DNA of 64,000 nt from Desulfobacterales bacterium (GTDB lineage Bacteria > Desulfobacterota > Desulfobacteria > Desulfobacterales > Desulfosalsimonadaceae), in the NCBI GenBank assembly GCA_007134875.1, contig SLJY01000109.1, positions 6,555 to 70,554 on the forward strand, written 5' to 3'. Shown here piece by piece: positions 1 through 64,000 of the stretch. The number at the start of each line of letters is the position of its first letter. Positions within the stretch are counted from its first letter, which is position 1. Under the pieces are notes generated by a model. It worked only from the letters and a program-made list of their open reading frames with translations, was not told the DNA's origin and ran no database searches. The position numbers and the translations under genes are program-made.

Positions 1-2
1 GT

Positions 3-2093
3 CTGCGCCAGATTGTGCCCATCTCGTTTTATGCCTTCTACTCCGTCAACACGAGCGACCTCGACATTGTGGTCGAGCACGTCGACCGGCCGGAATGGCA
101 GGATTATATCGGGGAAGCCATCGATTTTCTTATCGAAAAGAATGTCATAGCCCGCGCGTTTCGGGAAAAGCGGACGATAACGTCCCGTACGCCGGATCGC
201 AAATATCATCTGCTGATCCATGAATTGACCACAACGTCCAGGCCATACGGGCTTTTCATCTGTTTTCTGGAAAGTACCCCGCCCCGCATGAGCATTGTTG
301 ACAAGATAACGACCATTGTCACCAAGTCCGCCTGTTACGCACTGGAAAATTTTGATCTCTACCGCCTGATCGATCAAAAGAACGCGGAGCTGACCGATAA
401 GAACCTGCGGCTTTCCCAATCGGAGATCATTTACCGCAACACCTTTGAAAACACGGGTAATCCCACGGTCATCGCGGACAAAAACGGAATGATCCTGTTT
501 TCCAACAGCCGGTTCGTCTCGTTTTCGGGATGGGAAAGAGGCCGCCTGGCGGGAGGAAAGAAGTTTACCGACTTCATCATCCGCTCCGGCCGATTCGATT
601 TTTCCGTCCTTTTGAAGGAGGCCGGCCGCAACAACCCGACCGATCCCACCTCCTATGTTTTCGAAACCGGCTACGCCGAAAAGAAGATGGTGTTTCTCAA
701 TGTTTCTCCCCTGGGTATTGACGATCGTTACATTCTATCTATCACCGATGTCACCGTCATCAAGGAAGCGGAAAAGAAGCTCCAGCACCAGGCGCTTCAT
801 GATCCGCTGACCGGCCTGCCCAACCGGAGCCTGCTCCAGGACCGGCTGCGCCAGGCGGTGAAGAAGAAGCGGCGGAACAAAAATAATGATTATGCCCTGA
901 TTTTCATCGATCTGGACCGCTTCAAATCCGTCAATGATACATTGGGGCATGCAGTCGGGGACGAGTTGCTCATCCGGACGGCAAGCCGGATTTTGGGGTC
1001 CCTCAGGGATGTGGATACCGTTTCCCGCTTTGGCGGGGACGAGTTCGTGGTTCTGCTGGAGGGGGTCAGCGACAAAAAAGACTGCGATATGCTGGTCCGC
1101 CGGATCCTTGATAATTTCGCAGCCCCGATCGGTATCGGCGACAAGGAGCTGTTCATCAACATGAGCATGGGGGTTTTGATCTCCAGCCACCAGGACGTAT
1201 CCGAGGCCGACGTGATCCGTCTTGCGGACATGAGCATGTATGAGGCCAAAAAAAGGGGGCAGAACCGGATCGTTTATTCCCACGAGATCGAGGATGGGGA
1301 GATCGAGCGGCGCCTATACCTGGAAAACGAACTGCACAATGGGATCCGGGAAGACGCTTTTTTCGTCCAGTATCAACCCCTGATCCGGCTCGATACCAAC
1401 GATCTCTACGGCGTGGAGGCGCTTGTCCGCTGGCGTCATCCGAAGCTGGGCGTCATACCGCCCAACACGTTCATTCCCATTGCCGAAGAGTCCGGCCTGA
1501 TCATACCCCTGGGGAAAAAAATCCTTGAACTGGCGTTTACGGATTTTGGCGGATGGATGAGCCGGTTTGGACCGAAGGACCTTCGCCTTTCCATCAACCT
1601 GTCGGTCCGGCAGATCCTGCATGCGGACATTATTGAAGACATCCGCGATGCGGCAAAAGCATCCGGCCTGCCAACAAAGCACCTTTGCATCGAGATTACG
1701 GAGAGCCTTTTCATCGATGATAACCGACAGGTTGCCGAAACGATCAGACGCCTGAAGGAGATGGGGATTTCGATTTCCATCGACGATTTCGGTACCGGTT
1801 ATTCCTCGCTTAAGTACCTCAACCAGTTTTCCATCGACATGGTCAAGATCGACCGGCTTCTGATCAACAATATCACGGAGAACAAGACCAATTTCAATAT
1901 CGTGGCTTCCATGCTTCAGCTTTGTGAAACCCTTGACCTGGAGGTTATGGCGGAAGGCATTGAGGACCTGCGGCAGCTCGAAAAACTCATCGCCATGAAA
2001 TGCTCTTTCGGCCAGGGATATTACTTTTCCCCGCCCCGGGACAAGGCTGAAATCGAACACTACATTGCCGGCGGAAGTCTGCCCGGCCTCTGA
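3..2093 (+). CDS. GGDEF/EAL (c-di-GMP) signalling protein with N-terminal sensor region; 5' end probably outside window
   Basis: ORF 15..2093 (GTG), frame open back to nt 3. Motifs RFGGDEFVVLL (GGDEF), YGVEALVRW, DDFGTGYSSL and QGYYFSPP (EAL). Confidence 0.85.
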   Translation: MRQIVPISFYAFYSVNTSDLDIVVEHVDRPEWQDYIGEAIDFLIEKNVIARAFREKRTITSRTPDRKYHLLIHELTTTSRPYGLFICFLESTPPRMSIVDKITTIVTKSACYALENFDLYRLIDQKNAELTDKNLRLSQSEIIYRNTFENTGNPTVIADKNGMILFSNSRFVSFSGWERGRLAGGKKFTDFIIRSGRFDFSVLLKEAGRNNPTDPTSYVFETGYAEKKMVFLNVSPLGIDDRYILSITDVTVIKEAEKKLQHQALHDPLTGLPNRSLLQDRLRQAVKKKRRNKNNDYALIFIDLDRFKSVNDTLGHAVGDELLIRTASRILGSLRDVDTVSRFGGDEFVVLLEGVSDKKDCDMLVRRILDNFAAPIGIGDKELFINMSMGVLISSHQDVSEADVIRLADMSMYEAKKRGQNRIVYSHEIEDGEIERRLYLENELHNGIREDAFFVQYQPLIRLDTNDLYGVEALVRWRHPKLGVIPPNTFIPIAEESGLIIPLGKKILELAFTDFGGWMSRFGPKDLRLSINLSVRQILHADIIEDIRDAAKASGLPTKHLCIEITESLFIDDNRQVAETIRRLKEMGISISIDDFGTGYSSLKYLNQFSIDMVKIDRLLINNITENKTNFNIVASMLQLCETLDLEVMAEGIEDLRQLEKLIAMKCSFGQGYYFSPPRDKAEIEHYIAGGSLPGL

Positions 2094-2114
2094 TTGTCAC
2101 CAGTTTAAGTGCCA

Positions 2115-2142
2115 TAAAGATTTGCCCGGCTGCGGTCGATAG
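2115..2142 (+). promoter_or_regulatory. candidate sigma-28 (FliA) promoter
   Basis: TAAA(2115-2118)-N16-GTCGATAG(2135-2142) versus consensus TAAA-N15-GCCGATAA. It lies 44 nt upstream of ATG 2187 and shares the CGATA core with candidates at 33379 and 38400. Confidence 0.3.
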
Positions 2143-2186
2143 GTAAACTATACGGGGAAGATTCCTATATTCGTTGATAAGGGGCT

Positions 2187-2969
2187 ATGGACATGATGCA
2201 GGTGCAGCAGACAACCCAATCGATTTTCACAACTCGCAGCGGAAGCGTCCCGGCCGGAAGTGATCGCCTGCAGGGAGGGGATTTTACAGGCGCACTCGAC
2301 CGGGCGATGGCCGTGGCCACTGATGCGCCGGATGGCAAAAAAGTATATCTGGGAAGTGTCACCCGGGAGCGGCCAACCGTCTCTCACCTTCTGGCGGGCC
2401 ACCCGGAGTTTGGCTCCCGGTGCTGGGAAATCATCCATTCCGACATCAACCGGGATAAGCCCTGGACCCGGATTCCGGCCGGCACGGAGATATACCTGGA
2501 TCCGGAGACCGAAGCGATTTCGTGGGAAAAAGGTGCCGCGCCACCGCCTGCCGGCGGGTGGAACCCGGCCGGTATGGAAGCAGTGGCTACGGGCCGGGAT
2601 CAGATCGAGGCCTCCATCGACCATGCGGCAGCCCGTTACAATCTTCCGCGGGAGTTGATCGCCAGCGTGATCCAGGCGGAATCGAATTTCGATACCGGAG
2701 CGGTTTCAAGGGCGGGCGCGCAGGGGCTGATGCAGCTTATGCCGGAAACGGCCCGGGAGTTGGGCGTGAAAAACCCCTTTGACATCGCCGAGAACATCGA
2801 TGCCGGGAGCCGCTATCTCAAAAAGATGATCGAGCTGTTCGGCGGAAGCCTCGAAAAGGCATTGGCAGCCTACAACGCCGGTCCGGGCGCGGTCCGCCGC
2901 TTCAACGGCAACGTCCCCTACCAGGAAACCCGCCAGTACGTCAGCCGGGTCCTGTCCTTCATGGAGTAA
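2187..2969 (+). CDS. lytic transglycosylase (SLT domain)
   Basis: C-terminal SLT motifs AESNFDTGAVSRAGAQGLMQLMPETA and AAYNAGPGAV. Confidence 0.8.
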   Translation: MDMMQVQQTTQSIFTTRSGSVPAGSDRLQGGDFTGALDRAMAVATDAPDGKKVYLGSVTRERPTVSHLLAGHPEFGSRCWEIIHSDINRDKPWTRIPAGTEIYLDPETEAISWEKGAAPPPAGGWNPAGMEAVATGRDQIEASIDHAAARYNLPRELIASVIQAESNFDTGAVSRAGAQGLMQLMPETARELGVKNPFDIAENIDAGSRYLKKMIELFGGSLEKALAAYNAGPGAVRRFNGNVPYQETRQYVSRVLSFME

Positions 2970-3437
2970 ATCCGGCGCCTACATCTCGTGTGCCTGGCTT
3001 ATCTTCGCCTCGAGTTGGCATGCCCCCTCCCGATTGTTGCTCAAGGGTAATCGCCTAACCCTTCAAAATGCGTCAATTTTTAGCCTTTGGGGTGTAACGT
3101 CATGAGGTATCATGCGTTTTAATCCGGGGTTATATATTGCTGCGAAGGCAACATCCGGGGGCTTGATGATAACTGGCGTCGATAAACAGAAGATACGGGA
3201 TATGCTGAAATATCGCCCGATATACCCCAAAAAAATATCCCCCCGGGATGCGATGTATAAAATGGACAATTCCTATGGGGTGGTGGGTGATGGGGGGTGC
3301 CACGAGGCAACATTGGGAGGTTTTGGGGGAGGGTTTGGTGGTAGCTCTTGGCGAAGTGAAGCAGGTCATCCTGGATTGTTTGAGCGGAGCCGGAGGCGCA
3401 GCGCGTTTCCTTATAACATAAACCGACGCTGTTTCTT

Positions 3438-4904
3438 CTATGCAACGTCCTGGCGGTCCAGGTTCCGTTTCTTGATTTTTTCCAGGAGGGTCGTGCGCTT
3501 CATGTTCAGCAGCCTGGCGGCTTCCTTCTTGTTCCAGTTGGTGCTGTGAAGGGCCTGGAGAATCAGTCGGTTTTCAAATTCGTAGGTCGTCTGGTGGAAA
3601 TCGATGGGAGCCCCGGTGGTTTCCGGGGCTTCGGGGATGTGGTTCGCAGCGGCCCGGCCGTCTGCGTGGTTTTCCGGGCCGGCCTCAGGGCTTGTTTCGT
3701 GTTCAGGCGGCTGAAGTTCCCTGAATTTTTTCGGCAGCGCGTCGAGCCCCACGGTATTCCCGCCGTGAAGAATGCAGATCCGCTGAACGAGATTTTGCAG
3801 TTCCCGGACGTTTCCCGGCCAGTGATAGGCTCGCAGCGCATCCATTGCCTTCGTTGTAAAACCCTGTATGGGCATCTGACGCCCCCGGTTGAACATGAGC
3901 AGAAACGTCTCGACCAGCGGGTCGATGTCCTCCGGCCGCTCCCGCAGCGGCGGAAGGGTAATGGGAATGACGCTCAGCCGGTAGTACAAATCCTCCCGGA
4001 AGGTTCCTTCCCGCACCGCTTCATTCAAGTTCCGGTTTGTCGCCGCAATGACCCGGATATCGATCTCCCGGGTCTTGACCGACCCGATGGGCTCGAATTC
4101 CTGCTCCTGGAGCACCCGGAGAAGCTTGGCCTGCATATTGGGTTTCATGTCCCCTATTTCATCGAGAAACAGGGTCCCCTTGTCGGCGTGTTCAAGCCGC
4201 CCCTTCTTGGACCGGGCGGCACCGGTGAATGCGCCCTTCTCATACCCGAAAAGCTCGCTTTCCAGCAGGTCGTCCGGTATGGCCGCGCAGTTGACCGGAA
4301 CGAAATTGTGCCGGCTTCTTTCCGAGGTCAACTTGTGAATCGCCTGGGCGGCAAGCTCCTTGCCGGTGCCGCTTTCTCCCTTGAGCAGAACATTGCCGTG
4401 ATTGTTCGCCGTTACGTTGCGAATGATGGAAAACAACTCCTGCATGGCATGGGATTGCCCGATAATCCCTTCAAAGCCGTCGCTTTTGCGAGGTTTTGGC
4501 GTATGCTCCAGGCTGGAGGCAAGAAGCTTCTGGTATGCCACCGTGTTTTTGACGAGTTCGATCACTTCCTGATGGTCGAAAGGCTTGTTTATATAAAAAT
4601 AAACGCCTGCCTGGAGAGCCTCCACAATATGATCCCGGCTTCCCAAAGGCATGATCACCACGGGAATCATGGCCGGGATTTTCCCGCACCCTTCCTGGAT
4701 CAGCTTGAGCCCCTCCTTTCCCGGGGGAAACAGGTCGGTAATCAGCACCTTGATGTTGCTGGTTTTACTGATGACGGCCATGGCTTCTGTCGGATTTTTG
4801 GCATGTAACAGGGATGCGGTGGTGCGGGTGGAGAGGGCGTTCACCAGCTGGCTTTCCGTTGGTTCCTCCGGCTCCACGATCAAAATGGAGATGTTTTTTA
4901 GCAT
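3438..4904 (-). CDS. sigma-54-dependent transcriptional activator (REC-like + AAA+ + Fis-type HTH)
   Basis: ORF 3438..5069, with the start moved to ATG 4904 (MLKNISILIVEPEE). Has GESGTGKE Walker A, the GAFTGA loop and a C-terminal HTH. It is divergent from the sigma-54 promoter at 5183. The REC acidic pocket is atypical (EPEE instead of DD). Confidence 0.85.
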   Translation of the reverse strand: MLKNISILIVEPEEPTESQLVNALSTRTTASLLHAKNPTEAMAVISKTSNIKVLITDLFPPGKEGLKLIQEGCGKIPAMIPVVIMPLGSRDHIVEALQAGVYFYINKPFDHQEVIELVKNTVAYQKLLASSLEHTPKPRKSDGFEGIIGQSHAMQELFSIIRNVTANNHGNVLLKGESGTGKELAAQAIHKLTSERSRHNFVPVNCAAIPDDLLESELFGYEKGAFTGAARSKKGRLEHADKGTLFLDEIGDMKPNMQAKLLRVLQEQEFEPIGSVKTREIDIRVIAATNRNLNEAVREGTFREDLYYRLSVIPITLPPLRERPEDIDPLVETFLLMFNRGRQMPIQGFTTKAMDALRAYHWPGNVRELQNLVQRICILHGGNTVGLDALPKKFRELQPPEHETSPEAGPENHADGRAAANHIPEAPETTGAPIDFHQTTYEFENRLILQALHSTNWNKKEAARLLNMKRTTLLEKIKKRNLDRQDVA

Positions 4905-5031
4905 TTCGTTTCCGTCCCTGGATAGGAAAAACCGGCTGCGGTATGAGCCTTTCGGCCGATAAAAGGCCCTGAGCGCATGCCTGTTCGCATGAGAAAGCCG
5001 TATGGCATCTCCCGGGATTGTTAAAAGTATA

Positions 5032-5049
5032 ATGTCAAAATACCGACAT
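5032..5049. promoter_or_regulatory. palindromic box ATGTCAAAATACCGACAT (GTC-N8-GAC), candidate enhancer-binding-protein site
   Basis: 5+5 inverted repeat ~135 nt upstream of the sigma-54 promoter. A near-identical 18-mer lies at 17449, with related boxes at 18926, 43952 and 45586. Confidence 0.4.
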
Positions 5050-5182
5050 CCATCCGGGTTGTCAAGCAATGTTTTGTACGGAATATAAGGAAGTTGGGCC
5101 CTGCATGGAACCCGGATGCCACAGGCGCATCCGCCGCGATTCGCGAACCGGGAGCCTTTTAAAACAACCCCTTTTCAATGGA

Positions 5183-5198
5183 TGGCACCTGTTTTGCA
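5183..5198 (+). promoter_or_regulatory. sigma-54 promoter (-24/-12)
   Basis: TGGCAC-ctgtt-TTGCA, an exact fit to TGGCAC-N5-TTGCW, ~40 nt upstream of ATG 5237. Confidence 0.75.
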
Positions 5199-5236
5199 AA
5201 GAGAGTTTCCATGGCACTATCCCATGGAGGTTTTCT

Positions 5237-7762
5237 ATGAACAGGTTGGCTACGGTTTTTACTCTATTCATTTCATGCCTGCTTCTTGCACCTGCTTACG
5301 GCATTGCCGCGGCCGCGCAGCTGCAGTCGCTGGATAATATCCGGCAGGGCGGCATGAACCGGATTTCATTTATTTTCGACCGGATTCCTTCCTTTGATGT
5401 CGAACCGTCGGGCCAGCGCATCCGCATTGTCATGGAAAACACCGTGCTGGCCGAACGTTTTCGCACCCCGGCAGGGCGTGATCTCTATGCGCCCCTCGTG
5501 CAGGTGGTGGCGGACAGCCATGAGCACGACAGCGTAATCGAACTCTATTTCCGAAATTTCCCGGAAAATGTGGACGTAAGCATCGACCATGACCGGCAGC
5601 GGTTTCATGTGAACGTATTTTTCCGCGCAGATACCCGCGGTGCAAGACCTGGCATTCTGGATGAGCGGATCGGACGCCTCCGGCCCATCGAGTCGGGCGC
5701 GGCGGCCCGCCGGGTGATCGAATCGGATTTCGAAGGTCGGTGGATCGAGTTTTTCGATGCATTCGAATGGCCGCCCGATATTTCGCTCCCGGTGTCGTTT
5801 TCCCTTCCCGACTACCCGGGGCCTTTTTTGAGCAGCCGCGCGGACCGGCTTCCGGAAGATATCTTCGACTACTCTATCCGCAAACTGTGCGATTTGCTCG
5901 AATCAGAACGATCAGGGGTCCCGCCCGGATCGTCCGACGGGGAATCCGGCGGGTCGGCCCGTGCGGCAGACGCGGACGCCCGGCTTCTGCCGGCCATGGC
6001 GGCGGACGTTGTCCGCGCAAAATGCCTCCTTCGCCGGGACGGGATACAAAACGCCATGGATTTGCTCAACGAACCCATAGACGCGTCTGCGGGCCGGATC
6101 GACCCGGATGTCGCCGGGTGGAGGGCGTATTTGCATGCATGGGCAACGGCGGCATCCGGAAGGACGCACCGGGCTGCCGAGTTGATTGAACGCAGGCGAG
6201 ATATTATTGCCGGGGCTGACGGGATCGATCCCTGGCATCGTCTTTTCCAGGCGGAACTCGACATGGCCAACGGCAAGCCCGAAGCAGCCATGGAGCGGCT
6301 GCGGTTGATAACCGATCCGGCAGATGATCGGGCAGACGAGCCGGAAGGCCGGCTCGGACGGATCGTTCGCCTTCGCACGGGGGATGCCTACTACTCTCGC
6401 CGTATGTATGATGAGGCCTTCGAACGGTATCAGGGCGTTGCCGATGACCTGCATTTCATGAGCCAATATCCCGAGTCCATGGCCAACCGGGCCGGCGTGC
6501 TTTACCGGAGAGGCTCGTTCGAGGCTGCCGCACGGCATTACGCCCTTTTGTCCGACCGGATTGCGGCCGACCATCCGGCGCTGCGGGCCCTGGCCGACTA
6601 CTGGGCCGCAATGGCTCTGCACCGGGACGGAAGTCGCAGCCGCGCCATCGTTTCGCTCTGGGCAATCGAGGCGAAAGACCCGAACACCGACGCGGCGTAT
6701 CGTGCAAAGCTGAAGCTGCTCGATATGGAGTTGCTGGTCGGATCGAACCCCCCCCTGGAAATATTGATGGAAAAATATGGCGATATCGCCCGAAACGGTC
6801 CCACGCGCCAGGTCCGGGAGGAGGCATTCTTCAAGAAAACCCTGGCATGCCACCTGGAGGGCGACGACGTGAAAGCGGTGAAATACCTGGGTCGTTTTTT
6901 CCGGGATTTCAGGGCGGGCACGCTCCAGCCGGAGGCGGCCGCTCTGCTGGTGGAGCTGATGCCGGGTGCAATAAACGAAATGGTGGAGGACGGGGCCTAT
7001 TTCGAAGCATTGGCCCTTGTGGCCAGGCACCGGCAGTTGCTTGGCCAGGCGCGCATTACCTATGACTTTCTTCACCGGCTTGCGGAGAGCTACGTCAACG
7101 CCGGTTTTCTCGATCATGCCGAAAGGACGTATCTTTATATTCTCGATTTCGAAAAAGACCGGAACCGGCACGAGGCGGTCTTTCTCCCCCTTATCCGCAT
7201 CTGCTTCCGGCAGGAGAAGTACCGCAAAGCCCTCGAATACGCGTCCGTATACCTTGAGGACTACCCGACAGGGGCGGACCGTACGGATGTTTTTTATTAT
7301 TACGCGGGATCCATGTATCGGTCAGGGGATCCGGAAAACGCGGCCCGGGTTTTACATGAAAAGGAAAGACCCGCCTGTCCCCGCCTGGATGCGATGGCGG
7401 GCCGGGTATTTTCCGACATGGAAAACCCCCGGCTGTCCCTGGAATATCTTTCAAGGGCCGCGGAAGCCGGTAACAGCGAGCAATATGTGGATGTGGACGA
7501 CATCAACCTCCGCCGGGCCGAGATGCTTTTGGCGGACGGCCGCAACCTGGAGGCACTGGATCTCTACGAAAGCCTCCTAGACGATTCCCGTTTCCGGGGA
7601 CAGGCCGGCTACCGGATGATTCAGATTCTTTTCGGGGAAGGTGAAAATCGCCGCGCGCTTAACATTTACGACGATCTGGCCGAAACGGACATTGAGGAGA
7701 GCTGGCTCCGGATGGCGCGGGAGACCGCCCGCATAGGAAACCATATGAACGGGAGACAATGA
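5237..7762 (+). CDS. secreted AMIN-like/TPR-like repeat protein, first gene of the flgB operon
   Basis: ORF 5069..7762, with the start moved to ATG 5237, giving signal peptide MNRLATVFTLFISCLLLAPAYG. The N-terminal segment is beta-rich and AMIN-like; the rest is helical TPR-like repeats. The stop overlaps the flgB start (ATGATGA). Confidence 0.7.
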   Translation: MNRLATVFTLFISCLLLAPAYGIAAAAQLQSLDNIRQGGMNRISFIFDRIPSFDVEPSGQRIRIVMENTVLAERFRTPAGRDLYAPLVQVVADSHEHDSVIELYFRNFPENVDVSIDHDRQRFHVNVFFRADTRGARPGILDERIGRLRPIESGAAARRVIESDFEGRWIEFFDAFEWPPDISLPVSFSLPDYPGPFLSSRADRLPEDIFDYSIRKLCDLLESERSGVPPGSSDGESGGSARAADADARLLPAMAADVVRAKCLLRRDGIQNAMDLLNEPIDASAGRIDPDVAGWRAYLHAWATAASGRTHRAAELIERRRDIIAGADGIDPWHRLFQAELDMANGKPEAAMERLRLITDPADDRADEPEGRLGRIVRLRTGDAYYSRRMYDEAFERYQGVADDLHFMSQYPESMANRAGVLYRRGSFEAAARHYALLSDRIAADHPALRALADYWAAMALHRDGSRSRAIVSLWAIEAKDPNTDAAYRAKLKLLDMELLVGSNPPLEILMEKYGDIARNGPTRQVREEAFFKKTLACHLEGDDVKAVKYLGRFFRDFRAGTLQPEAAALLVELMPGAINEMVEDGAYFEALALVARHRQLLGQARITYDFLHRLAESYVNAGFLDHAERTYLYILDFEKDRNRHEAVFLPLIRICFRQEKYRKALEYASVYLEDYPTGADRTDVFYYYAGSMYRSGDPENAARVLHEKERPACPRLDAMAGRVFSDMENPRLSLEYLSRAAEAGNSEQYVDVDDINLRRAEMLLADGRNLEALDLYESLLDDSRFRGQAGYRMIQILFGEGENRRALNIYDDLAETDIEESWLRMARETARIGNHMNGRQ

Positions 7763-8175
7763 TGATACACGGTCTTTTCGACACAACCATCCAGGCCCTG
7801 GACAAGGCCCTGGAATTAAGATCCCAGAAACTGCAGGTGATATCGTCCAATATCGCCAACGCCGAAACCCCGGGGTACGCCCCCATCCGCATGGATTTCG
7901 AAAAATCTCTGCAGGAGGCGGTTTCCGGTCCGGAAAGCGGCCAGGTGCGGACGCATCAAAACCACATGCCCGCGGCAGGGGGAAAGGACCTTTCCGATTT
8001 CCGGGCGAGCTTCCACCGGGATTATGACCGATCCGGCATCGGAGACCGGAATAGTGTATCGATCGAACAGGAGATGGTGGATCTTTCCGAAAACCAGATC
8101 CGCTACGAGGCCGCCATCCAGATGCTCAACAAGAAGTTCAGCATGCTCAAGCTCGTCATACAGGAACGAACCTAA
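7759..8175 (+). CDS. flgB: flagellar basal-body rod protein FlgB
   Basis: 138 aa with rod motif SSNIANAETPGY, lying upstream of flgC. ATG 7762 is an equally possible start. Confidence 0.9.
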   Translation: MMIHGLFDTTIQALDKALELRSQKLQVISSNIANAETPGYAPIRMDFEKSLQEAVSGPESGQVRTHQNHMPAAGGKDLSDFRASFHRDYDRSGIGDRNSVSIEQEMVDLSENQIRYEAAIQMLNKKFSMLKLVIQERT

Positions 8176-8220
8176 GACGGTTTTCGTTCAGCCACTGAAT
8201 AAATTAAGGAGATAGAGATT
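8174..8220 (+). promoter_or_regulatory. conserved leader cassette, copy a
   Basis: AAGACGGTTTTCGTTCAGCCACT, then an AT-rich stretch, then AAGGAG, ending at flgC ATG 8221. Confidence 0.5.
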
Positions 8221-8652
8221 ATGGACATCCTCGGAGTCATGAATATCGGATCCTCGGCCTTGCGCGCCCAGACGATCCGCCTGAACACGATCAGCTCCAA
8301 CCTGGCAAACATCGAAACCACCCGGACCCCGGAGGGCGGGCCGTACCGGAAAAAGTCGGCTGTTTTTACCACGGCAAGCACCAGTTTCGAAGCCCACCTG
8401 GAGCAGGGCCGGCCGCAGACGGCCCAGGGGGTGAATGTGCAGTACATCCGCACCGACAATGGCCCCGGCAAAATGGTCTATGACCCTTCGCACCCGGATT
8501 CCGACGAAAATGGCTACGTGGAAAAACCGAACATCAACCTTGCCGAGGAAATGACCGACATGATGCGTGCCCGTGGCAGCTATGAGGCCAACGTGACCGC
8601 CATCAAGTCCGCCCAGCGCATGGCGATGAAAGCCCTTGAAATCGGGAGGTAG
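8221..8652 (+). CDS. flgC: flagellar basal-body rod protein FlgC
   Basis: 143 aa with SSNLANIETTRTPEGGPYRKK and C-terminal YEANVTAIKSAQRMAMKALEI. Confidence 0.92.
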   Translation: MDILGVMNIGSSALRAQTIRLNTISSNLANIETTRTPEGGPYRKKSAVFTTASTSFEAHLEQGRPQTAQGVNVQYIRTDNGPGKMVYDPSHPDSDENGYVEKPNINLAEEMTDMMRARGSYEANVTAIKSAQRMAMKALEIGR

Positions 8653-8657
8653 GGATT

Positions 8658-8954
8658 ATGGCAGACTTTGTGACGCCCGCCGGGGGAGACCCGGCTCCGA
8701 TTGCATCCACCCCCGGAGTCCAGGAGACGAGGCGTCCGGGGATCGGGGAAACCTTCGAAAACCTGCTCAATGAAACCGCGAGCAATCTCTCGGAGGCCGA
8801 CCAGCTGAGCCGGGAATCGGCGGCCGGCGGCCCGGTTGATCTCCACGATGTGATGATCGCAATGGAAAAAGCCGATATTTCGCTGAGATTGCTGGTCCAG
8901 GTGCGGAACAAGGCGCTCGACGCCTACCAGGAGATCATGCGGATGCAGGTGTAG
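8658..8954 (+). CDS. fliE: flagellar hook-basal body protein FliE
   Basis: 98 aa with C-terminal MIAMEKADISLRLLVQVRNKALDAYQEIMRMQV, placed between flgC and fliF. Confidence 0.9.
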   Translation: MADFVTPAGGDPAPIASTPGVQETRRPGIGETFENLLNETASNLSEADQLSRESAAGGPVDLHDVMIAMEKADISLRLLVQVRNKALDAYQEIMRMQV

Positions 8955-9019
8955 CGGACGTTCCGCTTTCCTTAGGATGCCGGAGAACCCGTAAACAATA
9001 AAGCCCCGGATGTGTATTT

Positions 9020-10552
9020 ATGGCGGAAGCATCGTATACCACTATCGTTGAAAACATCAAGCACTGGCCCCTTTCACGTAAAGCGGCCCTGGCGGCGACC
9101 ATCGCGCTCTCGGTTGCTCTTTTCGGGCTTATCATTTTCCAGACCGGGCGCGCCGATTATATGCCGCTTTACGTGGATCTGCCCCAGGAGGAAGCCTCTT
9201 CGGTCACTTCCTGGCTGCGGGAGGAAGGGGTGCCGTTCCAGCTTCGAAACGAAGGGCGTTCCATTCACGTGCCGGCGGCCATGGTCCATGAAACCCGCCT
9301 CAGCTTGGCCGGGGAAGGGCTGCCGAAGCAATCGGGGGTCGGGTTCGAGATATTCGACAAGCAGAATTTCGGGGTGACCCAGTTTACACAGAAGATCAAC
9401 TATCAGCGGGCCTTGCAGGGGGAGCTGGCCCGGACCATCGCGTCGCTGGATGCGGTAACCGGCGCCCGGGTGCATTTGGTCATGCCGGAAAACCGGCTTC
9501 TCCGGGAGCAGCAGGAACAGCCCAAGGCATCGGTGGTCGTGAACATGGCCCGGGGGCGAAGCCTGTCCGCCGGACAGACCCAGGGAATCATTCACCTGGT
9601 GTCCGGCAGTATCGAAGGCCTTGCCGACAGCCAGGTCACGGTGGTCGATTCCAACGGGCGGGTGCTCAGCCGCCAGAGCGGCGGCGAAGCCGGGCTTGCA
9701 ATGCTTCCGGACACCCTCAAGCACAAAAGCACGGTGGAAACCCGGCTGGAATCCCGGGCCCAATCCCTTCTCGACCGGGCGCTCGGCCCCGGCAATGCCG
9801 TGGTGCGGGTGACCGCGGATCTTGATTTCACACGCGAGGCCGTCACGTCGGAAGAGTTCGATCCGGACAGCCTCGTACCGAGAAGCGAGCAGGTGACATC
9901 GAGCGAATCCGGGGAGCGAACGGCCGGCGGCGTACCGGGGGTGGAGGCGAACCTGGGAGACGGGGCGGACGCGGTGCCGGGTTTCATCCCATCGAGCCGA
10001 AGCTCCGAGGTCACCAACTACGAGATCAGCAAGACCGTGCGGCAGATCAGCAACGAGGTGGGCGGTATCCGTAATTTGTCCGCGGCCGTGCTGGTGGCCG
10101 AGCCATTCGATGCGTCCGCGGCCGACGGCCAAGGGGCATACGTTCCCATGGCCCAGGATGAACTCGATGCTATCCAGCGGATGGTGGTCCATGCCATCGG
10201 TCTTGAGGCAGGCCGTGGCGACCGCATCGAGGTGACCTCCATGCCGTTTCAATCCGATATGATTCAGGTGGGCGCGGAGGAGCCCCCGGTGAATCTTCAC
10301 GATTTTCTTCCCTATATCCGATACCTGGTATTGCTCGTTTTTGCGCTGCTGCTCTATCTCGTGCTTCTGCGGCCGGTCATCAAAACGCTGCGGTCCGAGT
10401 CGGTCCGGTACAACCGAACCGTCTATGAACTGGAAGGCGAATACGAAGAGCGGCAAAAGGCCCTGGATCCGCCGGCCAAACTTCGCCATGAGCTGGCCGA
10501 AAGCCATGTGACGCCCACCCAGGTAATCCGGACATGGCTCAAGGAGGGGTAA
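9020..10552 (+). CDS. fliF: flagellar MS-ring protein FliF
   Basis: 510 aa with an N-terminal TM and a second TM near the C-terminus (LVLLVFALLLYLVLL). Has VHLVMPE and NYEISKT motifs and sits upstream of fliG. Confidence 0.9.
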   Translation: MAEASYTTIVENIKHWPLSRKAALAATIALSVALFGLIIFQTGRADYMPLYVDLPQEEASSVTSWLREEGVPFQLRNEGRSIHVPAAMVHETRLSLAGEGLPKQSGVGFEIFDKQNFGVTQFTQKINYQRALQGELARTIASLDAVTGARVHLVMPENRLLREQQEQPKASVVVNMARGRSLSAGQTQGIIHLVSGSIEGLADSQVTVVDSNGRVLSRQSGGEAGLAMLPDTLKHKSTVETRLESRAQSLLDRALGPGNAVVRVTADLDFTREAVTSEEFDPDSLVPRSEQVTSSESGERTAGGVPGVEANLGDGADAVPGFIPSSRSSEVTNYEISKTVRQISNEVGGIRNLSAAVLVAEPFDASAADGQGAYVPMAQDELDAIQRMVVHAIGLEAGRGDRIEVTSMPFQSDMIQVGAEEPPVNLHDFLPYIRYLVLLVFALLLYLVLLRPVIKTLRSESVRYNRTVYELEGEYEERQKALDPPAKLRHELAESHVTPTQVIRTWLKEG

Positions 10553-10556
10553 TGCC

Positions 10557-11567
10557 ATGAAGAAAGATTTTTCCAAGATGAACGGGGCGGAAAAGGCCGC
10601 ATACCTGCTTCTTTGTCTCGGGGAAGAGACCACGTCCCAGGTGTTCCGGGAGCTCAGCGACGAGGAGGTTCGATGGATCAGCAACTACATGCGGGGCGTG
10701 GAGCACGTTCCGGCGGATCTGGCGCGCCAGGTGGTGGATCATTTCCGGAGGACCCAGGAGGAGTATGCCGGGTTGTTCGTCAACGGCAGCGACTTCATGA
10801 ACAATGCGTTGACGTCCACCGGCGACAAGGCGCGGATCGAGTCGCTGCTCGAAGAGCTCAACTCCGAGTTCGACGGCAAGCCCCTTGAAACCATCTCCAT
10901 GATGGAGCCCCGCATGGTGGCCGATCTGCTCAAAAACGAGCATCCCCAGACCGTGGCGCTCATCCTGTCCACCCAGAAGGCCGAGCATACTAGCAATGTC
11001 CTGGGGTTTATGGAGGATGATTTCCGATCCGACGTGGTCTACCGGATCGCCCGGATCGAGAAGGTCTCCCCGGAGGTCATCCGGCAGATCGAGGATGCGC
11101 TTCAGCGGGAGATCGGCGGGTTCGTCAAGAAGGATCAGCACCACGTGGGCGGCCTGGACAAGGTTGTCGAGATTTTGACCCGCATGGAGCGGCGCATGGA
11201 GCAGAATATCCTGGCAGGCATCGAGGAGGTGGATGCCGAGACCGCGGAAAAGATCAGAAACCTGCTGGTCACCTTTGAGGACATGGTCGAGATCGACAAC
11301 CGGGGCATGCAGAAGATCCTGCGGGAAGTGAAAAACGAAACCCTTACCCTGGCCCTCAAGACCGCGCCGGAAACGATTCGGGACAAGATTTTCCAGAATA
11401 TCAGCGAGCGGGCGGCGGATATGATCATGGAGGACCTCGAGGCTTTGGGTCCGGTTCGTCTATCGGACGTGGAAAAAGCCCAGCAGAGCATCGTCAAGAT
11501 CGCGCTTCGCCTGGAAGAGGAAGGGCAGGTGGTCATGCCCAAGGGCAGCCAGGATACACTGGTATAG
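10557..11567 (+). CDS. fliG: flagellar motor switch protein FliG
   Basis: 336 aa with EKAAYLLLCLGEE, LVTFEDMVEID and C-terminal VRLSDVEKAQQSIVKIALRLEEEGQV. Confidence 0.92.
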   Translation: MKKDFSKMNGAEKAAYLLLCLGEETTSQVFRELSDEEVRWISNYMRGVEHVPADLARQVVDHFRRTQEEYAGLFVNGSDFMNNALTSTGDKARIESLLEELNSEFDGKPLETISMMEPRMVADLLKNEHPQTVALILSTQKAEHTSNVLGFMEDDFRSDVVYRIARIEKVSPEVIRQIEDALQREIGGFVKKDQHHVGGLDKVVEILTRMERRMEQNILAGIEEVDAETAEKIRNLLVTFEDMVEIDNRGMQKILREVKNETLTLALKTAPETIRDKIFQNISERAADMIMEDLEALGPVRLSDVEKAQQSIVKIALRLEEEGQVVMPKGSQDTLV

Positions 11568-11582
11568 CACCGTAACGGCAGA

Positions 11583-11764
11583 AAATATCGACGTTACGCG
11601 GAAAAGTCTCAACCCGGCGGCTTTGTAAAAAGTTCAAGATCAAGGTTTGCGCGATTTCGAAGGATGCAGCGTACCTGGCTTACGTGTATGTTTACAAGGC
11701 GTAAGCCGCAAATTCTGAGAAATCGGGCGCAGGCGCAGGTGTTGGACTTTTTACGAAGCCGTCA
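11583..11764. repeat. MITE-like palindromic repeat (partial fragment plus one full ~144-nt copy) in the fliG-fliH spacer
   Basis: Terminal inverted repeats CGGCTTTGTAAAAAGTTC ... GGACTTTTTACGAAGCCG. Homologous copies lie at 21318, 43659, 47818, 48035, 52991 and 57217. Confidence 0.85.
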
Positions 11765-11782
11765 GTCTTAGAGGAGAAAACG

Positions 11783-12649
11783 TTGCCTGTTATATACCCC
11801 GCTGGAAGCGATATTTCGTTTAAAACCGTCGGATTCAACGACCTGGAAGCCATCTCCGGGAAAAACGATTCGTTTTTCGTGGCCAGGGCGCCGGTGGGGC
11901 AGAGCGGGCCGGGTTCCGCCGCCGGCGCCGGAACCATGGAAAAGGCCGCTCCGGAGGCCGGGGCACCCGGAAAAGAAACCGCAGCCCCCCCCGCGGCGGG
12001 GCGCAAAAATCAGGTTACGTCAAAACGGCAGGGTGCGAAGGAGACGACCCCCTCCCGGGAAACCACTGCGCCGGAGATCGACCTGGAAGCCGCAAAAGAA
12101 GAGGCCTACGCCAAGGGGAAAAAGGAAGGCCGCGCGGAGGCGGAAAAAAAATTTCAAAGCGCCGCCCGGTCCCTGGCCGCCGCCCTTGAGGAGGTAAGCA
12201 GCCTGCGGGCGTCCGTGCTCGAAAAGAGCCGGGAGGATATGCTCCGGCTCGTCATGGCCGTGGCCCGCCAGGTGATCCGGACGGAAGCGCGGGAAAACCG
12301 GGAGGTGATTGCAAAAACCATTGCTCGCGCGCTGGAAGCAGCGGTTTCCTCGGAGGAGTACTACGTGCGGATCCATCCGGCGGATATGGAGGCGGTCCTG
12401 GAGAACAAGCCGCTTTTTCTGGCGTCCATGAAAGGGCTGCAAAACATCCATTTCACGCCGGACGAATCGGTTTCCCGGGGCGGGGCCGCGGCCGAGTCCA
12501 GGGCGGGCGACGTCGACGCCACCATCGAAAGCCAGTTGGAAACGATTTACGAACATCTGCGCTATGAGATCATTAGGTCCGGCGGCGGAGCCGGTGGCGA
12601 GTCGCGCGGTGCGGAAGCAGACCGGAAAGAAGGTGGCGGAGATGGTTGA
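11783..12649 (+). CDS. fliH: flagellar export apparatus protein FliH
   Basis: TTG start preceded by GAGGAG. Has a charged coiled segment EEAYAKGKKEGRAEAEKKF, sits between fliG and fliI, and overlaps the fliI start by 8 nt. Confidence 0.75.
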   Translation: MPVIYPAGSDISFKTVGFNDLEAISGKNDSFFVARAPVGQSGPGSAAGAGTMEKAAPEAGAPGKETAAPPAAGRKNQVTSKRQGAKETTPSRETTAPEIDLEAAKEEAYAKGKKEGRAEAEKKFQSAARSLAAALEEVSSLRASVLEKSREDMLRLVMAVARQVIRTEARENREVIAKTIARALEAAVSSEEYYVRIHPADMEAVLENKPLFLASMKGLQNIHFTPDESVSRGGAAAESRAGDVDATIESQLETIYEHLRYEIIRSGGGAGGESRGAEADRKEGGGDG

Positions 12650-13958
12650 TGCGGCCATTTCTTCCCTGGGCAAGGTCGATACCCTTCGGGTGCGGGGCAA
12701 GGTGACCAAGATCGTGGGCCTTGTGATCGAGGGATACTGTCCCGGCGCAACCCTGGGCTCGCTTTGCGAGATTGCCTCCCTGGACGGAAGGCACTTGATC
12801 CTGGCCGAGGTGGTCGGTTTCCGGGATGCCGTATCCCTTTTGATGCCGCTGGGCGAAATGCACGGCATGGGTGCCGGCAGCCTGATCCGGGTTCTGGATG
12901 TCAACTCCCAGGTTGCGGTGGGCGACGGCCTTTTGGGCCGGGTCGTGGATGCCATGGGCGATCCCGCGGACGGCGCCGGGCCGGTGAACTGCACGGAAAA
13001 ACGCGAGCTCTACAGCCTGCCGCCGGGTCCCATGGAGCGAAAGCCGATCAGGGAAATCCTCGATCTGGGCGTCCGCTCTATCAACGGGCTTATCACGTGC
13101 GGTACCGGCCAGCGCATGGGGATCATGGCCGGCTCCGGCGTGGGCAAGAGCGTTTTGCTGGGAATGATGGCCAAAAATACCCGGGCCGATGTCAATGTCA
13201 TCGCCCTGATCGGCGAGCGGGGACGGGAGGTGCGTGAGTTTATCGAAGACGACCTCGGCCCCGAGGGGCTTTCGCGCTCCGTGGTAGTAACAGCCACCTC
13301 GGACCAGTCCCCCCTTATGCGCATGAGAGGTGCGTTTAGCGCCATGGCCGTTGCGGAATATTTCTGCGCCAAGGGAAAAAACGTGCTGCTGCTTATGGAT
13401 TCGGTCACGCGTTTTGCCATGGCCATTCGCGAAATCGGCCTGGCCGTGGGCGAACCGCCCACCACCCGGGGATATACGCCTTCGGTGTTTTCCAAGCTTC
13501 CCAAGCTTCTGGAGCGGGCCGGCAGTTTTACGGGTATGGGAAGCATCACGGGGCTTTTTACCGTGCTGGTGGAAGGCGACGATATGAACGAACCGGTGGC
13601 CGACGCCGTCCGGTCAATTCTGGACGGCCATATCGTTCTTTCCCGCGAAATCGCCGCCAAAAATCATTTTCCGGCCATCGACGTGCTGCATTCCGCAAGC
13701 CGCGTCATGGGACGCCTTGCGGATGCGGAGCACGCCGAAACGGCCGGCTGCATCCGGAACCTGCTGGCGGAGTACGCCCGCCAGGAGGATTTGATCAACA
13801 TCGGTGCATACAAGCACGGCTCCAATCCGAATCTCGACATGGCCATCCGGCATATGGACGACATCAATGCGTTTCTGCGCCAGGACCTCTCCGAGAAGGC
13901 CGGCCTGGAAGACTCGCTGGCACAAATGAAGCATATTTTTGGAAACGGGAAACAATGA
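12642..13958 (+). CDS. fliI: flagellum-specific ATPase FliI
   Basis: ORF 12564..13958, with the start moved to ATG 12642 (MVDAAISSLGK). Walker A GSGVGKSVLLGM and Walker B LLLMDSVTRFA. Confidence 0.92.
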   Translation: MVDAAISSLGKVDTLRVRGKVTKIVGLVIEGYCPGATLGSLCEIASLDGRHLILAEVVGFRDAVSLLMPLGEMHGMGAGSLIRVLDVNSQVAVGDGLLGRVVDAMGDPADGAGPVNCTEKRELYSLPPGPMERKPIREILDLGVRSINGLITCGTGQRMGIMAGSGVGKSVLLGMMAKNTRADVNVIALIGERGREVREFIEDDLGPEGLSRSVVVTATSDQSPLMRMRGAFSAMAVAEYFCAKGKNVLLLMDSVTRFAMAIREIGLAVGEPPTTRGYTPSVFSKLPKLLERAGSFTGMGSITGLFTVLVEGDDMNEPVADAVRSILDGHIVLSREIAAKNHFPAIDVLHSASRVMGRLADAEHAETAGCIRNLLAEYARQEDLINIGAYKHGSNPNLDMAIRHMDDINAFLRQDLSEKAGLEDSLAQMKHIFGNGKQ

Positions 13959-14395
13959 AGCCATTTACGCTCGATGCGGTACTCGATTACCGGAAAAGAA
14001 CGGAAGAAGAGATCCAAATGGAAATGGTGTCGATCCAAAAGTCCAAAGACGCACTGGTTTTGGAAAAGAAAAACGAGGAAAAGGAACTTGCCCGGCTCAT
14101 CGATGAAATGGGCGCCGCCAAGTGCCGGGATATCGTGGTTTCCGATCTGATCCTCTACGAAGCCTGCATTCGCCGGAAGAAGCGGGATGTCATCGATATC
14201 GGAAAGAAAATCGGCGAGGTTGACGCAAGAATCCGGCGGCAGGAGAAAAAGCTTGTCAAGGCGCGCCAGGACAGGCGGGCCCTGGAAATTGTCCGGGACA
14301 ACAGGGAAAATGAGGAAAAACAGCGGCGGAAACAGGTCGAAGACCGGTTTCTCGACGAGGTGGGGGTGTTGCGTTTCGGAGGGGGTAAACAATGA
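13955..14395 (+). CDS. fliJ: flagellar export chaperone-like protein FliJ
   Basis: 146-aa charged coiled-coil protein with an ATGA overlap with fliI; call rests on position. Confidence 0.7.
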   Translation: MKPFTLDAVLDYRKRTEEEIQMEMVSIQKSKDALVLEKKNEEKELARLIDEMGAAKCRDIVVSDLILYEACIRRKKRDVIDIGKKIGEVDARIRRQEKKLVKARQDRRALEIVRDNRENEEKQRRKQVEDRFLDEVGVLRFGGGKQ

Positions 14396-14910
14396 AAAGA
14401 CAAAAAACGGCCGTGTGGCTGATTGTTATGGTGATGGTTTTCGGGCTGAGCCTTGTTGGCGGAAGGAATGCGGGCGCCGAAGAGATGCGTGTGATCTTCG
14501 AGTGCGAGGATATCGGTGTTGAGGCCCGCCGGCTTCTGGACAATCTCCGGGCGGAGCAGGAGCGGTTCCGGGAGAAGGCGGAAAGGATCGACAAGCGCGA
14601 GGAAGCGCTAAAGATCCTGGAGGCCGAAGTCGATAAGAAGCTTGACCGGCTGGAAGAGACCCGGGCGGAGCTCGAGGCGCTTCTGGCGGATAAGGACGAG
14701 GAGGAAAACGAAATGGTACGAAGGCTTGGCAGGATATACCAGAGAAGGGACCCGGCGGCCGCCGCGGTCTCCCTGTCGCGGATGGACCAGGACCTGGCCG
14801 TTTCGATTCTCGCGGTTATGCGCGACAAGTTCGCGGGCGAGATCCTCGACAACATGGAAGAAGAAATCGCCGTGGTCTACTCCACGGCCCTGGGCCGCCT
14901 GAAAAGATAA
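14392..14910 (+). CDS. MotE/FlbB-like flagellar protein (membrane anchor + charged coiled coil)
   Basis: 172 aa with N-terminal TM VWLIVMVMVFGLSLVGG, a Glu/Arg-rich coil and a C-terminal MgtE_N-like segment. Its start overlaps the fliJ stop. Confidence 0.5.
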   Translation: MKRQKTAVWLIVMVMVFGLSLVGGRNAGAEEMRVIFECEDIGVEARRLLDNLRAEQERFREKAERIDKREEALKILEAEVDKKLDRLEETRAELEALLADKDEEENEMVRRLGRIYQRRDPAAAAVSLSRMDQDLAVSILAVMRDKFAGEILDNMEEEIAVVYSTALGRLKR

Positions 14911-14979
14911 GTCTTTATAAAATATGATGAGCAGGCCGGTCCCACAATCAGATCACCTTTTTTCGCAGGAAACAAGAGC

Positions 14980-16719
14980 ATGATGTTTTCATTTCCAGCA
15001 ATTCCGGAAGCGGATTTCGAAGCTTTCACAAACGGCAAGGACCCTCGGGGCGTCAGGCATGCAGGCGGCCATGAGGGCTCAGGAAAAGACGGCCTGTTCG
15101 AAACCGATGCAGATGCAGGCGCGGCGTTCGCGAGACTGCTCGAAGGCGCCTTGGCATGCGAAGACGGCGATACGGAAGTCTTGCGCCGGATCGTGTCAAC
15201 CAGCCATGAGGCCGGGGTGGATCCCGCGGATCTCGGGAAATTGTTTCAGGTGTTGGAATCGTTCGGCCCCATGCACGCTGATGGCGTATTTGCCGGGGGT
15301 GCTTCTGCATCTGACACCGGCGCGCCGGAGGCTCTTTCGGACGTGTCGGAGCGGCTCGGACGTATTCTTGCCGGGTTGGCAGCCGGGAGCGCGAAAACCG
15401 GCACACCGGGTATGCAGGCGTCTCCCGGTGCACCGTTCTTCGATCATGCGCAGCGAGACATGGCATCGGAACATTCGGGTCGGCCGGGGGTTCACGCTGA
15501 GGGCGCCGATGCGGCGCTTGCACGGATTGTCTCCGCATTTTCGCATAATGCGGTCGAAGGGCAGACTGTGGAGCGCTATGCAGCGAAGGCGGCCGATCTT
15601 GTAGACGAAGGACGCACAGGAGACGGATCGGCTGTGAAGAAAGCGGAATTCGGCGAGGGCGTCGATGCGGCGTTTGCCAGGATTGTCTCCGCATTTTCGC
15701 GTAATGCGGTCGAAGGGCAGACTGTGGAGCGCTATGCAGCGAAGGCGGCGGATCTTGTAGACGAAGGACGCACAGGGGACGGATCGGCTGTGAAGAAAGC
15801 GGAATTCGGCGGCGGGTCTGGACGCCGGGAAGAGGCACGGGTCCGGTTGCCGGAAATGTCCGATGAGGGCAATGAAAAATCAGCCGCTCGTTTCGGAAAG
15901 GAATCGCAGAAAATGCGGGCGTACCTGGACTCCCTGGCCGAGCAGCTGACAGCGGGCGGCAAAAAAGGGCCGGATGGGCGAACGGGGTTGAAAATGACCG
16001 GTTTCAGGGACGGGATTGCCGCGTCCCTGCAGCAAGCCGGTGAATCAACACGGGCACAAAACGTTTCGGGGTCTCAGGCCAACATGGCCGTGGCCCCGAT
16101 GACCGGATCGATGTCCGGACCGATGCCTGCCATGGGGGCGGAAATGTCGGGGTTTGGCGGAGACGGAAGCTTTCAGGGCGACATGGCGGAGTCTTCCGGC
16201 GGCAGGGGGGGGGCGGCTGCACAGGATGCCGGAAACCCAGGCGCCTCTTCCATGGCGGCTTTTGACAAGCACCTTCAGTCCCCGGCGCAGGCATTGGAAA
16301 ACCGCGTGATGGGACAGGTTTTCATGCGGTTGTTTACCGGCGCGGGCCGGGGAACGTCTTCCATGACAGTCAATATCCATCCCCCGGAAATGGGATCGAT
16401 CCGGGTCCGCATCGTATCGGAACACGGGCGGATGAGCGTTCATCTTAACGCCCAGACCCAGCAGGCGGCGGGCATCCTGGAGAGAAACCTGCCGGCGCTG
16501 CACCAGTCGTTGGCAGACCAGGGAATCGATATCGATGATCTCCACGTGAGCGTTGAGTCGGAAGGGCGGGAAGGCGCCGGGTTCGAAGATCGAGCATTTG
16601 CGGGCCGGCCGGCCGGGAATCCGACTTCCGGATCCGATACGGAAACGGAGGCGCTGTCAACGGACCCAACCCTGGAGCCGGGGTATGAAGAGGGCCGCGG
16701 CTTGAGCCTGCGGGTATAA
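14980..16719 (+). CDS. fliK: flagellar hook-length control protein FliK
   Basis: 579 aa, Ala/Gly-rich and low-complexity, with a C-terminal Flg_hook-like domain (MTVNIHPPEMGSIRVRIVSEHGRMSVHLNAQTQQAAGILERNLPALHQSL). Lies before flgD. Confidence 0.8.
   Translation: MMFSFPAIPEADFEAFTNGKDPRGVRHAGGHEGSGKDGLFETDADAGAAFARLLEGALACEDGDTEVLRRIVSTSHEAGVDPADLGKLFQVLESFGPMHADGVFAGGASASDTGAPEALSDVSERLGRILAGLAAGSAKTGTPGMQASPGAPFFDHAQRDMASEHSGRPGVHAEGADAALARIVSAFSHNAVEGQTVERYAAKAADLVDEGRTGDGSAVKKAEFGEGVDAAFARIVSAFSRNAVEGQTVERYAAKAADLVDEGRTGDGSAVKKAEFGGGSGRREEARVRLPEMSDEGNEKSAARFGKESQKMRAYLDSLAEQLTAGGKKGPDGRTGLKMTGFRDGIAASLQQAGESTRAQNVSGSQANMAVAPMTGSMSGPMPAMGAEMSGFGGDGSFQGDMAESSGGRGGAAAQDAGNPGASSMAAFDKHLQSPAQALENRVMGQVFMRLFTGAGRGTSSMTVNIHPPEMGSIRVRIVSEHGRMSVHLNAQTQQAAGILERNLPALHQSLADQGIDIDDLHVSVESEGREGAGFEDRAFAGRPAGNPTSGSDTETEALSTDPTLEPGYEEGRGLSLRV
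15508..15812 (+). repeat. tandem 156-bp (52-codon) duplication inside fliK
   Basis: Units 15508-15663 and 15664-~15812 differ at about 6 positions. The protein repeat is DAA(L/F)ARIVSAFS(H/R)NAVEGQTVERYAAKAADLVDEGRTGDGSAVKKAEFG. Confidence 0.9.
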
Positions 16720-16738
16720 GACAACAGGAGCATAAGCG

Positions 16739-17395
16739 ATGAATGCAATCGAATCACTTTACGGTTTTGAACAAATGACAGGCGGATCATCCGGAAAACC
16801 CGCCCAGGAATTGGGCAAGGAGGATTTCCTGAACCTCCTGGTCGCACAGCTCAGAAACCAGGATCCCCTGAACCCGTCGGATCCGACGGAGTTTACGGCG
16901 CAGCTCGCCCAGTTCACCTCGCTGGAGCAGCTCTATAACATCAACGACAATTTGAAGGCCGTCGATACCCTGTCCGGTGAATTCGGCCGCATGTCGGCGC
17001 TGTCTCTTATCGACCGGAATGTGGTCGTAGGCGGCAACGCGTTCCGGATGGATGAGGACGGTGCGAACCTGGGCTTTGATTTCGCTGACCCGGTCGAATC
17101 CGTCACCCTGTATATCCGGACGGATGACGGCCGGAGCGTGGCGCAGATGCAAGTACCCGGCCCGTTATCCGGCGAGCAGTGGGCTGAATGGGACGGGGCG
17201 GATGCAAACGGAATGCCGCTTCCTTCGGGGAATTACACGTTTTCAGCCGTTGGAAAGACCCGTGAAGGCGATGAAGTCCAGGGGCGTTCCCTGGTGGAAT
17301 CCAGGATCACGGGGGCCGATTTTTCGGATTCCACGGAGAAGCTGCTGACAGATAACGGCGACATACGCATCAAGGATATTACCCGGGTCAGATAG
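16739..17395 (+). CDS. flgD: flagellar hook capping/assembly protein FlgD
   Basis: 218 aa with DFLNLLVAQLRNQDPLNP and TAQLAQFTSLEQ motifs. Confidence 0.9.
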   Translation: MNAIESLYGFEQMTGGSSGKPAQELGKEDFLNLLVAQLRNQDPLNPSDPTEFTAQLAQFTSLEQLYNINDNLKAVDTLSGEFGRMSALSLIDRNVVVGGNAFRMDEDGANLGFDFADPVESVTLYIRTDDGRSVAQMQVPGPLSGEQWAEWDGADANGMPLPSGNYTFSAVGKTREGDEVQGRSLVESRITGADFSDSTEKLLTDNGDIRIKDITRVR

Positions 17396-17448
17396 CTTCG
17401 GATTTGTCCGGCAATCGGGTCGGGCAGTCTGTCCGTCGGCGGCGGCGG

Positions 17449-17466
17449 ATGTCAAAATTCCGACAT
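17449..17466. promoter_or_regulatory. palindromic box ATGTCAAAATTCCGACAT (GTC-N8-GAC)
   Basis: Matches the box at 5032-5049 at 17 of 18 positions, 86 nt upstream of the flgE ATG. Confidence 0.35.
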
Positions 17467-17551
17467 GAAATGACAGGTATTAAGGGCCGGAAGGCCGGCA
17501 GCAATAACCCGCAAGAAAAACCGCATCATATAAGAAAGCAGGAGAGAGATC

Positions 17552-18907
17552 ATGAGTTTAGGCGGAGCAATGAACAGCGGCGTATCGGGACTTCAGTCCT
17601 TTTCCACCTCCATGGGTGTGATCGGCAACAACCTCGCCAACACCAACACCGCCGGCTTCAAGGCGAGCAGGAGCCTGTTTTCGGACCTGATACCGGACGC
17701 CGTTTCCGGTTCCGGCGGAGTGAGCCAGGTCGGCAGAGGGTCCAATCTCGCCGTGGTGGATGACATCTTCACCCAGGGGTCCATTGAGAGCACCGCATCG
17801 AATCTGGACCTGGCCATCGAGGGAGAGGGCTTTTTTATGGTCCGGAACCCGGACAGCCAGGCAAACAACTTTACCCGGGCGGGCGCCTTCCGGCTGGACC
17901 AGGAAGGGTATATGATCAACCCGGAAGGCTATGTGCTCCAGGGTTACGAGCGGCTGCCGGGCGGCCAGTTTGCCGATCTGACCAGCGACATCCGGATCAA
18001 TACCCGATCCTCGGTTCCGGGCGAAGCCTCCACACAGGTCGATCTGACGACAAACCTGGATGCAAACAGCCGGATCATCCCGGATCCGGATAATCCGGAC
18101 GAAGTCATCGAATTCAGCACCGATGATCCGGTGGGAACGTCCAACTTTGCCACCACCTCCGAAATCTATGATTCGCTGGGACAGACCCATCTGGTGACAA
18201 CTTACTTCCGGAAGACCGGTCAGAACGAGTGGGCCTATCACCAGACCGTTCAGGGTGCCGACCTGGAAGGCGACTTTGATGAGGGAGAAATCGTCGAGGT
18301 GGGCAGAGGCGCCCTGGAATTCGATTCGTCCGGGATTTTGTCCCAAATCGAGAGCATGGACGGCGATGGCAACGTAATCGAGACAATGACCGACGAAGCC
18401 CGCGACTGGCCCACCATTACCACCATTCCGGAGGGCGAATTGGAATGGAACAACGGTTCGGACGTGGAGACCTCCCTGGACTACCGGTTGAACATCACCC
18501 AGTTTTCCACGGAATCACGCGTGGTGACCCAGCAGTCCGATGGTTTCAGCTCGGGATATCTCACCGATGTCACGGTGGACGAGGAGGGGACCATTACGGG
18601 CACCTATTCCAACGGGGAGACAAGGGAACTCTCCAGGCTGGCGCTCGGCAAGTTTTCCAATAACAACGGCCTGGAAAAGATCGGGAACAACCTCTATTCC
18701 GCCACCCGGGCATCCGGACCGGCAGACATCGGCACCCCGGGCGCGGGCTTCGGACGGATTTTTTCCAATTCCCTGGAGCAGTCTACGGTCGACATCGCCG
18801 AGGAGTTTACCAAGATGATCACCACCCAGCGCTCCTTCCAGGCCAACTCCAAGACCATTACCAGCACCGACGAGATGCTCCAGGAGGTCATCAACATGAA
18901 GCGGTAG
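17552..18907 (+). CDS. flgE: flagellar hook protein FlgE
   Basis: 451 aa with N-terminal SGLQSFSTSMGVIGNNLANTNTAGFK and C-terminal QRSFQANSKTITSTDEMLQEVINMKR. Confidence 0.92.
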   Translation: MSLGGAMNSGVSGLQSFSTSMGVIGNNLANTNTAGFKASRSLFSDLIPDAVSGSGGVSQVGRGSNLAVVDDIFTQGSIESTASNLDLAIEGEGFFMVRNPDSQANNFTRAGAFRLDQEGYMINPEGYVLQGYERLPGGQFADLTSDIRINTRSSVPGEASTQVDLTTNLDANSRIIPDPDNPDEVIEFSTDDPVGTSNFATTSEIYDSLGQTHLVTTYFRKTGQNEWAYHQTVQGADLEGDFDEGEIVEVGRGALEFDSSGILSQIESMDGDGNVIETMTDEARDWPTITTIPEGELEWNNGSDVETSLDYRLNITQFSTESRVVTQQSDGFSSGYLTDVTVDEEGTITGTYSNGETRELSRLALGKFSNNNGLEKIGNNLYSATRASGPADIGTPGAGFGRIFSNSLEQSTVDIAEEFTKMITTQRSFQANSKTITSTDEMLQEVINMKR

Positions 18908-18925
18908 AAAGCGCTGCGGCGGAAA

Positions 18926-18939
18926 GTCAAAATTTTGTC
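18926..18939. promoter_or_regulatory. imperfect GTC-box (GTCAAAATTTTGTC)
   Basis: Shares GCGGCGGA-GTCAAAATT with the 17442-17460 context. Lies ~133 nt upstream of the motA sigma-54 promoter. Confidence 0.25.
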
Positions 18940-18946
18940 CTGATCG

Positions 18947-18976
18947 GGGCCGGCTGAGTCAAGCCGGCCCTTTTTT
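18947..18976 (+). terminator. rho-independent terminator after flgE
   Basis: GGGCCGGCT-gagtca-AGCCGGCCC followed by TTTTTT. Confidence 0.8.
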
Positions 18977-19071
18977 GTCTGGCACTTTGCGGATCGGTAA
19001 AGGCCGTTTACCCGGCGTGTTACTTATCCACTACGGCTTTTTGAACCGAATGTCCGCCTGTTTTCCGCTCT

Positions 19072-19087
19072 TGGTACGATGCTTGCA
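19072..19087 (+). promoter_or_regulatory. sigma-54 promoter for motAB
   Basis: TGGTAC-gatgc-TTGCA (one mismatch to TGGCAC-N5-TTGCA), 38 nt upstream of ATG 19126. Confidence 0.6.
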
Positions 19088-19125
19088 AATTCAGGAAAGA
19101 ACAAGAAAGCAAGGAGTTTGGTATC

Positions 19126-19899
19126 ATGGACCTGTCAACATTTCTGGGGATTATTGCCGCATTCGGCCTGATGGTGATTGCCATCATGAGCGGCAGCGGT
19201 CTGGGGATTTTTCTCGAACCCCAGGCGTTTATGATCGTTGCGGGCGGCACCCTTGGCGCCCTGCTTGTTCACTATCCCTTCGCGGAAGTGTTCCGGGCGT
19301 TTTCCGTGGCGCGCAAGGCGTTTTTTTACAAGGATCTGCCGCCGACCCAGCTCATCGCCCAGTTGACGGAATTTGCCGGCAAAGCCCGGAAGGAGGGGCT
19401 CCTGTCGCTCCAATCCATGGCCAAGGAGGTCAAGGATCCGTTTCTGGTCAAGGGACTCCAGATGGCGGCGGACGGCAACGAGCCGGAGACCCTGGAGCAG
19501 ATGCTGGTCCGGGAGATCGAGCATATCCGGGAGCGCCACGAAAGCGGCGCGGATATCTTCGCCTCGCTGGGAACGTATGCGCCCGCTATCGGCATGGTCG
19601 GAACGCTGATAGGCCTCGTCCAGATGCTCCAGACCATGGACGATCCCTCCACCATCGGCCCGGCCATGGCCATTGCGCTACTCACCACCTTTTACGGATC
19701 GGTGGCTGCAAACGTTGTTTTTCTTCCCATGTCGGGAAAGCTCCGGACGCGCTCCCAGTATGAACTGCTGAAAAAGGAGCTTATCGTTGAGGGGATGAAT
19801 TCGATACTGGCGGGTGAAAACCCCCGGCTGATGGAGCAGAAACTCCATGCGTATCTCCAGCCCAAGGACAGGAAAAGCGTTTTCAAAAAAGGCCGGTAA
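19126..19899 (+). CDS. motA: flagellar stator protein MotA/PomA
   Basis: 257 aa, 4 TM, with ALLTTFYGSVAANVVFLPMSGKL; followed by motB. Confidence 0.9.
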   Translation: MDLSTFLGIIAAFGLMVIAIMSGSGLGIFLEPQAFMIVAGGTLGALLVHYPFAEVFRAFSVARKAFFYKDLPPTQLIAQLTEFAGKARKEGLLSLQSMAKEVKDPFLVKGLQMAADGNEPETLEQMLVREIEHIRERHESGADIFASLGTYAPAIGMVGTLIGLVQMLQTMDDPSTIGPAMAIALLTTFYGSVAANVVFLPMSGKLRTRSQYELLKKELIVEGMNSILAGENPRLMEQKLHAYLQPKDRKSVFKKGR

Positions 19900-19975
19900 A
19901 AGCCCCGGCCGGAAGGTTCTTTTTAGGATACAGGCGGGCGGAAGTTATAAGTCGTTTGCCGGGAGACATTGAAAG

Positions 19976-20743
19976 ATGCCGATGAAACGTGCGGAAAAAA
20001 AGAAAAGGGAGCAGAAAGGATCGTCGGCCCCGGCGTGGATGGTGACCTATTCCGACATGGTCACGCTGCTTCTGACCTTTTTCGTGCTGCTTCTTTCCAT
20101 GTCCCAGATCGACCAGGTCCGCTTCGAGCAGGCGGCCGGGTCCCTTCAGGGGGCGTTCGGCGTCATGCGGAGCAAGCCGGACGCGGACCCGGAGACGGAA
20201 ATGGTCATCAAGCCAAAGTTCCAGCCCATTCAGTACGACATGATGCAGCGGGTTTACCGGATGATCGTCGAGCACCTGGACACCCTGGAGCTCGACCGGG
20301 ATATCGAGGTGGTGGAAGACCGGGGCGCCATCATCCTGAGAATCGATGAAACCATTTTGTTCGAGGTTGGCGCCACGTCCCTGAAGCCGGATGCAGGGCC
20401 CGTCCTCCGGAAGGTGGCGGAACTGGTGGAGCCGCTCCCGTTCGACATGCGCATCGAGGGACATGCCGATGCGACGCCGTTTGTGGCATCGGACCAGACC
20501 AACTGGGACCTGTCCGTTGCGCGGGCGGTCAGCGTCCTCAAGTTTTTCGCGGACAACGAGCTGATGTCCCTGGACCGGCTCTCCGCGGTTGGCTACGGGG
20601 ACAAGCGGCCCCTGGTGCCAAACGATACCCCAGAAAACCGGGCCCTTAACCGGCGGGTCGAGTTTTTCCTGGAAAGCACCGGGGCGGACTACCGGGAAAG
20701 GCTTCCGTACCTGATCGACTCAAGGGACCAGCTGCCGTTCTGA
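19976..20743 (+). CDS. motB: flagellar stator protein MotB (OmpA-like C-terminal domain)
   Basis: 255 aa with PAWMVTYSDMVTLLLTFFVLL (plug/TM with conserved Asp). OmpA-like motifs RIEGHAD and NRALNRRVEF. Confidence 0.9.
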   Translation: MPMKRAEKKKREQKGSSAPAWMVTYSDMVTLLLTFFVLLLSMSQIDQVRFEQAAGSLQGAFGVMRSKPDADPETEMVIKPKFQPIQYDMMQRVYRMIVEHLDTLELDRDIEVVEDRGAIILRIDETILFEVGATSLKPDAGPVLRKVAELVEPLPFDMRIEGHADATPFVASDQTNWDLSVARAVSVLKFFADNELMSLDRLSAVGYGDKRPLVPNDTPENRALNRRVEFFLESTGADYRERLPYLIDSRDQLPF

Positions 20744-20816
20744 GTGGACTGCTGTATCAACCGGTTTAGACTGAAATTTTCCACTGGCGTTTTTCACGCA
20801 AAAAGGAAATGAAGCG

Positions 20817-21317
20817 ATGGCAAAGGAAAAGGATAAAGACAAGGACGCCGGGAGCGCACCGGCAAAATCGAAAAAGTGGGTGTTTCTTCTTGCGGTTCCC
20901 CTGATCGTTTTGCTGCTGGCCGGCGGGGCCGTGGGGGCCTATTTTCTTGCATCCCTTAGCGACGGGGGGAGAGCCGATGCTTCCGCCGGGGACGAAGGCC
21001 CGAAAGCAAGGGAGTTGGGCCCACTGGTAGAGGTGGGAGCCCTGGTGGTCAATATCGCCCACAGGGATTCCAGCCGGTTTCTGAAAATGGGCATTACCCT
21101 CGAGGCAAGGGATGACCGGGCGGCCCGGGAGATCGAAAACCGGATGCCCCAGCTCAAGGATGCGGCGCTGCTTCTGGCCGGCAACAAGACGTTTGACGAC
21201 ATCCGGGATCTCCAGGGGAAGATGCAGTTGAAAGCCGATCTGCTGGCCCGGTTCAACGAACTGGCCGGCCGGGACCGGGTGGTGGATCTTTATTTTACCG
21301 ACTTTGTCGTCCAGTGA
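20817..21317 (+). CDS. fliL: flagellar basal-body-associated protein FliL
   Basis: 166 aa, single TM (WVFLLAVPLIVLLLAGGAVGAYFL), with LVVNIA...FLKMGITLE; precedes fliM. Confidence 0.85.
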   Translation: MAKEKDKDKDAGSAPAKSKKWVFLLAVPLIVLLLAGGAVGAYFLASLSDGGRADASAGDEGPKARELGPLVEVGALVVNIAHRDSSRFLKMGITLEARDDRAAREIENRMPQLKDAALLLAGNKTFDDIRDLQGKMQLKADLLARFNELAGRDRVVDLYFTDFVVQ

Positions 21318-21541
21318 CGGCTTCGTAAAAGTTCAATATCTGCGTTACGCGCAATTTCTCAGAATTTCACCTACGCCAGGTACGCTGCATTCTTCGAAGT
21401 TGCGCAAGCCTTGATCTTGAACTTTTACAAAGCCGTCCGGCCGTGACTTTTTACAAATGAATCAACCGTGATGAACTTGTAAAAAGCCTCAATCTGAGGG
21501 TGTTGCGCGTAACGCAGATATTGGACTTTTACAAAGCCGTC
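21318..21541. repeat. two adjacent MITE-like repeat units filling the fliL-fliM spacer
   Basis: Starts immediately after the fliL stop. Unit 21318-21435 is in inverse orientation relative to 11618-11761; a second rearranged unit spans ~21442-21541. Confidence 0.85.
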
Positions 21542-21554
21542 AAACCGTGGGGAA

Positions 21555-22574
21555 ATGACTGTGGAGCGTATACTAAACCAGGAAGAAATCGACGAACTGC
21601 TCGCCGCATTCGACGGCGGAGAGATCGACGATCATCTCCGCGAAGAGCCGGGGATGAAGCAGACCGCCCCTTCGTCCAGGGCCGGCAGGCAGGTTTCCTC
21701 CATCGACCTGACCCGGGGGCAGAATTACAGCAAGTGGCGCATCGCCAACCTGGACGTGGTGTTCAGCTCCTTTGCGCGCTACTACGCCATCAGTCTTTCC
21801 AACAGCCTCCAGCAGGGCGTTACCGTGAAAAAGGGCGAGATCGTGTCCCGGTTTTTCGATGATTTCATCGGAAACCTGCCCGATGCAGGACTTCTGGGCG
21901 CTTTTACCCTGGAACCCCTCAAGGGAAGCGGTGTTTTCGTGTTCGACAAGGAGTTGTGCTTCGGGTTGGTTCAACTCATGCTGGGGGGCGGGACTGCAAC
22001 CGACATGATCGTTCTCGACCGGGATGTGACCGCCATCGAGGCCAACATCATCAAGTCCCTGATGAAAGAAGGGTGCAGTGCGTTGAACCGCGCTTTTTCC
22101 TCCCTCGACGTACTGGAAGCCGGTATGGGGCGGGTCGAGACGAATCCGCGTCTTCTGTCAGTTCTGGCACCGGACACGGAGGTGATCCAGGTCGGATTTA
22201 CCGTGCAGGCGGGAGATCTCGAGGGGGAGATTCTGATGATCATCCCCTATTTTTCCCTGGAGCCCTTCAAGGATAAATTGCGGGCGGACAAGATCGAGAT
22301 GTCCGAAAGCAAGGGCGACGGAAAATGGCACAACACGCTCCGCCAGGAGCTCATGGATATGGAAGTGCCGGTAGCGGCGGTGTGGGGGGAGCTACATCTG
22401 ACCATCCAGGAGATCCTCTCCCTGGAGGAGGGCGATATCATCGGGCTCGATTATGAGGCGGATGCCCCCGTTCGCATACTGGCCGGGGACCGCACCAAGT
22501 TCATGGCACAGCCCGGAATAAAGAACGGTAAAAAGGCGGTGCGCCTTACCAAAACCCAATTTGCAGGAGAATGA
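21555..22574 (+). CDS. fliM: flagellar motor switch protein FliM
   Basis: 339 aa with N-terminal LNQEEIDELL (CheY-P binding-type peptide); overlaps the fliN start. Confidence 0.9.
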   Translation: MTVERILNQEEIDELLAAFDGGEIDDHLREEPGMKQTAPSSRAGRQVSSIDLTRGQNYSKWRIANLDVVFSSFARYYAISLSNSLQQGVTVKKGEIVSRFFDDFIGNLPDAGLLGAFTLEPLKGSGVFVFDKELCFGLVQLMLGGGTATDMIVLDRDVTAIEANIIKSLMKEGCSALNRAFSSLDVLEAGMGRVETNPRLLSVLAPDTEVIQVGFTVQAGDLEGEILMIIPYFSLEPFKDKLRADKIEMSESKGDGKWHNTLRQELMDMEVPVAAVWGELHLTIQEILSLEEGDIIGLDYEADAPVRILAGDRTKFMAQPGIKNGKKAVRLTKTQFAGE

Positions 22575-22963
22575 TGATGGCGGATACAAAAGACAGCGAC
22601 GTGGCGGCAGAGGCGGAGGGCGACAGGCAGCAGGCCCGGGGCGGGGGCGCAAAGGCCGGCAGATCGCAGCGTGACCGGGGTGCCGCCGAAGCGCAATCCG
22701 GAAGCGGAGGACTCGATTTTCTGCTGGACGTCCCGCTGGAGGTTTCGGTGGAGGTTGGCCGGGCCCGGATGCTGATCCGGGATTTTCTGAAGATGAAGGA
22801 GGGCGGCGTCATCGAACTGGACAAGCTGGCAGACGAGCCCCTTGACCTGTATGTCAATTCGAAGCTCATCGCCCGCGGCGAGGCCGTGGTTGTAAACGAG
22901 AAATTCGGCCTGCGGCTTATCGACGTGGTCAGCACGGCGGAAAGACTGGAGAAGCTGCGATGA
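22571..22963 (+). CDS. fliN: flagellar motor switch protein FliN
   Basis: 130 aa with SpoA-type C-terminus LLDVPLEVSVEVGRARMLIRDFLKMKEGGVIELDKLADEPLDLYVNSKLIARGEAVVVNEKFGLRLIDV. Confidence 0.92.
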   Translation: MMMADTKDSDVAAEAEGDRQQARGGGAKAGRSQRDRGAAEAQSGSGGLDFLLDVPLEVSVEVGRARMLIRDFLKMKEGGVIELDKLADEPLDLYVNSKLIARGEAVVVNEKFGLRLIDVVSTAERLEKLR

Positions 22964-23457
22964 ATTCAACGGGCCGAATGCGGGGTGCGTTTTTCCTGCC
23001 GGGCGTGCTGGTCGCCCTTGCGGCGCCGGCGCCGGTATTCGGAGCCGACGGCGTTTCGGTGGATCTGTTTACGACCGGTCTGAAGCTCTTTGCCGGAACG
23101 GCCGTGGTGGTGGGAATCATGCTGCTGCTTCACTATCTGAATAAACGGGGCGTAAGGTTTTTCGAGGGAAAAAACGCCGGAAACATACGGATTGTGGAAA
23201 ACCGCGCCGTGGGGGGGCGAAAGTCGCTTTGCCTGGTGGAGGTGCGGGGGGAAATGCTCCTTTTGGGGCTGGGAAACGACCGGATCGATATGCTGCATCA
23301 TTTCGGCGGCGGGGCCGGAAACGACCGGGCGGACCGGGAGGGCCGGTTCGAAAAGGAGCTGGGCATTTACCGGCGGAAAAACCGGCTGGACAGTACACGC
23401 CCGGACAGCATTCGCCCGGAAAACAGCCGTATGGCGAAGCGGGGGGAGCGGGGATGA
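22960..23457 (+). CDS. fliO: flagellar biosynthesis protein FliO
   Basis: 165 aa, single TM, with RIVENRAVGGRKSLCLVEVRGEMLLLGLGNDRIDML. ATGA overlaps on both sides. Confidence 0.75.
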   Translation: MNSTGRMRGAFFLPGVLVALAAPAPVFGADGVSVDLFTTGLKLFAGTAVVVGIMLLLHYLNKRGVRFFEGKNAGNIRIVENRAVGGRKSLCLVEVRGEMLLLGLGNDRIDMLHHFGGGAGNDRADREGRFEKELGIYRRKNRLDSTRPDSIRPENSRMAKRGERG

Positions 23458-24215
23458 CGAGGGGCTGGTTGTGGAAAATCGCGTTGGCAGGATTGGTCCT
23501 GATCGCACTGATCTTTCCGGCGGCGGCGGCAGCCCAGGATCCCGCGGTCCTGACGCTCAATATGGGCGAGGGTGCCGGTCCGCAGCAGGTCTCCACGGTG
23601 CTGCAGATCATGATGCTGTTGACCGTGCTGAGCGTGGCGCCCGCGATTTTGCTCATGACCACATCCTTTATCCGGATCGTGGTGGTGCTCTCCCTTCTGC
23701 GGCAGGCCATGGGTACGCAGCAGATGCCGCCCAACCAGATTATCATCGGCCTGGCCATGTTTCTGACGTTTTTCATCATGTCCCCGGTTTTCGTGGAGAT
23801 CAACGAAAACGCCCTGCAGCCGTACCTGAGCGAGGAGATGGGCGAGCAGGACGCGCTTGCCGCGGCACTCGACCCGATGCGGACCTTCATGTTCGGCCAT
23901 GTGCGGGAGAGCGATCTGGCGCTTATGTCGGAATTTTCCGGAAACGAACCGCCGGAAACCATAGACGACATTCCGACACTGACCCTGATTCCGGCATTCA
24001 TATTATCGGAGCTCAAGCGGGCCTTTCAGATCGGGTTCATGATTTTTGTGCCGTTTCTGGTGATCGACATGATTACCGCGTCGGTGCTGATGACCATGGG
24101 GATGCTTATGCTGCCGCCCATTATCATATCGCTGCCCTTCAAGGTGCTTCTTTTTGTTCTGGTCGACGGGTGGCATCTCGTGGTGGGCTCCCTCATGCAG
24201 GGGTTTTATCAATGA
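23454..24215 (+). CDS. fliP: flagellar export gate protein FliP
   Basis: ORF 23229..24215, with the start moved to ATG 23454 (MTRGWLWKIALAGL), overlapping the fliO stop. Contains MTTSFIRIVVVLSLLRQAMGTQQMPPNQIIIGLAMFLTFFIMSPV. Confidence 0.9.
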   Translation: MTRGWLWKIALAGLVLIALIFPAAAAAQDPAVLTLNMGEGAGPQQVSTVLQIMMLLTVLSVAPAILLMTTSFIRIVVVLSLLRQAMGTQQMPPNQIIIGLAMFLTFFIMSPVFVEINENALQPYLSEEMGEQDALAAALDPMRTFMFGHVRESDLALMSEFSGNEPPETIDDIPTLTLIPAFILSELKRAFQIGFMIFVPFLVIDMITASVLMTMGMLMLPPIIISLPFKVLLFVLVDGWHLVVGSLMQGFYQ

Positions 24216-24243
24216 CGGGGGCGGCTGGAAAAGGAGTTTGCCA

Positions 24244-24516
24244 ATGAACGAGGAAATGGTCGTTGAACTGCTTCGCAACGCGGTAGGGTCGGTCCTTCTT
24301 GCGGCTTCTCCCATGATGATATCCGGGCTGGTCGTGGGGCTCATGGTGAGCATTTTTCAGGCCGCCACCCAGATTAACGAGCAGACGCTTACCTTTGTCC
24401 CGAAGATTATCGCGGTTTTGACCGCCCTGGTCATCGCCGCGCCCTGGGCGCTTTCCATCGTTCTCAAGATCGCCAGGGAGGTTTTCGGGACCCTCATTAT
24501 CGAGGGGATACAGTAA
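24244..24516 (+). CDS. fliQ: flagellar export gate protein FliQ
   Basis: ORF 24154..24516, with the start moved to ATG 24244 (MNEEMVVELLRNA). 90 aa with SIFQAATQINEQTLTFVPKI. Confidence 0.9.
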   Translation: MNEEMVVELLRNAVGSVLLAASPMMISGLVVGLMVSIFQAATQINEQTLTFVPKIIAVLTALVIAAPWALSIVLKIAREVFGTLIIEGIQ

Positions 24517-24535
24517 AAACGAAGATAGGATCACC

Positions 24536-25312
24536 ATGCAGCTCGAGTTGTTCTCCATGGAAAACTGGTATGTTTTTCTGGTGATCCTTGCCCGGATGGG
24601 GGCGGTCATCGGCTCCCTGCCGATTTTTACCACGGTCGAGTCAACAATCCGACTCCGTGTCGGACTGGCGGTCACCATCTCCATTCTTTTGTTTCCCGTT
24701 CTCGATATCTCCCTTTCCCCCGATCAGCTCACCACGCTGGGTTTCGGCCTGCTCGTGGCCCGTGAGGCGCTTTTGGGACTGCTGATCGGCTTTGTGACGC
24801 AGCTGATTTTTTTCGCCGTTCAGTTCGGCGCCACCATCGTCGGCTACCAGATGGGGTTTGCGGCCGCCAACATCCTCGACCCCACGCACCAGCAGCAGGT
24901 TCCCCTTCTTTCGCAGTTCCAGAATGTATTTGCGATCATGCTCTTTTTGGTGCTCGAAGTCCATCACATGATTCTGCGGGTCATGGTCCGCTCCTACGAG
25001 ATCCTTGAGCCCGGCGGGTTGAATCTTGCGGGCGGCGCGATTCCCTTCATCATGGACCTCGCCGGCGACATGTTGGTTCTGGGCCTCCAGCTCATCGCCC
25101 CGGTGATGTTCGTATTGACGCTCTCCATGTTTATCCTGGGTATTTTGTCCAGGGTCTTCTCCCAGCTCCAGGTGTTCATGCTTTCGTTTCCCGTCAACAT
25201 TTCCATCGCCCTGATCATCATCGGGCTCGGCATGGAACGGATCGTGACGCTGTTATCGGAGCAGTTCGATCAACTTTCGGAACGCATCTTGCAATTGTTG
25301 CATGTGGTATGA
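24536..25312 (+). CDS. fliR: flagellar export gate protein FliR
   Basis: 258 aa polytopic membrane protein between fliQ and flhB. Confidence 0.85.
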   Translation: MQLELFSMENWYVFLVILARMGAVIGSLPIFTTVESTIRLRVGLAVTISILLFPVLDISLSPDQLTTLGFGLLVAREALLGLLIGFVTQLIFFAVQFGATIVGYQMGFAAANILDPTHQQQVPLLSQFQNVFAIMLFLVLEVHHMILRVMVRSYEILEPGGLNLAGGAIPFIMDLAGDMLVLGLQLIAPVMFVLTLSMFILGILSRVFSQLQVFMLSFPVNISIALIIIGLGMERIVTLLSEQFDQLSERILQLLHVV

Positions 25313-25397
25313 CCCGAATGCCTGTTTTCCGTCACGGAACGCGGGCGAAAAGAACGTCACACCGGATGGCATTCACTGCAAGCAATAGGAAAGACCC

Positions 25398-26459
25398 ATG
25401 GCCGAGGACCAGGCCGGAGAAAAAACAGAAGAACCCACCGATAAGCGGCGGCGCGAGTTCCGTGAAAAAGGACAGGTCGCCCAGAGCCGGGAGGTGCACA
25501 CCGCCATGCTCTTTACCGGCGGTCTGTTGATCTGGTCGTTTTTCGGCCCGGCTTTCTGGGGCAATCTCCAGGAGTTTCTGGCGTTTTTTTTCAGGACCTG
25601 CGCCGAGATCCCCGTGCGTCCCGACACCGCCCGGCCCCTGCTGATGTTTATCATCGAGCGGGGGGTGAACCTGCTATGGCCCATGCTTCTGGCCTGCCTG
25701 ATTCTGGGCGTGCTCTCCAGCTTCCTGCAGATCGGCTGGCTTTTTACCACCAAACCGCTCACGCCGGATCTCAATAAGCTCGATCCCATCAAGGGGGCGG
25801 CCAAGTTCGTTTCCAAAAGAAGCTTTTTCGAAACCGTCAAGTCGCTGGGTAAGGTCATCCTCATCGGGTCGGTCGCATACCACACCCTGTGGGTGCGCGG
25901 CGACCGCTTCATCGCCCTTTCCGGCGCGCCGCTTCCGGTTGCGGTTTCGTTTATGGCCGAGGTGATGGTCGTCATCCTGATAAAATGCTGCGTGCTGCTC
26001 ATATTTATCGCCGTGGCGGACTTCCTGTTCACCCGGTGGGAAATGGAGCAGAAGATGAAGATGACCAAGCAGGAGGTCAAGGAGGAGCACAAGGAGACGG
26101 AAGGAAACCCGCAGATCAAGCAGAAGGTGCGGCAGATCCAGCGGGAGATGGCTCAGAAACGGATGATGGCCGATGTGCCGAAAGCCGATGTGATCATAAC
26201 CAACCCGACGCACTATTCGGTGGCCATCCATTACGTGCGCGGCGAGATGGACGCGCCCACGGTCCTGGCCAAGGGCGTCGACCAGGTCGCGCTCCGGATC
26301 CGCGAAATCGGAGCGGAAAGCGGTATTCCCTTGGTGGAAAACCCGCCGGTGGCCCGCGCGCTGCAGCAGGTGGAAATCGGCGACGAGATCCCGGAGGAGA
26401 TGTTCAAGGCGGTGGCCGAAATCCTCGTCTATGTCTACAGCCTTAAAAACGGGAAGTAA
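25398..26459 (+). CDS. flhB: flagellar export switch protein FlhB
   Basis: 353 aa with EKTEEPTDKRRREFREKGQVAQSRE at the N-terminus and the NPTH autocleavage motif (IITNPTHYSVAI). Confidence 0.92.
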   Translation: MAEDQAGEKTEEPTDKRRREFREKGQVAQSREVHTAMLFTGGLLIWSFFGPAFWGNLQEFLAFFFRTCAEIPVRPDTARPLLMFIIERGVNLLWPMLLACLILGVLSSFLQIGWLFTTKPLTPDLNKLDPIKGAAKFVSKRSFFETVKSLGKVILIGSVAYHTLWVRGDRFIALSGAPLPVAVSFMAEVMVVILIKCCVLLIFIAVADFLFTRWEMEQKMKMTKQEVKEEHKETEGNPQIKQKVRQIQREMAQKRMMADVPKADVIITNPTHYSVAIHYVRGEMDAPTVLAKGVDQVALRIREIGAESGIPLVENPPVARALQQVEIGDEIPEEMFKAVAEILVYVYSLKNGK

Positions 26460-26462
26460 ACG

Positions 26463-28562
26463 ATGTTTAAAAACTTTATCGATGCAAGGTGGGACCGGGT
26501 TTTTCTGAGAAGCGACGTGCTCGTTTCCCTGGGGCTGGTGATCATCCTCCTGGTAATGATCATCCCCATGCCGCCGATTCTTCTCGACATGTTCCTGGCC
26601 CTCAACATCACCGTTGCCTTGACGATCCTCATCATCACCCTCTATGTCCACAAGTCCCTGGAGTTCGCAATTTTTCCGACGGTGCTGCTGCTGACGACGC
26701 TGTTCCGGCTGTCACTCAACGTGGCATCCACCCGGCTGATCCTTCTGCACGGGGATACCGGGGAGTTCGCCGCAGGCAAGGTGATCCAGTCTTTCGGGCA
26801 GTTCGTGGTCGGCGGAAACTACGTGGTGGGCATCGTGATCTTTCTCATCCTGGTGGTGATCAATTTCATTGTTATCACCAAGGGTGCCGGACGCGTGGCC
26901 GAGGTTTCCGCACGGTTTACCCTCGATGCCATGCCCGGTAAGCAGATGGCCATCGATGCGGATCTGAATGCGGGCCTTATCAACGAGGAGCTTGCCCGAA
27001 AACGCCGCGATGAGATTACCCGGGAAGCCGACTTTTTCGGCGCCATGGACGGTGCGAGCAAGTTTGTCCGGGGGGATGCCATCGCCGGTATCGTCATTAC
27101 CCTGATCAATATCATCGCGGGCCTGATCATCGGCGTCGTCCAGAAGGGAATGCCTTTTATGGACGCGGCCCACAACTATACGATCCTGACCATCGGCGAC
27201 GGACTGGTCAGCCAGATTCCCGCGCTCATCATCTCCACGGGCGCGGGCATTCTCGTCTCCAGAAGCGGCGGTATCGGGGATTTCGGCAGCCAGCTCCAAG
27301 CCCAGTTTTCCTTTCACGTCCGGGCCATATGGGTCGTGGGCGCCATCCTGGCCGGTTTCGCCCTGATACCGGGCCTGCCGTTTGTGCCGTTTATGACACT
27401 GTCGCTGCTCATGTTCACTTTAGCCTGGTTTATCCGGAAAACACGGACCGAGGAGGCGGAAAGTGCGGCGCTGGAAGCCGTGGAAGCTGAAAAAAAATCA
27501 GGGGAAGCGGAAGAGGAGAATTACGACGGCCTGCTGAGCCTCGACATGCTGGAACTGGAGGTTGGCTACGGACTGATCCGGTTTGTGGACGCATCCCAGG
27601 ACGGGGAACTGCTGGGCCATATCCGCTCCATACGCAAGCAGTTCGCGGTTTCCATGGGCTTTATCATGCCGCCGGTTCATATCAAGGACAACCTGCAGCT
27701 CAAGCCCAACGAATATCGGCTCATGCTCAAGGGGGTGAGCGTGGCGGTAGCCGAGATGCTACCCGGCAACTACATGGCCATGGATTCGGGCAATGTCACG
27801 GAGCGGGTCAAGGGGATCAACACCGTGGAGCCGGCTTTTGAGCTGCCGGCGATCTGGATTTCCGAGGACAAGAAGGAAAGGGCGCAGATGGCCGGGTACA
27901 CGGTGGTCGACTGCGCGACGGTCATGGCCACGCACATCAGCGAAGTGGTGAAAAAACACGCCCATGAACTTTTAGGGCGGCAGGAGGCACAGAACTTGCT
28001 TGATAATGTATCAAAGAATTACCCGAAGCTGGTCGAAGAACTGATCCCCAATATGATGAACCTCGGAGGCGTGTTGAAAGTGCTGCAGAACTTACTACGG
28101 GAAGGCGTTTCCATCCGGGATATGCGGACGATCCTTGAGACCCTGGCGGATGTGGCGCCCCAGGTGAAGGACCCCGAGCTGCTCACGGAATATGTCCGCC
28201 AGGCGCTCGCCCGCCAGATCAGCGCGGCATACGCCGGGGATACGGGCACATTGAATATTATTACGCTGGACCACTCGGTGGAGGAAACCATCCGGAATTC
28301 CATCTCAGCGGGCGGCGGCGGGGCGGGCGTGCCGGCCCTGGAGCCCGGAAAGGCCCGGTCGATCATCGAGGCGATCGGGGGCCAGGTCGAGAATTTCAAG
28401 GGGGCGACCAGCCCGGTGCTGCTGTGTTCGGCGTCGATCCGACTCCATGTCAAAAAGCTGACGGAACGGTATTTTCCAGGACTGGCGGTGATTTCCCACA
28501 ACGAGGTGGCGCCACAGGTCAAAATTCAATCCATGGGAACGGTGACTTTAGATGCAGGTTAA
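26463..28562 (+). CDS. flhA: flagellar export gate protein FlhA
   Basis: 699 aa with FPTVLLLTTLFRLSLNVASTRLIL and GDGLVSQIPALIISTGAGILVSR. Confidence 0.93.
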   Translation: MFKNFIDARWDRVFLRSDVLVSLGLVIILLVMIIPMPPILLDMFLALNITVALTILIITLYVHKSLEFAIFPTVLLLTTLFRLSLNVASTRLILLHGDTGEFAAGKVIQSFGQFVVGGNYVVGIVIFLILVVINFIVITKGAGRVAEVSARFTLDAMPGKQMAIDADLNAGLINEELARKRRDEITREADFFGAMDGASKFVRGDAIAGIVITLINIIAGLIIGVVQKGMPFMDAAHNYTILTIGDGLVSQIPALIISTGAGILVSRSGGIGDFGSQLQAQFSFHVRAIWVVGAILAGFALIPGLPFVPFMTLSLLMFTLAWFIRKTRTEEAESAALEAVEAEKKSGEAEEENYDGLLSLDMLELEVGYGLIRFVDASQDGELLGHIRSIRKQFAVSMGFIMPPVHIKDNLQLKPNEYRLMLKGVSVAVAEMLPGNYMAMDSGNVTERVKGINTVEPAFELPAIWISEDKKERAQMAGYTVVDCATVMATHISEVVKKHAHELLGRQEAQNLLDNVSKNYPKLVEELIPNMMNLGGVLKVLQNLLREGVSIRDMRTILETLADVAPQVKDPELLTEYVRQALARQISAAYAGDTGTLNIITLDHSVEETIRNSISAGGGGAGVPALEPGKARSIIEAIGGQVENFKGATSPVLLCSASIRLHVKKLTERYFPGLAVISHNEVAPQVKIQSMGTVTLDAG

Positions 28563-29994
28563 AATTTTCGAAGCAGACGATATGCGTTCCGCCCTGGAAA
28601 AAGTGAAAAAAGCGCTCGGGCCCCAGGCGCTGATCCTGTCGACCAGGAACGTGTTGAAGAAAAACCGTCTCGGCCTGCCTGGCAAGACCGTCATCGAGGT
28701 GACGGCTGCCGTGGACGGGGACCTGGAATCCGGGCCCGGGGGATCGGATACGTCGGGATCATCCTTTTACAACCGGAAAGGCGCTTTTGAGAAGGCCCTG
28801 GAAGATAAAGCCCCGGAGATGGCTGGGGACGCGGATGACGGCCCGGCCGATGCCCGGAAGTCCGAAACGGCTGAAACATCCCGCAGAACCCCCGGGCGGC
28901 GGTCCGCCGGCGGGTCCCGGACGCCCTCGGGGCCGGCGACACCTTCGGGGAAGCCCACGGAAAAGCCGCCGCAGGCGAATTCCCGGTTGTCGCACGAGGA
29001 GCGGCGACCGGACCTGGCCCGTGAAATCCGCGAAATGCGCGAGTCCTTTTCGGTGCTTTCGCGGCAGTTTTCCCAGGTGCGGGGCGAGTGGATGAAATAC
29101 TGGCTGGGGGCCTTTGCCGGAAACGGCGCCCCGGAAGCCGGTTTTCCGCAAGGCCAGGGTGATGTCCTGCTGCGCCTGCATCGGGCGGGCCTGGACGCAT
29201 CGATCTTGCAATCCTTCAGGGATGCAATGGCGGAAAATCCGGAACAGGATGCCTGCCCGGATCCGGAAACGCTCGTATCGCTTCTTGAATCGTTTATTGC
29301 AAAGTACATGAAGACGAATGATCCCCTGGTTCCGACGAAATGCGGCCGCCGGCGGATCGCCTTTGTCGGCCCGACCGGGGTCGGAAAAACCACCACGCTT
29401 GCCAAGGTGGCGGCTAATTTCATGCTCAACCATTCGGCGAACATCGCGCTTTTAACCATCGATAACTACCGGATCGCCGCCGCCGAGCAGCTCAAGGTCT
29501 ACGGCCGGATCATGAACGTCCCCGTGGAGGTCGCAAGAACGCCGGAGCAATTGCAAAAGATCCTTGCCGGCCACGAAGACAAGGATCTGGTACTGATCGA
29601 CACGGCCGGAAGAAGCCCCAGGGACGACATGAGCCGGCGGGAGCTGGCCGGATTCCTGGAGCCCCTGCCGGGGGTGGAAAATCACCTGGTCCTGTCGGCG
29701 GCCACCCGCCAGGAAGACTTGTTTTCGGCCGTCGGCCGATTCGGTGAAATGGCCCTGCATGGAATCGTTTTTACCAAGACGGATGAGTGCGACACCTACG
29801 GGCAGATCATCAATGTCGGCCTTGCGGCCGGCTATCCGCTGTCCATGCTCACCAACGGGCAGCGCGTCCCGGAAGACTACCTGCCGCCCGATCCCAGTCG
29901 GCTTGCGGAACTGATCCTTACGAACAACGAGGTGCCGGAACAATGGAATTCGACGGAAGAGAAAGAGACCAGGCGGGAACGCTTCGTTCACTGA
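28552..29994 (+). CDS. flhF: flagellar placement SRP-type GTPase FlhF
   Basis: 480 aa with FVGPTGVGKTTTLAKVAA, LIDTAGRS and TKTDE. Has a long Pro/Gly/Ser-rich linker after the N-terminal B domain. Confidence 0.9.
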   Translation: MQVKIFEADDMRSALEKVKKALGPQALILSTRNVLKKNRLGLPGKTVIEVTAAVDGDLESGPGGSDTSGSSFYNRKGAFEKALEDKAPEMAGDADDGPADARKSETAETSRRTPGRRSAGGSRTPSGPATPSGKPTEKPPQANSRLSHEERRPDLAREIREMRESFSVLSRQFSQVRGEWMKYWLGAFAGNGAPEAGFPQGQGDVLLRLHRAGLDASILQSFRDAMAENPEQDACPDPETLVSLLESFIAKYMKTNDPLVPTKCGRRRIAFVGPTGVGKTTTLAKVAANFMLNHSANIALLTIDNYRIAAAEQLKVYGRIMNVPVEVARTPEQLQKILAGHEDKDLVLIDTAGRSPRDDMSRRELAGFLEPLPGVENHLVLSAATRQEDLFSAVGRFGEMALHGIVFTKTDECDTYGQIINVGLAAGYPLSMLTNGQRVPEDYLPPDPSRLAELILTNNEVPEQWNSTEEKETRRERFVH

Positions 29995-30881
29995 GCCGGG
30001 AGATGGATTCCGGCCCCGCTGGAGGTCCGGCTGCCGGTCCAGCTGCGGGGCCGGGCGTCAAGCCCCTCAAGGCCGCGCGCGTTTTGTCCATTACCAGCGG
30101 CAAGGGCGGGGTCGGCAAGACCGTGTGCGCCGCCAACCTGGCCCTGGTGCTGGCCCGGCGCGGCTACCGGGTTCTGGTGATCGATGCGGATCTGGGGCTT
30201 GCCAATATCGATCTGTATTTCGGCCTTTCGCCACAATACAACCTGAACCATTTTTTCTCGGGCGAAAAAAAACTCGACGAAATATCCATCGCCACGGACG
30301 AAGGGATCGTCGTTTTGCCAGCGGGTTCGGGCATCCAGAAATACACGCGCCTCGATTCCACCCAGAAGCTGGTTTTCATGGAAGGGCTGGAGACCCTTCA
30401 CGACCGCTTCGACGTGGTGCTGATCGACACCGAAGCGGGAATATCGGAAAACGTCACCTATTTCAACGTGGCCGCCCAGGACATCATCGTGGTCACCACG
30501 CCCGAGCCAACGGCGATTTCCGATGCCTATGCGCTCATGAAGCTGCTTTCCACAAGGTTTTACGAGAAGCGTTTCAAACTGATCGTCAACTCGGTAAGCT
30601 CCGAAAACGAGGCGCTCGACGTCTATCAAAAACTGACCATGGTCAGCAGCCGGTTTATCGACATATCCATCGATTTTCTCGGGTCGGTTCCCCTGGATAA
30701 GCGGTTTACCGAATCGGTCCGGAAGCAAAGGACGCTGGTGGAGATTTACCCGAAGTCGAAAGCCAGCCAGGCCTTCACGGATCTCATGGAAAACCTTGCG
30801 CTCGATACCGAGTGTCTTGCGCCCAAGGGTTCGCAGCAGTTTTTCTGGAACAGGCTGCTGTCGATAGCAGAAAACAGTTGA
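29943..30881 (+). CDS. flhG: MinD/ParA-type ATPase FlhG (FleN)
   Basis: ORF 29787..30881. ATG 29943 is chosen because it retains the N-terminal DQAGTLR (DQAxxLR FlhF-activating motif). Deviant Walker A is ITSGKGGVGKT. ATG 30003 is an alternative start. Confidence 0.85.
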   Translation: MEFDGRERDQAGTLRSLSREMDSGPAGGPAAGPAAGPGVKPLKAARVLSITSGKGGVGKTVCAANLALVLARRGYRVLVIDADLGLANIDLYFGLSPQYNLNHFFSGEKKLDEISIATDEGIVVLPAGSGIQKYTRLDSTQKLVFMEGLETLHDRFDVVLIDTEAGISENVTYFNVAAQDIIVVTTPEPTAISDAYALMKLLSTRFYEKRFKLIVNSVSSENEALDVYQKLTMVSSRFIDISIDFLGSVPLDKRFTESVRKQRTLVEIYPKSKASQAFTDLMENLALDTECLAPKGSQQFFWNRLLSIAENS

Positions 30882-30897
30882 GGGGGAGGGGATCACT

Positions 30898-31617
30898 ATG
30901 TACCAGCAGACAACCGCATACGACCGGCGTGACGGGCTGATTGAAGATCATTTGCATTTCGTGGAGTTCGTGGTTCACCGTATGCGCCCACAAATTCCGG
31001 GTTTCGTGTCCCTGGATGAACTGAAGAGCGCGGCCATGCAGGGTCTTATGGAAGCGGCCGGCCGATTCGATCCGGACAAGGGAGTTTTATTCAAGACCTT
31101 TGCCGAAACTCGAATCCGGGGGGCCGTTCTGGACGAGATCCGGAAGATGGACTGGTTTTCCCGGTCCATGCGGGAGAAGCACAGCCGGGTACACTCGGAG
31201 ATCAAGCGGCTGGAGCAGAAGCTCGGCCGGGATCCGTGCGAAGAGGAAATCGCCCAGTCCCTGGAGATGAGCCTGGAACAATACCAGGGCCTGCTTTCCG
31301 AGATCGGGCATCTGGGCATCGTGAGCCTTCACGAGGTCATGGACGCGGTCTCGGGGGGTGCGTCCTTTATGGATCAGCTTCGGGATGCCCGGGGCGTCTC
31401 GCCGGAAGACGAGCTGGACAAGAAGGAACTGGTCCGCGAAATAGCCGATGCCATCGAGTGCCTGTCCGAAAAGGAGCGGCTCGTGGTGAGCCTGTTCTAC
31501 TACGAAGAGTTCACCCAGAAGGAGATCGCATCGGTTCTGGTGCTCTCCGAGGGCCGGATCTCGCAGCTTCACAGCCAGGCCCTGCTGAAGCTCAAGGCCT
31601 ACATGCGGGAGAACTGA
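30898..31617 (+). CDS. fliA: flagellar sigma factor FliA (sigma-28)
   Basis: 239 aa, sigma-70 family regions 2-4. Region 4 HTH: YYEEFTQKEIASVLVLSEGRISQLHSQALLKLK. Confidence 0.9.
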   Translation: MYQQTTAYDRRDGLIEDHLHFVEFVVHRMRPQIPGFVSLDELKSAAMQGLMEAAGRFDPDKGVLFKTFAETRIRGAVLDEIRKMDWFSRSMREKHSRVHSEIKRLEQKLGRDPCEEEIAQSLEMSLEQYQGLLSEIGHLGIVSLHEVMDAVSGGASFMDQLRDARGVSPEDELDKKELVREIADAIECLSEKERLVVSLFYYEEFTQKEIASVLVLSEGRISQLHSQALLKLKAYMREN

Positions 31618-31618
31618 T

Positions 31619-32056
31619 ATGAGTCAGGCCGGGGTCCTGTTCGTTCTTATATTTTTCATTCTGGTAAGCCTGTTTCTCTCTGTCCTGTGCCTCGTGCTCC
31701 ATTTGCGCCTGAGACGCGATGTCAGGGCGCTTTATAAGCAACAGGAGAATCTTGCCGGGCAGGCTTGCGCATCGGAACCCCCCCCCGCCGATGCGCGAAG
31801 TGTTTTGTCCCGGCCCCCGGCCGCATCTTCCCGGATATCATACCAACCCCCGTCCATGAATGAAAGCGAGTTCAAAAGCCGCCTTGCCGATGCATCCGAT
31901 CTCGAGTCGGATATCTCCGAAAAATACCGTTACATCGCCGACCTGGAGCGCTCCGGCTTAGGCACCACCGAAATCGCCGATATACTGGACGTTTCCCAAA
32001 ACGAAGCCCGCCAGATGCTCGCCCTCTCCCGCACCCAAAACACGGGACGTCCTTAA
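31619..32056 (+). CDS. small membrane protein with C-terminal HTH-like segment (DUF2802-like flagellar-cluster protein)
   Basis: 145 aa with N-terminal TM and C-terminal EKYRYIADLERSGLGTTEIADILDVSQNEARQMLALSR. The last 4 codons and the stop lie inside REP copy R1. Confidence 0.55.
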   Translation: MSQAGVLFVLIFFILVSLFLSVLCLVLHLRLRRDVRALYKQQENLAGQACASEPPPADARSVLSRPPAASSRISYQPPSMNESEFKSRLADASDLESDISEKYRYIADLERSGLGTTEIADILDVSQNEARQMLALSRTQNTGRP

Positions 32057-32070
32057 CTTATTAACTTATT
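32044..32070 (+). repeat. REP copy R1 (GGGACGTCCTTAACTTATTAACTTATT)
   Basis: Direct repeat of R2 and inverted relative to R3/R4. Supplies the stop codon of ORF 31619..32056. Confidence 0.85.
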
Positions 32071-32290
32071 TAACGTCCGAGTGAAAAACACGATCATCCA
32101 CCATGTAAGTCGCAAATTTTTCCTTTCATTCACCCTTCTGTAGCCATTTTCGTACGCATAAAACTCTTTTTTATGTTATAAAAACTTTTATTTTATAAAA
32201 TTCATTCTAATAATATATAAATTTTTTTATTATTATTATATTGAATAATGTATCGTCTGGTTAATAATGATACGAAATTAGGGAAAGTTA

Positions 32291-32318
32291 GGGGACGTCC
32301 TTAACTTATTAACTTATT
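32291..32318 (+). repeat. REP copy R2
   Basis: GGGGACGTCCTTAACTTATTAACTTATT, immediately upstream of the RAYT gene. Confidence 0.85.
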
Positions 32319-32326
32319 GTACAACA

Positions 32327-33358
32327 ATGTATGGATGGAACACTATGCCAAGACAAGCCCGCCTGGATGCTCCCGGTGCCCTTCACCATATTATGGCAAG
32401 AGGCATAGACGGCGCCCTGATCTTTAAGGATGATAATGACCGGCATTTCTTTTTGAAGCGATTGGGCATAATTTTGGATGAAACCAGTACAGCTTGCTAT
32501 GCATGGGCGCTTCTGCCCAACCATTTTCACTTGCTGATGCGAACCGGTGCTGTTCAAATGGCCACGGTCATGAGACGACTGATGACCGGACATGCCATCA
32601 GCTTCAATAAAAGGCACGATCGCCGCGGTCATTTGTTTCAAAATCGGTATAAATCCATTTTATGCCAGGAAGATACGTATTTTCTTGAACTTGTCCGATA
32701 CATCCACCTGAATCCGTTAAGGGCCAATCTCGTGAATTCCATGGAACAACTCGATACATATCGGTTTACTGGTCACGGGGTTCTCATGGGCAGGTATCAG
32801 TACGACTGGCAATCTATCGATCCGGTGTTATCCGTGTTTGGAGAAGATGCGACCGCGGCCCGGGTGAAATACAGAGAGTTTATAGCAAAAGGAGTGGGTC
32901 AGGGCAGGAGGGATGATCTCACTGGTGGCGGGCTGGTCCGCAGTTCAGGTGGTTGGTTGGCGGTACATCAAATGCGTATGGCAGGGATATATTCCAAAAG
33001 CGATGAACGTATACTGGGAGACAGTGATTTTGTAAATCGCGTGCTCTCGGAGGCGGACGAATCATTTGAAAGGAGATACCATTTTAAAACACGGGGAATT
33101 GATGTCGATTATATTGCTGCAAGGGTGGCTTCGTTGCTGGGCGTCAGGGAAGATGAGGTGTGGGGTGGCGGGAGGAAAAGGAAGGCGGTAATCGCCCGGA
33201 GCCTTATTTGTTACCTTGCGGTTAGGGAATTGAAATCGACCATGGCCTCTTTGGCTCGCCGTTTCAATATATCTTTAGTGGCGGTTAGTAAATCGGTTGA
33301 GCGGGGTGCCAGGATCATTGAAAAGGAAAAATACGATGTCAAAAAGTTAATAAGTTAA
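32327..33358 (+). CDS. REP-associated tyrosine transposase-like protein (IS200/IS605 Y1/HUH fold) with C-terminal DnaA-C-like HTH
   Basis: HUH motif LPNHFHLLM and Tyr context GHLFQNRYKS. C-terminal VIARSLICYLAVRELKSTMASLARRFNISLVAVSKSVERG. The likely true start is ATG 32345 (MPRQARLD). Confidence 0.8.
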   Translation: MYGWNTMPRQARLDAPGALHHIMARGIDGALIFKDDNDRHFFLKRLGIILDETSTACYAWALLPNHFHLLMRTGAVQMATVMRRLMTGHAISFNKRHDRRGHLFQNRYKSILCQEDTYFLELVRYIHLNPLRANLVNSMEQLDTYRFTGHGVLMGRYQYDWQSIDPVLSVFGEDATAARVKYREFIAKGVGQGRRDDLTGGGLVRSSGGWLAVHQMRMAGIYSKSDERILGDSDFVNRVLSEADESFERRYHFKTRGIDVDYIAARVASLLGVREDEVWGGGRKRKAVIARSLICYLAVRELKSTMASLARRFNISLVAVSKSVERGARIIEKEKYDVKKLIS

Positions 33359-33368
33359 GGACGTCCCC
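33344..33368 (-). repeat. REP copy R3
   Basis: AAGTTAATAAGTTAAGGACGTCCCC. Overlaps the last codons and the stop of the RAYT gene. Confidence 0.85.
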
Positions 33369-33378
33369 TAATTTTGGT

Positions 33379-33405
33379 TTAAGTATGGCGGGGGGTGGTC
33401 GATAA
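33379..33405 (+). promoter_or_regulatory. candidate sigma-28 promoter for flgFGAHIJ
   Basis: TTAA-N15-GTCGATAA versus TAAA-N15-GCCGATAA (the -10 matches 7 of 8). Lies 44 nt upstream of ATG 33450 and 11 nt downstream of REP R3. Confidence 0.4.
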
Positions 33406-33449
33406 GAGATACAGTGAAGGCAAAAAAGAAACGGCATGGAGACGATGAC

Positions 33450-34175
33450 ATGAGTTCTGGAATATACAGTGCGCTGACCGGGGCGGTAGCCAAAATGCAG
33501 AACCTGGACCTGGCCGTGAACAACCTGGCCAACGTGGGAAATGTCGGCTTCAAGGGAAGCCGGGTATCGTTTGAATCGATCTATGACGAGCGGATTCAGA
33601 ACACACACGGGCTGGGTAAAAATTTCGCCCGGACCGCCGGACGGTTTGTGGATTTTTCCCAAGGGGACATCGAACGAAGTGGACGGCCCCTGGATATGGC
33701 CATCAAGGGCGATGGGTTTTTCAAGGTGGCGAGCGAAGACGGCTTTTTCTACACCCGCAAGGGCGACTTCCGGATTGATGAGAACGGCAGCCTGGTAACC
33801 GGCACGGAAGGGCTTCAGGTGGTGGGCGAGGAAGGTCCCGTTTTCGTCCCCCATTCGGATATCCATATCGACAAGCGCGGCAACATCACGGCCGACGGCG
33901 AGCCGGTGGGACGCCTGACCATTTACGACATTGAAGACAGGGATGCCCTGCGCCAGCAGGAAAACGGCCTGTGGGGCGCCGCGCAGGATAATGCAGACCG
34001 TCCTTCCGAAGATTCGGAGGTGATCCAGGGGTCTCTTGAGCAGGCCAACGTCAGCGCCCTGCGGCTGACGACCGAGATTATCGAAATCAATCGGTCCTAT
34101 GCGGCTTACATGCAGACCATGAAGATCTACTCCGAGCTGGCGGAAAAAGCCAGGTCCATCGGGGAGATCGGGTAG
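33450..34175 (+). CDS. flgF: flagellar basal-body rod protein FlgF
   Basis: ORF 33414..34175, with the start moved to ATG 33450 (MSSGIYSALTGAVAKMQNLDLAVNNLANVGNVGFKG). C-terminal rod motif present. Confidence 0.88.
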   Translation: MSSGIYSALTGAVAKMQNLDLAVNNLANVGNVGFKGSRVSFESIYDERIQNTHGLGKNFARTAGRFVDFSQGDIERSGRPLDMAIKGDGFFKVASEDGFFYTRKGDFRIDENGSLVTGTEGLQVVGEEGPVFVPHSDIHIDKRGNITADGEPVGRLTIYDIEDRDALRQQENGLWGAAQDNADRPSEDSEVIQGSLEQANVSALRLTTEIIEINRSYAAYMQTMKIYSELAEKARSIGEIG

Positions 34176-34220
34176 AACCACCGGAACACGAAAAACAAAA
34201 CACCAGTTGGGGAGCAAACC

Positions 34221-35006
34221 ATGATTACGGCATTATTTTCGGCGGCAACGGGTATGGAGGCCCAGGAAACACGGGTTAACGTGATCGCAAACAACCTGGC
34301 CAACGTGAACACTACAGGCTTTAAGCGAAGCCGCGCCAACTTCCAGGATCTCATGTATCAAAACGCGCGCGCGGTCGGTTCGGCCGCCGGCGACGACACC
34401 GAGGTCCCCACCGGCATCCAGATCGGGCTCGGCACGCGAACCGCCTCTGTCGACAAAATCTATACCGCCGGGGATATGGAAAAAACCGGGAGTGATTTCG
34501 ATCTTGCCATCGAGGGGGACGGGTTTTTTCAGATCGAGCTTCCCAGCGGCGAGACAGCCTACACCCGGGACGGCAGCTTCAAGAAGGACAGCCAGGGCCG
34601 ACTGGTCACCGCCGACGGCAATCCCATGGAACCCCAGATTACAATCCCCGAAAATGCAACCAAGATTGCCATCGGGCAAAACGGCACCGTCACGGCATAC
34701 ATCGACAATGAAGCCGAGGGCGTCGAGGTTGGAACCATTGAACTGGCGCGCTTCGGCAATCCTTCGGGCCTGCAATCCATGGGCGGCAACCTTCAGCGGG
34801 AATCCGCATCCTCCGGGCAGCCGATTCTGGGAACGCCCGCGAGTGACGGCTTTGGCGGGATCGCCCAGGGATTTCTGGAAAACTCCAACGTATCCATCAT
34901 GCAGGAGATGATCAACCTCATTGCCGGTCAGCGGGCCTACGAAGTGAATTCCAAGGCCATCCGCGCCGCCGATGAAATGCTCCAGCAAACCAATCAGCTG
35001 GTATAA
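34221..35006 (+). CDS. flgG: flagellar distal rod protein FlgG
   Basis: 261 aa with NNLANVNTTGFKRSRANFQDLMYQ and C-terminal AGQRAYEVNSKAIRAADEMLQQTNQL. Confidence 0.93.
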   Translation: MITALFSAATGMEAQETRVNVIANNLANVNTTGFKRSRANFQDLMYQNARAVGSAAGDDTEVPTGIQIGLGTRTASVDKIYTAGDMEKTGSDFDLAIEGDGFFQIELPSGETAYTRDGSFKKDSQGRLVTADGNPMEPQITIPENATKIAIGQNGTVTAYIDNEAEGVEVGTIELARFGNPSGLQSMGGNLQRESASSGQPILGTPASDGFGGIAQGFLENSNVSIMQEMINLIAGQRAYEVNSKAIRAADEMLQQTNQLV

Positions 35007-35021
35007 TGAGGTTGTGAAAAA

Positions 35022-35984
35022 ATGAAGCCAATCCTTTTGTCCATCTTCGCCATCGGCTGTGTTGTTTTGCTTGCAACCCAGGCTCTCGGCGTGGAGATTA
35101 CTTTCCGGGAGAATGCGGAGATCCGATCGCCAATGCTTAGGATCGGCGATATCGCGGACATCTCCCCGGCGGAAAAAGCCCGGGATCTGGCTGAACTGGC
35201 GCTCTTTTCGGCGCCGCATCATACCGATAAGCGATGCTACCGGAGCGCGACACTCCGGGCCTACGTGCGCGACGCAGTGCGCGCAAACTCGGATCAGGAA
35301 AACATCTCCTTTGGCGGGGCCGACGCCGTGTGCATACGGCACGGCGCCATGGTCGTCGAGGACAACGAAATCGTTGGCATCATCAACGATCACCTTGAGT
35401 CGGCCATCGGCCACATGGGAGCGCAAAAACTCCGCTTCGTGCCGCGCAACACGCCGGAGACCCTCAGCCTTCCGGAGGGGGACATGGATTTCGAGGTCCT
35501 TTTCCCCAACCCCGATGTGCTTTCCAGCCGCCAGGCCACCCTCATCGTCCGGGTCGACGGGCGGGTCCGGCACAATATTTCCGTCCCCGGGGAGATCCAG
35601 GCCTTTGTGCCCGTGGTGGTAACTGCGGACAACCTGGGGCGCGGGGACGTGATCGGCGCCGGGGACGTCCGGATTGAACTTAAAAACTTAAACGGCCTCA
35701 AAAACCCCCTAACGGACAAGCAGGATGCCATCGGTATGAAGCTACGGCGCCCCCTTTCCGTAAACCGCGTGATCAGTGAAAACGACCTGGACCTGCCCGT
35801 GCTTGTGGAAAGACGGCAGATGATCACCCTGGTCGCCAACCGGGGCGCTCTGGAAATAAGCACCAAGGGGCAGGCCATGGCTTCGGGCCGCAGGGGCGAC
35901 ATCGTCATGATCAAAAACCTCCGGTCCGACCGTGAAGTTCCGGGACGGGTCATCGGGCCTGGATTGGCAAAAGTGGAGTTTTAA
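35022..35984 (+). CDS. flgA: flagellar P-ring assembly chaperone FlgA
   Basis: 320 aa with a signal peptide and a C-terminal SAF/FlgA-type segment (GDVIGAGDV...GRRGDIVMIKNLRSDREVPGRVIGPG). Lies between flgG and flgH. Confidence 0.8.
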   Translation: MKPILLSIFAIGCVVLLATQALGVEITFRENAEIRSPMLRIGDIADISPAEKARDLAELALFSAPHHTDKRCYRSATLRAYVRDAVRANSDQENISFGGADAVCIRHGAMVVEDNEIVGIINDHLESAIGHMGAQKLRFVPRNTPETLSLPEGDMDFEVLFPNPDVLSSRQATLIVRVDGRVRHNISVPGEIQAFVPVVVTADNLGRGDVIGAGDVRIELKNLNGLKNPLTDKQDAIGMKLRRPLSVNRVISENDLDLPVLVERRQMITLVANRGALEISTKGQAMASGRRGDIVMIKNLRSDREVPGRVIGPGLAKVEF

Positions 35985-35986
35985 TT

Positions 35987-36682
35987 ATGAAAACACGTAT
36001 ATTGTCCTGTATGTGCATGGTGCTGCTGGCATCCGCTTTCTTCGGGTGCGCCGGGAAAAACGCGAGGACCGAACTGGTTCATGTGCCGGCTCCGGTCGAA
36101 GAGCAGGCACCCGCGGAAGAACGATCCCCCGGATCGCTTTATGCAAACGCATCCGGCTCCCTGTTCGCGCCCAACAAGGCTACACGGGTGGGGGATATCC
36201 TAACCGTGGTAATCTACGAACAGGCCAGCGCAGCCAAAGAGGCCCAGACGTCCACCGGCCGCTCTTCGAATGCGTCGCTGGGAATTCCCAAACTCTTCGG
36301 CGTCGAAACGAGTCTGGCGGACAGGAATCCCAACCTCGATCCGTCGAGCCTGCTCAGCGCCAACAGCGACAAGGGTTTTGACGGTTCCGGCCGGACGTCG
36401 CGGCAGGAAAATCTTTCTGCGACACTGACCACCCGCGTCGTTGAAGTCTACCCGAACGGCAATATGAAAATCGAAGGCAGCAAAACCGTGCGGGTCAACG
36501 CCGAAGACCAGATCATTAAGCTTTCGGGCCTTGTTCGTCAGGCGGACATCACGGCCCACAACATTATCGATTCCAAGTTCATCCTCGACGCAAAGATCGA
36601 GTATTCCGGCAAGGGGATCGTATCGCGCCAGCAGCAACCGGGATGGCTTGCCAGGGCGCTGGACGTTTTGTGGCCCTTTTAG
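35987..36682 (+). CDS. flgH: flagellar L-ring lipoprotein FlgH
   Basis: 231 aa with lipobox LLASAFFGC, GDILTVVIYEQASA and NGNMKIEGSKTVRVN. Confidence 0.92.
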   Translation: MKTRILSCMCMVLLASAFFGCAGKNARTELVHVPAPVEEQAPAEERSPGSLYANASGSLFAPNKATRVGDILTVVIYEQASAAKEAQTSTGRSSNASLGIPKLFGVETSLADRNPNLDPSSLLSANSDKGFDGSGRTSRQENLSATLTTRVVEVYPNGNMKIEGSKTVRVNAEDQIIKLSGLVRQADITAHNIIDSKFILDAKIEYSGKGIVSRQQQPGWLARALDVLWPF

Positions 36683-36719
36683 TATTTCTTAGCCGGTGAA
36701 GCAGAAGCGGAGGATTCAA

Positions 36720-37907
36720 ATGACTATGACAACAAACCAGAAGCAAACGCGGTGTCCGGCCTTTGCAATCCCATTTTTCAATAACAGGGGAGAGGTGATC
36801 AACGGCCGTATTTTTTCTTGTCTGCTGGCTTTTTTTCTTGCATTTTTTTTGCAGGCCCCCGATGCCTCGGGTGCCCGCATCAAGGACCTGACCGAAATGC
36901 AGGGCGTGCGCAACAACCAGTTGGTCGGCTACGGCCTGGTGGTCGGCCTCAACGATACGGGTGACAGCTCTAATAACGGGATCACCATGCTCACGGTGGC
37001 CAACATGATGGAGCACATGGGCATGACCATCGACCGGGACGCCGTGGATGTGGATAACGTGGCTGCCGTTATGATTACGGCCGATCTGCCGCCCTTCGCG
37101 CGCACCGGTACCAAAATCGACGTGGTGGTTTCCTCCATCGGGGATGCGGACAGCCTTTTCGGCGGCGTGCTGCTGCAGACGCCCCTGGTCGGGCCGGATA
37201 ACCAGGTCTATGCGGTTGCCCAGGGGCCACTGGTTGTCGGCGGGATGGGCGCGGGCGGTGCCGCCGCGCGCGTGGAAAAAAACCATCCCACCGTGGGCCG
37301 GGTTCCCAACGGCGCCCTGGTGGAGCGGGAGGTAGGTTTTTCCCTTCCCGCAGACGGCAAATACGAATTTCACTTGCGGGATGCGGATTTCACGACGCTT
37401 TCGCGCATGGTCGACACCGTGAACAACACGTTCGGCAGCGGCGTGGCCCGGGCCGTAGACAGCGCCACCATGGAGGTCCGTCTTCCGAAGGATTTCACAA
37501 ACAACCCCGTACGCTTCCTCTCGGGAATCGAAAACCTTGAGGTCAACCCGGACTCCAGGGCCCGGATCGTTGTCAATGAGCGGACCGGAACCATCGTCAT
37601 GGGGTCGAGCGTCCGGCTCTCCACGGTGGCCGTGGCTCACGGCAACATCCGCTTAACGGTGAAGGAGTCCGCGCTGGTGTCCCAACCGCATCCCTTCTCG
37701 CGGCTGGGCGAAACGGTTGTGATCCCGGATACGGAGCTGGAATTCGAGGAGGAAGACGCCAGCTTCGTCGTCATGGAAGAAGGCGTCAACGTGGGCGACG
37801 TGGCCGCGGCTTTGAACGCCATCGGGGTGTCACCGCGCGATGTCATTACCATATTCGAGGCGATCAAGGCCGCCGGCGCCATGCGCGCCGAGCTGGTCAT
37901 CATGTAG
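36720..37907 (+). CDS. flgI: flagellar P-ring protein FlgI
   Basis: ORF 36696..37907 (GTG). ATG 36720 is preferred because of the GGAGGA SD. The mature N-terminus is ARIKDLTEMQGVRNNQLVGYGLVVGLNDTGD. The start is uncertain. Confidence 0.9.
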   Translation: MTMTTNQKQTRCPAFAIPFFNNRGEVINGRIFSCLLAFFLAFFLQAPDASGARIKDLTEMQGVRNNQLVGYGLVVGLNDTGDSSNNGITMLTVANMMEHMGMTIDRDAVDVDNVAAVMITADLPPFARTGTKIDVVVSSIGDADSLFGGVLLQTPLVGPDNQVYAVAQGPLVVGGMGAGGAAARVEKNHPTVGRVPNGALVEREVGFSLPADGKYEFHLRDADFTTLSRMVDTVNNTFGSGVARAVDSATMEVRLPKDFTNNPVRFLSGIENLEVNPDSRARIVVNERTGTIVMGSSVRLSTVAVAHGNIRLTVKESALVSQPHPFSRLGETVVIPDTELEFEEEDASFVVMEEGVNVGDVAAALNAIGVSPRDVITIFEAIKAAGAMRAELVIM

Positions 37908-37951
37908 AATAAGCAGCCTGATTGCAAGAGAAAGAGGGGAGAGCTATTAAA

Positions 37952-38260
37952 ATGAAAATTGCAGTTGATCCGCAAATGACCATGCCGAAACTGAACCGAG
38001 CGTCGGGTGAAAACGCAGCGCCGGGCGATGACGGGGCGGGGCTGCGGCAATTGTGTCAGGATTTCGAGGCCCTGTTTGTTCACAGCCTTTTTCAGCAGAT
38101 GCGCAAAACGATCCCGGAAGACGGTTTTTTTGACCGGGACATGAGCATGGATTTCTTTGAAGAGATCATGGATATGGAAGTCGCCCGCGAGATGGCCCGA
38201 AAAGGCGGATTCGGACTGGGAGAGCATCTCTACCAGAGTTTCCGGAAAAACCACCCGTGA
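37952..38260 (+). CDS. flgJ: rod-binding protein (FlgJ N-terminal-domain-only type, no muramidase domain)
   Basis: ORF 37922..38260 (TTG). ATG 37952 is preferred (AGAGGGGA SD). 102 aa with LFVHSLFQQMRKT...MDMEVAREMARKGGFGLGEHLY. Confidence 0.8.
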   Translation: MKIAVDPQMTMPKLNRASGENAAPGDDGAGLRQLCQDFEALFVHSLFQQMRKTIPEDGFFDRDMSMDFFEEIMDMEVAREMARKGGFGLGEHLYQSFRKNHP

Positions 38261-38356
38261 CGGCTTCATTAAAACGTCAGCATCCGCATTGCTCGAAATT
38301 TCCCGGTATAGGATGTGCTGACGAAGGAAACGCATCGTATATCCTTGACCCAAAAT

Positions 38357-38377
38357 ATTGGTTTTTGTTCAGCCGCT
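38357..38377 (+). promoter_or_regulatory. variant copy (f) of the conserved leader cassette core
   Basis: ATTGGTTTTTGTTCAGCCGCT followed by ACGCTAAATA. Not directly followed by a start codon. Confidence 0.3.
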
Positions 38378-38399
38378 ACGCTAAATACCCGTGTCAGCA

Positions 38400-38426
38400 T
38401 AAAGAAATAAAAAATTCTTCCGATAC
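38400..38426 (+). promoter_or_regulatory. sigma-28 (FliA) promoter for flgMN-flgKL
   Basis: TAAA-N15-TCCGATAC versus TAAA-N15-GCCGATAA, 111 nt upstream of the flgM ATG. Confidence 0.55.
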
Positions 38427-38537
38427 GTATAGTGAGGCGGCAAGAAAGGACAAAAACCGGTTCGCCGACAATGAAACACCGAAGCAACGCACCGGGCAAC
38501 ACAGTCAACACAACGGGCAACACAAAGGATGGGTTCC

Positions 38538-38819
38538 ATGAAAATCTATACGGACCAGGCAATCCGGCAATTCCAGAGTCTCCAGAAAAGCGGACCCGCG
38601 AACGCCGCAGGCCAGGCCGCCGGAACCGGCAAAGCGGACAGGGTGGACTTTTCAAAAGAGCTTCAGAAGCTCCAGAACGTCAAAGAGGGCTCTTTCGTGG
38701 ACACAGAACGGCAGGCCAGGCTGGAAGAGGTGAAAGCACAGATCGCGGAGGGGTCTTACCGGCCCGAGGCCATCAAGGTGGCCGAAAGCCTGCTCCGATA
38801 TATCGTGGAAGGCAAGTGA
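38538..38819 (+). CDS. flgM: anti-sigma-28 factor FlgM
   Basis: ORF 38529..38819. ATG 38538 is preferred for its spacing from the AAGGA SD. C-terminal EEVKAQIAEGSYRPEAIKVAESLLRYI. Confidence 0.85.
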   Translation: MKIYTDQAIRQFQSLQKSGPANAAGQAAGTGKADRVDFSKELQKLQNVKEGSFVDTERQARLEEVKAQIAEGSYRPEAIKVAESLLRYIVEGK

Positions 38820-38820
38820 C

Positions 38821-39219
38821 ATGGACGACATGGCCACGGATACGAACATGGGTGTGAAAGAGACCAGCCTGAGCGATTTGCTGGAAAAGCTAAGCGTTGT
38901 GATAATGGCTGAGCGTGCGGCGGCCCGCAGCCTTCATGTCGACGAGATGATCGAGCTCACCGGTCAAAAGGAGCAGCTTCTGGAGATGATTCTTCCCCTG
39001 GTGGGGCCGGCTGCCGATCTGAGCCCGCGGGAAGCGGAACTGGCCCGTTCCCTTTACTCGGAAAATCTTCGCAACGCCTGGTTTTTCTGGTCCGCCCTGA
39101 AATGGACCCGCGAGTCGCTGGATTTCATGGGGCGCGCGGTCTGGCCCGCCTCCTATGCCGATGACGGCTCAATATCGAAAAACCGGCATTCGGGTGCCAT
39201 TATATCGGGAAAGATTTGA
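38821..39219 (+). CDS. flgN: FlgN-like export chaperone
   Basis: 132 aa helical protein between flgM and flgK; the call is mostly positional. Confidence 0.55.
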   Translation: MDDMATDTNMGVKETSLSDLLEKLSVVIMAERAAARSLHVDEMIELTGQKEQLLEMILPLVGPAADLSPREAELARSLYSENLRNAWFFWSALKWTRESLDFMGRAVWPASYADDGSISKNRHSGAIISGKI

Positions 39220-39220
39220 C

Positions 39221-40600
39221 ATGACACTGATCAGCGCCATGAACCCGGGACGAACGGGCCTGCTTGCCAGCCAGAAAATGGTGGAAATCACGGGCAACAA
39301 TATTTCCAATGTCAACACCCCGGGATATTCGCGCCAGACCGCCACCATGTCGCCCAACGCCGCCATTAACCAGCGGGGGCTCTATGTGGGCCAGGGCGTC
39401 GAGGTCAAGGAGGTCCGGAGGGAATACGACCGCTTCATATCCGGTCAGTTGATGGACCAGAACAACATCCTGGGCAGGGAAGACGCCAAAAGCGGCCCCC
39501 TGACCGAGTTGGAGCGGGTGTTCGGAATCGGATCGGACGCACTGGGGTCGGATATTGAAAGTTTCTTCGGCGCATGGCACGATCTTGCGGAAAACCCGAG
39601 CGGATCGGTGGAGCGGGATAAAGTGATCTATGAGGGTGAAAACCTGGTCGAATCTTTTGCGCACAAAGATTCCGAACTTGTCCGGATCACCCAGAACATC
39701 AATCACACCCTGGAAGCCGAGGTGGACGGCATCAACCAGCGACTTCAGGAAATCGCCCGGCTCAACGCCGATATCAAGGCGAAGGAAGCCGGCGGCTACG
39801 TGGCCCACGTTGATCATGACCGGCGCGATCTTTTGGTCAAGGAACTCTCCGGCATCCTGGGTGTACACGATTACGAATCGGGCGGCGGTCAGGTGGGATT
39901 GCAGCTTCCGGGCGGGCTTCCCCTGGTCCAGGGTGCCAACGCCGTACAGTTCGAGTCCTATTATGAGGGCGATGACCTGAGATTTCAGGTTCGCAGCAAC
40001 GATGTGACCCTGAATACCACTGCGGCAAATTTCGGCGGTCAGTTCGGCGGCCTGCTCGACCTGCGGGACAATTTCATCCCTGAGATGAGGGAGGATACCA
40101 CCGCCTTGCGCGACAAGATCATCACCGAGGTCAATGCCCTGCACGAGGCGGGATACGGCCTGGACGGCGAAACCGGCCGTTCTTTTTTCGAGGTTGACGA
40201 GGAAACCGGCACCGCCTACGTTGAAATTACCTCCACCCGTCAAGTGGCCGCCGGATTACACAGCGGCGCACCCGGCGACAACGAGAACGCGCTGGCCATC
40301 AGCGGCCTGATAAACGAGCGCATCGAGGGCGACGGCGGTACCCGAGACGAGACGTTCCTGGAGCACTACAGCCGGATCGCCTCCGCGGTCGGAACCGAAG
40401 CGCGCAGGAACATCATGGCCCGCGACGGCGCGAAAGATACCATGGACCAGCTCGAAAATCTGCGCGAATCGATTGTCGGGGTTTCCATCGAAGAGGAAAT
40501 GATCAACCTGATAATGTTCCAGAAGAGCTTCGAGGCGGCATCGCGCTACATCGGGACCATTGACGAGATGCTTGGCACCATCATCGGCATGAAGAGGTAG
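39221..40600 (+). CDS. flgK: hook-associated protein 1 FlgK
   Basis: ORF 39155..40600, with the start moved to ATG 39221 (MTLISAMNPGRTGLLASQKMVEITGNNISNVNTPGYSRQ). C-terminal VSIEEEMINLIMFQKSFEAASRYIGTIDEML. Confidence 0.9.
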   Translation: MTLISAMNPGRTGLLASQKMVEITGNNISNVNTPGYSRQTATMSPNAAINQRGLYVGQGVEVKEVRREYDRFISGQLMDQNNILGREDAKSGPLTELERVFGIGSDALGSDIESFFGAWHDLAENPSGSVERDKVIYEGENLVESFAHKDSELVRITQNINHTLEAEVDGINQRLQEIARLNADIKAKEAGGYVAHVDHDRRDLLVKELSGILGVHDYESGGGQVGLQLPGGLPLVQGANAVQFESYYEGDDLRFQVRSNDVTLNTTAANFGGQFGGLLDLRDNFIPEMREDTTALRDKIITEVNALHEAGYGLDGETGRSFFEVDEETGTAYVEITSTRQVAAGLHSGAPGDNENALAISGLINERIEGDGGTRDETFLEHYSRIASAVGTEARRNIMARDGAKDTMDQLENLRESIVGVSIEEEMINLIMFQKSFEAASRYIGTIDEMLGTIIGMKR

Positions 40601-40608
40601 ATATCGTC

Positions 40609-41550
40609 ATGAAAGCCACCATGGGAATGAATTACCGCCTGTTGTCCTCCAACCTGGAGACCATGTCCAATAAACTTTTCGAACTGCGGCAGCAGGCGGC
40701 CACCGGCAAGAAGCTCAACCGTCCATCGGACGATCCAAGCGCCATCCGGCCGGTGCTCAATTACCGCATGCAAAGCGCATCCGCGGATCGCTATCTCAAG
40801 CACCTTGGCTCTGCCGCCGGCGAAATGAAAATGCTGGACGGCCAGCTGGGCAACGTGGAAAACATCATGGTTTCGGCCAAGGAAACGACCAGCGCGGCCA
40901 TGAACGGCGCGGCCAGCCAAGCCGATCTGCAGACTTACGCGGACCGGATCTCCCAGCTCTATGACGAGCTCCTCTATGCAGCCAACACCCAGACCAACGG
41001 AAAGTACATGTTTTCAGGGTACGCGGAGTTCACCCGGCCTTTCGAAGAGAATCCGGACTACGATCCGGAGGCCTATGACGAAGCGATTCCCGCTACCTGG
41101 CCGGTTCATTACGAGGGCGGGGAAAATATCAAAACCGTGGAAATCGAGCCGGGCAAGCACATCGACAAACAGGTCTCCGGCGAAGCCCTTTTTCTGGGCG
41201 ATACCGAAGACGGGTTGGGCATTGATCTTTTCAGGGTTTTGCGGGATGCGGAGCATGCCGTCCGGAACGGGGATGTCGACGGCATGAGCAAGGGGCTCGA
41301 AGAGTTGGAAACCGGCGCCGAACAGGTACGGCGGACCCGGGGCCGCATGGGCAACAATGCCTGGCGCATCGACCGGGCGGAGTTGTATCTTACCGATGCC
41401 TCCATCGAGTTCAAAAGCATGATTTCCAGTTACGAAGACGCGGACCTGATCAAGGTATTTTCGGAACTGGTGAAGCAGGAGACAGCTTTCGAGGCGGCAT
41501 TGAACGTAACCACGAGGGTGTCGAGATTGTCCATCCTTGATCACATGTAA
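40609..41550 (+). CDS. flgL: hook-associated protein 3 FlgL
   Basis: 313 aa, flagellin-like N-terminus and C-terminus (FSELVKQETAFEAALNVTTRVSRLSILD); follows flgK. Confidence 0.85.
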   Translation: MKATMGMNYRLLSSNLETMSNKLFELRQQAATGKKLNRPSDDPSAIRPVLNYRMQSASADRYLKHLGSAAGEMKMLDGQLGNVENIMVSAKETTSAAMNGAASQADLQTYADRISQLYDELLYAANTQTNGKYMFSGYAEFTRPFEENPDYDPEAYDEAIPATWPVHYEGGENIKTVEIEPGKHIDKQVSGEALFLGDTEDGLGIDLFRVLRDAEHAVRNGDVDGMSKGLEELETGAEQVRRTRGRMGNNAWRIDRAELYLTDASIEFKSMISSYEDADLIKVFSELVKQETAFEAALNVTTRVSRLSILDHM

Positions 41551-41582
41551 TCTCAGATAAAGGCTGGCGCCAGGGAGGGCGG

Positions 41583-41825
41583 ATGCTGGTACTGACGCGC
41601 AAAGTCGGAGAGGGTATCGTAATCGGAGAGGATATCGTCGTCCGGGTGATGGAATGCAAGGACGGGCGGATTCGCATCGGAATAGAGGCCCCGCGTGACA
41701 AGAAGATTTACCGCGAGGAAATCTACGAGCGGATATGCCTGGAAAACAGGGAGGCAAGCCAGTGGGATTTGCAGAAGTTGGATGCATTGAATGCCATTCT
41801 TCCCAACAAGGGGAGTCGGGAATGA
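41583..41825 (+). CDS. csrA: carbon storage regulator CsrA
   Basis: 80 aa: MLVLTRKVGEGIVIGEDIVVRVMECKDGRIRIGIEAPRDKKIYREEIYERI. Confidence 0.93.
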   Translation: MLVLTRKVGEGIVIGEDIVVRVMECKDGRIRIGIEAPRDKKIYREEIYERICLENREASQWDLQKLDALNAILPNKGSRE

Positions 41826-42247
41826 AAACACTGCATACCGGTTTTGGTGAGATTACATACGATCCGGACAAGGTGATCCTTTTTCCGGAAGGATTGATCG
41901 GTTTCGAGCACCTTCGGAAGTTCATCGTCATGCCGGTGAAAAAGGACGATGTCCTGTTTTGCATCCAGAGCGTGGAAGAAGCGCATGTGGCGTTTCTGCT
42001 GATCAATCCGTGCCTTTTCTTTCCGGATTACCGGGTGCGCCCGGAATACAATGACCTGATGAAGCTTGGCATTGCCGAAGACGATTCGTATTTTATCATG
42101 ACCACCATCACGTTCCACAAGGATAAAACCGCGAGTTTGAACTTGCTAGCGCCGGTGATCTACACGCCTAAGACCGACCGGGCCGTCCAGGTCGTGCTTG
42201 AGGGAAGCGGTTACAGTACCCGGACCCTTCTTCCTAAAAAGCAATGA
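41822..42247 (+). CDS. fliW: flagellar assembly factor FliW (CsrA antagonist)
   Basis: ORF 41735..42247, with the start moved to ATG 41822 (ATGA overlap with the csrA stop). MKTLHTGFGEITYDPDKVILFPEGLIGFEHLRKFIVMP. Confidence 0.88.
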   Translation: MKTLHTGFGEITYDPDKVILFPEGLIGFEHLRKFIVMPVKKDDVLFCIQSVEEAHVAFLLINPCLFFPDYRVRPEYNDLMKLGIAEDDSYFIMTTITFHKDKTASLNLLAPVIYTPKTDRAVQVVLEGSGYSTRTLLPKKQ

Positions 42248-42344
42248 TGTCGGATAGGTAAAAAGTATCAAACAGCACGTTTTATGTTCCTGCGCCGTCA
42301 GATCGAGTTTTTTACGAGCCTATCAATAATTTGGGTTTGATTCT

Positions 42345-43514
42345 TTACCAGGACGGTTCGATGGCTTGCCGCAAAAGTTTCCCCGCGGCGGCGGTGGCAC
42401 CGAAAAGAACGTGCAGGTCCCGGTACACCTGTACCGGCGAGACAATATACATTGGCATGCGGATTTCTTCTTCCACGACTTCCACGGTTTTTTCGGCGGG
42501 GTTGCAGTATTGCAGGCGGGAAGAGGGCATGACCCGTCGTTTTCCATAAAACACGCCTTTGTCCTGCGCTTTCACCAGCACAATATTTCCTTTAGCGCAA
42601 TTCCCGTTGTCGGAACTTTTTTCAAAACCCTCGGCCTTTCCCGGCACTGCGGCATCGTCGGATACGTATGCGTGGATTTCCGGATAATCGGTGCCGGATG
42701 CAAGGTGGACGGCCGCGGAAAAGCCTGTAAATGCAAAATCGACGCCGCTTTTTTCGTAGAACCGCGCCAGCGCGTTTTCGGCACGAACCCGGTCCATGAA
42801 TGATGAAAGCCTGTGGACGGATTCCGCAGGGCCGTCCTCGCCGCTGCTTCCGCCAACCCACCGATCCAGCAGTTCTTTTGGCTGCGCAAGGGAGATCCCT
42901 CTTTTCCGGTTTTCGATGATCTCCATGTCTTTGAGGCGGCCTGCCACCGTGGATACCATCCCAAGGCTCACCCCGGCCTCTGCGGCCAGTTCACCGGTTT
43001 TCCATGTGCGGTGCGGATGACACAGCAAAACCCTCAGAATACGCATGGTTTTTGGGTGTGCAAACGATTTGAGTTGTCTTTTCCCCCTGAAGGGGTTGTT
43101 GCGTCCTGCCGTGTAAATATAAACCATGTCAAAAGACAGCCGGCAGTTGCCGGCAAGGTCCATGTATCCGGCGCCGTTTTCCCGGGCGATGGCGGCCGCT
43201 TTGTCGGATATGTAGGGCGCGGCGAACACGGGATACGCATGCGACCACATGGCAGATGATGCGGTCAGGGCGTTGATTGCCTCCCTGGCCAGTCGGGGCT
43301 CGCCGCTGGTCCTTGTTTCCACGAGCAAAACAAACGACCTTTCCTCCGTGAACACCTCGGCCGTGAAATCGGGCCCCATCCCCTTGCGCATTTCTTTCCG
43401 GATTTCCACACGGCGAACGAATCCGGCTTCCCGGAGCAATGACTCAAGCCGTGCCGCGGCCTCTTCCACTACCGATTTTTTATTGAAATTATGCGTTTTA
43501 TTCATTTTTTTCAT
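42345..43514 (-). CDS. hypothetical protein: nuclease-fold-like N-terminal domain + winged HTH + AbiEi-like C-terminal domain
   Basis: ORF 42345..43577, with likely starts at ATG 43514 or 43505. The wHTH is MRILRVLLCHPHRTWKTGELAAEAGVSLGMVSTVAGRLKDMEIIE and the C-terminal segment IVSPVQVYRDLHVLFG...AAGKLL resembles AbiEi antitoxins. No AbiEii-type partner is adjacent. Confidence 0.55.
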   Translation of the reverse strand: MKKMNKTHNFNKKSVVEEAAARLESLLREAGFVRRVEIRKEMRKGMGPDFTAEVFTEERSFVLLVETRTSGEPRLAREAINALTASSAMWSHAYPVFAAPYISDKAAAIARENGAGYMDLAGNCRLSFDMVYIYTAGRNNPFRGKRQLKSFAHPKTMRILRVLLCHPHRTWKTGELAAEAGVSLGMVSTVAGRLKDMEIIENRKRGISLAQPKELLDRWVGGSSGEDGPAESVHRLSSFMDRVRAENALARFYEKSGVDFAFTGFSAAVHLASGTDYPEIHAYVSDDAAVPGKAEGFEKSSDNGNCAKGNIVLVKAQDKGVFYGKRRVMPSSRLQYCNPAEKTVEVVEEEIRMPMYIVSPVQVYRDLHVLFGATAAAGKLLRQAIEPSW

Positions 43515-43560
43515 TATAAATATTATTTTCAACGTTTGTTGAAAATAATATTTATAATGA
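43511..43560. promoter_or_regulatory. perfect 23-bp-arm palindrome (candidate operator) spanning the start of the AbiEi-like gene
   Basis: TCATTATAAATATTATTTTCAAC-gttt-GTTGAAAATAATATTTATAATGA. A third half-site, ATTTTCAAC, lies at 43581-43589. It is AT-rich in a GC-rich context. Confidence 0.7.
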
Positions 43561-43658
43561 AATTTCGTAAAAATCAATCAATTTTCAACATAAAACCAAC
43601 GAAGGCGCATTTTTTAAATCAACCCTGTCATCCGCCTGTTTTGATGAGTAAAATTGAT

Positions 43659-43778
43659 GACTTCGTAAAAAGTCCAATATCTTCGTTACGCGCGATTTTT
43701 CAGGATGTCACGTACGCCAAGTACTCTGTATTCTTCGAAATTGCGCAAGCTTTGATCTTGGACTTTTTAACAGCACGG
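43659..43778. repeat. MITE-like repeat copy
   Basis: GACTTCGTAAAAAGTCCAATATCTTCGTTACGCGCG ... GCGCAAGCTTTGATCTTGGACTTTTTAACAGCACGG. Explains ORF 43491..43799. Confidence 0.85.
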
Positions 43779-43863
43779 CGTAACAAATCCCCCGGGTAAA
43801 TGACGTTTGTTATGCGCTTCCTCCGTCAGCACATCCTGTGTACCTGACGTAGAAATTGGCGGG

Positions 43864-43910
43864 AAGACGGTTTTCGTTCATACACTATGTAATATAGGAG
43901 GATTCGGATG
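43864..43910 (+). promoter_or_regulatory. conserved leader cassette, copy b
   Basis: AAGACGGTTTTCGTTCATACACT ... AGGAGG ... ATG 43908. The reading frame is hit by REP R4 after 16 nt. Confidence 0.5.
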
Positions 43911-43923
43911 CGCCTGATAAAAC

Positions 43924-43948
43924 AAGTTAATAAGTTAAGGACGTCCCC
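43924..43948 (-). repeat. REP copy R4 (solo)
   Basis: AAGTTAATAAGTTAAGGACGTCCCC, identical to R3 and 10.5 kb from the RAYT gene. Confidence 0.85.
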
Positions 43949-43951
43949 TGA

Positions 43952-43967
43952 TGTCAAAAGGATGACA
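43952..43967. promoter_or_regulatory. GTC-N8-GAC box (TGTCAAAAGGATGACA)
   Basis: Inverted TGTC/GACA half-sites 79 nt upstream of the sigma-54 promoter at 44046. Confidence 0.35.
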
Positions 43968-44045
43968 GGGGGTGGCGATGCGTGCGGGGTGGCGTTGTTT
44001 TGATGGTTGGCGGGTTTGGGCGTGTTCGGGGCGGAAGGGGAAGAC

Positions 44046-44061
44046 TGGAACGCGAATTGCA
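44046..44061 (+). promoter_or_regulatory. sigma-54 promoter
   Basis: TGGAAC-gcgaa-TTGCA (one mismatch), 83 nt upstream of ATG 44145. Confidence 0.55.
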
Positions 44062-44144
44062 TGGTAATGCGTGATGGCGGAGATGAAGCAGAGCTATCGA
44101 ATGGTGGAGCAGGTTGGGTAGTACGAAAAGAAAGAAGGGATGAT

Positions 44145-45557
44145 ATGGCCCGTATAGCAATTGTCGATGATGAACCGGCCATTACGCGGATTGTCGTTCA
44201 TGCGCTGGCCGGCGAAGGGCATGAAATCCACTGCGCGCATACCTTGCGCCAGGGAATGGAGACCGCGGTACTGCATGCATGCGAGGTGGTAATCCTTGAC
44301 GTGGTGCTCCCGGACGGAAACGGTCTCGAAAGCATTTCAACGTTCATGGAGCTGCCCGGATCGCCGGAGGTGATTATCATCACTGGATTCGCTGAAAACG
44401 ACTCCGCGCAGGTTGCGCTTGAATGCGGCGTGTTCGACTATCTTCAAAAGCCCTTCAGCCAATCCGACGTGCGCCTGGCATGCACCCGTGCACTCGAATT
44501 CCGCAAGACCCGGAAGCAAAAATCCGGGCTGAGCCTTGTTCGGTGCGAAGAGATAGTCGGCGGCAGCCTTGCGCTAAGAAGCTGCCTGGAATCAGTGGCC
44601 AATGCGGCCGCAAGCAATCAGAACGTATTGATCACCGGCGAGACCGGAACGGGAAAGGAGTTGTTCGCTCGTGCGCTGCACGACAACAGCGCCAGAAGGG
44701 TTGGAAATTTCGTGGTGGTCGACTGCGCGGCAATCAAAAGCTCATTGATGGATTCCACGCTTTTCGGCCATGAAAAAGGGGCGTTTACCGGCGCAGACAG
44801 CCGACGGGAAGGGCTGGTCGAGCAGGCGGACAAGGGGACGCTTTTTCTCGATGAGATCGGCGAGTTGACACTCAAAGAGCAGAAGAAGTTTCTGCGGCTC
44901 CTGGAGAGCCGGCAGTTTTATCCTTTGGGGTCGAAGCGAAAGATTGACTGCGATTTCAGGGTGGTATGCGCAACCAACCGGGATCTGGATCAAATGGTTT
45001 TAGGCGGCAGCTTCCGGATGGATCTGCTCTACCGAATCCGCGGCCGCCACATCCATCTTCCGCCGCTTCGCGAAAGGCCCGTGGATGTGCAGGAACTGGC
45101 GCATTACTATACCGAAAAGATATGCAGGCGGATGCAGATCGAGCCCAAGCAGATATATCCGGAATTCATGGAAGCCCTTGCCGGCTACGACTGGCCGGGC
45201 AATGTGCGGGAGTTGACCCATACGCTGGACGATTGTATCGCAAGCTACCCGGACGACGCTTTCCTGCAGCCCCGCTACCTTCCGACCCGGATCCGTCTTG
45301 CGGTCAAGGACCTGGAGGAAAACGGCAACGGTGCGGCCACACCGCCGGAAAGGGGTTCCGGAGCCGAAAAAACCGCCGCGGATATGCTGCCGGACTGGAA
45401 AACTTTCCGGCGGCTGGCCCTGGACGGTGTGGAAAAAGACTATTACAGCCGGATTTACGAGCAAACCGGCGGGTGCGTGAAAACCATGGCGGAAGCATCC
45501 GGCGTTACCCGCGCCCGGGTGTACGACCTGGTTAAAAAGCACGGCATCGGCAGGTAA
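44145..45557 (+). CDS. sigma-54-dependent response regulator (canonical REC + AAA+ + HTH), no adjacent kinase
   Basis: ORF 44007..45557, with the start moved to ATG 44145 (MARIAIVDDEP; AAGAAGGGA SD). REC residues are DD / ILDVVLPD / IIITG / LQKPF. Also has GETGTGKE and GAFTGA. Confidence 0.88.
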   Translation: MARIAIVDDEPAITRIVVHALAGEGHEIHCAHTLRQGMETAVLHACEVVILDVVLPDGNGLESISTFMELPGSPEVIIITGFAENDSAQVALECGVFDYLQKPFSQSDVRLACTRALEFRKTRKQKSGLSLVRCEEIVGGSLALRSCLESVANAAASNQNVLITGETGTGKELFARALHDNSARRVGNFVVVDCAAIKSSLMDSTLFGHEKGAFTGADSRREGLVEQADKGTLFLDEIGELTLKEQKKFLRLLESRQFYPLGSKRKIDCDFRVVCATNRDLDQMVLGGSFRMDLLYRIRGRHIHLPPLRERPVDVQELAHYYTEKICRRMQIEPKQIYPEFMEALAGYDWPGNVRELTHTLDDCIASYPDDAFLQPRYLPTRIRLAVKDLEENGNGAATPPERGSGAEKTAADMLPDWKTFRRLALDGVEKDYYSRIYEQTGGCVKTMAEASGVTRARVYDLVKKHGIGR

Positions 45558-45585
45558 TAAGCCCGGGCAGAAAACCCTGAGCCGG

Positions 45586-45603
45586 GTGTCGGTGATTCGA
45601 CAC
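45586..45603. promoter_or_regulatory. palindrome GTGTCG-gtgatt-CGACAC (GTC-N8-GAC class)
   Basis: Perfect 6+6 inverted repeat 143 nt upstream of the sigma-54 promoter at 45746. Confidence 0.4.
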
Positions 45604-45745
45604 AGGTTGAGCGGGCATCCTGTGCGGCAGGGAAAAAGCAAAAAGTCCGGAAGGCAAGGGTGGATGCCCCGAGCGCTGCATTCCGTTGGATATTGGATAA
45701 TGACGGGTTTAATGACTTCATAACGGGACCGCCCAGAAGTTTGGC

Positions 45746-45761
45746 TGGTATGGAAATTGCT
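45746..45761 (+). promoter_or_regulatory. sigma-54 promoter for cheW plus EAL/HDOD
   Basis: TGGTATG-gaaa-TTGCT fits TGGYAYR-N4-TTGCW; 160 nt upstream of ATG 45922. Confidence 0.6.
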
Positions 45762-45870
45762 TATTATATGTGCGGTTGCAGTGGGGTTGCAATCGGGTTC
45801 CACCGGTGTACCGTCGGGCAACGCCCGCGCTGACGGCAGCGCTTCCCGGACGGTACACCCGGTTGGGTTC

Positions 45871-45921
45871 GGGCGGTTTTCGTTCATGCACTCAATATCA
45901 ATCAAGCAGGGAGACTTGCAA
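45871..45921 (+). promoter_or_regulatory. conserved leader cassette, copy c
   Basis: GGGCGGTTTTCGTTCATGCACT ... AGCAGGGAGA, ending at cheW ATG 45922. Confidence 0.5.
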
Positions 45922-46425
45922 ATGACGGCACAGCAGGCTGAAAAATCGGACAACCTGTCGGCACTGGCCGGGAAATACCTGACCTTCAATCTGGGTGAGG
46001 AAGGCTACGGCCTGGAGATTCTCAAAGTTCAGGAAATCATCGGCATTCAGACCATCACCAAGATACCGCGCACACCCGCATACGTGAAGGGCGTTATCAA
46101 CCTGCGCGGCAAGGTAATCCCGGTGGTCGATCTTCGCCTGAAATTCGGCATGGAAGAGCAGGCGTTCACGCGGGAAACCTGCATCATCGTGGTTCAGGTG
46201 ACGCGAAACGATACGTCGCTGGTCATGGGCATCATCGTGGACGAGGTGTCCGAGGTGCTCGATATTTCAGGCGGCCAGATCGAAGCGGCACCCACGCTGG
46301 GAACATCCGTGGACACCCATTTCATAATGGGAATGGCCAAGACCGAATCGGCGGTCAAGATTCTTCTGGATATCGACCGGGTGCTTTCCATGGAGGAAAT
46401 CGCGGCGCTGAACCAGGCCGGCTGA
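45922..46425 (+). CDS. cheW: chemotaxis coupling protein CheW
   Basis: ORF 45757..46425, with the start moved to ATG 45922. KYLTFNLGEEGYGLEILKVQEIIG...VINLRGKVIPVVDLR. Confidence 0.88.
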   Translation: MTAQQAEKSDNLSALAGKYLTFNLGEEGYGLEILKVQEIIGIQTITKIPRTPAYVKGVINLRGKVIPVVDLRLKFGMEEQAFTRETCIIVVQVTRNDTSLVMGIIVDEVSEVLDISGGQIEAAPTLGTSVDTHFIMGMAKTESAVKILLDIDRVLSMEEIAALNQAG

Positions 46426-46465
46426 CATCCTTACAGTTATCCCGTTTTTCGGAAAGAAAAGATCT

Positions 46466-47764
46466 ATGGTGATTCAAGCGGATACCGGCAGTTCATCGGA
46501 CACCGGGGAAGAGATTTATGAGCCCGCATTCGTGGCGCGGCAGCCGGTTTTTGATAAAAATTTAAGAATATGGGGCTACGAGCTGCTCTTTCGAAACAGC
46601 CGCGATGTCAATCGTGCCGAGATCGCCGATTCAGGGGTGGCCACGGCAAGCGTGATCATCGACGGCATCGCGCAGGCACGGGAGGGGCTCCCGCATGACA
46701 AGGCGCTGTTGATCAACTTTCCGAGAGCGCTGCTGCTCGATGACACCCCGCTTCTATTGCCTGAAAGCTGTATCATCGAGATTCTCGAGGATGTCAGGCC
46801 GGATCCGGAGGTGCTGGAAAAGCTCGAAGCGATAGGCGAGGACCGCATGCTCGCGGTGGACGATTTCACCGGGCGCACGGCGTATGAACCGGGATATGAC
46901 AGGATCCTCGAGCTCTCGGACATCATCAAGGTGGATGTCCTTTCCATGGCCGAAGAACGGGTGCGCGAGGTGATCGGGGGGCTTGCTCCTTTCGGGAAGA
47001 GCCTGCTGGCGGAAAAAGTTGAAACCCGGGAGGTGTTCCGCCAGACGTCTCGCCTGGGGTTTTCGCTGTTTCAGGGTTTTTTTTTCAGCCGCCCCGAAAT
47101 CGTCAAGGGCCGGAAGCTCTCGTCGAACCAGATCTCGAGGCTGCGCCTCATGCAGGAACTGGAGCAGCAGGAATTCGACCCCAAGGCGCTGGCCGCGGTT
47201 GTCGAATCGGATGTGTCGCTTAGCTACCGGCTTCTCCGGTATATCAATTCGCCCGGCATCGGTCTTTTGGCCCAGGTTCGTTCGATCCGGCACGCTGTTT
47301 CCCTTTTGGGGGAAAGGCGGATCCGGCAGTGGCTGCGCATCCTGATCATGGCGGATCTGAATTCCACGGACCGGGGCATCGAATTGCTCCGCATGAGTTC
47401 CATGCGGGGGTACATGCTTCAACTCCTTGCGGAATCGTATCCGTCTCCCATGGATCCCCATTCCATGTTCCTGACCGGCCTGTTCTCCGGTCTGGACGCC
47501 ATCCTGGATCAGCCCATGGGCCGGATCATGCACGACCTCCCCCTGGATGACCTGATCAAGAAAGCCCTCATGGGCGAGGCCGATGAGCCCGCCAGGTATC
47601 TTCAACTGGCCAAGGCCCTGGAAAAAGGCGACTGGCAGGGACTCTACCGCCTTTCCACCGACCTGGGCTTCCAAACCGACATTCTTGCCGGCCTTCACAT
47701 GAGAACAATGCGTTGGGGAGACGCCCTTCTCTCCGCATCCCTTTCATCCGGGGAAAAAGAATAG
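46466..47764 (+). CDS. EAL + HDOD domain signalling protein (YuxH-like)
   Basis: 432 aa with FVARQPVFDKNLRIWGYELLFR (ELL variant of EAL). The C-terminal HDOD-like half contains SLSYRLLRYINSP...IRHAVSLLGERRIRQW. Confidence 0.8.
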   Translation: MVIQADTGSSSDTGEEIYEPAFVARQPVFDKNLRIWGYELLFRNSRDVNRAEIADSGVATASVIIDGIAQAREGLPHDKALLINFPRALLLDDTPLLLPESCIIEILEDVRPDPEVLEKLEAIGEDRMLAVDDFTGRTAYEPGYDRILELSDIIKVDVLSMAEERVREVIGGLAPFGKSLLAEKVETREVFRQTSRLGFSLFQGFFFSRPEIVKGRKLSSNQISRLRLMQELEQQEFDPKALAAVVESDVSLSYRLLRYINSPGIGLLAQVRSIRHAVSLLGERRIRQWLRILIMADLNSTDRGIELLRMSSMRGYMLQLLAESYPSPMDPHSMFLTGLFSGLDAILDQPMGRIMHDLPLDDLIKKALMGEADEPARYLQLAKALEKGDWQGLYRLSTDLGFQTDILAGLHMRTMRWGDALLSASLSSGEKE

Positions 47765-47817
47765 CATCTTGAGAAGCCGGAAGCCCATGGCAATTTAAAG
47801 CCTAATTGTGATGCACC

Positions 47818-47956
47818 CATAAAAAGTCGCGATCCGGCGGCTTTGTAAAAAGTTCAAGACCATGGCTTGCTTAATTTCAAAGAATGCAGAGTGCTTGGCG
47901 TGCGTGAAATTCCGCGGAGTTGCGCGTAACACAGATATTGGACTTTTTACGGAGTC
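47818..47956. repeat. MITE-like repeat copy
   Basis: ...CGGCTTTGTAAAAAGTTCAAGACC ... GCGCGTAACACAGATATTGGACTTTTTACGGAGTC. Confidence 0.85.
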
Positions 47957-48034
47957 TTCATCTATAATTTAATGATATAAAAGGATATAATAACATATAC
48001 GGGTATTGGTGATTGTTGTTTTTTCATTTTGAGA

Positions 48035-48079
48035 CGGCTTCGTAAAAAGCACCTGATGGAAGGCTTTTTGCAAAAGCCG
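48035..48079. repeat. mini-MITE (the two terminal inverted repeats only, forming a hairpin)
   Basis: CGGCTTCGTAAAAAGC-acctgatggaag-GCTTTTTGCAAAAGCCG. Confidence 0.6.
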
Positions 48080-48104
48080 GTTTAATCTTCAGGAAAGGAG
48101 AGTC

Positions 48105-50021
48105 ATGCTCAAGCGATTCAATCTGAGAACGAGAATGCTGGTTTCCATTTGCGGGGTGCTTCTGCTGACGTTCGCCGTGATTCTGAGCATCGTGGTGCCC
48201 CGATCCCGGGATATGGCCTGGGATGGCGCGACCGAGCGGGCGGAACAGACCGCTAACCACTATGCCAGCCACGTGCGCGCGGAACTGGAAGTGGCAATGA
48301 ATGCCGCGCGCACGGCGGCGCAGGCTTTCGAAGGCATCAAAAATACGGCGGAAGAACCGGACCGGGAGATGCTAAACGGCATTCTCCGGCGGATCCTGGA
48401 GCGCAACCCGGATTTCATCGGAACGTGGACCTGTTAGGAGCCCGATACCCTGGACGGGCGGGACCTGCAGTATGCAGGGACCCGGGGGCACGACGATACG
48501 GGCCGCTTCGTTCCGTACTACAGCCGGGACGACAGTGGCAGGATCGGCCTGGAACCGCTCATGGATTATGATCAGTCCGGCGACGGCGACTATTACCAGC
48601 TCGCATTCCGAAGCGGCAGGGAGACGATCCTGGATCCCTATATCTATCCTATCGGCGGGCGTGACGTTCTGCTCACCTCCGTCGCCGTTCCGATATCTCA
48701 TAACGGGCGGACCGTCGGCGTCGCCGGCATAGACATCGCCTTGTCAGAATTCGAGGAGATGGTGGCGGATATCCGTCCCATGGAGACAGGCTCCGCCTCC
48801 ATCATCGCCAACAATGGCACCTGGGTGGCCCACCCCGCCGGCAACCGGGCGGGAGCCGATATCGGGAGTTCCGGGGAGTGGCGCGAAATCCGCAGGGCAG
48901 CGGCATCGGGGCAGACGTTTTCGACCATTCACCACTCCGAACATCTGGGCGCCGAAGCGGCCCGGTTCATGGTCCCGCTCACGATCGGGCAGACCGACAC
49001 GCCCTGGTCCTTCATGGTGAGCATACCCGTCGGCACCATCATGGAAGCCTCCGATGCCGTGCTCTACGCGTCCATCCTGGTAAGCGTGCTGGCTATTCTG
49101 ATCCTTTCCGGGGTGATCTTTTTCATTGCTAAAAGTATCGCCGATCCCATCAACAGAATATCCGGCGGGTTGAGCGAAGGGTCGAAGCAGGTGCTGTCTG
49201 CTTCCGAAGAGGTGTCCGGTTCCAGCCAGTCGCTGGCCGAGGGCGCTTCCCAGCAGGCTTCGTCACTGGAGGAAACGTCCTCATCACTTGAGGAAATGGC
49301 GTCCCAGACCCGCCAGAATGCCGAGAATGCGGATCAGGCCGACCGCGCCGTCCGGGACAGCGCGAAAATGGTGGAAAGCGGAGTCGAATCCATGACCCGC
49401 ATGGAGGCGGCTATCGGAGAGATCAAGGATTCCGCCGCGGAAACGTCGCGCATCATCAAGACCATCGACGAGATCGCCTTTCAAACGAATCTTTTGGCGC
49501 TGAACGCGGCAGTGGAAGCGGCGCGCGCCGGCGAGGCGGGCAAGGGGTTTGCCGTTGTGGCCGAAGAAGTCAGAAATTTGGCACAGCGGAGCGCCGATGC
49601 CGCCAAAAACACGGCCGAGTTGATCGAAAAGTCCCAAAACAACGCCGATAACGGGGTGCAGGTGGCTTCCGAGGTGTCCGGTCAGCTCTCCGGCATCCAG
49701 GAATCGTCGAAAAAGGTGGCGGTTTTGATCGCCGAAATCGCGGCCGCTTCAAAGGAGCAGGCCCAGGGGATCGATCAGGTTAACACGGCGGTGTCGGAAA
49801 TGGATCGGGTGGTCCAGAAAAACGCGGCCGATTCCGAAGAGACCGCTTCGGCGGCCGAAGAGATGTCATCGCAGGCCGCGGAAATGGAGCGGCTGATTGG
49901 GGATCTGGAGACGGTGATTGCCGGTAACCGCGCGGATCGGCAGACTATGCCGGAACCCGGACATTATCTGCCCGCACCGGAAAGCGCCGGAAGCAAACTG
50001 CTTTTTTGGCGGAAAGAGTGA
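48105..50021 (+). pseudogene. Cache-type methyl-accepting chemotaxis protein interrupted by one in-frame TAG (48435-48437)
   Basis: ORFs 48105..48437 and 48561..50021 share a frame, and the only stop between them is this TAG. Read-through gives TM1, a Cache-like sensor, TM2 and a canonical MA domain ([40 protein letters not shown]). Confidence 0.75.
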
Positions 50022-50211
50022 TGATACACATCCTGTATACCGCTGATCGGGTATTGCGTGTTCCAAGCAATTCGAAGGTATTCGGTATGAGCGAATTGTT
50101 CAAGGTTATGAGACAATGCGCATAATATATGTGCATGGTTTTGCCGTCATTTTATATTGAAGAAGGGGCTGAAACCGTACAATGCGTCGCCACCGTCCGC
50201 CGGTATACCGG

Positions 50212-50240
50212 TTGACAGGAGCGGCGCATTGCTTTATTAA
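50212..50240 (+). promoter_or_regulatory. sigma-70-type promoter for the HD-GYP operon
   Basis: TTGACA-N17-TATTAA. The 12-bp palindrome CCGGTATACCGG (50200-50211) abuts the -35. Confidence 0.5.
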
Positions 50241-50325
50241 AGAGCCTGCATATACTTTTTATGCTTTGCGTGATACGGGACAATTCACGCTAATTACAAA
50301 AAATAGAAATAAAACGAGAATTTAT

Positions 50326-51369
50326 ATGGTATTTTCCTCCGGTAAAAATGTTCACGCCGCGGCCGGTACAACCTCCCGGGGAGGAGATGACGGGGAAAGC
50401 GTCCTGGCGCCAGGCGACAATTATTTTCCCGTTTCGCCCGATACGCTCAACCCCGATTCCCTGACGGATTTCCAGGTGTATTTGCGGCGCGGCGGCCGCT
50501 TCGTGCTGTATACGAAAGAAAGGGAGCGCTTTTCCCATGAGCGCAAGGAAAGGCTCGTCGAAAGCGGGATCGATACGGTATATATTCCCTATCACCAGCA
50601 GTCTTCCTACGAAAACTATGTTTTCGACAATCTCGAGTACATCCTCCGGGATGAAACCATTCCCATCAAGGTCCGTTCGCGGGTGTTTCTGGATACCACA
50701 TCGAGACAGGTTGCCTCTGTTTTCGAAAAACGACTTCCCGCCCTGGGAGAGGACTCCCTCGAAAACATCCGGCACGTGGTATCCTCATCCCTTTCGTTTC
50801 TTTCGACGCCCGAGGCCATGGAAAACATCGGGAAGTTCGTTTCCCACGACTACCAGACTTTCACCCACAGCGTGCAGGTGTTTTCCTATGCCATGATGCT
50901 CATGCATGTTCTGGGGCGCGACACCGACGAGCGGCTGCTTATCGACGTGGGGATTGGGGCGATCCTCCACGATATCGGCAAGGTCCATGTTCCGACAAAG
51001 ATCCTGAACAAGCCCGGCAGGCTCAATGAAAAGGAGTGGGGGCACATCGTACTGCATCCGGTCCACGGCATGCGGATGTGTGCCAGCGTGGCGGTGTCGC
51101 AGACCAGTCTCAACTGCATCATGTTCCACCACGAAAAGTATAACGGCGCTGGGTACCCGTCGGGGATGAAGGAGAAGGAGATTCCGTTTTACGCGCGGCT
51201 CGTCGCCTGCTGCGACGTCTACGACGCGCTGACCTCGAAGCGGCCGTACGCCCCGGCCCGGGAGCCTTATGAAGCGCTGAAGATCATGGGCGGGGAGATG
51301 GACGGATCATTCGACCCGGAAGTTTTCACCGCCTTTATACGGATGCTGGGGGGCGGCATGAAGCCATGA
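50326..51369 (+). CDS. HD-GYP domain protein (c-di-GMP phosphodiesterase family)
   Basis: ORF 50182..51369, with the start moved to ATG 50326. ILHDIGKV ... HHEKYNGAGYPSGM (an HHExxDGxGYP variant with N in place of D). Confidence 0.8.
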   Translation: MVFSSGKNVHAAAGTTSRGGDDGESVLAPGDNYFPVSPDTLNPDSLTDFQVYLRRGGRFVLYTKERERFSHERKERLVESGIDTVYIPYHQQSSYENYVFDNLEYILRDETIPIKVRSRVFLDTTSRQVASVFEKRLPALGEDSLENIRHVVSSSLSFLSTPEAMENIGKFVSHDYQTFTHSVQVFSYAMMLMHVLGRDTDERLLIDVGIGAILHDIGKVHVPTKILNKPGRLNEKEWGHIVLHPVHGMRMCASVAVSQTSLNCIMFHHEKYNGAGYPSGMKEKEIPFYARLVACCDVYDALTSKRPYAPAREPYEALKIMGGEMDGSFDPEVFTAFIRMLGGGMKP

Positions 51370-52331
51370 CCGATACACGTTTTACGGAAACGGATAATAT
51401 AACGGGCGATATCGGCGCCGATTTTGACAAGTCCCGCCGTTCCTACCGGAAAATCATGCGCGATCTGTTGGTTCAGATCATTGAAAAGCAGGACTTCCCG
51501 GTTGCGGCCAGGCTCTTTTCCATGGCCTGCTTCACGTTTGAACTCGACTCCTTCGTTCACACCCACGGCTCGGCGTTGTGGGGGGAAAAATTCAACCTGG
51601 AAGTACACCGGGTGGCCGGAAACGGTTATGAAGCGCTGTGGTGCCAGGATTTCCCGGATACCGGCGCCATTGATCCGGTTCATCTCGAACGCCCCGTGGC
51701 CATGATCCTTTCTTTGTTTCAGGGAACGAAGGACCGGTGCCGGCCTGAATTTTTCCGGATGCTCGGGTCATCCATAGCCCTGCTTCAATCGGATGAACCG
51801 CCGGAGGACGCATCCGGTCCGGAACCATACATATCCTGCGCGCCGCCGCCGCATGCTTCCCGCCGGGAATCCTTTGCCCATTCCCCCGAAGCGCCCTCGA
51901 ATCCGCTTTCGCGCGGCGGGGGCCTTGCAGGCCTGTCGGATGAAAACCGGCGTGCGCTCACCATGGGGTTCTGCCGGCGCCGGAAGCGGCTTCACGAACG
52001 CCTGTTTACTGAACTTGAAACCGAAACCCGCCATTTCTGCGAGCGGATTCTCGGCTACAGGGATTTCGAGCGCTTCGAAAACCTGTTCGAATTCGTGCAG
52101 CGAATGGTGATCGACACGGCGCTCTTCCGGTTTTTCCTGATCAGTTCCCCCGCGATGGAAAAGATTGCGTCGAGCAAAACGGAGGCCACCGGAGCCGATT
52201 CCCGAATGGTCGCGGAGGATATTGCCGACACCATCGTGCGAGAGGAAAAAGCGGTCCTCGATCTGCAAAAAGTCCTGATCGAACAGCAGATGCGGAGCCT
52301 TGCCGAGACGACCCTGTTGATCCGCATCTGA
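51366..52331 (+). CDS. hypothetical protein, translationally coupled to the HD-GYP gene
   Basis: 321 aa with an ATGA overlap with the upstream stop. I recognise no motif in it. Confidence 0.55.
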   Translation: MTDTRFTETDNITGDIGADFDKSRRSYRKIMRDLLVQIIEKQDFPVAARLFSMACFTFELDSFVHTHGSALWGEKFNLEVHRVAGNGYEALWCQDFPDTGAIDPVHLERPVAMILSLFQGTKDRCRPEFFRMLGSSIALLQSDEPPEDASGPEPYISCAPPPHASRRESFAHSPEAPSNPLSRGGGLAGLSDENRRALTMGFCRRRKRLHERLFTELETETRHFCERILGYRDFERFENLFEFVQRMVIDTALFRFFLISSPAMEKIASSKTEATGADSRMVAEDIADTIVREEKAVLDLQKVLIEQQMRSLAETTLLIRI

Positions 52332-52404
52332 AATATTTGCCGGGGACCGGTTTTCCTGAACTTCCTGCTTTCCCCGCTGCCGTTTTTTTGCTATCAACAC
52401 GGCT

Positions 52405-52974
52405 ATGACGATTGCACCCGAACAGAACCCCGAACCGATATTTCCCGAGGACCTGCTGGAAGCGGCCGACCCGTCGCCGGCCGCGGATGCGGCAAGGACA
52501 TGGTACGTGGCCCGTGTGAAAAGCCGGCGTGAAAAGGCCCTGGCATCCTTTTTGTACAGGCGCTCCATCGGCTATTACCTTCCCCTGATGAAACGCCGCC
52601 AATCCGGCAGCAGCCGTATCCGCTACAGCCTGGTACCCGTATTTCCGGGCTACGTCTTTGTATTCGCGGACATCGAGGAGCGCTACAGCGCGTTTACATC
52701 CAACCATGTAAGCCGGATGATCGAAGTCAAAGACCCGGAAACCCTCCTGCAGGAACTTGGCCGGATCCACCGGACCCTGTCCGCCGGGCAGCCGGTTTAC
52801 CCGGTGGAATTCGTGAGCGTCGGCCGCCGCGTCCGTGTCAAATCCGGCCCCATGAAGGACGTGGAAGGGATCGTTGTCCGCAAGGACAAGAAATTCCGGC
52901 TTGTTTTAAACGTCACCACCATCATGCAGTCCGTATCCATCCAGATCGACGCCGACATGGTGGAGCCGGTATAG
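52405..52974 (+). CDS. NusG paralog (NGN + KOW; RfaH/UpxY-like specialised antiterminator)
   Basis: 189 aa. NGN segment WYVARVKSRREKALASFL...LVPVFPGYVFV and KOW segment GRRVRVKSGPMKDVEGIVV. Confidence 0.75.
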   Translation: MTIAPEQNPEPIFPEDLLEAADPSPAADAARTWYVARVKSRREKALASFLYRRSIGYYLPLMKRRQSGSSRIRYSLVPVFPGYVFVFADIEERYSAFTSNHVSRMIEVKDPETLLQELGRIHRTLSAGQPVYPVEFVSVGRRVRVKSGPMKDVEGIVVRKDKKFRLVLNVTTIMQSVSIQIDADMVEPV

Positions 52975-52990
52975 GGGATCATCGGCGCGG

Positions 52991-53015
52991 GTATTGTACT
53001 TTTTACGAAGCCGTC
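52991..53015. repeat. solo MITE terminal repeat
   Basis: TATTGTACTTTTTACGAAGCCGTCA. Confidence 0.6.
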
Positions 53016-53064
53016 AACCTGAAACCTGAAATGCTCACCACACCCGATCAAGGAACAGCATGTG

Positions 53065-54777
53065 ATGGATGAAAAACGCTTTGCAGCCCATGGCGGCCCG
53101 CTTGTAAACCTGATGGTGGATGAACAACGGGCCGCGCTGTTAAAAGAGATTTCCCTCAACCTCCGGGATGTCATCTTAAGCGAACGCAATCTCTGCGACC
53201 TGGAGCTGCTGGCCATCGGCGCTTTTTCGCCCCTCGCCGGCTTCATGACCCGCCCGGACTACGAGTCGGTTCTGGACCGGATGCGCCTCCAGGACAACAC
53301 CCTCTGGCCGGTACCCGTGTGCCTGGATGTCTCCGGTAAAACGGCTAACCAGTTGGAAGCCGGACAGTCCGTGGCCCTGCGCGACGGGGAGGGATTCCTC
53401 CTTGCCGTTATGCATATCGGGGACATGTGGCCGGTGAACCGTGAAAAAGAAGCCGACATGATCTACGAAACCCGGGATCTGTCACATCCCGGGGTCCATT
53501 ACCTATATAAGACATCCGGCGATTATTACATCGGCGGCCAGTTGGAGGTGATCAACCTGCCCGTTCATTTCGATTTCAGGCAGATCCGCCTCCAACCCGA
53601 CGAGATTCGCGCCCAGTACCGGAAGCTTGGCTGGCAGCGGATCGTGGGGTTTCAGACCCGCAATCCCGTTTACCGGCCCCAGTTTGAAATGACCATCCAA
53701 GCCATGCGCCGCGCAAAGGCCAATCTGCTGATCCTGTCCGTGGTCGGCATGACCAAAAAGGATGACTTCGATCATTTCATCCGGGTCCGCTGCAATCGTA
53801 AAGTGGCGGAGCATTACCCGCCCGGCGCCGCCGTCCTGGCGCTTTTGCCCCTGGCGGTTCGCCTGTCCGGCCCCCGGGATGCGGTATTCGACGCCATTAT
53901 CGCGAAAAACTACGGCTGCACCCATTTTATAATCGGCCATGACCATGCATCCCCCGGCCCGGACAGCAGCGGCAACCTCTTTTATCCCGTTGCCCGCGCC
54001 AAGGAAATCGCCGGGTCCCTTGCCGATGAAATCGGCATCGACGTCGTCCTTTTCGAGGAGATGGTCTATCTCCCCTTCGAAGACGAATACCGCAGCGTCG
54101 ATCATGTTCCTGCCGGCGCCCAGACCATATCCCTTTCCGGATCGGATATCCGGCGGCGCATCCGCGACGGCAAAAACATTCCGGACTGGGCGGTCTTCCC
54201 GGAGGTGACCGCCGAGCTCCGCAAGGCCTATCCCCCGCCTTCCATTCAGGGGTTCACCGTGTTTCTGACGGGCCTTTCCGGGGCCGGCAAATCGACCATC
54301 GCCAAGGTGCTTTACTCCAAATTCCTGGAAATCGGCGACCGCCCCGTAACCCTGCTCGATGGCGACATCGTCCGCAGAAACCTGTCATCGGAGCTGTCCT
54401 TTTCCAGGGAGCACCGGGATTTGAACGTGCTGCGCATCGGGTTCGTGGCCAGTGAAATAACAAAGAACCGGGGGGTGGCCATCTGCGCGCCCATCGCCCC
54501 CTACGAGAGCAGCCGCCGAGAGGTCCGCTCCGTCATCGAGGCGTACGGCGGATTTGTCGAGGTCCACGTGGCCACCCCCATCGAAGAGTGCGAAAAGCGC
54601 GACCGCAAAGGCATGTACGCCAAGGCCCGCGCCGGGCTCATCACCGGCTTCACCGGCGTGGACGACCCCTACGAAGTGCCCCGCAATCCCGAGCTCAGCA
54701 TCGATACCACCGCCATCACCCCCGAGGAGGCGGCTCAGGAAGTTATGCTGTTTCTGAGCAAGCAGGGATTTAATTAA
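53065..54777 (+). CDS. ATP-sulfurylase-like domain fused to adenylylsulfate (APS) kinase
   Basis: ORF 53062..54777. The N-terminal domain is FQTRNPVYRPQFEM ... GCTHFIIGHDHASPG and the C-terminal domain is GLSGAGKSTIA, LLDGDIVRRNL, EVHVATPIEECEKRDRKGMYAKAR. Confidence 0.85.
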   Translation: MDEKRFAAHGGPLVNLMVDEQRAALLKEISLNLRDVILSERNLCDLELLAIGAFSPLAGFMTRPDYESVLDRMRLQDNTLWPVPVCLDVSGKTANQLEAGQSVALRDGEGFLLAVMHIGDMWPVNREKEADMIYETRDLSHPGVHYLYKTSGDYYIGGQLEVINLPVHFDFRQIRLQPDEIRAQYRKLGWQRIVGFQTRNPVYRPQFEMTIQAMRRAKANLLILSVVGMTKKDDFDHFIRVRCNRKVAEHYPPGAAVLALLPLAVRLSGPRDAVFDAIIAKNYGCTHFIIGHDHASPGPDSSGNLFYPVARAKEIAGSLADEIGIDVVLFEEMVYLPFEDEYRSVDHVPAGAQTISLSGSDIRRRIRDGKNIPDWAVFPEVTAELRKAYPPPSIQGFTVFLTGLSGAGKSTIAKVLYSKFLEIGDRPVTLLDGDIVRRNLSSELSFSREHRDLNVLRIGFVASEITKNRGVAICAPIAPYESSRREVRSVIEAYGGFVEVHVATPIEECEKRDRKGMYAKARAGLITGFTGVDDPYEVPRNPELSIDTTAITPEEAAQEVMLFLSKQGFN

Positions 54778-54896
54778 AGGGTCAATTAAGGGTCAGAGTG
54801 GCATTTCATCGTCAACGGAAATCGGGATGTCCGATAGCGTAGCGACTTTTTGCGGGTGCATCAGGGTTTGCCGAATATACACAAGGAATTTGAGGC

Positions 54897-54925
54897 TTGA
54901 CAAACGCACGGGCAGAAAGTAAAAT
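54897..54925 (+). promoter_or_regulatory. sigma-70-type promoter
   Basis: TTGACA(54897-54902)-N17-TAAAAT(54920-54925). Confidence 0.6.
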
Positions 54926-54940
54926 AAAATGTTTATACTG

Positions 54941-54960
54941 TTTTATAAGCGGCAGGTTAA
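54941..54960 (+). promoter_or_regulatory. shared early-leader element TTTTATAAGCGGCAGGTTAA (ops-like)
   Basis: Matches 63721-63740 at 17 of 20 positions. Both lie ~10-25 nt downstream of a sigma-70-type -10 box. The core GCGGCAG compares with the RfaH ops core GGCGGTAG. Confidence 0.4.
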
Positions 54961-55012
54961 TCGCGTTTTACGATTGTTATCATCGGAAAGGCATGTTACG
55001 CAAAAGGCCAAA

Positions 55013-55062
55013 AAAGCGGTTTTCGTTCAGGCGCTAATGCAGGGGGAATGGAACGGACGATG
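55013..55062 (+). promoter_or_regulatory. conserved leader cassette, copy d
   Basis: AAAGCGGTTTTCGTTCAGGCGCT ... GCAGGGGGAA ... ATG 55048/55060 of an 18-22-codon mini-ORF. Confidence 0.45.
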
Positions 55063-55112
55063 CATCATCTCATCACCATAGGACTGCCCGGTACGGCGGG
55101 GAAGGCTGCGGC

Positions 55113-55358
55113 ATGATTAATATCGGGTTGATCATTGCCGCCGGGGTTCTCGTCATCTATCTGGTATTGGGACCTATCGTCATTATGGGCATCTATTCCT
55201 TTCTGGACCGGATGGCCGAAAAGGCGGGAGAGCAGGAAAAAACGGATTCGACGCCCCGGGGCAAAAAAGATCCGGCGTTGTGGACTTCCAGGGATGTCCG
55301 GCGCTATATGCTAAAACACCGGCGGTTTCGTTCCGGCGATGGCGATTATAGATTATAA
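55113..55358 (+). CDS. small membrane protein (81 aa)
   Basis: N-terminal TM MINIGLIIAAGVLVIYLVLGPIVIMGIYSFL and a basic C-terminus. Its ATG overlaps the mini-ORF stop (ATGA). Confidence 0.45.
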   Translation: MINIGLIIAAGVLVIYLVLGPIVIMGIYSFLDRMAEKAGEQEKTDSTPRGKKDPALWTSRDVRRYMLKHRRFRSGDGDYRL

Positions 55359-55389
55359 TGGATGAGTGCAGCAGGTAAAAAAACCGCTT

Positions 55390-57066
55390 ATGCGAGATTT
55401 CTTAAAAAAGTGGAAAAAATATTTTGTATTTGTCGCCCTGCTGAGTTGTTTCATCAACATTCTTCAACTCACCTTCGCCTTTTACATGTTCACGATCTAT
55501 CGCAACATCGTTGCGAGTCATCACGAGCCGTCCCTGTATACAATTACCGTCATCGCGATCTACGCCCTTGTGAGCCTGGGCTTTTTCAACTACCTGCGCA
55601 CGCGCCTGCTCAACACGGCGGGCGTGGACCTCGACCAGTCCATGGGCTCGTCGGTATTCCGGCACGTAATCAGAATGTTTTCCATTCCCGCGGCCAACCG
55701 GTACACGCAGGGCGTCAGCGACCTGACCACGGTTCGCAATTATTTCAATAACCCGGGCCTCTATGCCCTGTTCGACGCCCCGTGGGCGCCGCTGTACCTG
55801 CTTTTGATCTATTTTTTCCATCCGGTTCTGGGGCTCGTGGCCACCGCCGGGGCGGTTTTGATTTTTATTCTGAGCCTCCTGCAGGACAGGCTGACACGCT
55901 CTCGTCTGGGCCGTGCCAATGCGAACTACGCGCGCAACCAGCGCATGGTCGATACCGCGCTCCGGAACGCCGAGACGATCAACGCCATGGGTATGGCTTC
56001 CGACATCAGCGGGCGCTGGGAGCGTTCCAACGAGTCGGTCATCGCGGACCAGACCATCGCCAGCCGTTACGCCGGCGCCCTGCAGAGCATGACCCGGCCT
56101 GTTCAGATCATGATGCAGGTGCTCATCTACGGCATTGGCGCGTATTACGCCATTACCGCCATGTTCGATGTCGGACTGATGGTGGCCTCGGCGATTATCA
56201 TGGGCCAGGCGGTCGGCCCCATTATGCGGGCCATGGGTGCATGGCGGTTCACCGTCCAGGCCGGAGCGGCCTACGCCCGACTCAACCGGTTTTTAGGCGC
56301 CATTTCCCGCCAGGGCGAAAAAATGACCCTTCCGCCGCCGGAAGGGCGCATCGAATCGCGCAACATCATGCTCAGAATCGGCGAGACCCGCCTGCTTGAA
56401 AATGTATCCTTTGCCCTTTCTCCCGGCGATATAATGGGTGTGGTCGGGCCTTCCGGGGCGGGAAAAAGCACCCTCTGCCGGATCGTTACGGGCGCATGGC
56501 CCGTTACGGCGGGTGAAATCCGTCTTGACGGCGTGGACTTGTTTTATTGGGATCAGGACGCCCTGGGCCGCCACGTTGGCTATCTTCCCCAGGAGGTGGA
56601 GCTTTTCCGCGCTTCGATAGCCGAAAATATCGCCCGCATGGGAGACGTGGACGAAGAAGCGGTGCGGGGGGCGGCTGAGGCTGCCGGTATCCGTCAGTGG
56701 ATCGAGTCGCTTCCGGACGGCATGCACGCAAAACTCTATGGTTCGGACGGCATCGCCCCGTCCGGCGGCCAGCGTCAGCGTATCGGGCTAGCACGCGCCC
56801 TTTACGGCGGCGCCCGGGTGCTGGTGCTTGACGAGCCCAATTCGAACCTGGATGCGGAAGGCGAAGCGGCCCTGACGGCCTTTCTGCGGAAAATCCGCGA
56901 AGGTCGTTTCGCAACCTGCATCATTGTAACGCACAAGCAGGAAATCCTCCTGTCGGCCGATAAAATCCTGGTCCTGGCCGACGGAAAGACCACTGCTTTC
57001 GGGCCGAGGGATAAGGTGTTCCGCCATCTTGCGGTCGCGCAATCTGCCGGCAGGAAAGCGGTGTAG
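55390..57066 (+). CDS. type I secretion ABC transporter (permease/ATPase, PrtD/HasD type, no C39 peptidase domain), paralog 1
   Basis: ORF 55366..57066 (GTG). ATG 55390 (MRDFLKKWKKYF) aligns with the N-terminus of paralog 2 (MREFLRKWMKFF). GPSGAGKSTL, SGGQRQRIGLARAL, VLVLDEPNSNLD. Confidence 0.85.
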   Translation: MRDFLKKWKKYFVFVALLSCFINILQLTFAFYMFTIYRNIVASHHEPSLYTITVIAIYALVSLGFFNYLRTRLLNTAGVDLDQSMGSSVFRHVIRMFSIPAANRYTQGVSDLTTVRNYFNNPGLYALFDAPWAPLYLLLIYFFHPVLGLVATAGAVLIFILSLLQDRLTRSRLGRANANYARNQRMVDTALRNAETINAMGMASDISGRWERSNESVIADQTIASRYAGALQSMTRPVQIMMQVLIYGIGAYYAITAMFDVGLMVASAIIMGQAVGPIMRAMGAWRFTVQAGAAYARLNRFLGAISRQGEKMTLPPPEGRIESRNIMLRIGETRLLENVSFALSPGDIMGVVGPSGAGKSTLCRIVTGAWPVTAGEIRLDGVDLFYWDQDALGRHVGYLPQEVELFRASIAENIARMGDVDEEAVRGAAEAAGIRQWIESLPDGMHAKLYGSDGIAPSGGQRQRIGLARALYGGARVLVLDEPNSNLDAEGEAALTAFLRKIREGRFATCIIVTHKQEILLSADKILVLADGKTTAFGPRDKVFRHLAVAQSAGRKAV

Positions 57067-57216
57067 ACCCATTGACCGATGCGGGCTGCACCGCTGTATT
57101 TGCAAATCTTATAAATAGTGCCCGGAGGAAAACCGGGGTTTTTCGTCAAGTCAAGAACCGTGAAAATTTTAACAGCAGGAATACTTCGCGTATTTTGAGG
57201 GTTAAAATTTTGATGC

Positions 57217-57381
57217 ACTCGTAAAGGTCGCGATCTGACGGCTTTGTAAAAAGTTCAGGATTAAGGCTTGCGCGATTTCGAAGAATGCAATGTACTTGGC
57301 GTACGTGCATGTTTACAAGGCGTAAGCCGCAAATTCTGAAAAATCGCGCGTAACGCAGATATTGGACTTTTTACGAAGCCG
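57217..57381. repeat. MITE-like repeat copy
   Basis: Nearly collinear with 11618-11761: CGGCTTTGTAAAAAGTTCAGGATTAAGGCTTGCGCGATTTCGAAGAATGCA ... GATATTGGACTTTTTACGAAGCCG. Confidence 0.85.
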
Positions 57382-57414
57382 TCAAATTTGAGCCGGACGC
57401 AAAAAAGGGCGGAA

Positions 57415-57462
57415 AAGACGGTTTTCGGTCAGGCACTAGTTAATCAAGGATGGTCCATTTTG
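57415..57462 (+). promoter_or_regulatory. conserved leader cassette, copy e
   Basis: AAGACGGTTTTCGGTCAGGCACT ... AATCAAGGA, ending at the proposed TTG start 57460 of the TolC-like gene. Confidence 0.45.
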
Positions 57463-58869
57463 GTACGAAAACGATTGTTTGGCAGAGCACTGCTGATTTT
57501 TGCCGGTTGCTGCCTGTGGCTGTTTGTCGCACTACCCGTAGGAGCTGAAACGGCTGCCGAAGACGGCAACGATGCGGGCGTCGAGGCCTACACCCTGGAG
57601 CAGGCCATCGATCGCGCTCTTTCGGTCAATCCCCGCATTCAGGGGGCCCGCTCGGAGATCGACAAGGCCGATTCCGATATTGCGCTGCGCCGTGGTGAGT
57701 ATTTCCCCACGCTCAGCGCCCAATCATACATCGAGCGGATCGATAACATCCGGGCGCGGGGGCAGGAAGACCCGGATTATCTCGACCAGCAGATCATGGG
57801 CGTTACCTTTCGCCTGTCCCAACCCCTGTTTGCCGGTATGACCATATTTAATTCCCACCAGAAGTCGATTCTGGACAGGGCCCGCATCGATGCCTGGAGC
57901 CGCCAGCAGAATCATGACCTGGCCCTGGAGGTCCGATTGCATTTTCTGGAATTGTACAAGGCGCGCGAGGATTCCAAAAGTTTCCGCGACGCGGTGCGGC
58001 GGCTGGAAACCGGCGTGGAGGCGGCGGAGGCTTTTCACGAGCGCCGCCTGATGCCGTATACGGAGGTGCTCCAGGCATACGTGGATCTCGCCGAGGCCCG
58101 GCAGCAGCTCAGCCAGGCCGAAAACCTCGTGGAGACCACCAAGGTCCGGCTCAACATCCTGCTGGGTTTTTCGGTGCACCGGGATATTTCCTACCTGGGC
58201 GATCTTGAGCGGGGCGATCCCCTTTCCGAGTCCTTCCGGGAGCTGCTGGAATACGCCTACCGGCACCGGCCTGAGCTGGAAGTGGCCCAAAAGAGCGTTG
58301 AAATGGCCGAAAAGGACCGGAATATCGCTCGCGGCCGCTACCTGCCGGAGATCAATGCCACGGTGGACTACCACATCCGGGATGTCGACTACGATGAGCG
58401 GGGGGAGCAATTCGGTCAGACGATTGATCGCGACCGCCGGAACTACTACTGGACCGCCGGTATCCGCCTCAACTGGGAGTTCGGTTTAGGCGGGCAGCAG
58501 ATCCACCGGCATTCCAAAGCGAACCACGAGCTTCAGCGCCTCCGTCATAACCGGGAGCAGGCCCGCAACGAGGTAACCGGTGAAGTGCGGACCTACTTCA
58601 TGAACATCCGGGAGGCCGCCGACCGCATACGGACCATGGAGGCGGCGATTGAACACGCCCGGCAGGGCTACAGCCGGGCGGAAAGCCGCTTCGATCTCCG
58701 CATGGGAACCATATCGGAGCTTCTGGATGCCCAGGCGCGCCTGAGCCGCACCGAGGCCGGCTACAACGAGGCGGTGGCGGACTACTTATCCAACCGGGCA
58801 AGGCTCTACCATGCCATGGGCCGCGATAAGCGGCTGCTGGCGGAGGCAACGGGGTCTGAAAACGATTGA
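57460..58869 (+). CDS. TolC-family outer membrane efflux protein
   Basis: ORF 57388..58869 (its TTG lies inside the MITE). TTG 57460 is preferred for its AAGGA SD and the signal peptide VRKRLFGRALLIFAGCCLWLFVALPVGA. Two TolC-type repeats. Confidence 0.8.
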   Translation: MVRKRLFGRALLIFAGCCLWLFVALPVGAETAAEDGNDAGVEAYTLEQAIDRALSVNPRIQGARSEIDKADSDIALRRGEYFPTLSAQSYIERIDNIRARGQEDPDYLDQQIMGVTFRLSQPLFAGMTIFNSHQKSILDRARIDAWSRQQNHDLALEVRLHFLELYKAREDSKSFRDAVRRLETGVEAAEAFHERRLMPYTEVLQAYVDLAEARQQLSQAENLVETTKVRLNILLGFSVHRDISYLGDLERGDPLSESFRELLEYAYRHRPELEVAQKSVEMAEKDRNIARGRYLPEINATVDYHIRDVDYDERGEQFGQTIDRDRRNYYWTAGIRLNWEFGLGGQQIHRHSKANHELQRLRHNREQARNEVTGEVRTYFMNIREAADRIRTMEAAIEHARQGYSRAESRFDLRMGTISELLDAQARLSRTEAGYNEAVADYLSNRARLYHAMGRDKRLLAEATGSEND

Positions 58870-58958
58870 ACGGCCGTTTTCGCCAAGGGTCCGCATAAAC
58901 GTTCATACTACCCAATTCATCCCCGGAACCGATTGTTCGGGGATCAGCAGGAGTCAAT

Positions 58959-60644
58959 ATGCGCGAGTTTCTGAGAAAGTGGATGAAGTTTTTCTGGATA
59001 GCGGGTTTTTTCAGCCTGTTTATCAACCTGCTTTACCTGACGTTTCCCATCTACATGCTGGCTGTCTACGAGCGCGTGCTATACAGCTATTCTATGTCGA
59101 CGCTCACCACGCTGACCATCATGGCGGCCACGGCGCTCATTGTGCTGGGCGGCCTTGACTTTCTCAGGTCCCGGCTGCTGATCCACGTCGGCGTTGATAT
59201 GGACAATACGCTTTCCCGTCCGGTATTTTCCGAAATGCTCAACGACCGCTGCCGCATCGGCGGGCTGGGATACACCGAGGGGCTCAGGGACGTCAATACC
59301 CTGCGCAATTTTTTCTCCGGCAATGCCGTATTCGCGATCTTCGATGCCCCCTGGACGCCGCTTTATATCCTGGTGATGTTTTTCATGCACCCCGTGCTTG
59401 GATATTTCGCCATTGCCGCGGCGGTGATTCTTTTTCTTCTGGCGCTTTTCCAGGAGATCCTGACCCGCCGTAAGATGGATCGGTCCGGCGCCATGGAATC
59501 CGTATCGCACCAGTTCGCCAACACCTGCATGCGAAATGCCGAAGTGATCAGCGCGATGGGCATGACGCCCGGGGTTATCAACCGATGGCGGGAAACCGGC
59601 GACGAGGCCCTTGCGCTGCGCAACGAGGCTAATTCCGTGTCCGGGGCCATGAGCGCCGCCACCACGAGTTTTCGCTCCGCCATGCAGGTTCTGGTTTTCG
59701 GATTGGGTGCTTACCTGGTTTTGCAGAACCAGTCCACCCCGGGCATCATTATCGCCGCTTCCATCATTATGCGGCAGGCCCTCGGCCCGGTGGAAAAGAT
59801 TATCGGAAGCTGGCGTCAGACGGTGGAAGCCCGCGCGGCATACCGCCGGCTGGACGAGCTGATTCAGGCCGCGCCCGCAGCCGAAGAAATGGAGCTGCCC
59901 GAACCTGCCGGCCGCCTGGAAGCCGAGGGCGCCTCGCTATCCCTGGAAGGCAAGCCCATCCTCCAGAACATTGCATTTGGCATCGACGCCGGCTCGATGT
60001 TGGGCTTGATCGGTCCTTCCGGTGCGGGAAAGACAACGCTCTGCCGGCTGATCCTGGGACTGTGGCCTGCCATGGGCGGCAAGATACGGCTAGACAGCTA
60101 CGATGTCCATGCTTGGAATCAGCAGGAGCTGGGCGCCTATATTGGCTATCTGCCACAGGATCCGGAGCTTTTTCCCGGCACCGTCAGCGAAAACATCGCC
60201 CGGATGGGGGATGTGGACCCTGAAAAGGTCGTAGCCGCCGCGCGGACCGCCGGAATCCATGAGATGGTGCTCAAGCTGCCCAAAGGCTATGATACCTGGG
60301 TGGGTGACGACGGCGTGCGTTTGTCCGGCGGCCAGCGGCAGCGGGTCGCACTGGCCCGGGCGCTTTACGGCGACCCGAGGCTCGTGGTTCTGGACGAACC
60401 CAACTCCAACCTGGACGATGCCGGCGAAAAAGCCCTCATGGAGGCCCTGGAGCGGCTGCGCGAGAAAAAGACGACTGTTGTGATTGTCACCCACAAGCCG
60501 GCATTGCTTTCCGGCGTGGACAATATCCTGATGCTCAAGGACGGCCGTGTCGCGCATTTCGGGCCGAGAGACGAGGTTTTCAGGAAGCTGGCCTCGCAGC
60601 AGCAGCAGGAGAGAGGGCACAATCCCGGGGCAGGCGGGCGGTGA
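58959..60644 (+). CDS. type I secretion ABC transporter (permease/ATPase), paralog 2
   Basis: 561 aa with GPSGAGKTTL, LSGGQRQRVALARAL, LVVLDEPNSNLD, VVIVTHK. Confidence 0.88.
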   Translation: MREFLRKWMKFFWIAGFFSLFINLLYLTFPIYMLAVYERVLYSYSMSTLTTLTIMAATALIVLGGLDFLRSRLLIHVGVDMDNTLSRPVFSEMLNDRCRIGGLGYTEGLRDVNTLRNFFSGNAVFAIFDAPWTPLYILVMFFMHPVLGYFAIAAAVILFLLALFQEILTRRKMDRSGAMESVSHQFANTCMRNAEVISAMGMTPGVINRWRETGDEALALRNEANSVSGAMSAATTSFRSAMQVLVFGLGAYLVLQNQSTPGIIIAASIIMRQALGPVEKIIGSWRQTVEARAAYRRLDELIQAAPAAEEMELPEPAGRLEAEGASLSLEGKPILQNIAFGIDAGSMLGLIGPSGAGKTTLCRLILGLWPAMGGKIRLDSYDVHAWNQQELGAYIGYLPQDPELFPGTVSENIARMGDVDPEKVVAAARTAGIHEMVLKLPKGYDTWVGDDGVRLSGGQRQRVALARALYGDPRLVVLDEPNSNLDDAGEKALMEALERLREKKTTVVIVTHKPALLSGVDNILMLKDGRVAHFGPRDEVFRKLASQQQQERGHNPGAGGR

Positions 60645-60713
60645 TGACCGTTTGAGCGTCTGCTGCAGGAAGCATTCAAAAGAATCAATATTGTAACGCA
60701 AGGTGGAACCATT

Positions 60714-62045
60714 ATGGCAGAAACAGAGAAACCGGCGCAGGAAAAAAGCCTGCGGTCCAACCCGAAGCCGCTTATCATTGCCGGCTTCGCAGTGATTCTG
60801 GTGTTTTTCGGGGGTATAGCGGCCTGGTCGGCCTTTCTTCCCTTTTCCGGGGCGGTGATTGCAACAGGCGTGGTCAAGGTCTCCCATGAGCGTCAAACCG
60901 TCCAGCACCTCGAAGGCGGGATCGTTGAAGACATTTTCGTCCGGGAAGGGGATTCCGTTGATTCCGGCGATGTGCTCATGCGCCTTCGACGCCCGGAAAC
61001 CGATGCCCAGGTATCCATGATCCGCAGCCAGATCCGGGCCCGAACGGCCCAGGCGGCCCGTCTCCGGGCGGAAAGCCGGATGGCGGACGAAATCCAGTGG
61101 CCGGAGTCGATTCTTTCCCGTCAGGATGATGATCCCGAAGTAGCCGACGTGATGGAAATGGAGGGCGAAATCTTTACATCCCGGCGCAATACCCTCAATG
61201 GCCGGATTTCCCTGCACGAATCACAGGTTGCCCAGTTGCAGGAGCAGGTAATGGGAATGCAGGAGGAGTATGAGGCCCAGAAGGAAATCGTGGAAACCCT
61301 GGAAGAGGAAATCGAGGCCAAGCAGTCCCTCTACGAGGCGGACCATATCGACCGGACCGAAATTCTGGAGTTGACCCGCCGCCTGGCCGAGCACCGAGGC
61401 CGGGCCGGACGGCTCCGCCAGGACATCGCGGAGGCCCGCCAGAAAAAGGAGGAGCTGCGCCTCCAGATCGTAAACCTCCGGGATGACTACGTGGAAGAGG
61501 CTTTTACCCAATTGGGGCGCGTGCAGGACGATATTTACGAGCTCAACGACAGGCTGCTTCCCCAGCTGGACGCCCAGAGCCGGCTGACGCTCCGTGCGCC
61601 CATTGCCGGCGAGGTCATCAACATGAAAGTCCACTCCCGAACTACCGGCGTCATCCAGCCGGGGCAGGAAATTCTGGATATCGTTCCCAGGGAGGCCGAG
61701 CTGATCGTGGAGGCCCGTGTTCAGCCCGACGATATTACCAATATCATGAAGGGCCAGTCCGTCCGCGTGCAGATAACGCCCTTCAACCGGCGGACCACGC
61801 CGCCGGTCAACGGGGTGATCGAGCATGTTTCCGGCGACCATGTTACCCGCGAGACGGCCCGCGGCGAGGAGAAATATTACGTCACCCACATCCGCATCGA
61901 CGAGGCGGAACTCAATGAAGCGGGTATTTATCTTTCTCCCGGCATGCCGGCCGTAAGCTACATCGAAACCGAGGAGCGCACGATACTGGGGTATCTCCTT
62001 GATCCGATCATCGAGATGATGGATCGTTCCCTCCGGGAGCCCTAA
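60714..62045 (+). CDS. HlyD-family type I secretion membrane fusion protein
   Basis: 443 aa with an N-terminal TM, GVVKVSHERQTVQHLEGGIV, a long coiled coil, and LRAPIAGEVINMKVH. Confidence 0.88.
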   Translation: MAETEKPAQEKSLRSNPKPLIIAGFAVILVFFGGIAAWSAFLPFSGAVIATGVVKVSHERQTVQHLEGGIVEDIFVREGDSVDSGDVLMRLRRPETDAQVSMIRSQIRARTAQAARLRAESRMADEIQWPESILSRQDDDPEVADVMEMEGEIFTSRRNTLNGRISLHESQVAQLQEQVMGMQEEYEAQKEIVETLEEEIEAKQSLYEADHIDRTEILELTRRLAEHRGRAGRLRQDIAEARQKKEELRLQIVNLRDDYVEEAFTQLGRVQDDIYELNDRLLPQLDAQSRLTLRAPIAGEVINMKVHSRTTGVIQPGQEILDIVPREAELIVEARVQPDDITNIMKGQSVRVQITPFNRRTTPPVNGVIEHVSGDHVTRETARGEEKYYVTHIRIDEAELNEAGIYLSPGMPAVSYIETEERTILGYLLDPIIEMMDRSLREP

Positions 62046-63588
62046 GCGCGGGGTTCCTTTCGATCGCCCGTCGCAAATGCTCGATCATGGTCAGGGTGTG
62101 GGGGGTAACGGGCGCCCTGGAAAGGTCCTTGATCAGCAATATTTCCCCCAACTCGCGTTCCCCGGCCAGCAAAGGGAGCCGGAGCCGGAGCAGGGGGCGG
62201 CAGCCGTCGGCGTTTTTTCCCGCCTGATGGGCGCCTGCCCCGGGTTCCGTCGTCCGGAACCCGTTTCGCGACCATGCCTGCCGGATTCCGCCGGTTTCGC
62301 CGGTGCTTCCGGCAATGGCTTTTCCGGCGGACTTCCCGTCGCCTGTGCCGATGCGGATCTCGGCAAAATCCATATCCATCTCTTCAAGCGCGCGGCAGAT
62401 GTTTTCCCACATCGCCTGCATATCGGGAGAACCGGTCACCGCCACCTGGAGGTTCAAAAAACGCCTGCGGCGCGGCGCAACCCCGGTGACAAAGGAAAAA
62501 TCTCCCAGCCAGCTCCGGAATTTTTCACCGTCGATGTAGCTGAAATATCCCATCACCTTCAAAAAGGCAAAAATCAGTACGCCGATGCCCAGCAGGAGCA
62601 CGAACAGGCCGAATCGTTCGCTTTTTACGTGCATCAGCGCCAGCGAATAGATCCCGATGGCCAGCGTCAGGCAATAGAGAAGCAGCAGCGCCTTTCTGCT
62701 GGAAAAGCCTATTTTGAGAAGGTGGTGGTGGATATGCCCGCAGTCTGCTTCCATGGGGTTTCTTCCCAAAACGACCCGTCGGATGGGCGAAAAGACGGCC
62801 TCGAACACGGGCAGGCTCATGGCCAGAAGCGGAATGAGCAGCGCCGCGCCCACCTGTCCTTTAACGGACCCCATAATCGAAAAAGCCGCGATGCAGTAGC
62901 CCAGAAAATAGCTGCCGCTGTCGCCCAGAAACAATTTGCCGCCGTTTTCCCGGAAGTTGAAAGGGAGAAAGCCGGCGATTGATCCCGCCAAAAGGATAAA
63001 AAGTCCGGCAAGGGGTAGTTGCCCGGTGGCTGTGAGAAAGACGCCCATTACCACGCAGGCGAACAGCGTGATGCCCGAGGCCAGGCCGTCGAGTCCGTCG
63101 GCCAGGTTCACGGCGTTGACCAGCAGCAGAAACCAGAAAACGGTAAGCGGCAGGTTGATCCACGGATTGGCGGAGATGTCGATATCGAAGGGAAGGGCGA
63201 TGAATGCCCCGATCACAATCCCGCCGGCGTATGCGGATAGCGCCGCAATAACCTGCAGGGCCAGCTTGGGCCACGGCCCCAGCCCCCACACATCGTCTAC
63301 GAACCCGGTGACGAAGCAGGTGAAGGCGCCTGCCAGGAAAAACAAAAGCGCGCCGTCTTCGGTAAGCGGGCTCCGGATATCGGGCCAGAACAGGGCGGTG
63401 GCGGTTATCGCCGCCAGAAAGGAAAGAAAAATCCCAAGCCCGCCGATTCGCACGGCGGTTTCCAGATGAAGCTTTCTGCTGCCCGGAGCGTCGGTGGCGC
63501 CCAGCCGCATCCCTATGCGCCGGACGGCCGGGCAGAGGACGAGCGAAACGGTAAAGGCGATGAAAAATGGTATCAGCAGTATACTCAT
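62008..63588 (-). CDS. WecA/MraY-family polyprenyl-phosphate sugar-1-phosphate transferase with ~190-aa C-terminal extension
   Basis: 526 aa. The N-terminal ~330 aa are polytopic with DAPGSRKLHLETAVRIGGLGIF and NAVNLADGLDGLA. The C-terminal soluble domain is unrecognised. Converges on and overlaps the HlyD gene by 38 nt. Confidence 0.8.
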   Translation of the reverse strand: MSILLIPFFIAFTVSLVLCPAVRRIGMRLGATDAPGSRKLHLETAVRIGGLGIFLSFLAAITATALFWPDIRSPLTEDGALLFFLAGAFTCFVTGFVDDVWGLGPWPKLALQVIAALSAYAGGIVIGAFIALPFDIDISANPWINLPLTVFWFLLLVNAVNLADGLDGLASGITLFACVVMGVFLTATGQLPLAGLFILLAGSIAGFLPFNFRENGGKLFLGDSGSYFLGYCIAAFSIMGSVKGQVGAALLIPLLAMSLPVFEAVFSPIRRVVLGRNPMEADCGHIHHHLLKIGFSSRKALLLLYCLTLAIGIYSLALMHVKSERFGLFVLLLGIGVLIFAFLKVMGYFSYIDGEKFRSWLGDFSFVTGVAPRRRRFLNLQVAVTGSPDMQAMWENICRALEEMDMDFAEIRIGTGDGKSAGKAIAGSTGETGGIRQAWSRNGFRTTEPGAGAHQAGKNADGCRPLLRLRLPLLAGERELGEILLIKDLSRAPVTPHTLTMIEHLRRAIERNPALRAPGGNDPSSR

Positions 63589-63682
63589 ACTCTATCCGGC
63601 AGTGCGTTTCCCGCACGGTTGAGTTGTTGGCGCGTTTTGCCTTCCTGCCGTTTATCCGATGGAAAGCCGGTTGAATTGTTGC

Positions 63683-63711
63683 TTGATTTCAGGGCCCGGA
63701 ACGTTTATATA
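63683..63711 (+). promoter_or_regulatory. sigma-70-type promoter
   Basis: TTGATT-N17-TATATA, followed by the shared leader element at 63721. Confidence 0.45.
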
Positions 63712-63720
63712 TGATCCTTT

Positions 63721-63740
63721 ATTTATAAGCGGAAGGTAAA
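63721..63740 (+). promoter_or_regulatory. shared early-leader element ATTTATAAGCGGAAGGTAAA (ops-like)
   Basis: Matches 54941-54960 at 17 of 20 positions, in the same position relative to a -10 box. Confidence 0.4.
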
Positions 63741-63960
63741 ATTCAAGAAAATATATATTAAACAGGATCGTTTTGCAATGCCGCTGCAGTGTATTTTTTT
63801 TCGGGGGCCGGATGGCGATGCACGCCCGGTGCATGGCGGGTTTTCGGAAGGACGGGCTGCCGCTGGCTTTCGGCCCGGTTCATCCGCCCGGCGCTTCGAT
63901 GCGCCGGAGCAAAAGCCCCATGAGCCCGAACATAAACCGGGGCCGGAACATAAAACGGCT

Positions 63961-64000
63961 ATGCGGGTTCTCCACGTATTCAAGACCAATTACCTGCAGC
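63961..64000 (+). CDS. possible start of a glycosyltransferase gene running off the window
   Basis: ATG 63961 gives MRVLHVFKTNYLQ, resembling the N-termini of GT-B glycosyltransferases (M[RK][IV]LH[VF]xKT). The frame is open from 63778 to the window end. Only 13 codons are visible. Confidence 0.3.
   Translation, partial: MRVLHVFKTNYLQ

Follow-up and report, generated by a model that had tools for sequence, protein, structure and literature searches.

The window analyzed here is a 64,000-nucleotide stretch of a Desulfobacterales genome. Its last part, from position 52405 onward, holds a set of secretion and glycan genes, and upstream of that point the window contains only flagellar, chemotaxis and signalling genes. 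Open reading frame calls, Pfam and NCBIfam recovered every gene named in the first-pass annotation at the same coordinates and on the same strands, and bore out its statement that the window holds neither a sulfotransferase nor a type I secretion (T1SS) substrate. A metagenome contig identical to the locus adds 9.2 kb past the window end. In L001 and L014, all eight window proteins are identical.

The first gene encodes a NusG paralog (52405–52974, forward strand) with an NGN domain (Pfam NusG, 38.5 bits) and a KOW domain (19.9 bits, slightly below the cut-off). Its best NCBIfam score is with UpxY (89 bits), followed by RfaH and LoaP (49 each) and housekeeping NusG (30), and it falls under all three curated specialist cut-offs (UpxY, 100; RfaH, 144.5; LoaP, 125). 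The AF2 model (pLDDT 91) shows the NGN domain and a β-barrel KOW, and Foldseek matches it to NusG/RfaH. A 30-residue N-terminal extension is conserved and clade-specific. In five of the six other contexts that we examined, relatives lie inside or head polysaccharide loci, in agreement with the earlier expectation that NusG paralogs go with long polysaccharide or secretion operons.

A fused sulfate adenylyltransferase/APS kinase (PAPS synthase, Sat-CysC; 53062–54777, forward) starts 87 nt behind the NusG paralog. It comprises PUA_2, ATP-sulfurylase and APS_kinase domains and scores 819 bits with NF004040 (cut-off 669). This adjacency recurs in one close relative only (L007–L009), which shares the 87-nt spacing and has a NusG paralog 74% identical to ours; in L007, toxin-antitoxin and IS200 genes follow Sat/CysC instead of a T1SS. 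The enzyme had been taken for an extra PAPS synthase outside assimilation. It proved to be a conserved, widespread Desulfobacterales gene, found in other contexts in 46 other species genomes, in none of which it adjoins the NusG paralog, the T1SS or these glycan genes. Its usual neighbour there is a CysQ-like phosphatase, joined in several genomes by a UDP-sugar dehydrogenase, and sulfotransferases are absent from the 25 commonest families among 117 neighbours. We likewise found no Pfam sulfotransferase domain in the 16 genes (~20.8 kb) from 52405 to the contig end, including the DNA past 64 kb where the first-pass annotation had proposed to look for one; unassigned segments were searched at E ≤ 1.

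The T1SS cassette follows on the forward strand. Its hallmark is an 81-residue single-pass membrane protein (55113–55358) with a transmembrane helix and then a KDPALW..DVRxY motif. HMMER defines a real, conserved family of 37 representatives in which the helix and the KDPALW motif are conserved and the tyrosine-containing tail is variable, and the gene lies immediately 5′ of an "a"-type ABC gene in all five contexts. Two PrtD-type ABC exporters, ABC1 (paralog "a"; 55366–57066; Walker A, signature and Walker B motifs intact) and ABC2 (paralog "b"; 58959–60644), score 568 and 668 bits with TIGR01842 (cut-off 510) and lack a C39 peptidase domain. They are 45% identical to each other and sort into stable orthogroups, with identities across L132–L135 of 49–67% ("a") and 47–71% ("b"). 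Between them lies the gene for a TolC-family outer-membrane channel (57388–58869; alternative start at 57460 giving 469 aa) with two Pfam OEP repeats (184 bits) and a TIGR01844 score of 134 bits, under the cut-off of 225. The HlyD/AprE-type periplasmic adaptor (60714–62045) scores 349 bits with TIGR01843 (cut-off 209). The channel and the adaptor are 50% and 65% identical to their L132 orthologs. The whole cassette, with two or three ABC paralogs, is conserved in Desulfobacterales, Desulfobacula toluolica Tol2 included, and each of the five contexts examined placed it beside or inside a polysaccharide locus. The nearby genes are rml genes plus Wzx, and GT4 plus epimerase, at L132/L133, and Wza/Wzc, and rml genes plus GT4s, at L134/L135.

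Promoter-like sites precede the small-protein/ABC1 unit, the TolC gene and the glycosyltransferase operon. The first is a sigma-70-like consensus match (TTGACA-17-TAAAAT, 54897–54925, forward; 11/12 matches) followed by a predicted leader of ~180 nt; a 50-residue open reading frame (54929–55081) inside that leader has no support. A GC-rich hairpin with T-runs on both strands (57121–57137), terminator-like by consensus match, occupies the ABC1–TolC gap. The T1SS and glycosyltransferase leaders also share a 19-nt motif on the forward strand, TTTATAAGCGGCAGGTTAA at 54942–54960 and TTTATAAGCGGAAGGTAAA at 63722–63740, with 17 of 19 positions identical; the second copy directly follows a TTGATT-17-TATATA site recognized by eye. 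Seventeen identities were reached by 2 of 400 dinucleotide shuffles (p ~0.005), for a motif of two copies found post hoc. It was absent from both L132 and L007, where we looked for it. The motif may serve as an ops-like recruitment site or as an operator.

Convergent with the HlyD gene, with a 38-bp overlap, a reverse-strand gene (62008–63588) encodes a 526-residue WecA/MraY-superfamily polyprenyl-phosphate sugar-phosphate transferase (PF00953, 125 bits; TIGR02380, 106 bits, below the cut-off of 326). This enzyme is the likely glycan initiator, and its C-terminal extension (~180 aa) has no Pfam match at E ≤ 1. The 5′ end of the first GT4 glycosyltransferase gene (63778–64000, forward; alternative start 63961) begins the glycan operon. 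Further glycan genes, also to be looked for past 64 kb, are indeed present: Pfam analysis of the extension gives the order GT4, GT4, Wzm, Wzt, DUF4214-methyltransferase and two-module GT4, followed by a gene for a DUF4214-headed protein. With the extension, the O-antigen-type pathway is complete and of the Wzm/Wzt (ABC-transporter-dependent) kind. Its Wzt is similar to the O-antigen transporter of Aquifex (8DKU, E = 5e-63) and has a cap-binding Wzt_C module, and the best PDB matches of the two-module GT4 are mannosyltransferases. We saw no gene for the lipid A ligase WaaL. The glycan genes are swapped between strain variants.

The DUF4214-headed gene is a plausible candidate for the T1SS substrate that was likewise to be sought past 64 kb. 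It has its own promoter-like site, a ~270-nt leader and a strong AAGGAGGAG ribosome-binding site, and its product, which lacks a signal peptide, opens with a DUF4214 domain. Because every assembly stops after the first 73 codons, we deduce its full size, the RTX repeats and a C-terminal signal from related proteins; the fragment itself scores 20.5 bits, below the Pfam cut-off of 23.2. Its N-terminus is 62% identical to a 1001-residue protein from L017 (pI 4.05, cysteine-free, five GGxGxD motifs) and matches a 1040-residue protein from L059 (Pfam HemolysinCabind, 8.5e-25) at 47%. Relatives are generally ~1000-residue, acidic, cysteine-free and RTX-type, and their genes repeatedly adjoin the same glycan module and T1SS genes. 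Among 30 independent DUF4214-headed loci of at least 8 kb, homologs of the methyltransferase, the two-module GT4 or Wzm occur in eight, T1SS genes in six and both in two. L059 shows the order TolC, ABC, HlyD, DUF4214 methyltransferase, two-module GT and DUF4214/RTX protein.

With moderate confidence, these results lead us to read the locus as an island for a cell-surface coat in a Desulfosalsimonas-like sulfate reducer, combining a glycan, a T1SS-exported DUF4214 protein and a NusG paralog. Judging from its family, the NusG paralog would keep RNA polymerase processive over long operons with internal terminator-like sites, and the 19-nt element in both leaders is its candidate recruitment site. 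The WecA-like enzyme, the mannosyltransferase-like GT4 enzymes, the methyltransferase as terminator and Wzm/Wzt would together use the ABC-transporter-dependent route to build and export a capped O-antigen-type glycan; the domains themselves are demonstrated, and the chemistry is predicted from them. The clade-specific cassette of small transmembrane protein, two non-redundant PrtD-type ABC paralogs, TolC and HlyD would export the large acidic DUF4214-headed protein, as its adjacency, missing signal peptide and RTX-type relatives suggest. Once exported, this protein may dock on the glycan through its N-terminal DUF4214 region, much as the N-terminal domain of RsaA binds O-antigen and as is proposed for Psh. 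The surface-coat model assigns the PAPS synthase no role; the gene rides behind the NusG paralog. The first-pass annotation had proposed that a NusG-paralog-controlled system makes and exports a sulfated glycoconjugate or glycoprotein. Its sense that the block belongs together was sound, as this is a real functional island rather than a random gene set, and the glycan genes and a substrate candidate are there; its sulfation core is unsupported, and the T1SS cargo is most likely a glycan-binding protein rather than a glycoconjugate.

Sulfation nevertheless deserves consideration, and it can coexist with a surface coat. PAPS synthase would feed an unseen sulfotransferase acting on the Wzm/Wzt glycan or a secreted protein, with the NusG paralog driving the set. 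To our knowledge, a sulfate reducer does not require PAPS for assimilation, and an APS-kinase fusion therefore points to sulfation. The 87-nt linkage to the NusG paralog here and in one relative, the glycan-flavored setting of the ortholog in several genomes, where a CysQ-like PAP phosphatase gene lies on one side and a UDP-sugar dehydrogenase gene on the other, and a presumably hypersaline habitat (a salt lake) are consistent with this, anionic glycans being common in such habitats. However, the missing sulfotransferase and the presence of Sat-CysC elsewhere in 46 genomes leave sulfation unsupported. L132 has the same T1SS cassette, yet that genome's Sat-CysC lies on another contig (L090), and here a separate promoter-like site stands between Sat-CysC and the T1SS genes. 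We therefore consider this reading improbable. Far more remote is a Rax-like system, in which a small peptide undergoes PAPS-dependent tyrosine sulfation before T1SS export. PAPS genes, a T1SS and a small open reading frame do echo raxPQ/raxSTAB/raxX (PMC4216712, PMC6637879), and the 81-residue product ends in ...SGDGDYRL, whose D-G-D-Y recalls the RaxX GGDY site. Its variable tail and N-terminal transmembrane helix, the absence of a RaxST-like sulfotransferase and PrtD-type ABC proteins lacking C39 weigh heavily against it.

The secretion cassette might instead serve other cargo, its proximity to the DUF4214 gene being incidental. Candidates are polysaccharide-processing enzymes or adhesins, as for PrsDE in the Rhizobium pss region, or, less likely, a non-protein product. 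Rhizobium leguminosarum PrsDE is a T1SS that exports the EPS glycanases PlyA and PlyB. No DUF4214 gene lies within 10 kb of the orthologous cassettes at L132 and L133, which sit in different polysaccharide locus types, so the cassette is not bound to this substrate family; that comparison covered these two loci, and the L134 and L135 cassettes also lie in polysaccharide loci. Two or three ABC paralogs plus a small transmembrane protein would moreover be unusual in a single-substrate T1SS. We still find this explanation doubtful: the DUF4214 gene is the sole nearby gene with substrate features in the window organism, T1SS genes occur in six of the 30 DUF4214-headed loci of at least 8 kb, and the ABC and HlyD proteins pass curated models for protein T1SSs. 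Somewhat less credible again is a chance neighborhood, with the NusG/Sat-CysC pair, the cassette and the glycan operon as independent units that adjoin by accident where the genome is variable. The separate promoter-like sites, the unlinked conservation of Sat-CysC, the toxin-antitoxin and IS200 genes of L007 and the swapping of glycan genes would fit such an arrangement. It is at odds with the pairing of cassette and polysaccharide genes in all five contexts, the glycan setting of relatives of the NusG paralog in five of six other contexts, the eight loci that link the DUF4214 gene to the same methyltransferase/GT/Wzm module, and the motif common to both leaders.

Several parts of the proposed coat island have counterparts in known systems. 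Like UpxY, RfaH and LoaP, the NusG paralog is an NGN–KOW protein clearly distinct from housekeeping NusG (PMC11685472), with relatives in or heading glycan loci; as with UpxY, its gene opens a surface-polysaccharide/secretion locus. It differs from all three in its sub-threshold scores and N-terminal extension, from RfaH in that the KOW is modeled as a β-barrel rather than an autoinhibitory α-hairpin, and from UpxY in that a PAPS synthase fills the slot of an UpxZ-like second gene. That placement of a PAPS-forming enzyme beside secretion or glycan genes recalls rhizobial NodPQ/NodH and Xanthomonas RaxPQ/RaxST, but their defining sulfotransferase is missing from all visible sequence here, and the synthase is a conserved lineage gene rather than a locus-specific extra copy. 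The atypical Vibrio MARTX T1SS (RtxB, RtxE, RtxD, TolC) also retains two distinct ABC proteins (PMC3034196). Those are HlyB-type, whereas ours are PrtD-type without the N-terminal C39-like domain, and the cassette here adds a small transmembrane protein and, in some genomes, a third ABC paralog.

The glycan genes parallel the E. coli O8/O9a ABC-transporter-dependent O-polysaccharide pathway (WecA, WbdA/B/C, WbdD, Wzm, Wzt). Both have a WecA-superfamily initiator, single-module GT4s with one two-module GT4, and Wzm with a Wzt bearing a C-terminal cap-binding module, and the methyltransferase here, with its coiled-coil segment, is a candidate chain terminator; we take these genes to resemble WbdA–D. 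Unlike O8/O9a, our methyltransferase lacks a kinase domain and has DUF4214 at its N-terminus, the initiator carries an extra ~180-residue C-terminal domain and is not a WecA equivalog, and no WaaL ligase was seen.

Psh of Pseudomonas putida is an RTX-DUF4214 protein secreted by an AprD-type T1SS, and its gene lies between an O-antigen operon and a T1SS operon, according to a preprint in which modeling is as yet the only support for the binding of DUF4214 to O-antigen (10.64898/2026.09.02.748959). The gene arrangement here is similar. For Psh, secretion by that T1SS is demonstrated and glycan binding proposed. The preprint places DUF4214 at the C-terminus and RTX at the N-terminus of Psh, unlike the N-terminal DUF4214 here and in L017 and L059; its conserved synteny is mainly gammaproteobacterial, and our T1SS has multiple ABC paralogs.

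In Caulobacter, secretion and glycan genes are clustered, as they are here. [quoted passage not shown] Here the N-terminal domain is DUF4214 rather than the RsaA fold, two ABC paralogs and a small transmembrane protein replace the single RsaD, and the island opens with a NusG paralog and a PAPS synthase. The island is most likely a variant of known surface-layer systems such as Caulobacter RsaA/O-antigen and P. putida Psh.

The genes from 52405 onward form a real unit. The island opens with a 189-aa NusG-family protein (52405-52974, +) and a fused PUA_2/ATP-sulfurylase/APS-kinase protein, Sat-CysC (53062-54777, +), which scores 819 bits against NF004040 (cut-off 669). A sigma-70-like site, TTGACA-17-TAAAAT (54897-54925, +), matches the consensus at 11/12 positions and precedes a leader of ~180 nt. 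Farther along the + strand lie an 81-aa ORF (55113-55358), the PrtD-type T1SS exporter ABC1 (55366-57066; TIGR01842, 567.9 bits, cut-off 510), a TolC-family protein (57388-58869; Pfam OEP, 184 bits, two repeats), a second PrtD-type exporter, ABC2 (58959-60644; TIGR01842, 668.3 bits, cut-off 510), and an HlyD adaptor (60714-62045; TIGR01843, 349 bits, cut-off 209). A 526-aa WecA/MraY-superfamily transferase is encoded on the - strand (62008-63588; PF00953, 125 bits), and a GT4 gene starts at 63778 or 63961 (+). Genes were called from an ORF list together with Pfam and NCBIfam searches, and all three agree that every gene named in the first-pass annotation is present, as are the promoter and long leader it described. 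Of its small ORFs, the 81-aa ORF belongs to a conserved family, but a 50-aa ORF (54929-55081) sits inside the predicted leader and has no support as a gene. The HlyD and WecA-like genes are convergent with a 38-bp overlap (62008-62045). In the gap between ABC1 and TolC there is a GC-rich hairpin (57121-57137) that has T-runs on both strands, the type of site where an antiterminator would matter.

Upstream of 52405, the window contains only flagellar, chemotaxis and c-di-GMP genes and a TPR-like protein. The island therefore begins at the NusG paralog. We searched this upstream DNA for a T1SS substrate and a sulfotransferase and found neither. A gene at 5069-7762 (+), bordering the flagellar cluster and divergent from a sigma-54 activator, encodes an 897-aa protein that looks TPR-like, has a signal-peptide-like segment and gives no Pfam match at 1e-5. 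Within the flagellar gene cluster, a patch of low GC (0.49-0.51, compared with ~0.58 elsewhere) contains an ORF (32327-33358, +) whose product combines an IS200-like Y1 transposase domain with a DnaA-C HTH domain. Finally, a methyl-accepting chemotaxis protein gene (48105-50021, +) carries an in-frame TAG at 48435-48437 (..GTWTC*EPDTLDG..), at a position where dCache domains usually have tryptophan; it reflects a nonsense mutation, a pseudogene or a sequencing error.

The NusG paralog has a clear NGN domain (PF02357, 38.5 bits, cut-off 22.2) and a KOW domain that falls slightly under its Pfam cut-off (19.9 versus 22.3 bits) and is modeled by AF2 as five β-strands at residues 131-188 with pLDDT >90. 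The complete model (pLDDT 91, pTM 0.86) consists of the NGN domain, a linker helix and a β-barrel KOW domain, and Foldseek aligns it over its full length to both NusG and activated RfaH. With only 29.7 bits against the housekeeping NusG model TIGR00922 (cut-off 135.7), the protein is distinct from housekeeping NusG. UpxY (NF033644) is the best-matching family at 89.2 bits, yet this is under the cut-off of 100, and scores against RfaH (TIGR01955, 48.7 bits, cut-off 144.5) and LoaP (NF033641, 48.8 bits, cut-off 125) are lower still. Whereas RfaH has an α-helical autoinhibitory C-terminal domain, that of the window protein is modeled as a β-barrel. Relatives fall into ~100 clusters (42-90% identity) from Desulfosalsimonas and other Desulfobacterales, a clade that is neither UpxY nor RfaH. 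Across it, a 30-residue N-terminal extension (52405-52494 in the window) with the pattern M-T-L-x3-QNPxPxFPxDLL precedes the NGN domain; we know of no such extension in RfaH, UpxY or LoaP.

The first-pass annotation had tied NusG paralogs to polysaccharide loci, and this clade does accompany them. Relatives at 50-57% identity head or adjoin genes in other glycan loci, including exosortase/EPS genes (L003), NeuB/CMP-sugar genes (L004), GT clusters (L010-L012) and a WbaP/WecA-type gene (L013). Another relative, at 65% identity, lies among housekeeping genes (L005).

The secretion genes supply the ABC, HlyD-adaptor and TolC-family components of what is, by family assignment, a predicted PrtD/AprD-type T1SS; the TolC-family protein remains under the cut-off of the narrower TIGR01844 model (134 versus 225 bits). 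ABC1 and ABC2 are 45% identical, and each retains intact Walker A, signature and Walker B motifs. The 81-aa protein belongs to a family with 37 representatives, whose members have a TM helix and, after it, a KDPALW..DVRxY motif; they do not conserve the tyrosine-containing tail seen in the window protein. In four of four other contexts (L132, L133, L134 and L135; L133 is Desulfobacula toluolica Tol2, FO203503, 1.636-1.645 Mb), the small protein is encoded directly upstream of a PrtD-type ABC gene, in a cassette with TolC, HlyD and two or three ABC paralogs in all; at least one side of the cassette is occupied by polysaccharide genes. The L132 cassette is orthologous to that of the window gene for gene (small protein 57%, ABC1 67%, TolC 50%, ABC2 70% and HlyD 65% identity). 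Sequence identity sorts the ABC paralogs into three stable groups, 'a', 'b' and 'c' (47-74% within groups, 33-54% between them). This stability points to an ancient duplication with retention of both copies, as expected of a heteromeric exporter. A third paralog in the cassettes of L133 (13514-15184) and L135 (13567-15237) lacks LSGGQ and has an altered Walker A (GPSS[SV]GKT), so it may carry a degenerate, regulatory ATP site. Upstream of the cassette, L132 (3340-3807) and L133 (8068-8496) also encode an unannotated protein of ~150 aa (..WFxxVPV..F..CTT..) with no counterpart in the window.

The same locus is found on one ENA metagenome contig (L001) and two NCBI MAG contigs (L002 and L014). 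All eight window proteins have 100%-identical counterparts on L001, which reaches past 64 kb, where the first-pass annotation had proposed looking for further glycan genes. These are indeed present: a 455-aa GT4 followed by a 394-aa GT4, the transporter subunits Wzm (ABC2_membrane, 79.6 bits) and Wzt (ABC_tran plus Wzt_C, 67.6 bits, cut-off 30.4), a 475-aa protein that combines DUF4214 with a coiled-coil-like segment and a methyltransferase domain of class I (residues 290-430), and, after it, an 820-aa protein with two GT4 modules in Pfam. The best PDB match of Wzt is the Aquifex O-antigen transporter (E = 5e-63), and the two-module protein resembles mannosyltransferases. The polyprenyl-phosphate initiating transferase of an ABC-transporter-dependent O-polysaccharide pathway is present as the WecA-like enzyme (PF00953), which scores below the WecA equivalog level (106 versus 326 bits). 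Together with the L001 genes, it makes up an ABC-transporter-dependent O-polysaccharide gene set of the E. coli O8/O9a kind. We infer that the methyltransferase is the chain terminator and the two-module GT the polymerase. No gene for a lipid A-core ligase (WaaL) occurs in the assembled stretch. Comparing L002 (MAG GCA_003568005.1, positions 1-2400) with L001 (7000-9700), we observed that the locus is 100% identical from the NusG paralog through the WecA-like gene, that the first GT4 is only 86.5% identical, and that the next gene is unrelated. Glycan genes have therefore been swapped among strains, as is typical of O-antigen loci.

Beyond the 820-aa GT gene, ~430 bp of AT-rich DNA contains a promoter-like site (10/12 matches) and a ribosome-binding site, AAGGAGGAG. 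The gene that follows starts with MTKDLVQQYYVGFYGRPADPEGLEFWADKVD... and encodes a protein with a DUF4214-like N-terminus and no signal peptide. Only its 73 N-terminal codons are assembled: all three independent assemblies, two of them reached through the cluster representative of an L001 glycosyltransferase, end ~200 bp into the gene. Tandem DUF4214 paralogs, as in L017, are a plausible cause of the break; in that locus, three DUF4214-headed genes (1001, 327 and 486 aa) lie in tandem at 5420-11724. The 73-aa fragment scores 20.5 bits against DUF4214 (cut-off 23.2), and a relative with 62% N-terminal identity scores 42.7 bits. We also asked if the DUF4214 parts of the methyltransferase and of this protein were close copies; they are not, at only 29% identity over 51 aa (E = 0.17).

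When metagenomes were searched with the 73-residue fragment, 70 loci matched. The closest relative (L017, 62% identity) is a protein of 1001 aa with a pI of 4.05, no cysteine, five GGxGxD motifs and the C-terminus ..DANFIFA, and another (L059) has 1040 aa and Pfam RTX repeats (HemolysinCabind, 8.5e-25). Full-length relatives end in hydrophobic residues (..DANFIFA, ..NFTNNFA). An acidic, cysteine-free, RTX-repeat composition is a textbook property of RTX S-layer and surface proteins (PMC3034196). Among the 30 loci of at least 8 kb, homologs of the methyltransferase, two-module GT or Wzm are found in eight, T1SS ABC/HlyD genes in six, and both in two. L059 has the order TolC, ABC, HlyD, DUF4214 methyltransferase, two-module GT and DUF4214/RTX protein. 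In a further locus (L019, 2866-4494), a DUF4214 protein has a carbohydrate-binding module resembling Wzt_C, at an E-value of 4e-6 that does not reach the Pfam cut-off. At the locus studied here, the DUF4214 gene adjoins both O-antigen-type and T1SS genes; in L132 and L133, no DUF4214 gene lies within 10 kb of the cassette.

What, then, does the T1SS export? The first-pass annotation had proposed a sulfated glycoconjugate or glycoprotein made and exported under control of the NusG paralog. Most likely, the T1SS exports a predicted glycan-binding surface protein, not a glycoconjugate. In Sat-CysC, both catalytic domains lie in one chain above the NF004040 equivalog cut-off, and the P-loop GLSGAGKST is visible. 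Because a sulfate reducer needs no PAPS for assimilation, the enzyme probably supplies some sulfation reaction. Nothing links that presumed reaction to this glycan. In a scan with one genome per species, we found 46 orthologs (53-83% identity), all in Desulfobacterales-type genomes; none of them adjoins the NusG paralog, the T1SS or the glycan genes seen here. The order NusG-Sat-CysC is repeated only in a close relative with a 74%-identical NusG paralog (L007-L009), where toxin-antitoxin and IS200 genes follow Sat-CysC and no T1SS is found; in the L132 genome, Sat-CysC is on a different contig (L090). Sat-CysC is therefore a lineage gene that moved behind the NusG paralog in this genus. Elsewhere in Desulfobacterales, a CysQ-like inositol-monophosphatase-family gene usually lies upstream of it, and in several genomes a UDP-glucose/GDP-mannose dehydrogenase lies downstream (examples are L089, L092, L090, L095, L121 and L124, ~9.1-13.0 kb in each).

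A sulfotransferase had been sought past the window. Pfam models (Sulfotransfer_*) identified none in the 16 genes from 52405 to the contig end, which include the 9.2 kb visible beyond the window, nor in their unassigned segments at E ≤ 1. A Rax-like sulfated peptide encoded by the 81-aa ORF was also considered. We rejected it because the tyrosine tail is not conserved and the product is a membrane protein; in addition, the locus has no RaxST sulfotransferase, C39-peptidase ABC exporter or leader-bearing precursor peptide, and its ABC proteins are PrtD-type. The original proposal survives as a real island with glycan genes, a substrate candidate and a NusG clade that accompanies glycan loci, but its sulfated glycoconjugate has no direct support. 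For annotation, the case carries a caution: a PAPS synthase beside glycan genes is not proof of sulfation, since in Desulfobacterales the gene is common and its neighborhood varies.

A 19-nt motif, TTTATAAGCGG[C/A]AGGT[T/A]AA, occurs both in the small-ORF/ABC1 leader (54942-54960) and in the GT operon leader (63722-63740). Its copies are identical at 17/19 positions, a level reached in 2/400 dinucleotide shuffles, and both lie on the + strand directly downstream of -10-like boxes. Only these two copies exist, and the motif is not conserved in L132 or L007. It could be an ops-like recruitment site (compare PMC11685472) or an operator, and we treat it as a lead. The motif core, AAGCGGNAGGT, also occurs upstream of the L016/L017 DUF4214 gene; this match was discarded because two to three are expected by chance in ~1.5 Mb of loci. 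An Rfam scan of 50-64 kb (E ≤ 1) returned no match and the T1SS leader RNA folds no better than shuffles (z = +1.5), so a riboswitch or LoaP-type RNA element is unsupported.

We also considered a more ambitious reading, which we think unlikely. Here, a heteromeric PrtD-type ABC pair or trio with a dedicated small membrane subunit would form an exporter hard-wired into Desulfobacterales polysaccharide loci, possibly an undescribed type of envelope-coat machinery. In this haloalkaliphile, a lineage-specific NusG paralog, with a PAPS synthase transcribed alongside it, would couple the exporter to an O-antigen-like glycan, sulfated and methyl-capped, on which an acidic, DUF4214-headed S-layer-type protein would dock.

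Should the main reading, export of a glycan-binding surface protein, be right, the principle of a T1SS-secreted protein on an O-antigen-type glycan would extend beyond Caulobacter RsaA and the recent Pseudomonas Psh. It would then also hold for anaerobic sulfate reducers from saline sediments, a group in which the cell surface has hardly been studied. Desulfobacula toluolica Tol2 offers a cultured relative for work on ABC multiplicity, the DUF4214 ligand and operon targeting by the NusG paralog.

To our knowledge, the only precedent for a T1SS with two ABC proteins is that of MARTX. There, the pair consists of RtxB and RtxE (PMC3034196). For the predicted surface protein, the nearest parallels are coats anchored on O-antigen. 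In Caulobacter, RsaDEF exports RsaA, whose N-terminal domain binds O-antigen (PMC11026435). In P. putida, an AprD-type T1SS secretes the RTX-DUF4214 protein Psh. The psh gene is flanked by the O-antigen operon and the T1SS, >80% of Psh homologs adjoin one or the other, and binding of Psh to the O-antigen cap is a prediction from modeling only (preprint, September 2026, 10.64898/2026.09.02.748959). The system described here would be a variant of RsaA/Psh-type coats combined with UpxY-type control, in which the multi-ABC-plus-small-protein cassette, the N-terminally extended NusG clade and the pairing of NusG with a PAPS synthase appear to be undescribed.

What the first reader, a model, noticed from the sequence alone, without database searches (positions are those of the whole stretch)
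53065..54777. Sulfurylase-like/APS-kinase fusion whose sulfurylase active-site motifs are degenerate
The canonical ATP-sulfurylase motifs are QxRNPxHxxH and GRDHAG. Here they read QTRNPVYRPQ (both His lost) and GHDHAS (Arg lost). The C-terminal APS-kinase module keeps its P-loop GLSGAGKST, LDGD and the KGMYAKAR region. The protein therefore probably only phosphorylates APS, with the N-terminal domain structural or regulatory. Degenerate partner domains are well known in fungal ATP sulfurylases, and I recall a bacterial APS kinase with an inactive sulfurylase-like domain. In a sulfate reducer APS is abundant from the dissimilatory Sat. Such an enzyme would tap the respiratory APS pool to make PAPS for sulfation.
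Basis: partly seen in the sequence, partly recalled or inferred. Interest (0 to 1): 0.6.

Follow-up and report, generated by a model that had tools for sequence, protein, structure and literature searches.

The report
APS kinase with dead sulfurylase-like domain
This gene is annotated by homology as a two-step PAPS synthase, but its first (ATP-sulfurylase) half has lost key catalytic residues, so it most likely only phosphorylates APS made by the cell's separate respiratory sulfurylase; this enzyme type is already known, and here it proves to be the standard form across a whole order of sulfate reducers.

Summary
The ORF at 53062/53065-54777 (+) encodes a 570/571-aa protein with PUA-like, ATP-sulfurylase-like and APS-kinase domains. 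Aligned to active enzymes, QTRNPMHRAH reads QTRNPVYRPQ and GRDHAG reads GHDHAS. Both His and the Arg are lost. The Ser is normal, because active Aquifex has GRDHAS. The kinase motifs are intact.

These changes are a lineage trait. About 96 of 151 genomes sampled from the order (Desulfobacterales) carry the fusion. Nearly all close homologues lack the second His, and most lack the Arg. The sulfurylase-like half stays under purifying selection (dN/dS 0.02-0.12) and keeps most APS-contacting residues.

The genome also holds a canonical Sat and dsrAB. No CysH or CysD was found. aprBA is missing from this 89%-complete assembly but is present in congeners.

In all 13 other genomes of the family the gene sits in a cysQ-fusion-ugd cassette. 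Here it has moved behind a NusG paralogue, next to a type I secretion and glycan locus.

The best reading is an APS kinase that makes PAPS for sulfation, like Thiobacillus denitrificans Tbd_0210 and Entamoeba APSK. No sulfotransferase was found in this genome. First readers of this scan noted the same motif losses on other genomes. I class it as a new member of a known kind, of modest interest.

The parts
53062..54777 (+). Gene for the sulfurylase-like/APS-kinase fusion (P0001, 571 aa from GTG 53062; 570 aa from ATG 53065, the form on record as P0002)
53086..53556 (+). PUA-like N-terminal domain (residues 9-165)
   Evidence: Pfam PF14306, E 2.3e-50
53581..54225 (+). ATP-sulfurylase-like Rossmann domain (residues 174-388), predicted to be non-catalytic
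   Evidence: Pfam PF01747, E 6.5e-68; AF2 model pLDDT 92 with best match 1i2d at TM 0.91
53653..53682 (+). RNP/HxxH motif reading QTRNPVYRPQ: QTRN kept, both His replaced (Y204, Q207)
   Evidence: clade statistics
53935..53955 (+). GRD loop reading GHDHASP: Arg293 replaced by His; Gly, His and Ala kept
54247..54705 (+). APS kinase domain (residues 396-548)
   Evidence: Pfam PF01583, E 7.6e-56; TIGR00455 at 168 bits, over its cut-off
54271..54297 (+). Kinase P-loop GLSGAGKST
   Evidence: G404, G409, K410, S411 and T412 are invariant in A1
52405..52974 (+). NusG/RfaH-like paralogue 88 nt upstream, with no terminator-like site in between; it may be co-transcribed
   Evidence: Pfam NusG plus KOW; not found in 3 congeners
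54897..54925 (+). Sigma-70-like promoter (11 of 12 matches) downstream of the gene, ahead of the type I secretion genes, so those probably form a separate transcription unit

Best explanation
The gene encodes an APS kinase whose N-terminal PUA plus ATP-sulfurylase-like half no longer makes APS.

Shown by sequence: the two histidines of the HxxH motif, and the Arg of the GRD loop are replaced by Tyr, Gln and His. In active enzymes the HxxH histidines hold the pyrophosphate end of ATP. The kinase half keeps all its motifs.

Inferred pathway: APS is made by the cell's separate, canonical Sat. The fusion phosphorylates it to PAPS. PAPS feeds sulfotransferases, probably ones acting on glycans. The resulting PAP is recycled by CysQ.

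Inferred role of the dead half: it is kept by selection as a scaffold and activator of the kinase, as shown experimentally for the Entamoeba enzyme and proposed for the T. denitrificans enzyme. Because it keeps most APS-contacting residues, it may also still bind APS.
For: Motif losses, from a gap-free alignment to 1i2d and 2gks.

Mutational precedent: H425A or H428A alone abolishes sulfurylase but not kinase activity in human PAPSS1 (PMC11697783).

The losses are a lineage trait.
- Of 121 homologues at 68-100% identity, only 4 keep the second His and 78% have His in place of Arg.
- Other catalytic columns drift as well: R200P in 9 and N201H/Q in 18.

The kinase is intact and the most constrained part.
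- The P-loop, DGD, R438, F447 and R452 are invariant.
- Identity within the clade is 85% for the kinase against 63% for the sulfurylase-like domain.
- The sulfurylase/kinase identity ratio is 0.97 in canonical fusions, 0.82 in this clade and 0.43 in the T. denitrificans-like clade.

The sulfurylase-like half is not decaying. Its dN/dS is 0.02-0.12. The AF2 model has pLDDT 92 and matches 1i2d at TM 0.91.

A separate APS source exists: a second Sat with QLRNPMHRSH and GRDHAG.

PAPS use is not assimilatory. No PAPS_reduct (CysH or CysD) hit passes the cut-off. This is the only APS kinase in the genome.

PAPS cycle context:
- cysQ-fusion-ugd is present in 13 of 13 other family genomes.
- cysQ lies next to the gene in 15 further loci of named Desulfobacterales.
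- By my count from the per-genome tables, Sulfotransfer_3 is present in 66 of 96 fusion-bearing genomes and 20 of 55 fusion-lacking genomes of the order.

Role of the dead domain: deleting the Entamoeba sulfurylase-like domain lowers kinase kcat about 100-fold and destabilises the protein (bioRxiv 10.64898/2026.04.02.716029).
Against: No assay exists for any member of this clade.

NCBIfam's equivalog model for the bifunctional enzyme scores 819 bits against a cut-off of 669. On overall sequence alone the protein therefore looks bifunctional.

The domain is much less degenerate than in T. denitrificans. QTRN, GxxKxxD, LPLAxRxxGPR, the DHA of the GRD loop and the SGxxxR arginine are all kept. 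Gln and His replacements could still hydrogen-bond phosphates, so residual or altered activity is not excluded.

No sulfotransferase was detected in this 89%-complete genome with six Pfam families.

aprBA was not found in this assembly, so a respiratory APS pool is inferred from congeners.

Genome co-occurrence counts are not phylogenetically independent.
Confidence: 0.72

Rival explanations
1. It is a true bifunctional PAPS synthase, as annotated. The variant motif (Y/H-x-x-Q, G-H-D-H-A) still supports adenylyl transfer, perhaps more slowly.
For: NF004040 scores 819 bits and TIGR00339 371 bits, both over their cut-offs. All APS-contacting residues and the SGxxxR arginine are kept. The fold is modelled with high confidence and is closest to active fungal and Aquifex enzymes. 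Four close homologues keep HxxH and GRD.
Against: Both His are lost in this protein. Single His-to-Ala changes abolish activity in human PAPSS1. The catalytic columns drift across the clade (R200P, N201H/Q, H204Y/Q, position 207 Q/L/M/G), which is not expected for an active site in use. The sulfurylase-like half evolves about twice as fast as the kinase, unlike in canonical fusions. Nearly every genome with the fusion also carries a separate Sat.
Confidence: 0.1
2. The sulfurylase-like half is an APS-binding sensor or capture domain. It would be the mirror image of fungal ATP sulfurylase, whose dead kinase domain binds PAPS allosterically. It would gate or feed the kinase according to the respiratory APS level. 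This reading extends the best explanation and does not compete with it.
For: Residues that contact APS in solved structures (Gln, Thr, Arg and Asn of QTRN; Gly, His and Ala of the GRD loop; the GxxKxxD lid; GPR) are kept at 85-100% in the clade. Two of the four residues compared for pyrophosphate binding, His204 and His207, are replaced in this protein (His207 in nearly all of the clade); Asn201 and the SGxxxR arginine are kept. The GRD-loop Arg is replaced too (contacts from PMC3779200). In the T. denitrificans-like clade the same APS-contact positions are lost. Strong purifying selection acts on the domain.
Against: QTRN conservation (0.85-0.99) is no higher than the domain's median column conservation of 0.88. 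Whole genera (Desulfobacula, Desulfobacterium) have QTRQ or QTRH. Both experimentally studied relatives (Entamoeba, T. denitrificans) are described as not binding substrate.
Confidence: 0.25
3. PAPS made by this enzyme feeds assimilatory sulfate reduction through a PAPS reductase, not sulfation.
For: PAPS-dependent assimilation is the textbook use of CysC in many bacteria (established knowledge).
Against: No PAPS_reduct family member passes the cut-off in the genome. The organism has dsrAB and its lineage has aprA, so sulfide is available from respiration. The conserved partners are cysQ and a nucleotide-sugar dehydrogenase, not cysH or cysIJ.
Confidence: 0.04

Closest known systems
Thiobacillus denitrificans two-domain APS kinase Tbd_0210 (PDB 3cr8; Gay, Segel and Fisher 2009, cited)
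   Same: Same architecture of sulfurylase-like N-terminal half plus active-type APS kinase. The second His of HxxH is also Gln (HRAQ). The structural match is TM 0.78 normalised by the model and 0.89 by the chain. The host also has a separate ATP sulfurylase (title of Gay et al., Arch Biochem Biophys 2009, cited).
   Different: The T. denitrificans domain is far more degenerate: QARQ for QTRN, GGEHQP for GRDHAG, and the LPLAMR..GPR segment lost. The sulfurylase-like region matches 3cr8 at only E 6e-22, against 1e-54 for active fungal enzymes. In the full-length tree the window's clade (support 99) lies outside the 57-row T. denitrificans-like clade. Whether the two share one ancestral loss is unresolved.
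Entamoeba histolytica APS kinase (PDB 23vk/23vl; bioRxiv 10.64898/2026.04.02.716029; PMC6715247)
   Same: A non-catalytic sulfurylase-like domain is fused N-terminally to an active kinase. That domain is needed for kinase stability and full kcat, which gives a tested role for such a domain.
   Different: The Entamoeba domain lacks the substrate-binding loop, has a short linker that covers the pocket, and shares only 14-23% identity with active domains. The window's domain keeps loop, linker and pocket residues and is about 39% identical to canonical domains.
Aquifex aeolicus bifunctional ATP sulfurylase/APS kinase (PDB 2gks)
   Same: Same domain order and length, 45-46% identity, E 1.5e-157. 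GRDHAS also has the Ser.
   Different: Aquifex keeps QTRNPMHRVH and the Arg of GRDHAS and has an enzymatically active kinase domain. The window protein has lost both His and the Arg.
Penicillium chrysogenum ATP sulfurylase (PDB 1i2d/1m8p)
   Same: Best sequence and structure match: E 1.8e-165, TM 0.91. One of the two domains is a non-catalytic relic with a regulatory role.
   Different: The roles are reversed. In the fungus the sulfurylase is active and the kinase-like domain (GYMNSGKDA, with no functional P-loop) binds PAPS as an allosteric inhibitor. Here the kinase is intact and the sulfurylase is degenerate.

Membership tests
Bifunctional sulfate adenylyltransferase/adenylylsulfate kinase (NCBIfam NF004040; Aquifex type) | PUA + ATP-sulfurylase + APS-kinase architecture, scoring over the family cut-off | tested here: met
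   NF004040 scores 819 bits against a cut-off of 669. The three Pfam domains are in the expected order.
Bifunctional sulfate adenylyltransferase/adenylylsulfate kinase (NCBIfam NF004040; Aquifex type) | Intact QxRNxxHxxH motif (both histidines) | tested here: not met
   The motif reads QTRNPVYRPQ; His204 is Tyr and His207 is Gln.
Bifunctional sulfate adenylyltransferase/adenylylsulfate kinase (NCBIfam NF004040; Aquifex type) | Arg of the GRDHA loop | tested here: not met
   The loop reads GHDHASP.
Bifunctional sulfate adenylyltransferase/adenylylsulfate kinase (NCBIfam NF004040; Aquifex type) | ATP sulfurylase activity | not testable with these tools
   This needs an enzyme assay.
Two-domain APS kinase with inactive sulfurylase-like domain (T. 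denitrificans Tbd_0210 / Entamoeba APSK kind) | Sulfurylase-like fold fused N-terminally to an APS kinase with intact P-loop, DGD and lid motifs | tested here: met
Two-domain APS kinase with inactive sulfurylase-like domain (T. denitrificans Tbd_0210 / Entamoeba APSK kind) | Loss of sulfurylase catalytic residues | tested here: met
   His204, His207 and Arg293 are lost. The loss is milder than in 3cr8, which also lost QTRN, GRD and the adenine loop.
Two-domain APS kinase with inactive sulfurylase-like domain (T. denitrificans Tbd_0210 / Entamoeba APSK kind) | Common descent with the T. denitrificans-type clade | tested here: inconclusive
   In the full-length FastTree the window's clade lies outside the T. 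denitrificans-like clade. On the kinase domain, AU tests reject neither grouping: p 0.86 with the degenerate forms and 0.92 with the canonical forms.
Two-domain APS kinase with inactive sulfurylase-like domain (T. denitrificans Tbd_0210 / Entamoeba APSK kind) | Kinase activity present and sulfurylase activity absent; oligomer held together by the dead domain | not testable with these tools
   This needs assays and solution or structural work. Two copies exceed the size limit of the complex predictor.
Fungal ATP sulfurylase with allosteric APS-kinase-like domain | Active sulfurylase motifs together with a C-terminal domain that lacks a functional P-loop | tested here: not met
   The reverse holds here: the sulfurylase motifs are degenerate and the P-loop GLSGAGKST is intact.

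The most novel reading that the evidence does not exclude
The sulfurylase-like half has lost chemistry but not ligand binding. It would still close over APS and act as an APS sensor or capture site. It would let the kinase draw on the respiratory APS pool only when that pool is high, or shield the kinase from APS substrate inhibition. That would be the exact mirror of fungal ATP sulfurylase, where a dead kinase domain senses PAPS. It would also represent an intermediate stage between a bifunctional enzyme and the fully decayed T. denitrificans type, conserved across an order of sulfate reducers.
Probability: 0.25. Interest if true: 0.55.

Novelty: new member of a known kind. Interest (0 to 1): 0.35.

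Why it matters
Public annotation (NCBIfam equivalog NF004040 and the names carried by the homologues) calls this protein and its many Desulfobacterales orthologues [quoted passage not shown]. If the sulfurylase half is dead, that name is wrong for a gene present in roughly two thirds of the genomes sampled from a major order of marine sulfate reducers.

Metabolic models that give these organisms a second sulfate-activating enzyme would then also be wrong.

The conserved cysQ-fusion-ugd cassette, together with frequent sulfotransferases, points to sulfated glycans or other sulfated products. This is a little-studied capability of sulfate reducers, fed directly from the respiratory intermediate APS.

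The clade is also a useful natural intermediate for studying how one half of a bifunctional enzyme turns into a scaffold or regulator. The enzyme type itself is already documented, so a specialist would not be greatly surprised.

Tried and rejected
1. Shifted catalytic residues. The alignments to 1i2d, 1m8p, 2gks and the yeast enzymes are gap-free through both motifs, so there is no alternative His or Arg.

2. Conservation of the window's own gene context (NusG paralogue, small membrane protein, ABC, OEP, ABC, HlyD). None of it is found next to the orthologue in 46 related loci. The NusG paralogue was not found in three congeners and one family member. This context is therefore specific to this genome and cannot be used as conserved evidence of function.

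3. Sulfotransferases in the own genome. Pfam Sulfotransfer_1, _2, _3, _4, _5 and Stf0 gave no hit. For three of these families the control genomes did not ring either, so those blanks say little.

4. aprA and aprB in the own genome. Not found. I attribute this to assembly gaps, because sat and dsrA both sit at contig ends and 4 of 6 congeners have aprA.

5. A 290-aa ORF after cysQ on contig C37, considered as a possible hidden sulfotransferase. It has no Pfam match, and its translation looks like the antisense of a minus-strand gene, so I dropped it.

6. One loss or two. A kinase-domain tree with AU tests could not decide whether the clade belongs with the T. denitrificans-like forms or with the canonical forms.

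7. Flanking repeats that might explain the relocation. Only short chance-level repeats were found.

8. The full text of Gay et al. 2009 (PMC2756168) is not held. What I say about 3cr8 rests on its sequence as printed and on how other papers cite it.

9. Homo-oligomer prediction was not attempted, because two copies exceed the 1000-residue limit.
Full report
**1. What is there**

The + strand carries one ORF from 53062 (GTG) or 53065 (ATG) to 54777. An AGGA lies 10 nt before the ATG. The database copy, P0002, is the 570-aa ATG form.

Pfam places a PUA-like domain at residues 9-165, an ATP-sulfurylase domain at 174-388 and an APS-kinase domain at 396-548. NCBIfam's equivalog for the bifunctional enzyme (NF004040) scores 819 bits against a cut-off of 669.

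The best solved relatives are P. chrysogenum ATP sulfurylase (1i2d, E 1.8e-165), the Aquifex bifunctional enzyme (2gks, E 1.5e-157) and the T. denitrificans hexameric APS kinase (3cr8, E 4.7e-150).

**2. The motifs**

In gap-free alignments QTRNPMHRAH pairs with QTRNPVYRPQ and GRDHAGPG with GHDHASPG (coordinates checked). His204, His207 and Arg293 are therefore replaced, and no shifted substitute is available.

The Ser is not part of the degeneracy, because active Aquifex has GRDHASPG.

The kinase half has GLSGAGKST, LDGD and KGMYAKAR. In an alignment with canonical relatives the P-loop, D433-G-D435, R438, F447 and R452 are invariant.

**3. A lineage trait, not a lesion**

Among 121 homologues of 68-100% identity, the commonest forms are QTRNP[IL]HRPQ with GHDHASP. 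Only 4 keep the second His, 78% have His for Arg, and the first His is Tyr in the 11 nearest. Other catalytic columns drift as well: R200P in 9 and N201H/Q in 18.

Named relatives are all Desulfobacterales: Desulfobacula, Desulfobacterium, Desulfosudis, Desulfonema, Desulfocicer and Desulfosalsimonadaceae. All of them lack the second His.

In a sample of 151 genomes of the order, I count 96 with a full-length orthologue. Nearly all of those also have a separate Sat of about 430 aa.

**4. Selection**

- The sulfurylase-like half has dN/dS of 0.02-0.12 in unsaturated pairs, so it is maintained by selection.
- It evolves about twice as fast as the kinase. Identity within the clade is 63% against 85%.
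- The sulfurylase/kinase identity ratio is 0.97 in canonical fusions, 0.82 in this clade and 0.43 in the strongly degenerate clade.
- The canonical set was defined by its motifs, so its motif columns are 100% by construction.

**5. What is kept**

Contacts in solved structures are described in PMC3779200.
- Gln and Arg of QxRN and the Ala of GRDHA bind the sulfate.
- Thr, Arg and Asn bind the alpha-phosphate.
- Gly, the backbone of Arg, and His of GRDH bind the ribose.
- The GxxKxxD loop closes over APS.
- HxxH and the Arg of SGTxxR bind pyrophosphate.

The window protein keeps Q198, T199, R200, N201, G292, H295, A296, GMTKKDD, LPLAVRLSGPR and SGSDIR. These positions are 85-100% conserved in the clade. 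On the pyrophosphate side both HxxH histidines are lost while the SGSDIR arginine stays; the other loss is the Arg side chain of the GRD loop.

By contrast 3cr8 reads QARQPMHRAQ, GGEHQPD and LLPAPPPEASGR. However, QTRN is no more conserved than the domain's median column. Retained APS binding is therefore possible but not demonstrated.

**6. Structure**

An AlphaFold2 model built on 42 sequences has mean pLDDT 92.2 and pTM 0.84. It matches 1i2d at TM 0.91, 2gks at 0.82-0.90 and 3cr8 at 0.78-0.89. The fold is intact.

**7. Relation to known dead-domain kinases**

In the library clustered at 50% identity, degenerate forms outnumber canonical ones among fusion-length hits: 72 against 38, counting only those with an intact kinase P-loop. 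This kind of protein is therefore common.

A full-length tree puts the window's clade (support 99) outside a 57-row strongly degenerate clade (support 97). One member of that clade, P0122, has 3cr8 as its best solved match.

The kinase domain of P0001 is nevertheless closer to the degenerate forms (66% identity) than to the canonical ones (50%). T. denitrificans shares the His-to-Gln change at the second His. AU tests on the kinase domain reject neither grouping. Whether there was one loss or several is left open.

**8. The rest of the pathway in this genome**

The assembly is 2.88 Mb in 231 contigs and is 89% complete.

- A second Sat, cut by a contig end, has QLRNPMHRSH and GRDHAG.
- dsrA and dsrB are present.
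- aprA and aprB were not found. aprA is present in 4 of 6 congeners and in every other genus sampled, so I read the gap as an assembly gap.
- The fusion is the only APS kinase.
- No CysH or CysD passes the cut-off.
- No sulfotransferase was found with six Pfam families.

**9. Genomic partners**

In all 13 other genomes of the family, including a congener, the order is cysQ-fusion-ugd, that is an Inositol_P family PAP phosphatase followed by the fusion and a UDP-glucose/GDP-mannose dehydrogenase. The same neighbours recur in further Desulfobacterales loci, with GDP-mannose dehydratase and sugar nucleotidyltransferases nearby.

Sulfotransfer_3 genes occur in 86 of 151 genomes of the order. By my count they are present in 66 of 96 genomes with the fusion and 20 of 55 without it. 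Related genomes are not independent samples, so this is only suggestive.

**10. What is particular to this window**

The ancestral cassette on contig C37 still has cysQ and ugd. About 7 kb holding NfeD and a sigma-54 two-component system lies where the fusion should be.

The fusion's identity to the 13 family orthologues ranks broadly as cysQ and ugd do, highest to the congener, so it is the relocated orthologue and not an import.

It now lies 88 nt after a NusG/RfaH-like paralogue, with no terminator-like site between them. A strong sigma-70-like promoter follows it (54897-54925). After that come two ABC exporters, an outer-membrane factor and a HlyD protein, then a WecA-like transferase. Beyond the window lie glycosyltransferases, Wzm/Wzt and a methyltransferase.

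The NusG paralogue is not found in three congeners, so this is an accessory locus. The placement suits a PAPS supply for a surface or secreted product. That is inference only.

**11. Mechanism and verdict**

Single His-to-Ala changes in the equivalent HNGH motif abolish sulfurylase but not kinase activity in human PAPSS1 (PMC11697783). In Entamoeba APSK the dead domain stabilises the kinase and raises its kcat about 100-fold. In T. denitrificans it is thought to hold the hexamer together.

I conclude, at about 0.7 confidence, that this protein is an APS kinase fed by the separate Sat, and that the sulfurylase-like half serves as scaffold and activator. At about 0.25 I hold that this half also still binds APS.

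First readers of this scan have noted the same motif losses on other genomes. The enzyme type is known. What this analysis adds is that the form is order-wide, only mildly degenerate, linked to cysQ and ugd, and annotated as bifunctional in public databases.

Noticed in passing
window 52405-64000 and G000:C37:27198-36309 (L055): The fusion gene has left its family-wide cysQ-fusion-ugd cassette. On C37, cysQ and ugd remain, separated by about 7 kb with NfeD and a sigma-54 two-component system. The fusion now sits behind a NusG paralogue that is not found in three congeners. Its identity ranks broadly parallel those of cysQ and ugd, so it is a relocated orthologue.
   Followed up: yes
window 55113-62045: A type I secretion set with two paralogous ABC exporters (566 and 561 aa, no C39 peptidase domain), an outer-membrane factor between them, a HlyD protein, and an 81-aa membrane protein at the head. 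It is preceded by a strong sigma-70-like promoter at 54897-54925. No substrate gene was identified.
   Followed up: partly
window 62008-64000 and L006 (G000:C33:68000-79581): A WecA-like GT4 gene on the minus strand, followed by GT1, GT1, Wzm, Wzt with a C-terminal carbohydrate-binding domain, a DUF4214-methyltransferase and a double GT1. Together they look like an ABC-transporter-dependent glycan locus with a possible methyl chain terminator. It runs to the contig end.
   Followed up: partly
G000:C47:1-930 (L001), G000:C13:4-2016 (L007/L008): sat and dsrA are both cut by contig ends, and aprBA is missing from the assembly although congeners have aprA. The core respiratory genes seem to be assembly break points in this MAG.
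   Followed up: partly
L009:5041-8975, L010:231-4094, G000:C37:23259-27146: An 875-900-aa HdrA-like protein with a C-terminal MvhD/FlpD domain and a 406-aa Fer4 plus CCG (HdrC/B-like) protein lie directly upstream of cysQ in the nearest relatives and in this genome. Any link to the PAPS genes is unknown.
   Followed up: no
P0069, P0081, P0089, P0121 (homologues): A small subclade inside the degenerate clade keeps HxxH and GRDHAG but has Met for the sulfate-binding Gln (MTRNPIHRPH). This is either a retained ancestral state or a reversion.
   Followed up: no
window 51366-52331: A 321-aa ORF with no Pfam match lies between an HD-GYP-type gene and the NusG paralogue.
   Followed up: no

What the first reader, a model, noticed from the sequence alone, without database searches (positions are those of the whole stretch)
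54897..54960. Two sigma-70-type promoters followed by the same ops-like 20-nt leader element (54941 and 63721)
TTGACA-N17-TAAAAT (54897-54925) is followed by TTTTATAAGCGGCAGGTTAA. TTGATT-N17-TATATA (63683-63711) is followed by ATTTATAAGCGGAAGGTAAA. The two elements are 17/20 identical, on the same strand, and at about the same distance (~+6 to +25) from the predicted start sites. Both are on the non-template strand for + strand genes (the T1SS unit and the putative GT gene at 63961). The core GCGG(C/A)AG resembles the RfaH ops core GGCGGTAG, which is read on the non-template strand in the early leader. A NusG paralog is encoded 2 kb upstream. This could be the recruitment site of that paralog.
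Basis: seen in the sequence. Interest (0 to 1): 0.7.

Follow-up and report, generated by a model that had tools for sequence, protein, structure and literature searches.

The report
Two promoters sharing unconserved leader motif
Two ordinary promoters, one before a secretion operon and one before a surface-sugar operon, share a 20-base stretch just after their predicted start sites, but close relatives with the same genes and the same NusG-like regulator lack it, so it is probably not that regulator's docking site.

Summary
The sequence observation is correct. TTGACA-N17-TAAAAT (54897-54925) and TTGATT-N17-TATATA (63683-63711) are each followed by a 20-mer that is 17/20 identical on the same strand. 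The gene calls also hold. A NusG paralog nearest the UpxY family lies at 52405-52974, followed by a PAPS-synthesis gene and a type I secretion operon. After copy 2 comes a GT4-GT4-Wzm-Wzt glycan operon.

Both promoters are conserved in related genomes. The 20-mer is not.
- A relative with an 88%-identical paralog and the same gene order on one contig has a transposon-like repeat end in its place (5/20).
- A 92% relative keeps 14/20, no better than the flanks.
- In a near-identical relative, 222 nt occupy the site of copy 2's 5' half, so its halves (9/11 and 8/9) lie 77 nt apart.

The element also lacks the pause signature and hairpin of RfaH ops.

About 40 relatives of this paralog carry a different, strongly conserved ops-like pause element (GGRCGRAGYNYG) next to the gene. 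The window has none.

The similarity is unlikely for these two leaders taken alone (P = 0.003). It is expected about 0.55 times among all intergenic DNA of the window.

Verdict: real promoters, but the ops reading is not supported. Low interest. The element found in relatives deserves separate follow-up.

The parts
52405..52974 (+). NusG specialised paralog (189 aa), nearest the UpxY family
   Evidence: Pfam NusG NGN 1.7e-09 plus a weak KOW match. NCBIfam UpxY NF033644 scores 89.2 bits (cut-off 100); RfaH scores 48.7 and LoaP 48.8. 185 homologues were found, mostly Desulfobacterales MAGs.
53062..54777 (+). Bifunctional sulfate adenylyltransferase / APS kinase (PAPS synthesis)
   Evidence: NCBIfam NF004040 scores 819 bits, above its cut-off. 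The linkage of the paralog with Sat/CysC is kept in a 74% relative, L090.
54897..54925 (+). Sigma-70-type promoter P1 of the type I secretion operon
   Evidence: Matches 11/12 of the consensus. The -35 hexamer is 6/6 conserved, and T1, A2 and T6 of the -10 are conserved in L217, L216 and L215 while the flanks diverge.
54941..54960 (+). Copy 1 of the shared 20-mer, TTTTATAAGCGGCAGGTTAA, at about +10 to +29
   Evidence: Sequence read. It is 14/20 conserved in L217 and 5/20 in L216/L215, no better than the flanks.
55017..55036 (+). Copy of a short sense-oriented repeat (CGGTTTTCGTTCAGGCGCTA) in the same leader
   Evidence: Six window copies, all on the + strand 20-75 nt upstream of start codons of + strand genes. 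Function unknown.
55113..62045 (+). Type I secretion operon: 81-aa ORF, PrtD-type ABC, TolC-like OMP, second PrtD-type ABC, HlyD-type adaptor
   Evidence: Pfam and NCBIfam hits. The gene order is conserved in L215-L218.
57121..57137 (+). Terminator-like hairpin plus T-run after the first ABC gene
   Evidence: Found by the consensus scan. It is followed by a MITE-like repeat copy at 57166-57395.
62008..63588 (-). WecA/MraY-family phosphoglycosyl transferase, divergent from the glycan operon
   Evidence: Pfam Glycos_transf_4 2.7e-36.
63683..63711 (+). Sigma-70-type promoter P2 of the glycan operon
   Evidence: TTGATT-N17-TATATA read. L215 has TTGATT-N17-TATAGT with diverged flanks. It is identical in L227.
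63721..63740 (+). Copy 2 of the shared 20-mer, ATTTATAAGCGGAAGGTAAA, at about +4 to +23
   Evidence: Sequence read. In L227, 222 nt stand where the window has TTTATTTATAAG (63720-63731), and sequence matching the two halves (9/11 and 8/9) lies 77 nt apart.
63750..63778 (-). Promoter-like site facing WecA (TTGCAA-N17-TATATT)
   Evidence: Matches 9/12 of the consensus. If it is active, copy 2 lies between two face-to-face start sites, so the strand argument at site 2 is ambiguous.
63961..64000 (+). Start of the GT4 glycosyltransferase, first gene of the GT4-GT4-Wzm-Wzt-methyltransferase-GT operon
   Evidence: L008 shows the operon beyond the window end. Homologues of about 380 aa align from this start.

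Best explanation
Two genuine housekeeping-sigma (sigma-70-type) promoters drive a type I secretion operon and an ABC-transporter-dependent glycan operon. These operons flank a locus that also encodes a UpxY-like NusG paralog and a PAPS synthase. The 20-nt stretch the two share lies in the initially transcribed region. It is restricted to one lineage and shows no detectable purifying selection. It is best read as a by-product of rapid sequence turnover in these promoter-proximal leaders, which are hot spots for small repeats and indels, or as coincidence. It is not a docking site for the NusG paralog. Shown: the promoter hexamers are conserved, the 20-mer is not, and it lacks the defining features of ops. 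Inferred: the start sites, and the absence of function.
For: The promoter hexamers and their spacing are conserved in L217, L216, L215 and L227 while the flanks diverge. Copy 1 is 14/20 in L217, where neighbouring segments score 13/15, 12/20 and 11/20. It is 5/20 in L216/L215, where nhmmer identifies the end of a MITE-like repeat at that place (E = 1e-7). L216 keeps the paralog at 88% identity (146 residues held) and the same gene order. For copy 2 in L227, the flanks are about 91-100% identical but 222 nt stand where the window has TTTATTTATAAG, and sequence matching the two halves lies 77 nt apart. The 222 nt hold a 30-nt inverted-repeat element also seen in L012 and L013. In L215 the two orthologous leaders share nothing (best 13/20; 98 of 100 shuffles do as well). 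No motif is shared among non-coding DNA near the paralog in nine members of its subclade. Across all intergenic DNA of the window, 0.55 such pairs are expected by chance. There is no Rfam match, JUMPstart included, and neither leader has unusual RNA structure (z = +1.6 and -1.1).
Against: If the two leaders are chosen a priori, 17/20 is reached in only 0.3% of dinucleotide shuffles, and 0.04% within 60 nt of the -10. Both copies are on the same strand just after the promoters. Both operons are of the kinds that RfaH controls (established knowledge of the RfaH regulon). The L215 contig ends 266 nt beyond WecA, so absence of copy 2 there is not proven.
Confidence: 0.55

Rival explanations
1. The 20-mer is an ops-like loading site. 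RNA polymerase exposes it on the non-template strand early in the leader, the NusG paralog encoded 2 kb upstream binds there, and it makes transcription of both long operons processive.
For: The similarity has P = 0.003 for the two leaders taken a priori. Both copies are on the same strand in early-leader positions. A NusG paralog is encoded nearby. The targets are a T1SS and a Wzm/Wzt glycan operon. A terminator-like hairpin lies inside the T1SS operon. The paralog's subclade differs from motif-bearing relatives at the residue next to the lysine that aligns with RfaH K10 (V instead of T in 8 of 9), so a changed specificity is conceivable.
Against: The motif is absent from the orthologous leader of a relative with an 88%-identical paralog and the same gene order. 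It is no better conserved than its flanks in L217, and its two halves are apart in L227. The base equivalent to ops T6 differs between the two copies. Aligned to ops, the pause positions read T|A and A|A instead of Y|G (sequence). Only one Watson-Crick pair of the ops hairpin is possible. The family-wide element of relatives (GGRCGRAGYNYG) is not matched (nhmmer E > 10). The KSRREKALA helix is the same in relatives with and without that element.
Confidence: 0.12
2. The 20-mer is a young, lineage-specific cis-element that co-regulates the two operons by another route. It could be an operator for a repressor sitting just downstream of the start site. Alternatively, its -10-like TATAAG could cause a sigma-70-dependent promoter-proximal pause.
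For: The similarity between the two initially transcribed regions is non-random. TATAAG matches 5/6 of the -10 consensus in both copies, at about +13 and +7 (sequence). Operators often overlap +1 to +20 (general knowledge).
Against: There is no dyad symmetry. The register relative to the -10 differs by 6 nt. TATAAG is not kept in L217 (TGAAAG) or L216. No candidate regulator was identified. Conservation is lacking, as described above.
Confidence: 0.2
3. Both copies are remnants of one small repeated or mobile sequence that landed downstream of both promoters.
For: These leaders are hot spots for repeats. L216 has a MITE end in leader 1, L227 has an inverted-repeat element in leader 2, and L215 has short 'D10' repeats and a MITE in leader 2. 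The window holds at least two intergenic repeat families. In L227, the sequence aligned to the 5' half of copy 2 (TTTTTTTATAAA) includes the first bases of the right arm of that inverted-repeat element.
Against: nhmmer with the MITE profile does not match either copy (E > 10). No third copy exists in the 64 kb window or in the ~9.5 kb beyond the window end held in L008. The similarity does not extend beyond 20 nt.
Confidence: 0.1

Closest known systems
RfaH and its ops element (within JUMPStart) of Enterobacteria
   Same: Both involve a NusG paralog and leaders of long cell-surface and T1SS operons. The element is on the non-template strand. The core GCGG(C/A)AG resembles GCGGTAG.
   Different: Only 7/10 and 6/10 of the specified ops positions match. 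The T6 equivalent is variable. T11-G12 is absent, so there is no Y-1 G+1 pause signature. C9 is replaced by G, which loses the second hairpin pair. There is no JUMPstart hit in Rfam. The element is not conserved in orthologous leaders. The paralog keeps the equivalents of K10 and R23 but not those of H20, Q24 or R73 (alignment to an RfaH sequence recalled from memory).
UpxY and opsX of Bacteroides fragilis (Saba et al. 2024, PMC11685472)
   Same: The paralog scores best against the UpxY family model. Its neighbours are polysaccharide loci. opsX sites are leader elements read on non-template and upstream duplex DNA.
   Different: UpxY is the first gene of its operon and opsX lies in the leader upstream of it. 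opsX sites are about 40-nt multipartite pause sites with pause hairpins. Here the paralog gene is separate, and no pause consensus or hairpin is evident. No UpxZ-like partner was looked for.
Conserved element next to the genes of this paralog's own relatives (found here; unnamed; not in Rfam)
   Same: It belongs to the same protein family (35-52% identity), lies on the same strand as the gene, and sits in non-coding leaders of polysaccharide operons.
   Different: That element is ..CCGAnnGGGRCGGAGTGYGC.. with invariant GG at -11/-10 and YG at -1/+1, plus a covarying mini-hairpin R-C[GRA]G-Y. It lies 11-400 nt from the paralog gene. The window's 20-mers do not match its profile and lie 1.97 and 10.7 kb from the gene.
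Sigma-70-dependent promoter-proximal pause elements (the lambda PR'/Q type)
   Same: There is a -10-like hexamer (TATAAG) in the initially transcribed region of both promoters.
   Different: The register differs by 6 nt between the two copies, the hexamer is not conserved in relatives, and no Q-like factor or binding element was identified.

Membership tests
RfaH-type ops | 12-nt consensus GGCGGTAGnnTG on the non-template strand | tested here: not met
   The best registers are AGCGGCAGGTTA (7 of 10 specified positions) and AGCGGAAGGTAA (6 of 10). The T6 equivalent is C or A.
RfaH-type ops | Elemental pause signature (G-10, Y-1, G+1) | tested here: not met
   In the ops register, positions -1/+1 are T|A at site 1 and A|A at site 2 (sequence). 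Pausing itself cannot be tested with these tools.
RfaH-type ops | Non-template hairpin with pairs G2:C9 and C3:G8 | tested here: not met
   The C9 equivalent is G in both copies, so only C:G can form (sequence).
RfaH-type ops | Conserved in orthologous leaders of relatives that keep the factor | tested here: not met
   L216 scores 5/20 with an 88%-identical paralog on the same contig. L217 scores 14/20, equal to its flanks. In L227 the two halves of copy 2 are not contiguous.
RfaH-type ops | Match to the Rfam JUMPstart model | tested here: not met
   No hit at E <= 5 in 52000-64000.
RfaH-type ops | Lies in the transcribed leader of long surface or secretion operons | tested here: inconclusive
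   The operon types are verified. Transcription of the element is inferred only from conserved promoter hexamers.
RfaH-type ops | Several copies genome-wide, confined to operon leaders | tested here: inconclusive
   There are two copies in 64 kb.
UpxY / opsX | Factor belongs to the UpxY family | tested here: inconclusive
   NF033644 scores 89.2 bits. It is the best family but falls below the curated cut-off of 100.
UpxY / opsX | Factor gene is first in its target operon, with the site in the leader upstream of it | tested here: not met
   The paralog gene follows two unrelated genes and precedes Sat/CysC. The 20-mers lie downstream of Sat/CysC and 10.7 kb away.
UpxY / opsX | Pause hairpin just upstream of the site | tested here: not met
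   Only 4-10 nt of transcript would precede the element. The leader folds are not unusual.
Element of the paralog's own relatives (GGRCGRAGYNYG) | Match to the sequence profile built from 14 instances | tested here: not met
   nhmmer --max finds 40 hits in related loci, all on the gene's strand. In the window there is only E = 7.4, inside a coding region at 7264. Looser regular expressions hit only coding DNA.
Element of the paralog's own relatives (GGRCGRAGYNYG) | Within about 400 nt of the paralog gene on the same strand | tested here: not met
   The 20-mers lie 1967 and 10747 nt after the gene's end. Most profile hits in relatives lie 11-400 nt from the gene.
Sigma-70-type promoter | -35 and -10 hexamers with 16-18 nt spacing | tested here: met
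   P1 matches 11/12 with a 17-nt spacer. P2 is TTGATT-N17-TATATA.
Sigma-70-type promoter | Hexamers conserved in orthologous intergenic regions while flanks diverge | tested here: met
   The -35 is 6/6 in every relative. For the -10, TA...T is kept at P1, and L215 has TATAGT at P2.
Sigma-70-type promoter | Mapped transcription start | not testable with these tools
   This needs 5' RACE or dRNA-seq.

The most novel reading that the evidence does not exclude
The subclade of NusG paralogs to which this one belongs has lost the family-wide ops-like pause element found next to the genes of its relatives. In this one lineage it has acquired a new, very young loading sequence (TTTATAAGCGGMAGGTWAA) in the first 30 nt of two target leaders. 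That would be a snapshot of a NusG paralog re-targeting itself.
Probability: 0.1. Interest if true: 0.6.

Novelty: new member of a known kind. Interest (0 to 1): 0.22.

Why it matters
If the 20-mer were a loading site, it would be the first recruitment signal defined for a NusG paralog in Desulfobacterota. It would tie secretion, sulfation and glycan export into one antitermination regulon. The evidence points the other way: these are ordinary promoters whose early leaders turn over quickly. The useful outcome is a negative control and a yardstick. Relatives of this paralog do carry a conserved, strand-specific element that fits the elemental pause consensus and forms an ops-like mini-hairpin. 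No Rfam family matched it, and two literature searches turned up nothing like it. That element is a much better candidate for how this protein family is recruited, and it shows what a real site looks like.

Tried and rejected
1. Collection scan for the motif. TTTATAAGCGGNAGGTNA was scanned in genome contigs. The one 'Deltaproteobacteria' hit is inside a coding region. The result is uninformative, and the source genome was never reached.

2. The motif near orthologues of the paralog. It was looked for in 80 metagenome loci and not found. Hits with 2-3 mismatches were coding, including the antisense of the paralog's own YYLPL codons.

3. The 20-mers as degenerate pieces of the MITE-like repeat. 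nhmmer gives no match (E > 10).

4. The 20-mers as reverse complements of the short 'D10' repeat, which occupies the site-2 position in L215. Only 9-11 of 20 positions match, which is chance level (by hand).

5. Apparent look-alikes downstream of the paralog in L011/L012, L013 and L016 (GCGAAGGTCAAAA, CCGGCAGGAAAATC, GAAGGTAAAAATTC). Ungapped best matches are at shuffle level, and no subclade-wide motif was found.

6. A Shine-Dalgarno reading of AGGT. No start codon lies at a usable distance (sequence).

7. Structured leader RNA. There are no Rfam hits and the folding z-scores are unremarkable.

8. A stem enclosing the core of the relatives' element. Its register is not consistent across groups. 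Only the 2-bp mini-hairpin covaries.

Full report
**Observation.** Both sites are in the sequence exactly as described.
- Site 1: TTGACA-N17-TAAAAT at 54897-54925, then TTTTATAAGCGGCAGGTTAA at 54941-54960.
- Site 2: TTGATT-N17-TATATA at 63683-63711, then ATTTATAAGCGGAAGGTAAA at 63721-63740.
- The 20-mers are 17/20 identical on the same strand. Similarity does not extend beyond the 20-mer and the -35 region.
- The consensus scan scores promoter 1 at 11/12. It does not list promoter 2, whose -10 ends in A.
- With a start 7 nt after each -10, the 20-mers begin near +10 and +4, so the register differs by 6 nt.
- No third copy exists in the window, even with mismatches allowed.

**Context.** The window comes from a Desulfobacterales (Desulfosalsimonas-like) soda-lake MAG. 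The gene order is as follows.
- HD-GYP protein, then an unknown 321-aa protein.
- A NusG paralog at 52405-52974. Its best family is UpxY at 89 bits, below the cut-off of 100. RfaH and LoaP score about 49.
- A bifunctional Sat/CysC enzyme (PAPS synthesis).
- Site 1, then an 81-aa ORF, a PrtD-type ABC transporter, TolC, a second PrtD-type ABC transporter and HlyD.
- A WecA-like gene on the minus strand, then site 2.
- Fetching DNA beyond the window end shows that site 2 heads a GT4-GT4-Wzm-Wzt-methyltransferase-GT operon of more than 9 kb.
- Homologues of the first GT4 support the start at 63961.

**Is the similarity more than chance?** The answer depends on how the question is framed.
- Shuffling all 7.8 kb of intergenic DNA in the window gives 0.55 same-strand 17/20 pairs on average.
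- The real intergenic DNA holds 35 such pairs, nearly all from genuine repeat families.
- If the two leaders are chosen a priori, 17/20 is reached in 0.3% of dinucleotide shuffles. Within 60 nt of the -10 it is 0.04%.
- So the match is suggestive, but it cannot carry the argument alone.

**Conservation: the decisive test.** Orthologous loci were recovered through homologues of the first ABC gene and the first GT4 gene.
- Site 1, promoter. The -35 hexamer is 6/6 conserved in all relatives. T1, A2 and T6 of the -10 are kept.
- Site 1, L217 (92% ABC identity). The 20-mer is 14/20 (CTTTGAAAGCGGTGGATTAA). Neighbouring segments score 13/15, 12/20 and 11/20, so there is no excess conservation.
- Site 1, L216/L215 (86%). 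The 20-mer is 5/20, and nhmmer identifies the 3' end of a MITE-like repeat at exactly that place (E = 1e-7).
- L216 carries the paralog (88% identical over the 146 residues on the contig), Sat/CysC, the leader and the T1SS on one contig.
- Site 2, L227 (81% GT4, from the same sample). The intergenic region is about 91-100% identical, promoter included. However, 222 nt stand where the window has TTTATTTATAAG. Sequence matching the two halves of the 20-mer lies 77 nt apart. GCGG becomes CCGA.
- Those 222 nt hold a 30-nt inverted-repeat element that recurs in L012 and L013.
- Site 2, L215. The promoter is conserved (TTGATT-N17-TATAGT), but what follows is two copies of a short repeat and then a MITE.
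- The L215 contig ends 266 nt beyond WecA, so loss of copy 2 there is not proven.
- In L215 the two orthologous leaders share nothing (best 13/20; 98 of 100 shuffles do as well).

**Does it look like ops?**
- Only GCGG.AG matches.
- The base equivalent to T6, which RfaH reads specifically, is the position that differs between the two copies.
- The C9 equivalent is G, so the second pair of the ops hairpin is lost.
- In the ops register the pause positions read T|A and A|A instead of Y|G.
- Rfam finds neither JUMPstart nor anything else.
- The leaders show no unusual RNA structure.
- The paralog keeps the equivalents of RfaH K10 and R23, but not those of H20, Q24 or R73. This rests on an alignment to an RfaH sequence recalled from memory.

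**What a real site for this protein family looks like.** While reading the flanks of orthologues, I found a conserved element next to the paralog gene in many relatives at 35-52% identity.
- Examples are tGCCCCcgaaaGGGGCGGAGTGTGCCC and GTGCACCGAMRGGGACGGAGTSYGCGC.
- A profile built from 14 instances finds 40 hits in 583 kb of related loci. All are on the gene's strand, and most lie 11-400 nt upstream or downstream of the gene.
- In 859 kb of unrelated control loci it finds 3 weak hits on mixed strands.
- In a 27-sequence alignment the invariant columns are A27, G31, G32, C34, G35, A37, G38 and G42, and column 41 is always a pyrimidine.
- That gives GG at -11/-10 and YG at -1/+1, which is the elemental pause consensus (established knowledge). 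The frame is the same as E. coli ops (GGCGGTAGCGT|G).
- Columns 33 and 39 covary (AU 18, GC 5, GU 2, other 2; 0 of 500 shuffles reach the score). They flank an invariant C34:G38 pair. This gives a mini-hairpin R-C[GRA]G-Y, one base shorter than the ops hairpin.
- A 10-locus Rfam scan found no matching family. The two literature searches I ran and the papers I read showed nothing like it.
- It fits the extended opsX logic shown for Bacteroides UpxY (PMC11685472).
- The window has no copy. The best profile hit is E = 7.4 inside a coding region, and looser patterns hit only coding DNA.
- The paralog's own subclade (at least 54% identity; nine loci) shows neither this element nor any other shared motif near the gene.
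- The KSRREKALA helix, which aligns with the ops-contacting helix of RfaH, is invariant in relatives with and without the element. The one consistent difference is V instead of T just before the lysine, in 8 of 9 subclade members.

**Conclusion.** The promoters are real and ordinary. The shared 20-mer is real as sequence, but four points count against a loading-site role:
- it is confined to one lineage;
- it sits in leaders that are visibly churned by small repeats and indels;
- it lacks every defining feature of ops that could be tested;
- it differs from the element that this protein family actually conserves.

| Reading | Probability |
|---|---|
| No selected function (turnover by-product or coincidence) | about 0.55 |
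| Young lineage-specific regulatory site of another kind | about 0.2 |
| Loading site for the NusG paralog | about 0.12 |
| Remnant of a repeated or mobile sequence | about 0.1 |

The main gaps are that the source genome could not be scanned, leader 2 of the L215-type genome is incomplete, and nothing here measures transcription.

Noticed in passing
Related loci, e.g. L017:2469-2500, L022:9651-9680, L031:5403-5432, L061:952-983 (not in the window): There is a conserved, strand-specific element next to the genes of this NusG paralog's relatives..CCGAnnGGGRCGGAGTGYGC... It has invariant GG at -11/-10 and YG at -1/+1 (the elemental pause consensus) and a covarying mini-hairpin R-C[GRA]G-Y that resembles E. 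coli ops. The profile finds 40 hits in 80 related loci, all on the gene's strand, against 3 weak hits in 118 control loci. A 10-locus Rfam scan found no matching family. It is a strong candidate for the recruitment site of this protein family.
   Followed up: partly
window 11565-11776, 21306-21552, 43644-43790 (-), 47762-47970, 52986-53029 (3' end only), 57166-57395: A MITE-like intergenic repeat family of about 190-230 nt has terminal inverted repeats (TGACGGCTTCGTAAAAAGT..GCGTTACGCGC). One copy sits inside the T1SS operon between the first ABC gene and TolC. A fragment sits between the NusG paralog and Sat/CysC. Copies also occur in L096, L215, L216 and L217.
   Followed up: partly
window 8178, 38359, 43868, 45874, 55017, 57419 (all +); L215 9479 and 9511 (-): A short repeat, AAGACGGTTTTCGTTCAGsCrCTA, lies upstream of genes in the sense orientation (window copies 20-75 nt before start codons). 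The genes are two small ORFs in the flagellar region, a sigma-54-type response regulator, CheW, the T1SS leader and TolC, plus WecA in L215 (about 150 nt upstream). Its GG-N10-GC spacing recalls sigma-54 promoters, but the rest fits poorly. Function unknown.
   Followed up: partly
window 52389-52407: An extended -10-like TGcTATCAA ends 7-8 nt before the ATG of the NusG paralog gene. The TTTTTTGCTATCA stretch is conserved in L096, and also in L090 where the hexamer reads TATCAG. The mRNA may therefore be leaderless and have its own promoter.
   Followed up: no
window 52592 (- strand), inside the NusG paralog gene: The antisense of the conserved codons for YYLPL reads CAGGGGAAGGTAAT and closely resembles the 20-mer core. 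The same holds in many orthologues. It is explained by coding constraint and is not a regulatory site.
   Followed up: yes
window 57121-57137: A bidirectional terminator-like hairpin (CCCGGAGGAAAACCGGG plus a T-run) lies right after the first ABC gene, inside the apparent T1SS operon. A comparable inverted repeat follows the same gene in L215/L216 (seen in the flanks printed; not analysed further). Either TolC has its own promoter or read-through is regulated.
   Followed up: no
L218:10746-15818 and window 53062-54777: In a 67% relative the same T1SS operon is followed by rml genes, a Wzx-type flippase and two sulfotransferases. Together with the PAPS synthase linked to the paralog here and in L090, this points to a sulfated surface glycan.
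   Followed up: no
window 63750-63778 (- strand): A promoter-like site, TTGCAA-N17-TATATT, faces WecA and would start its mRNA near 63743. Copy 2 of the 20-mer would then lie between two face-to-face start sites.
   Followed up: no
window 15499-15810: There is a perfect-to-96% tandem duplication of 156 nt inside the 579-aa ORF at 14980-16719.
   Followed up: no
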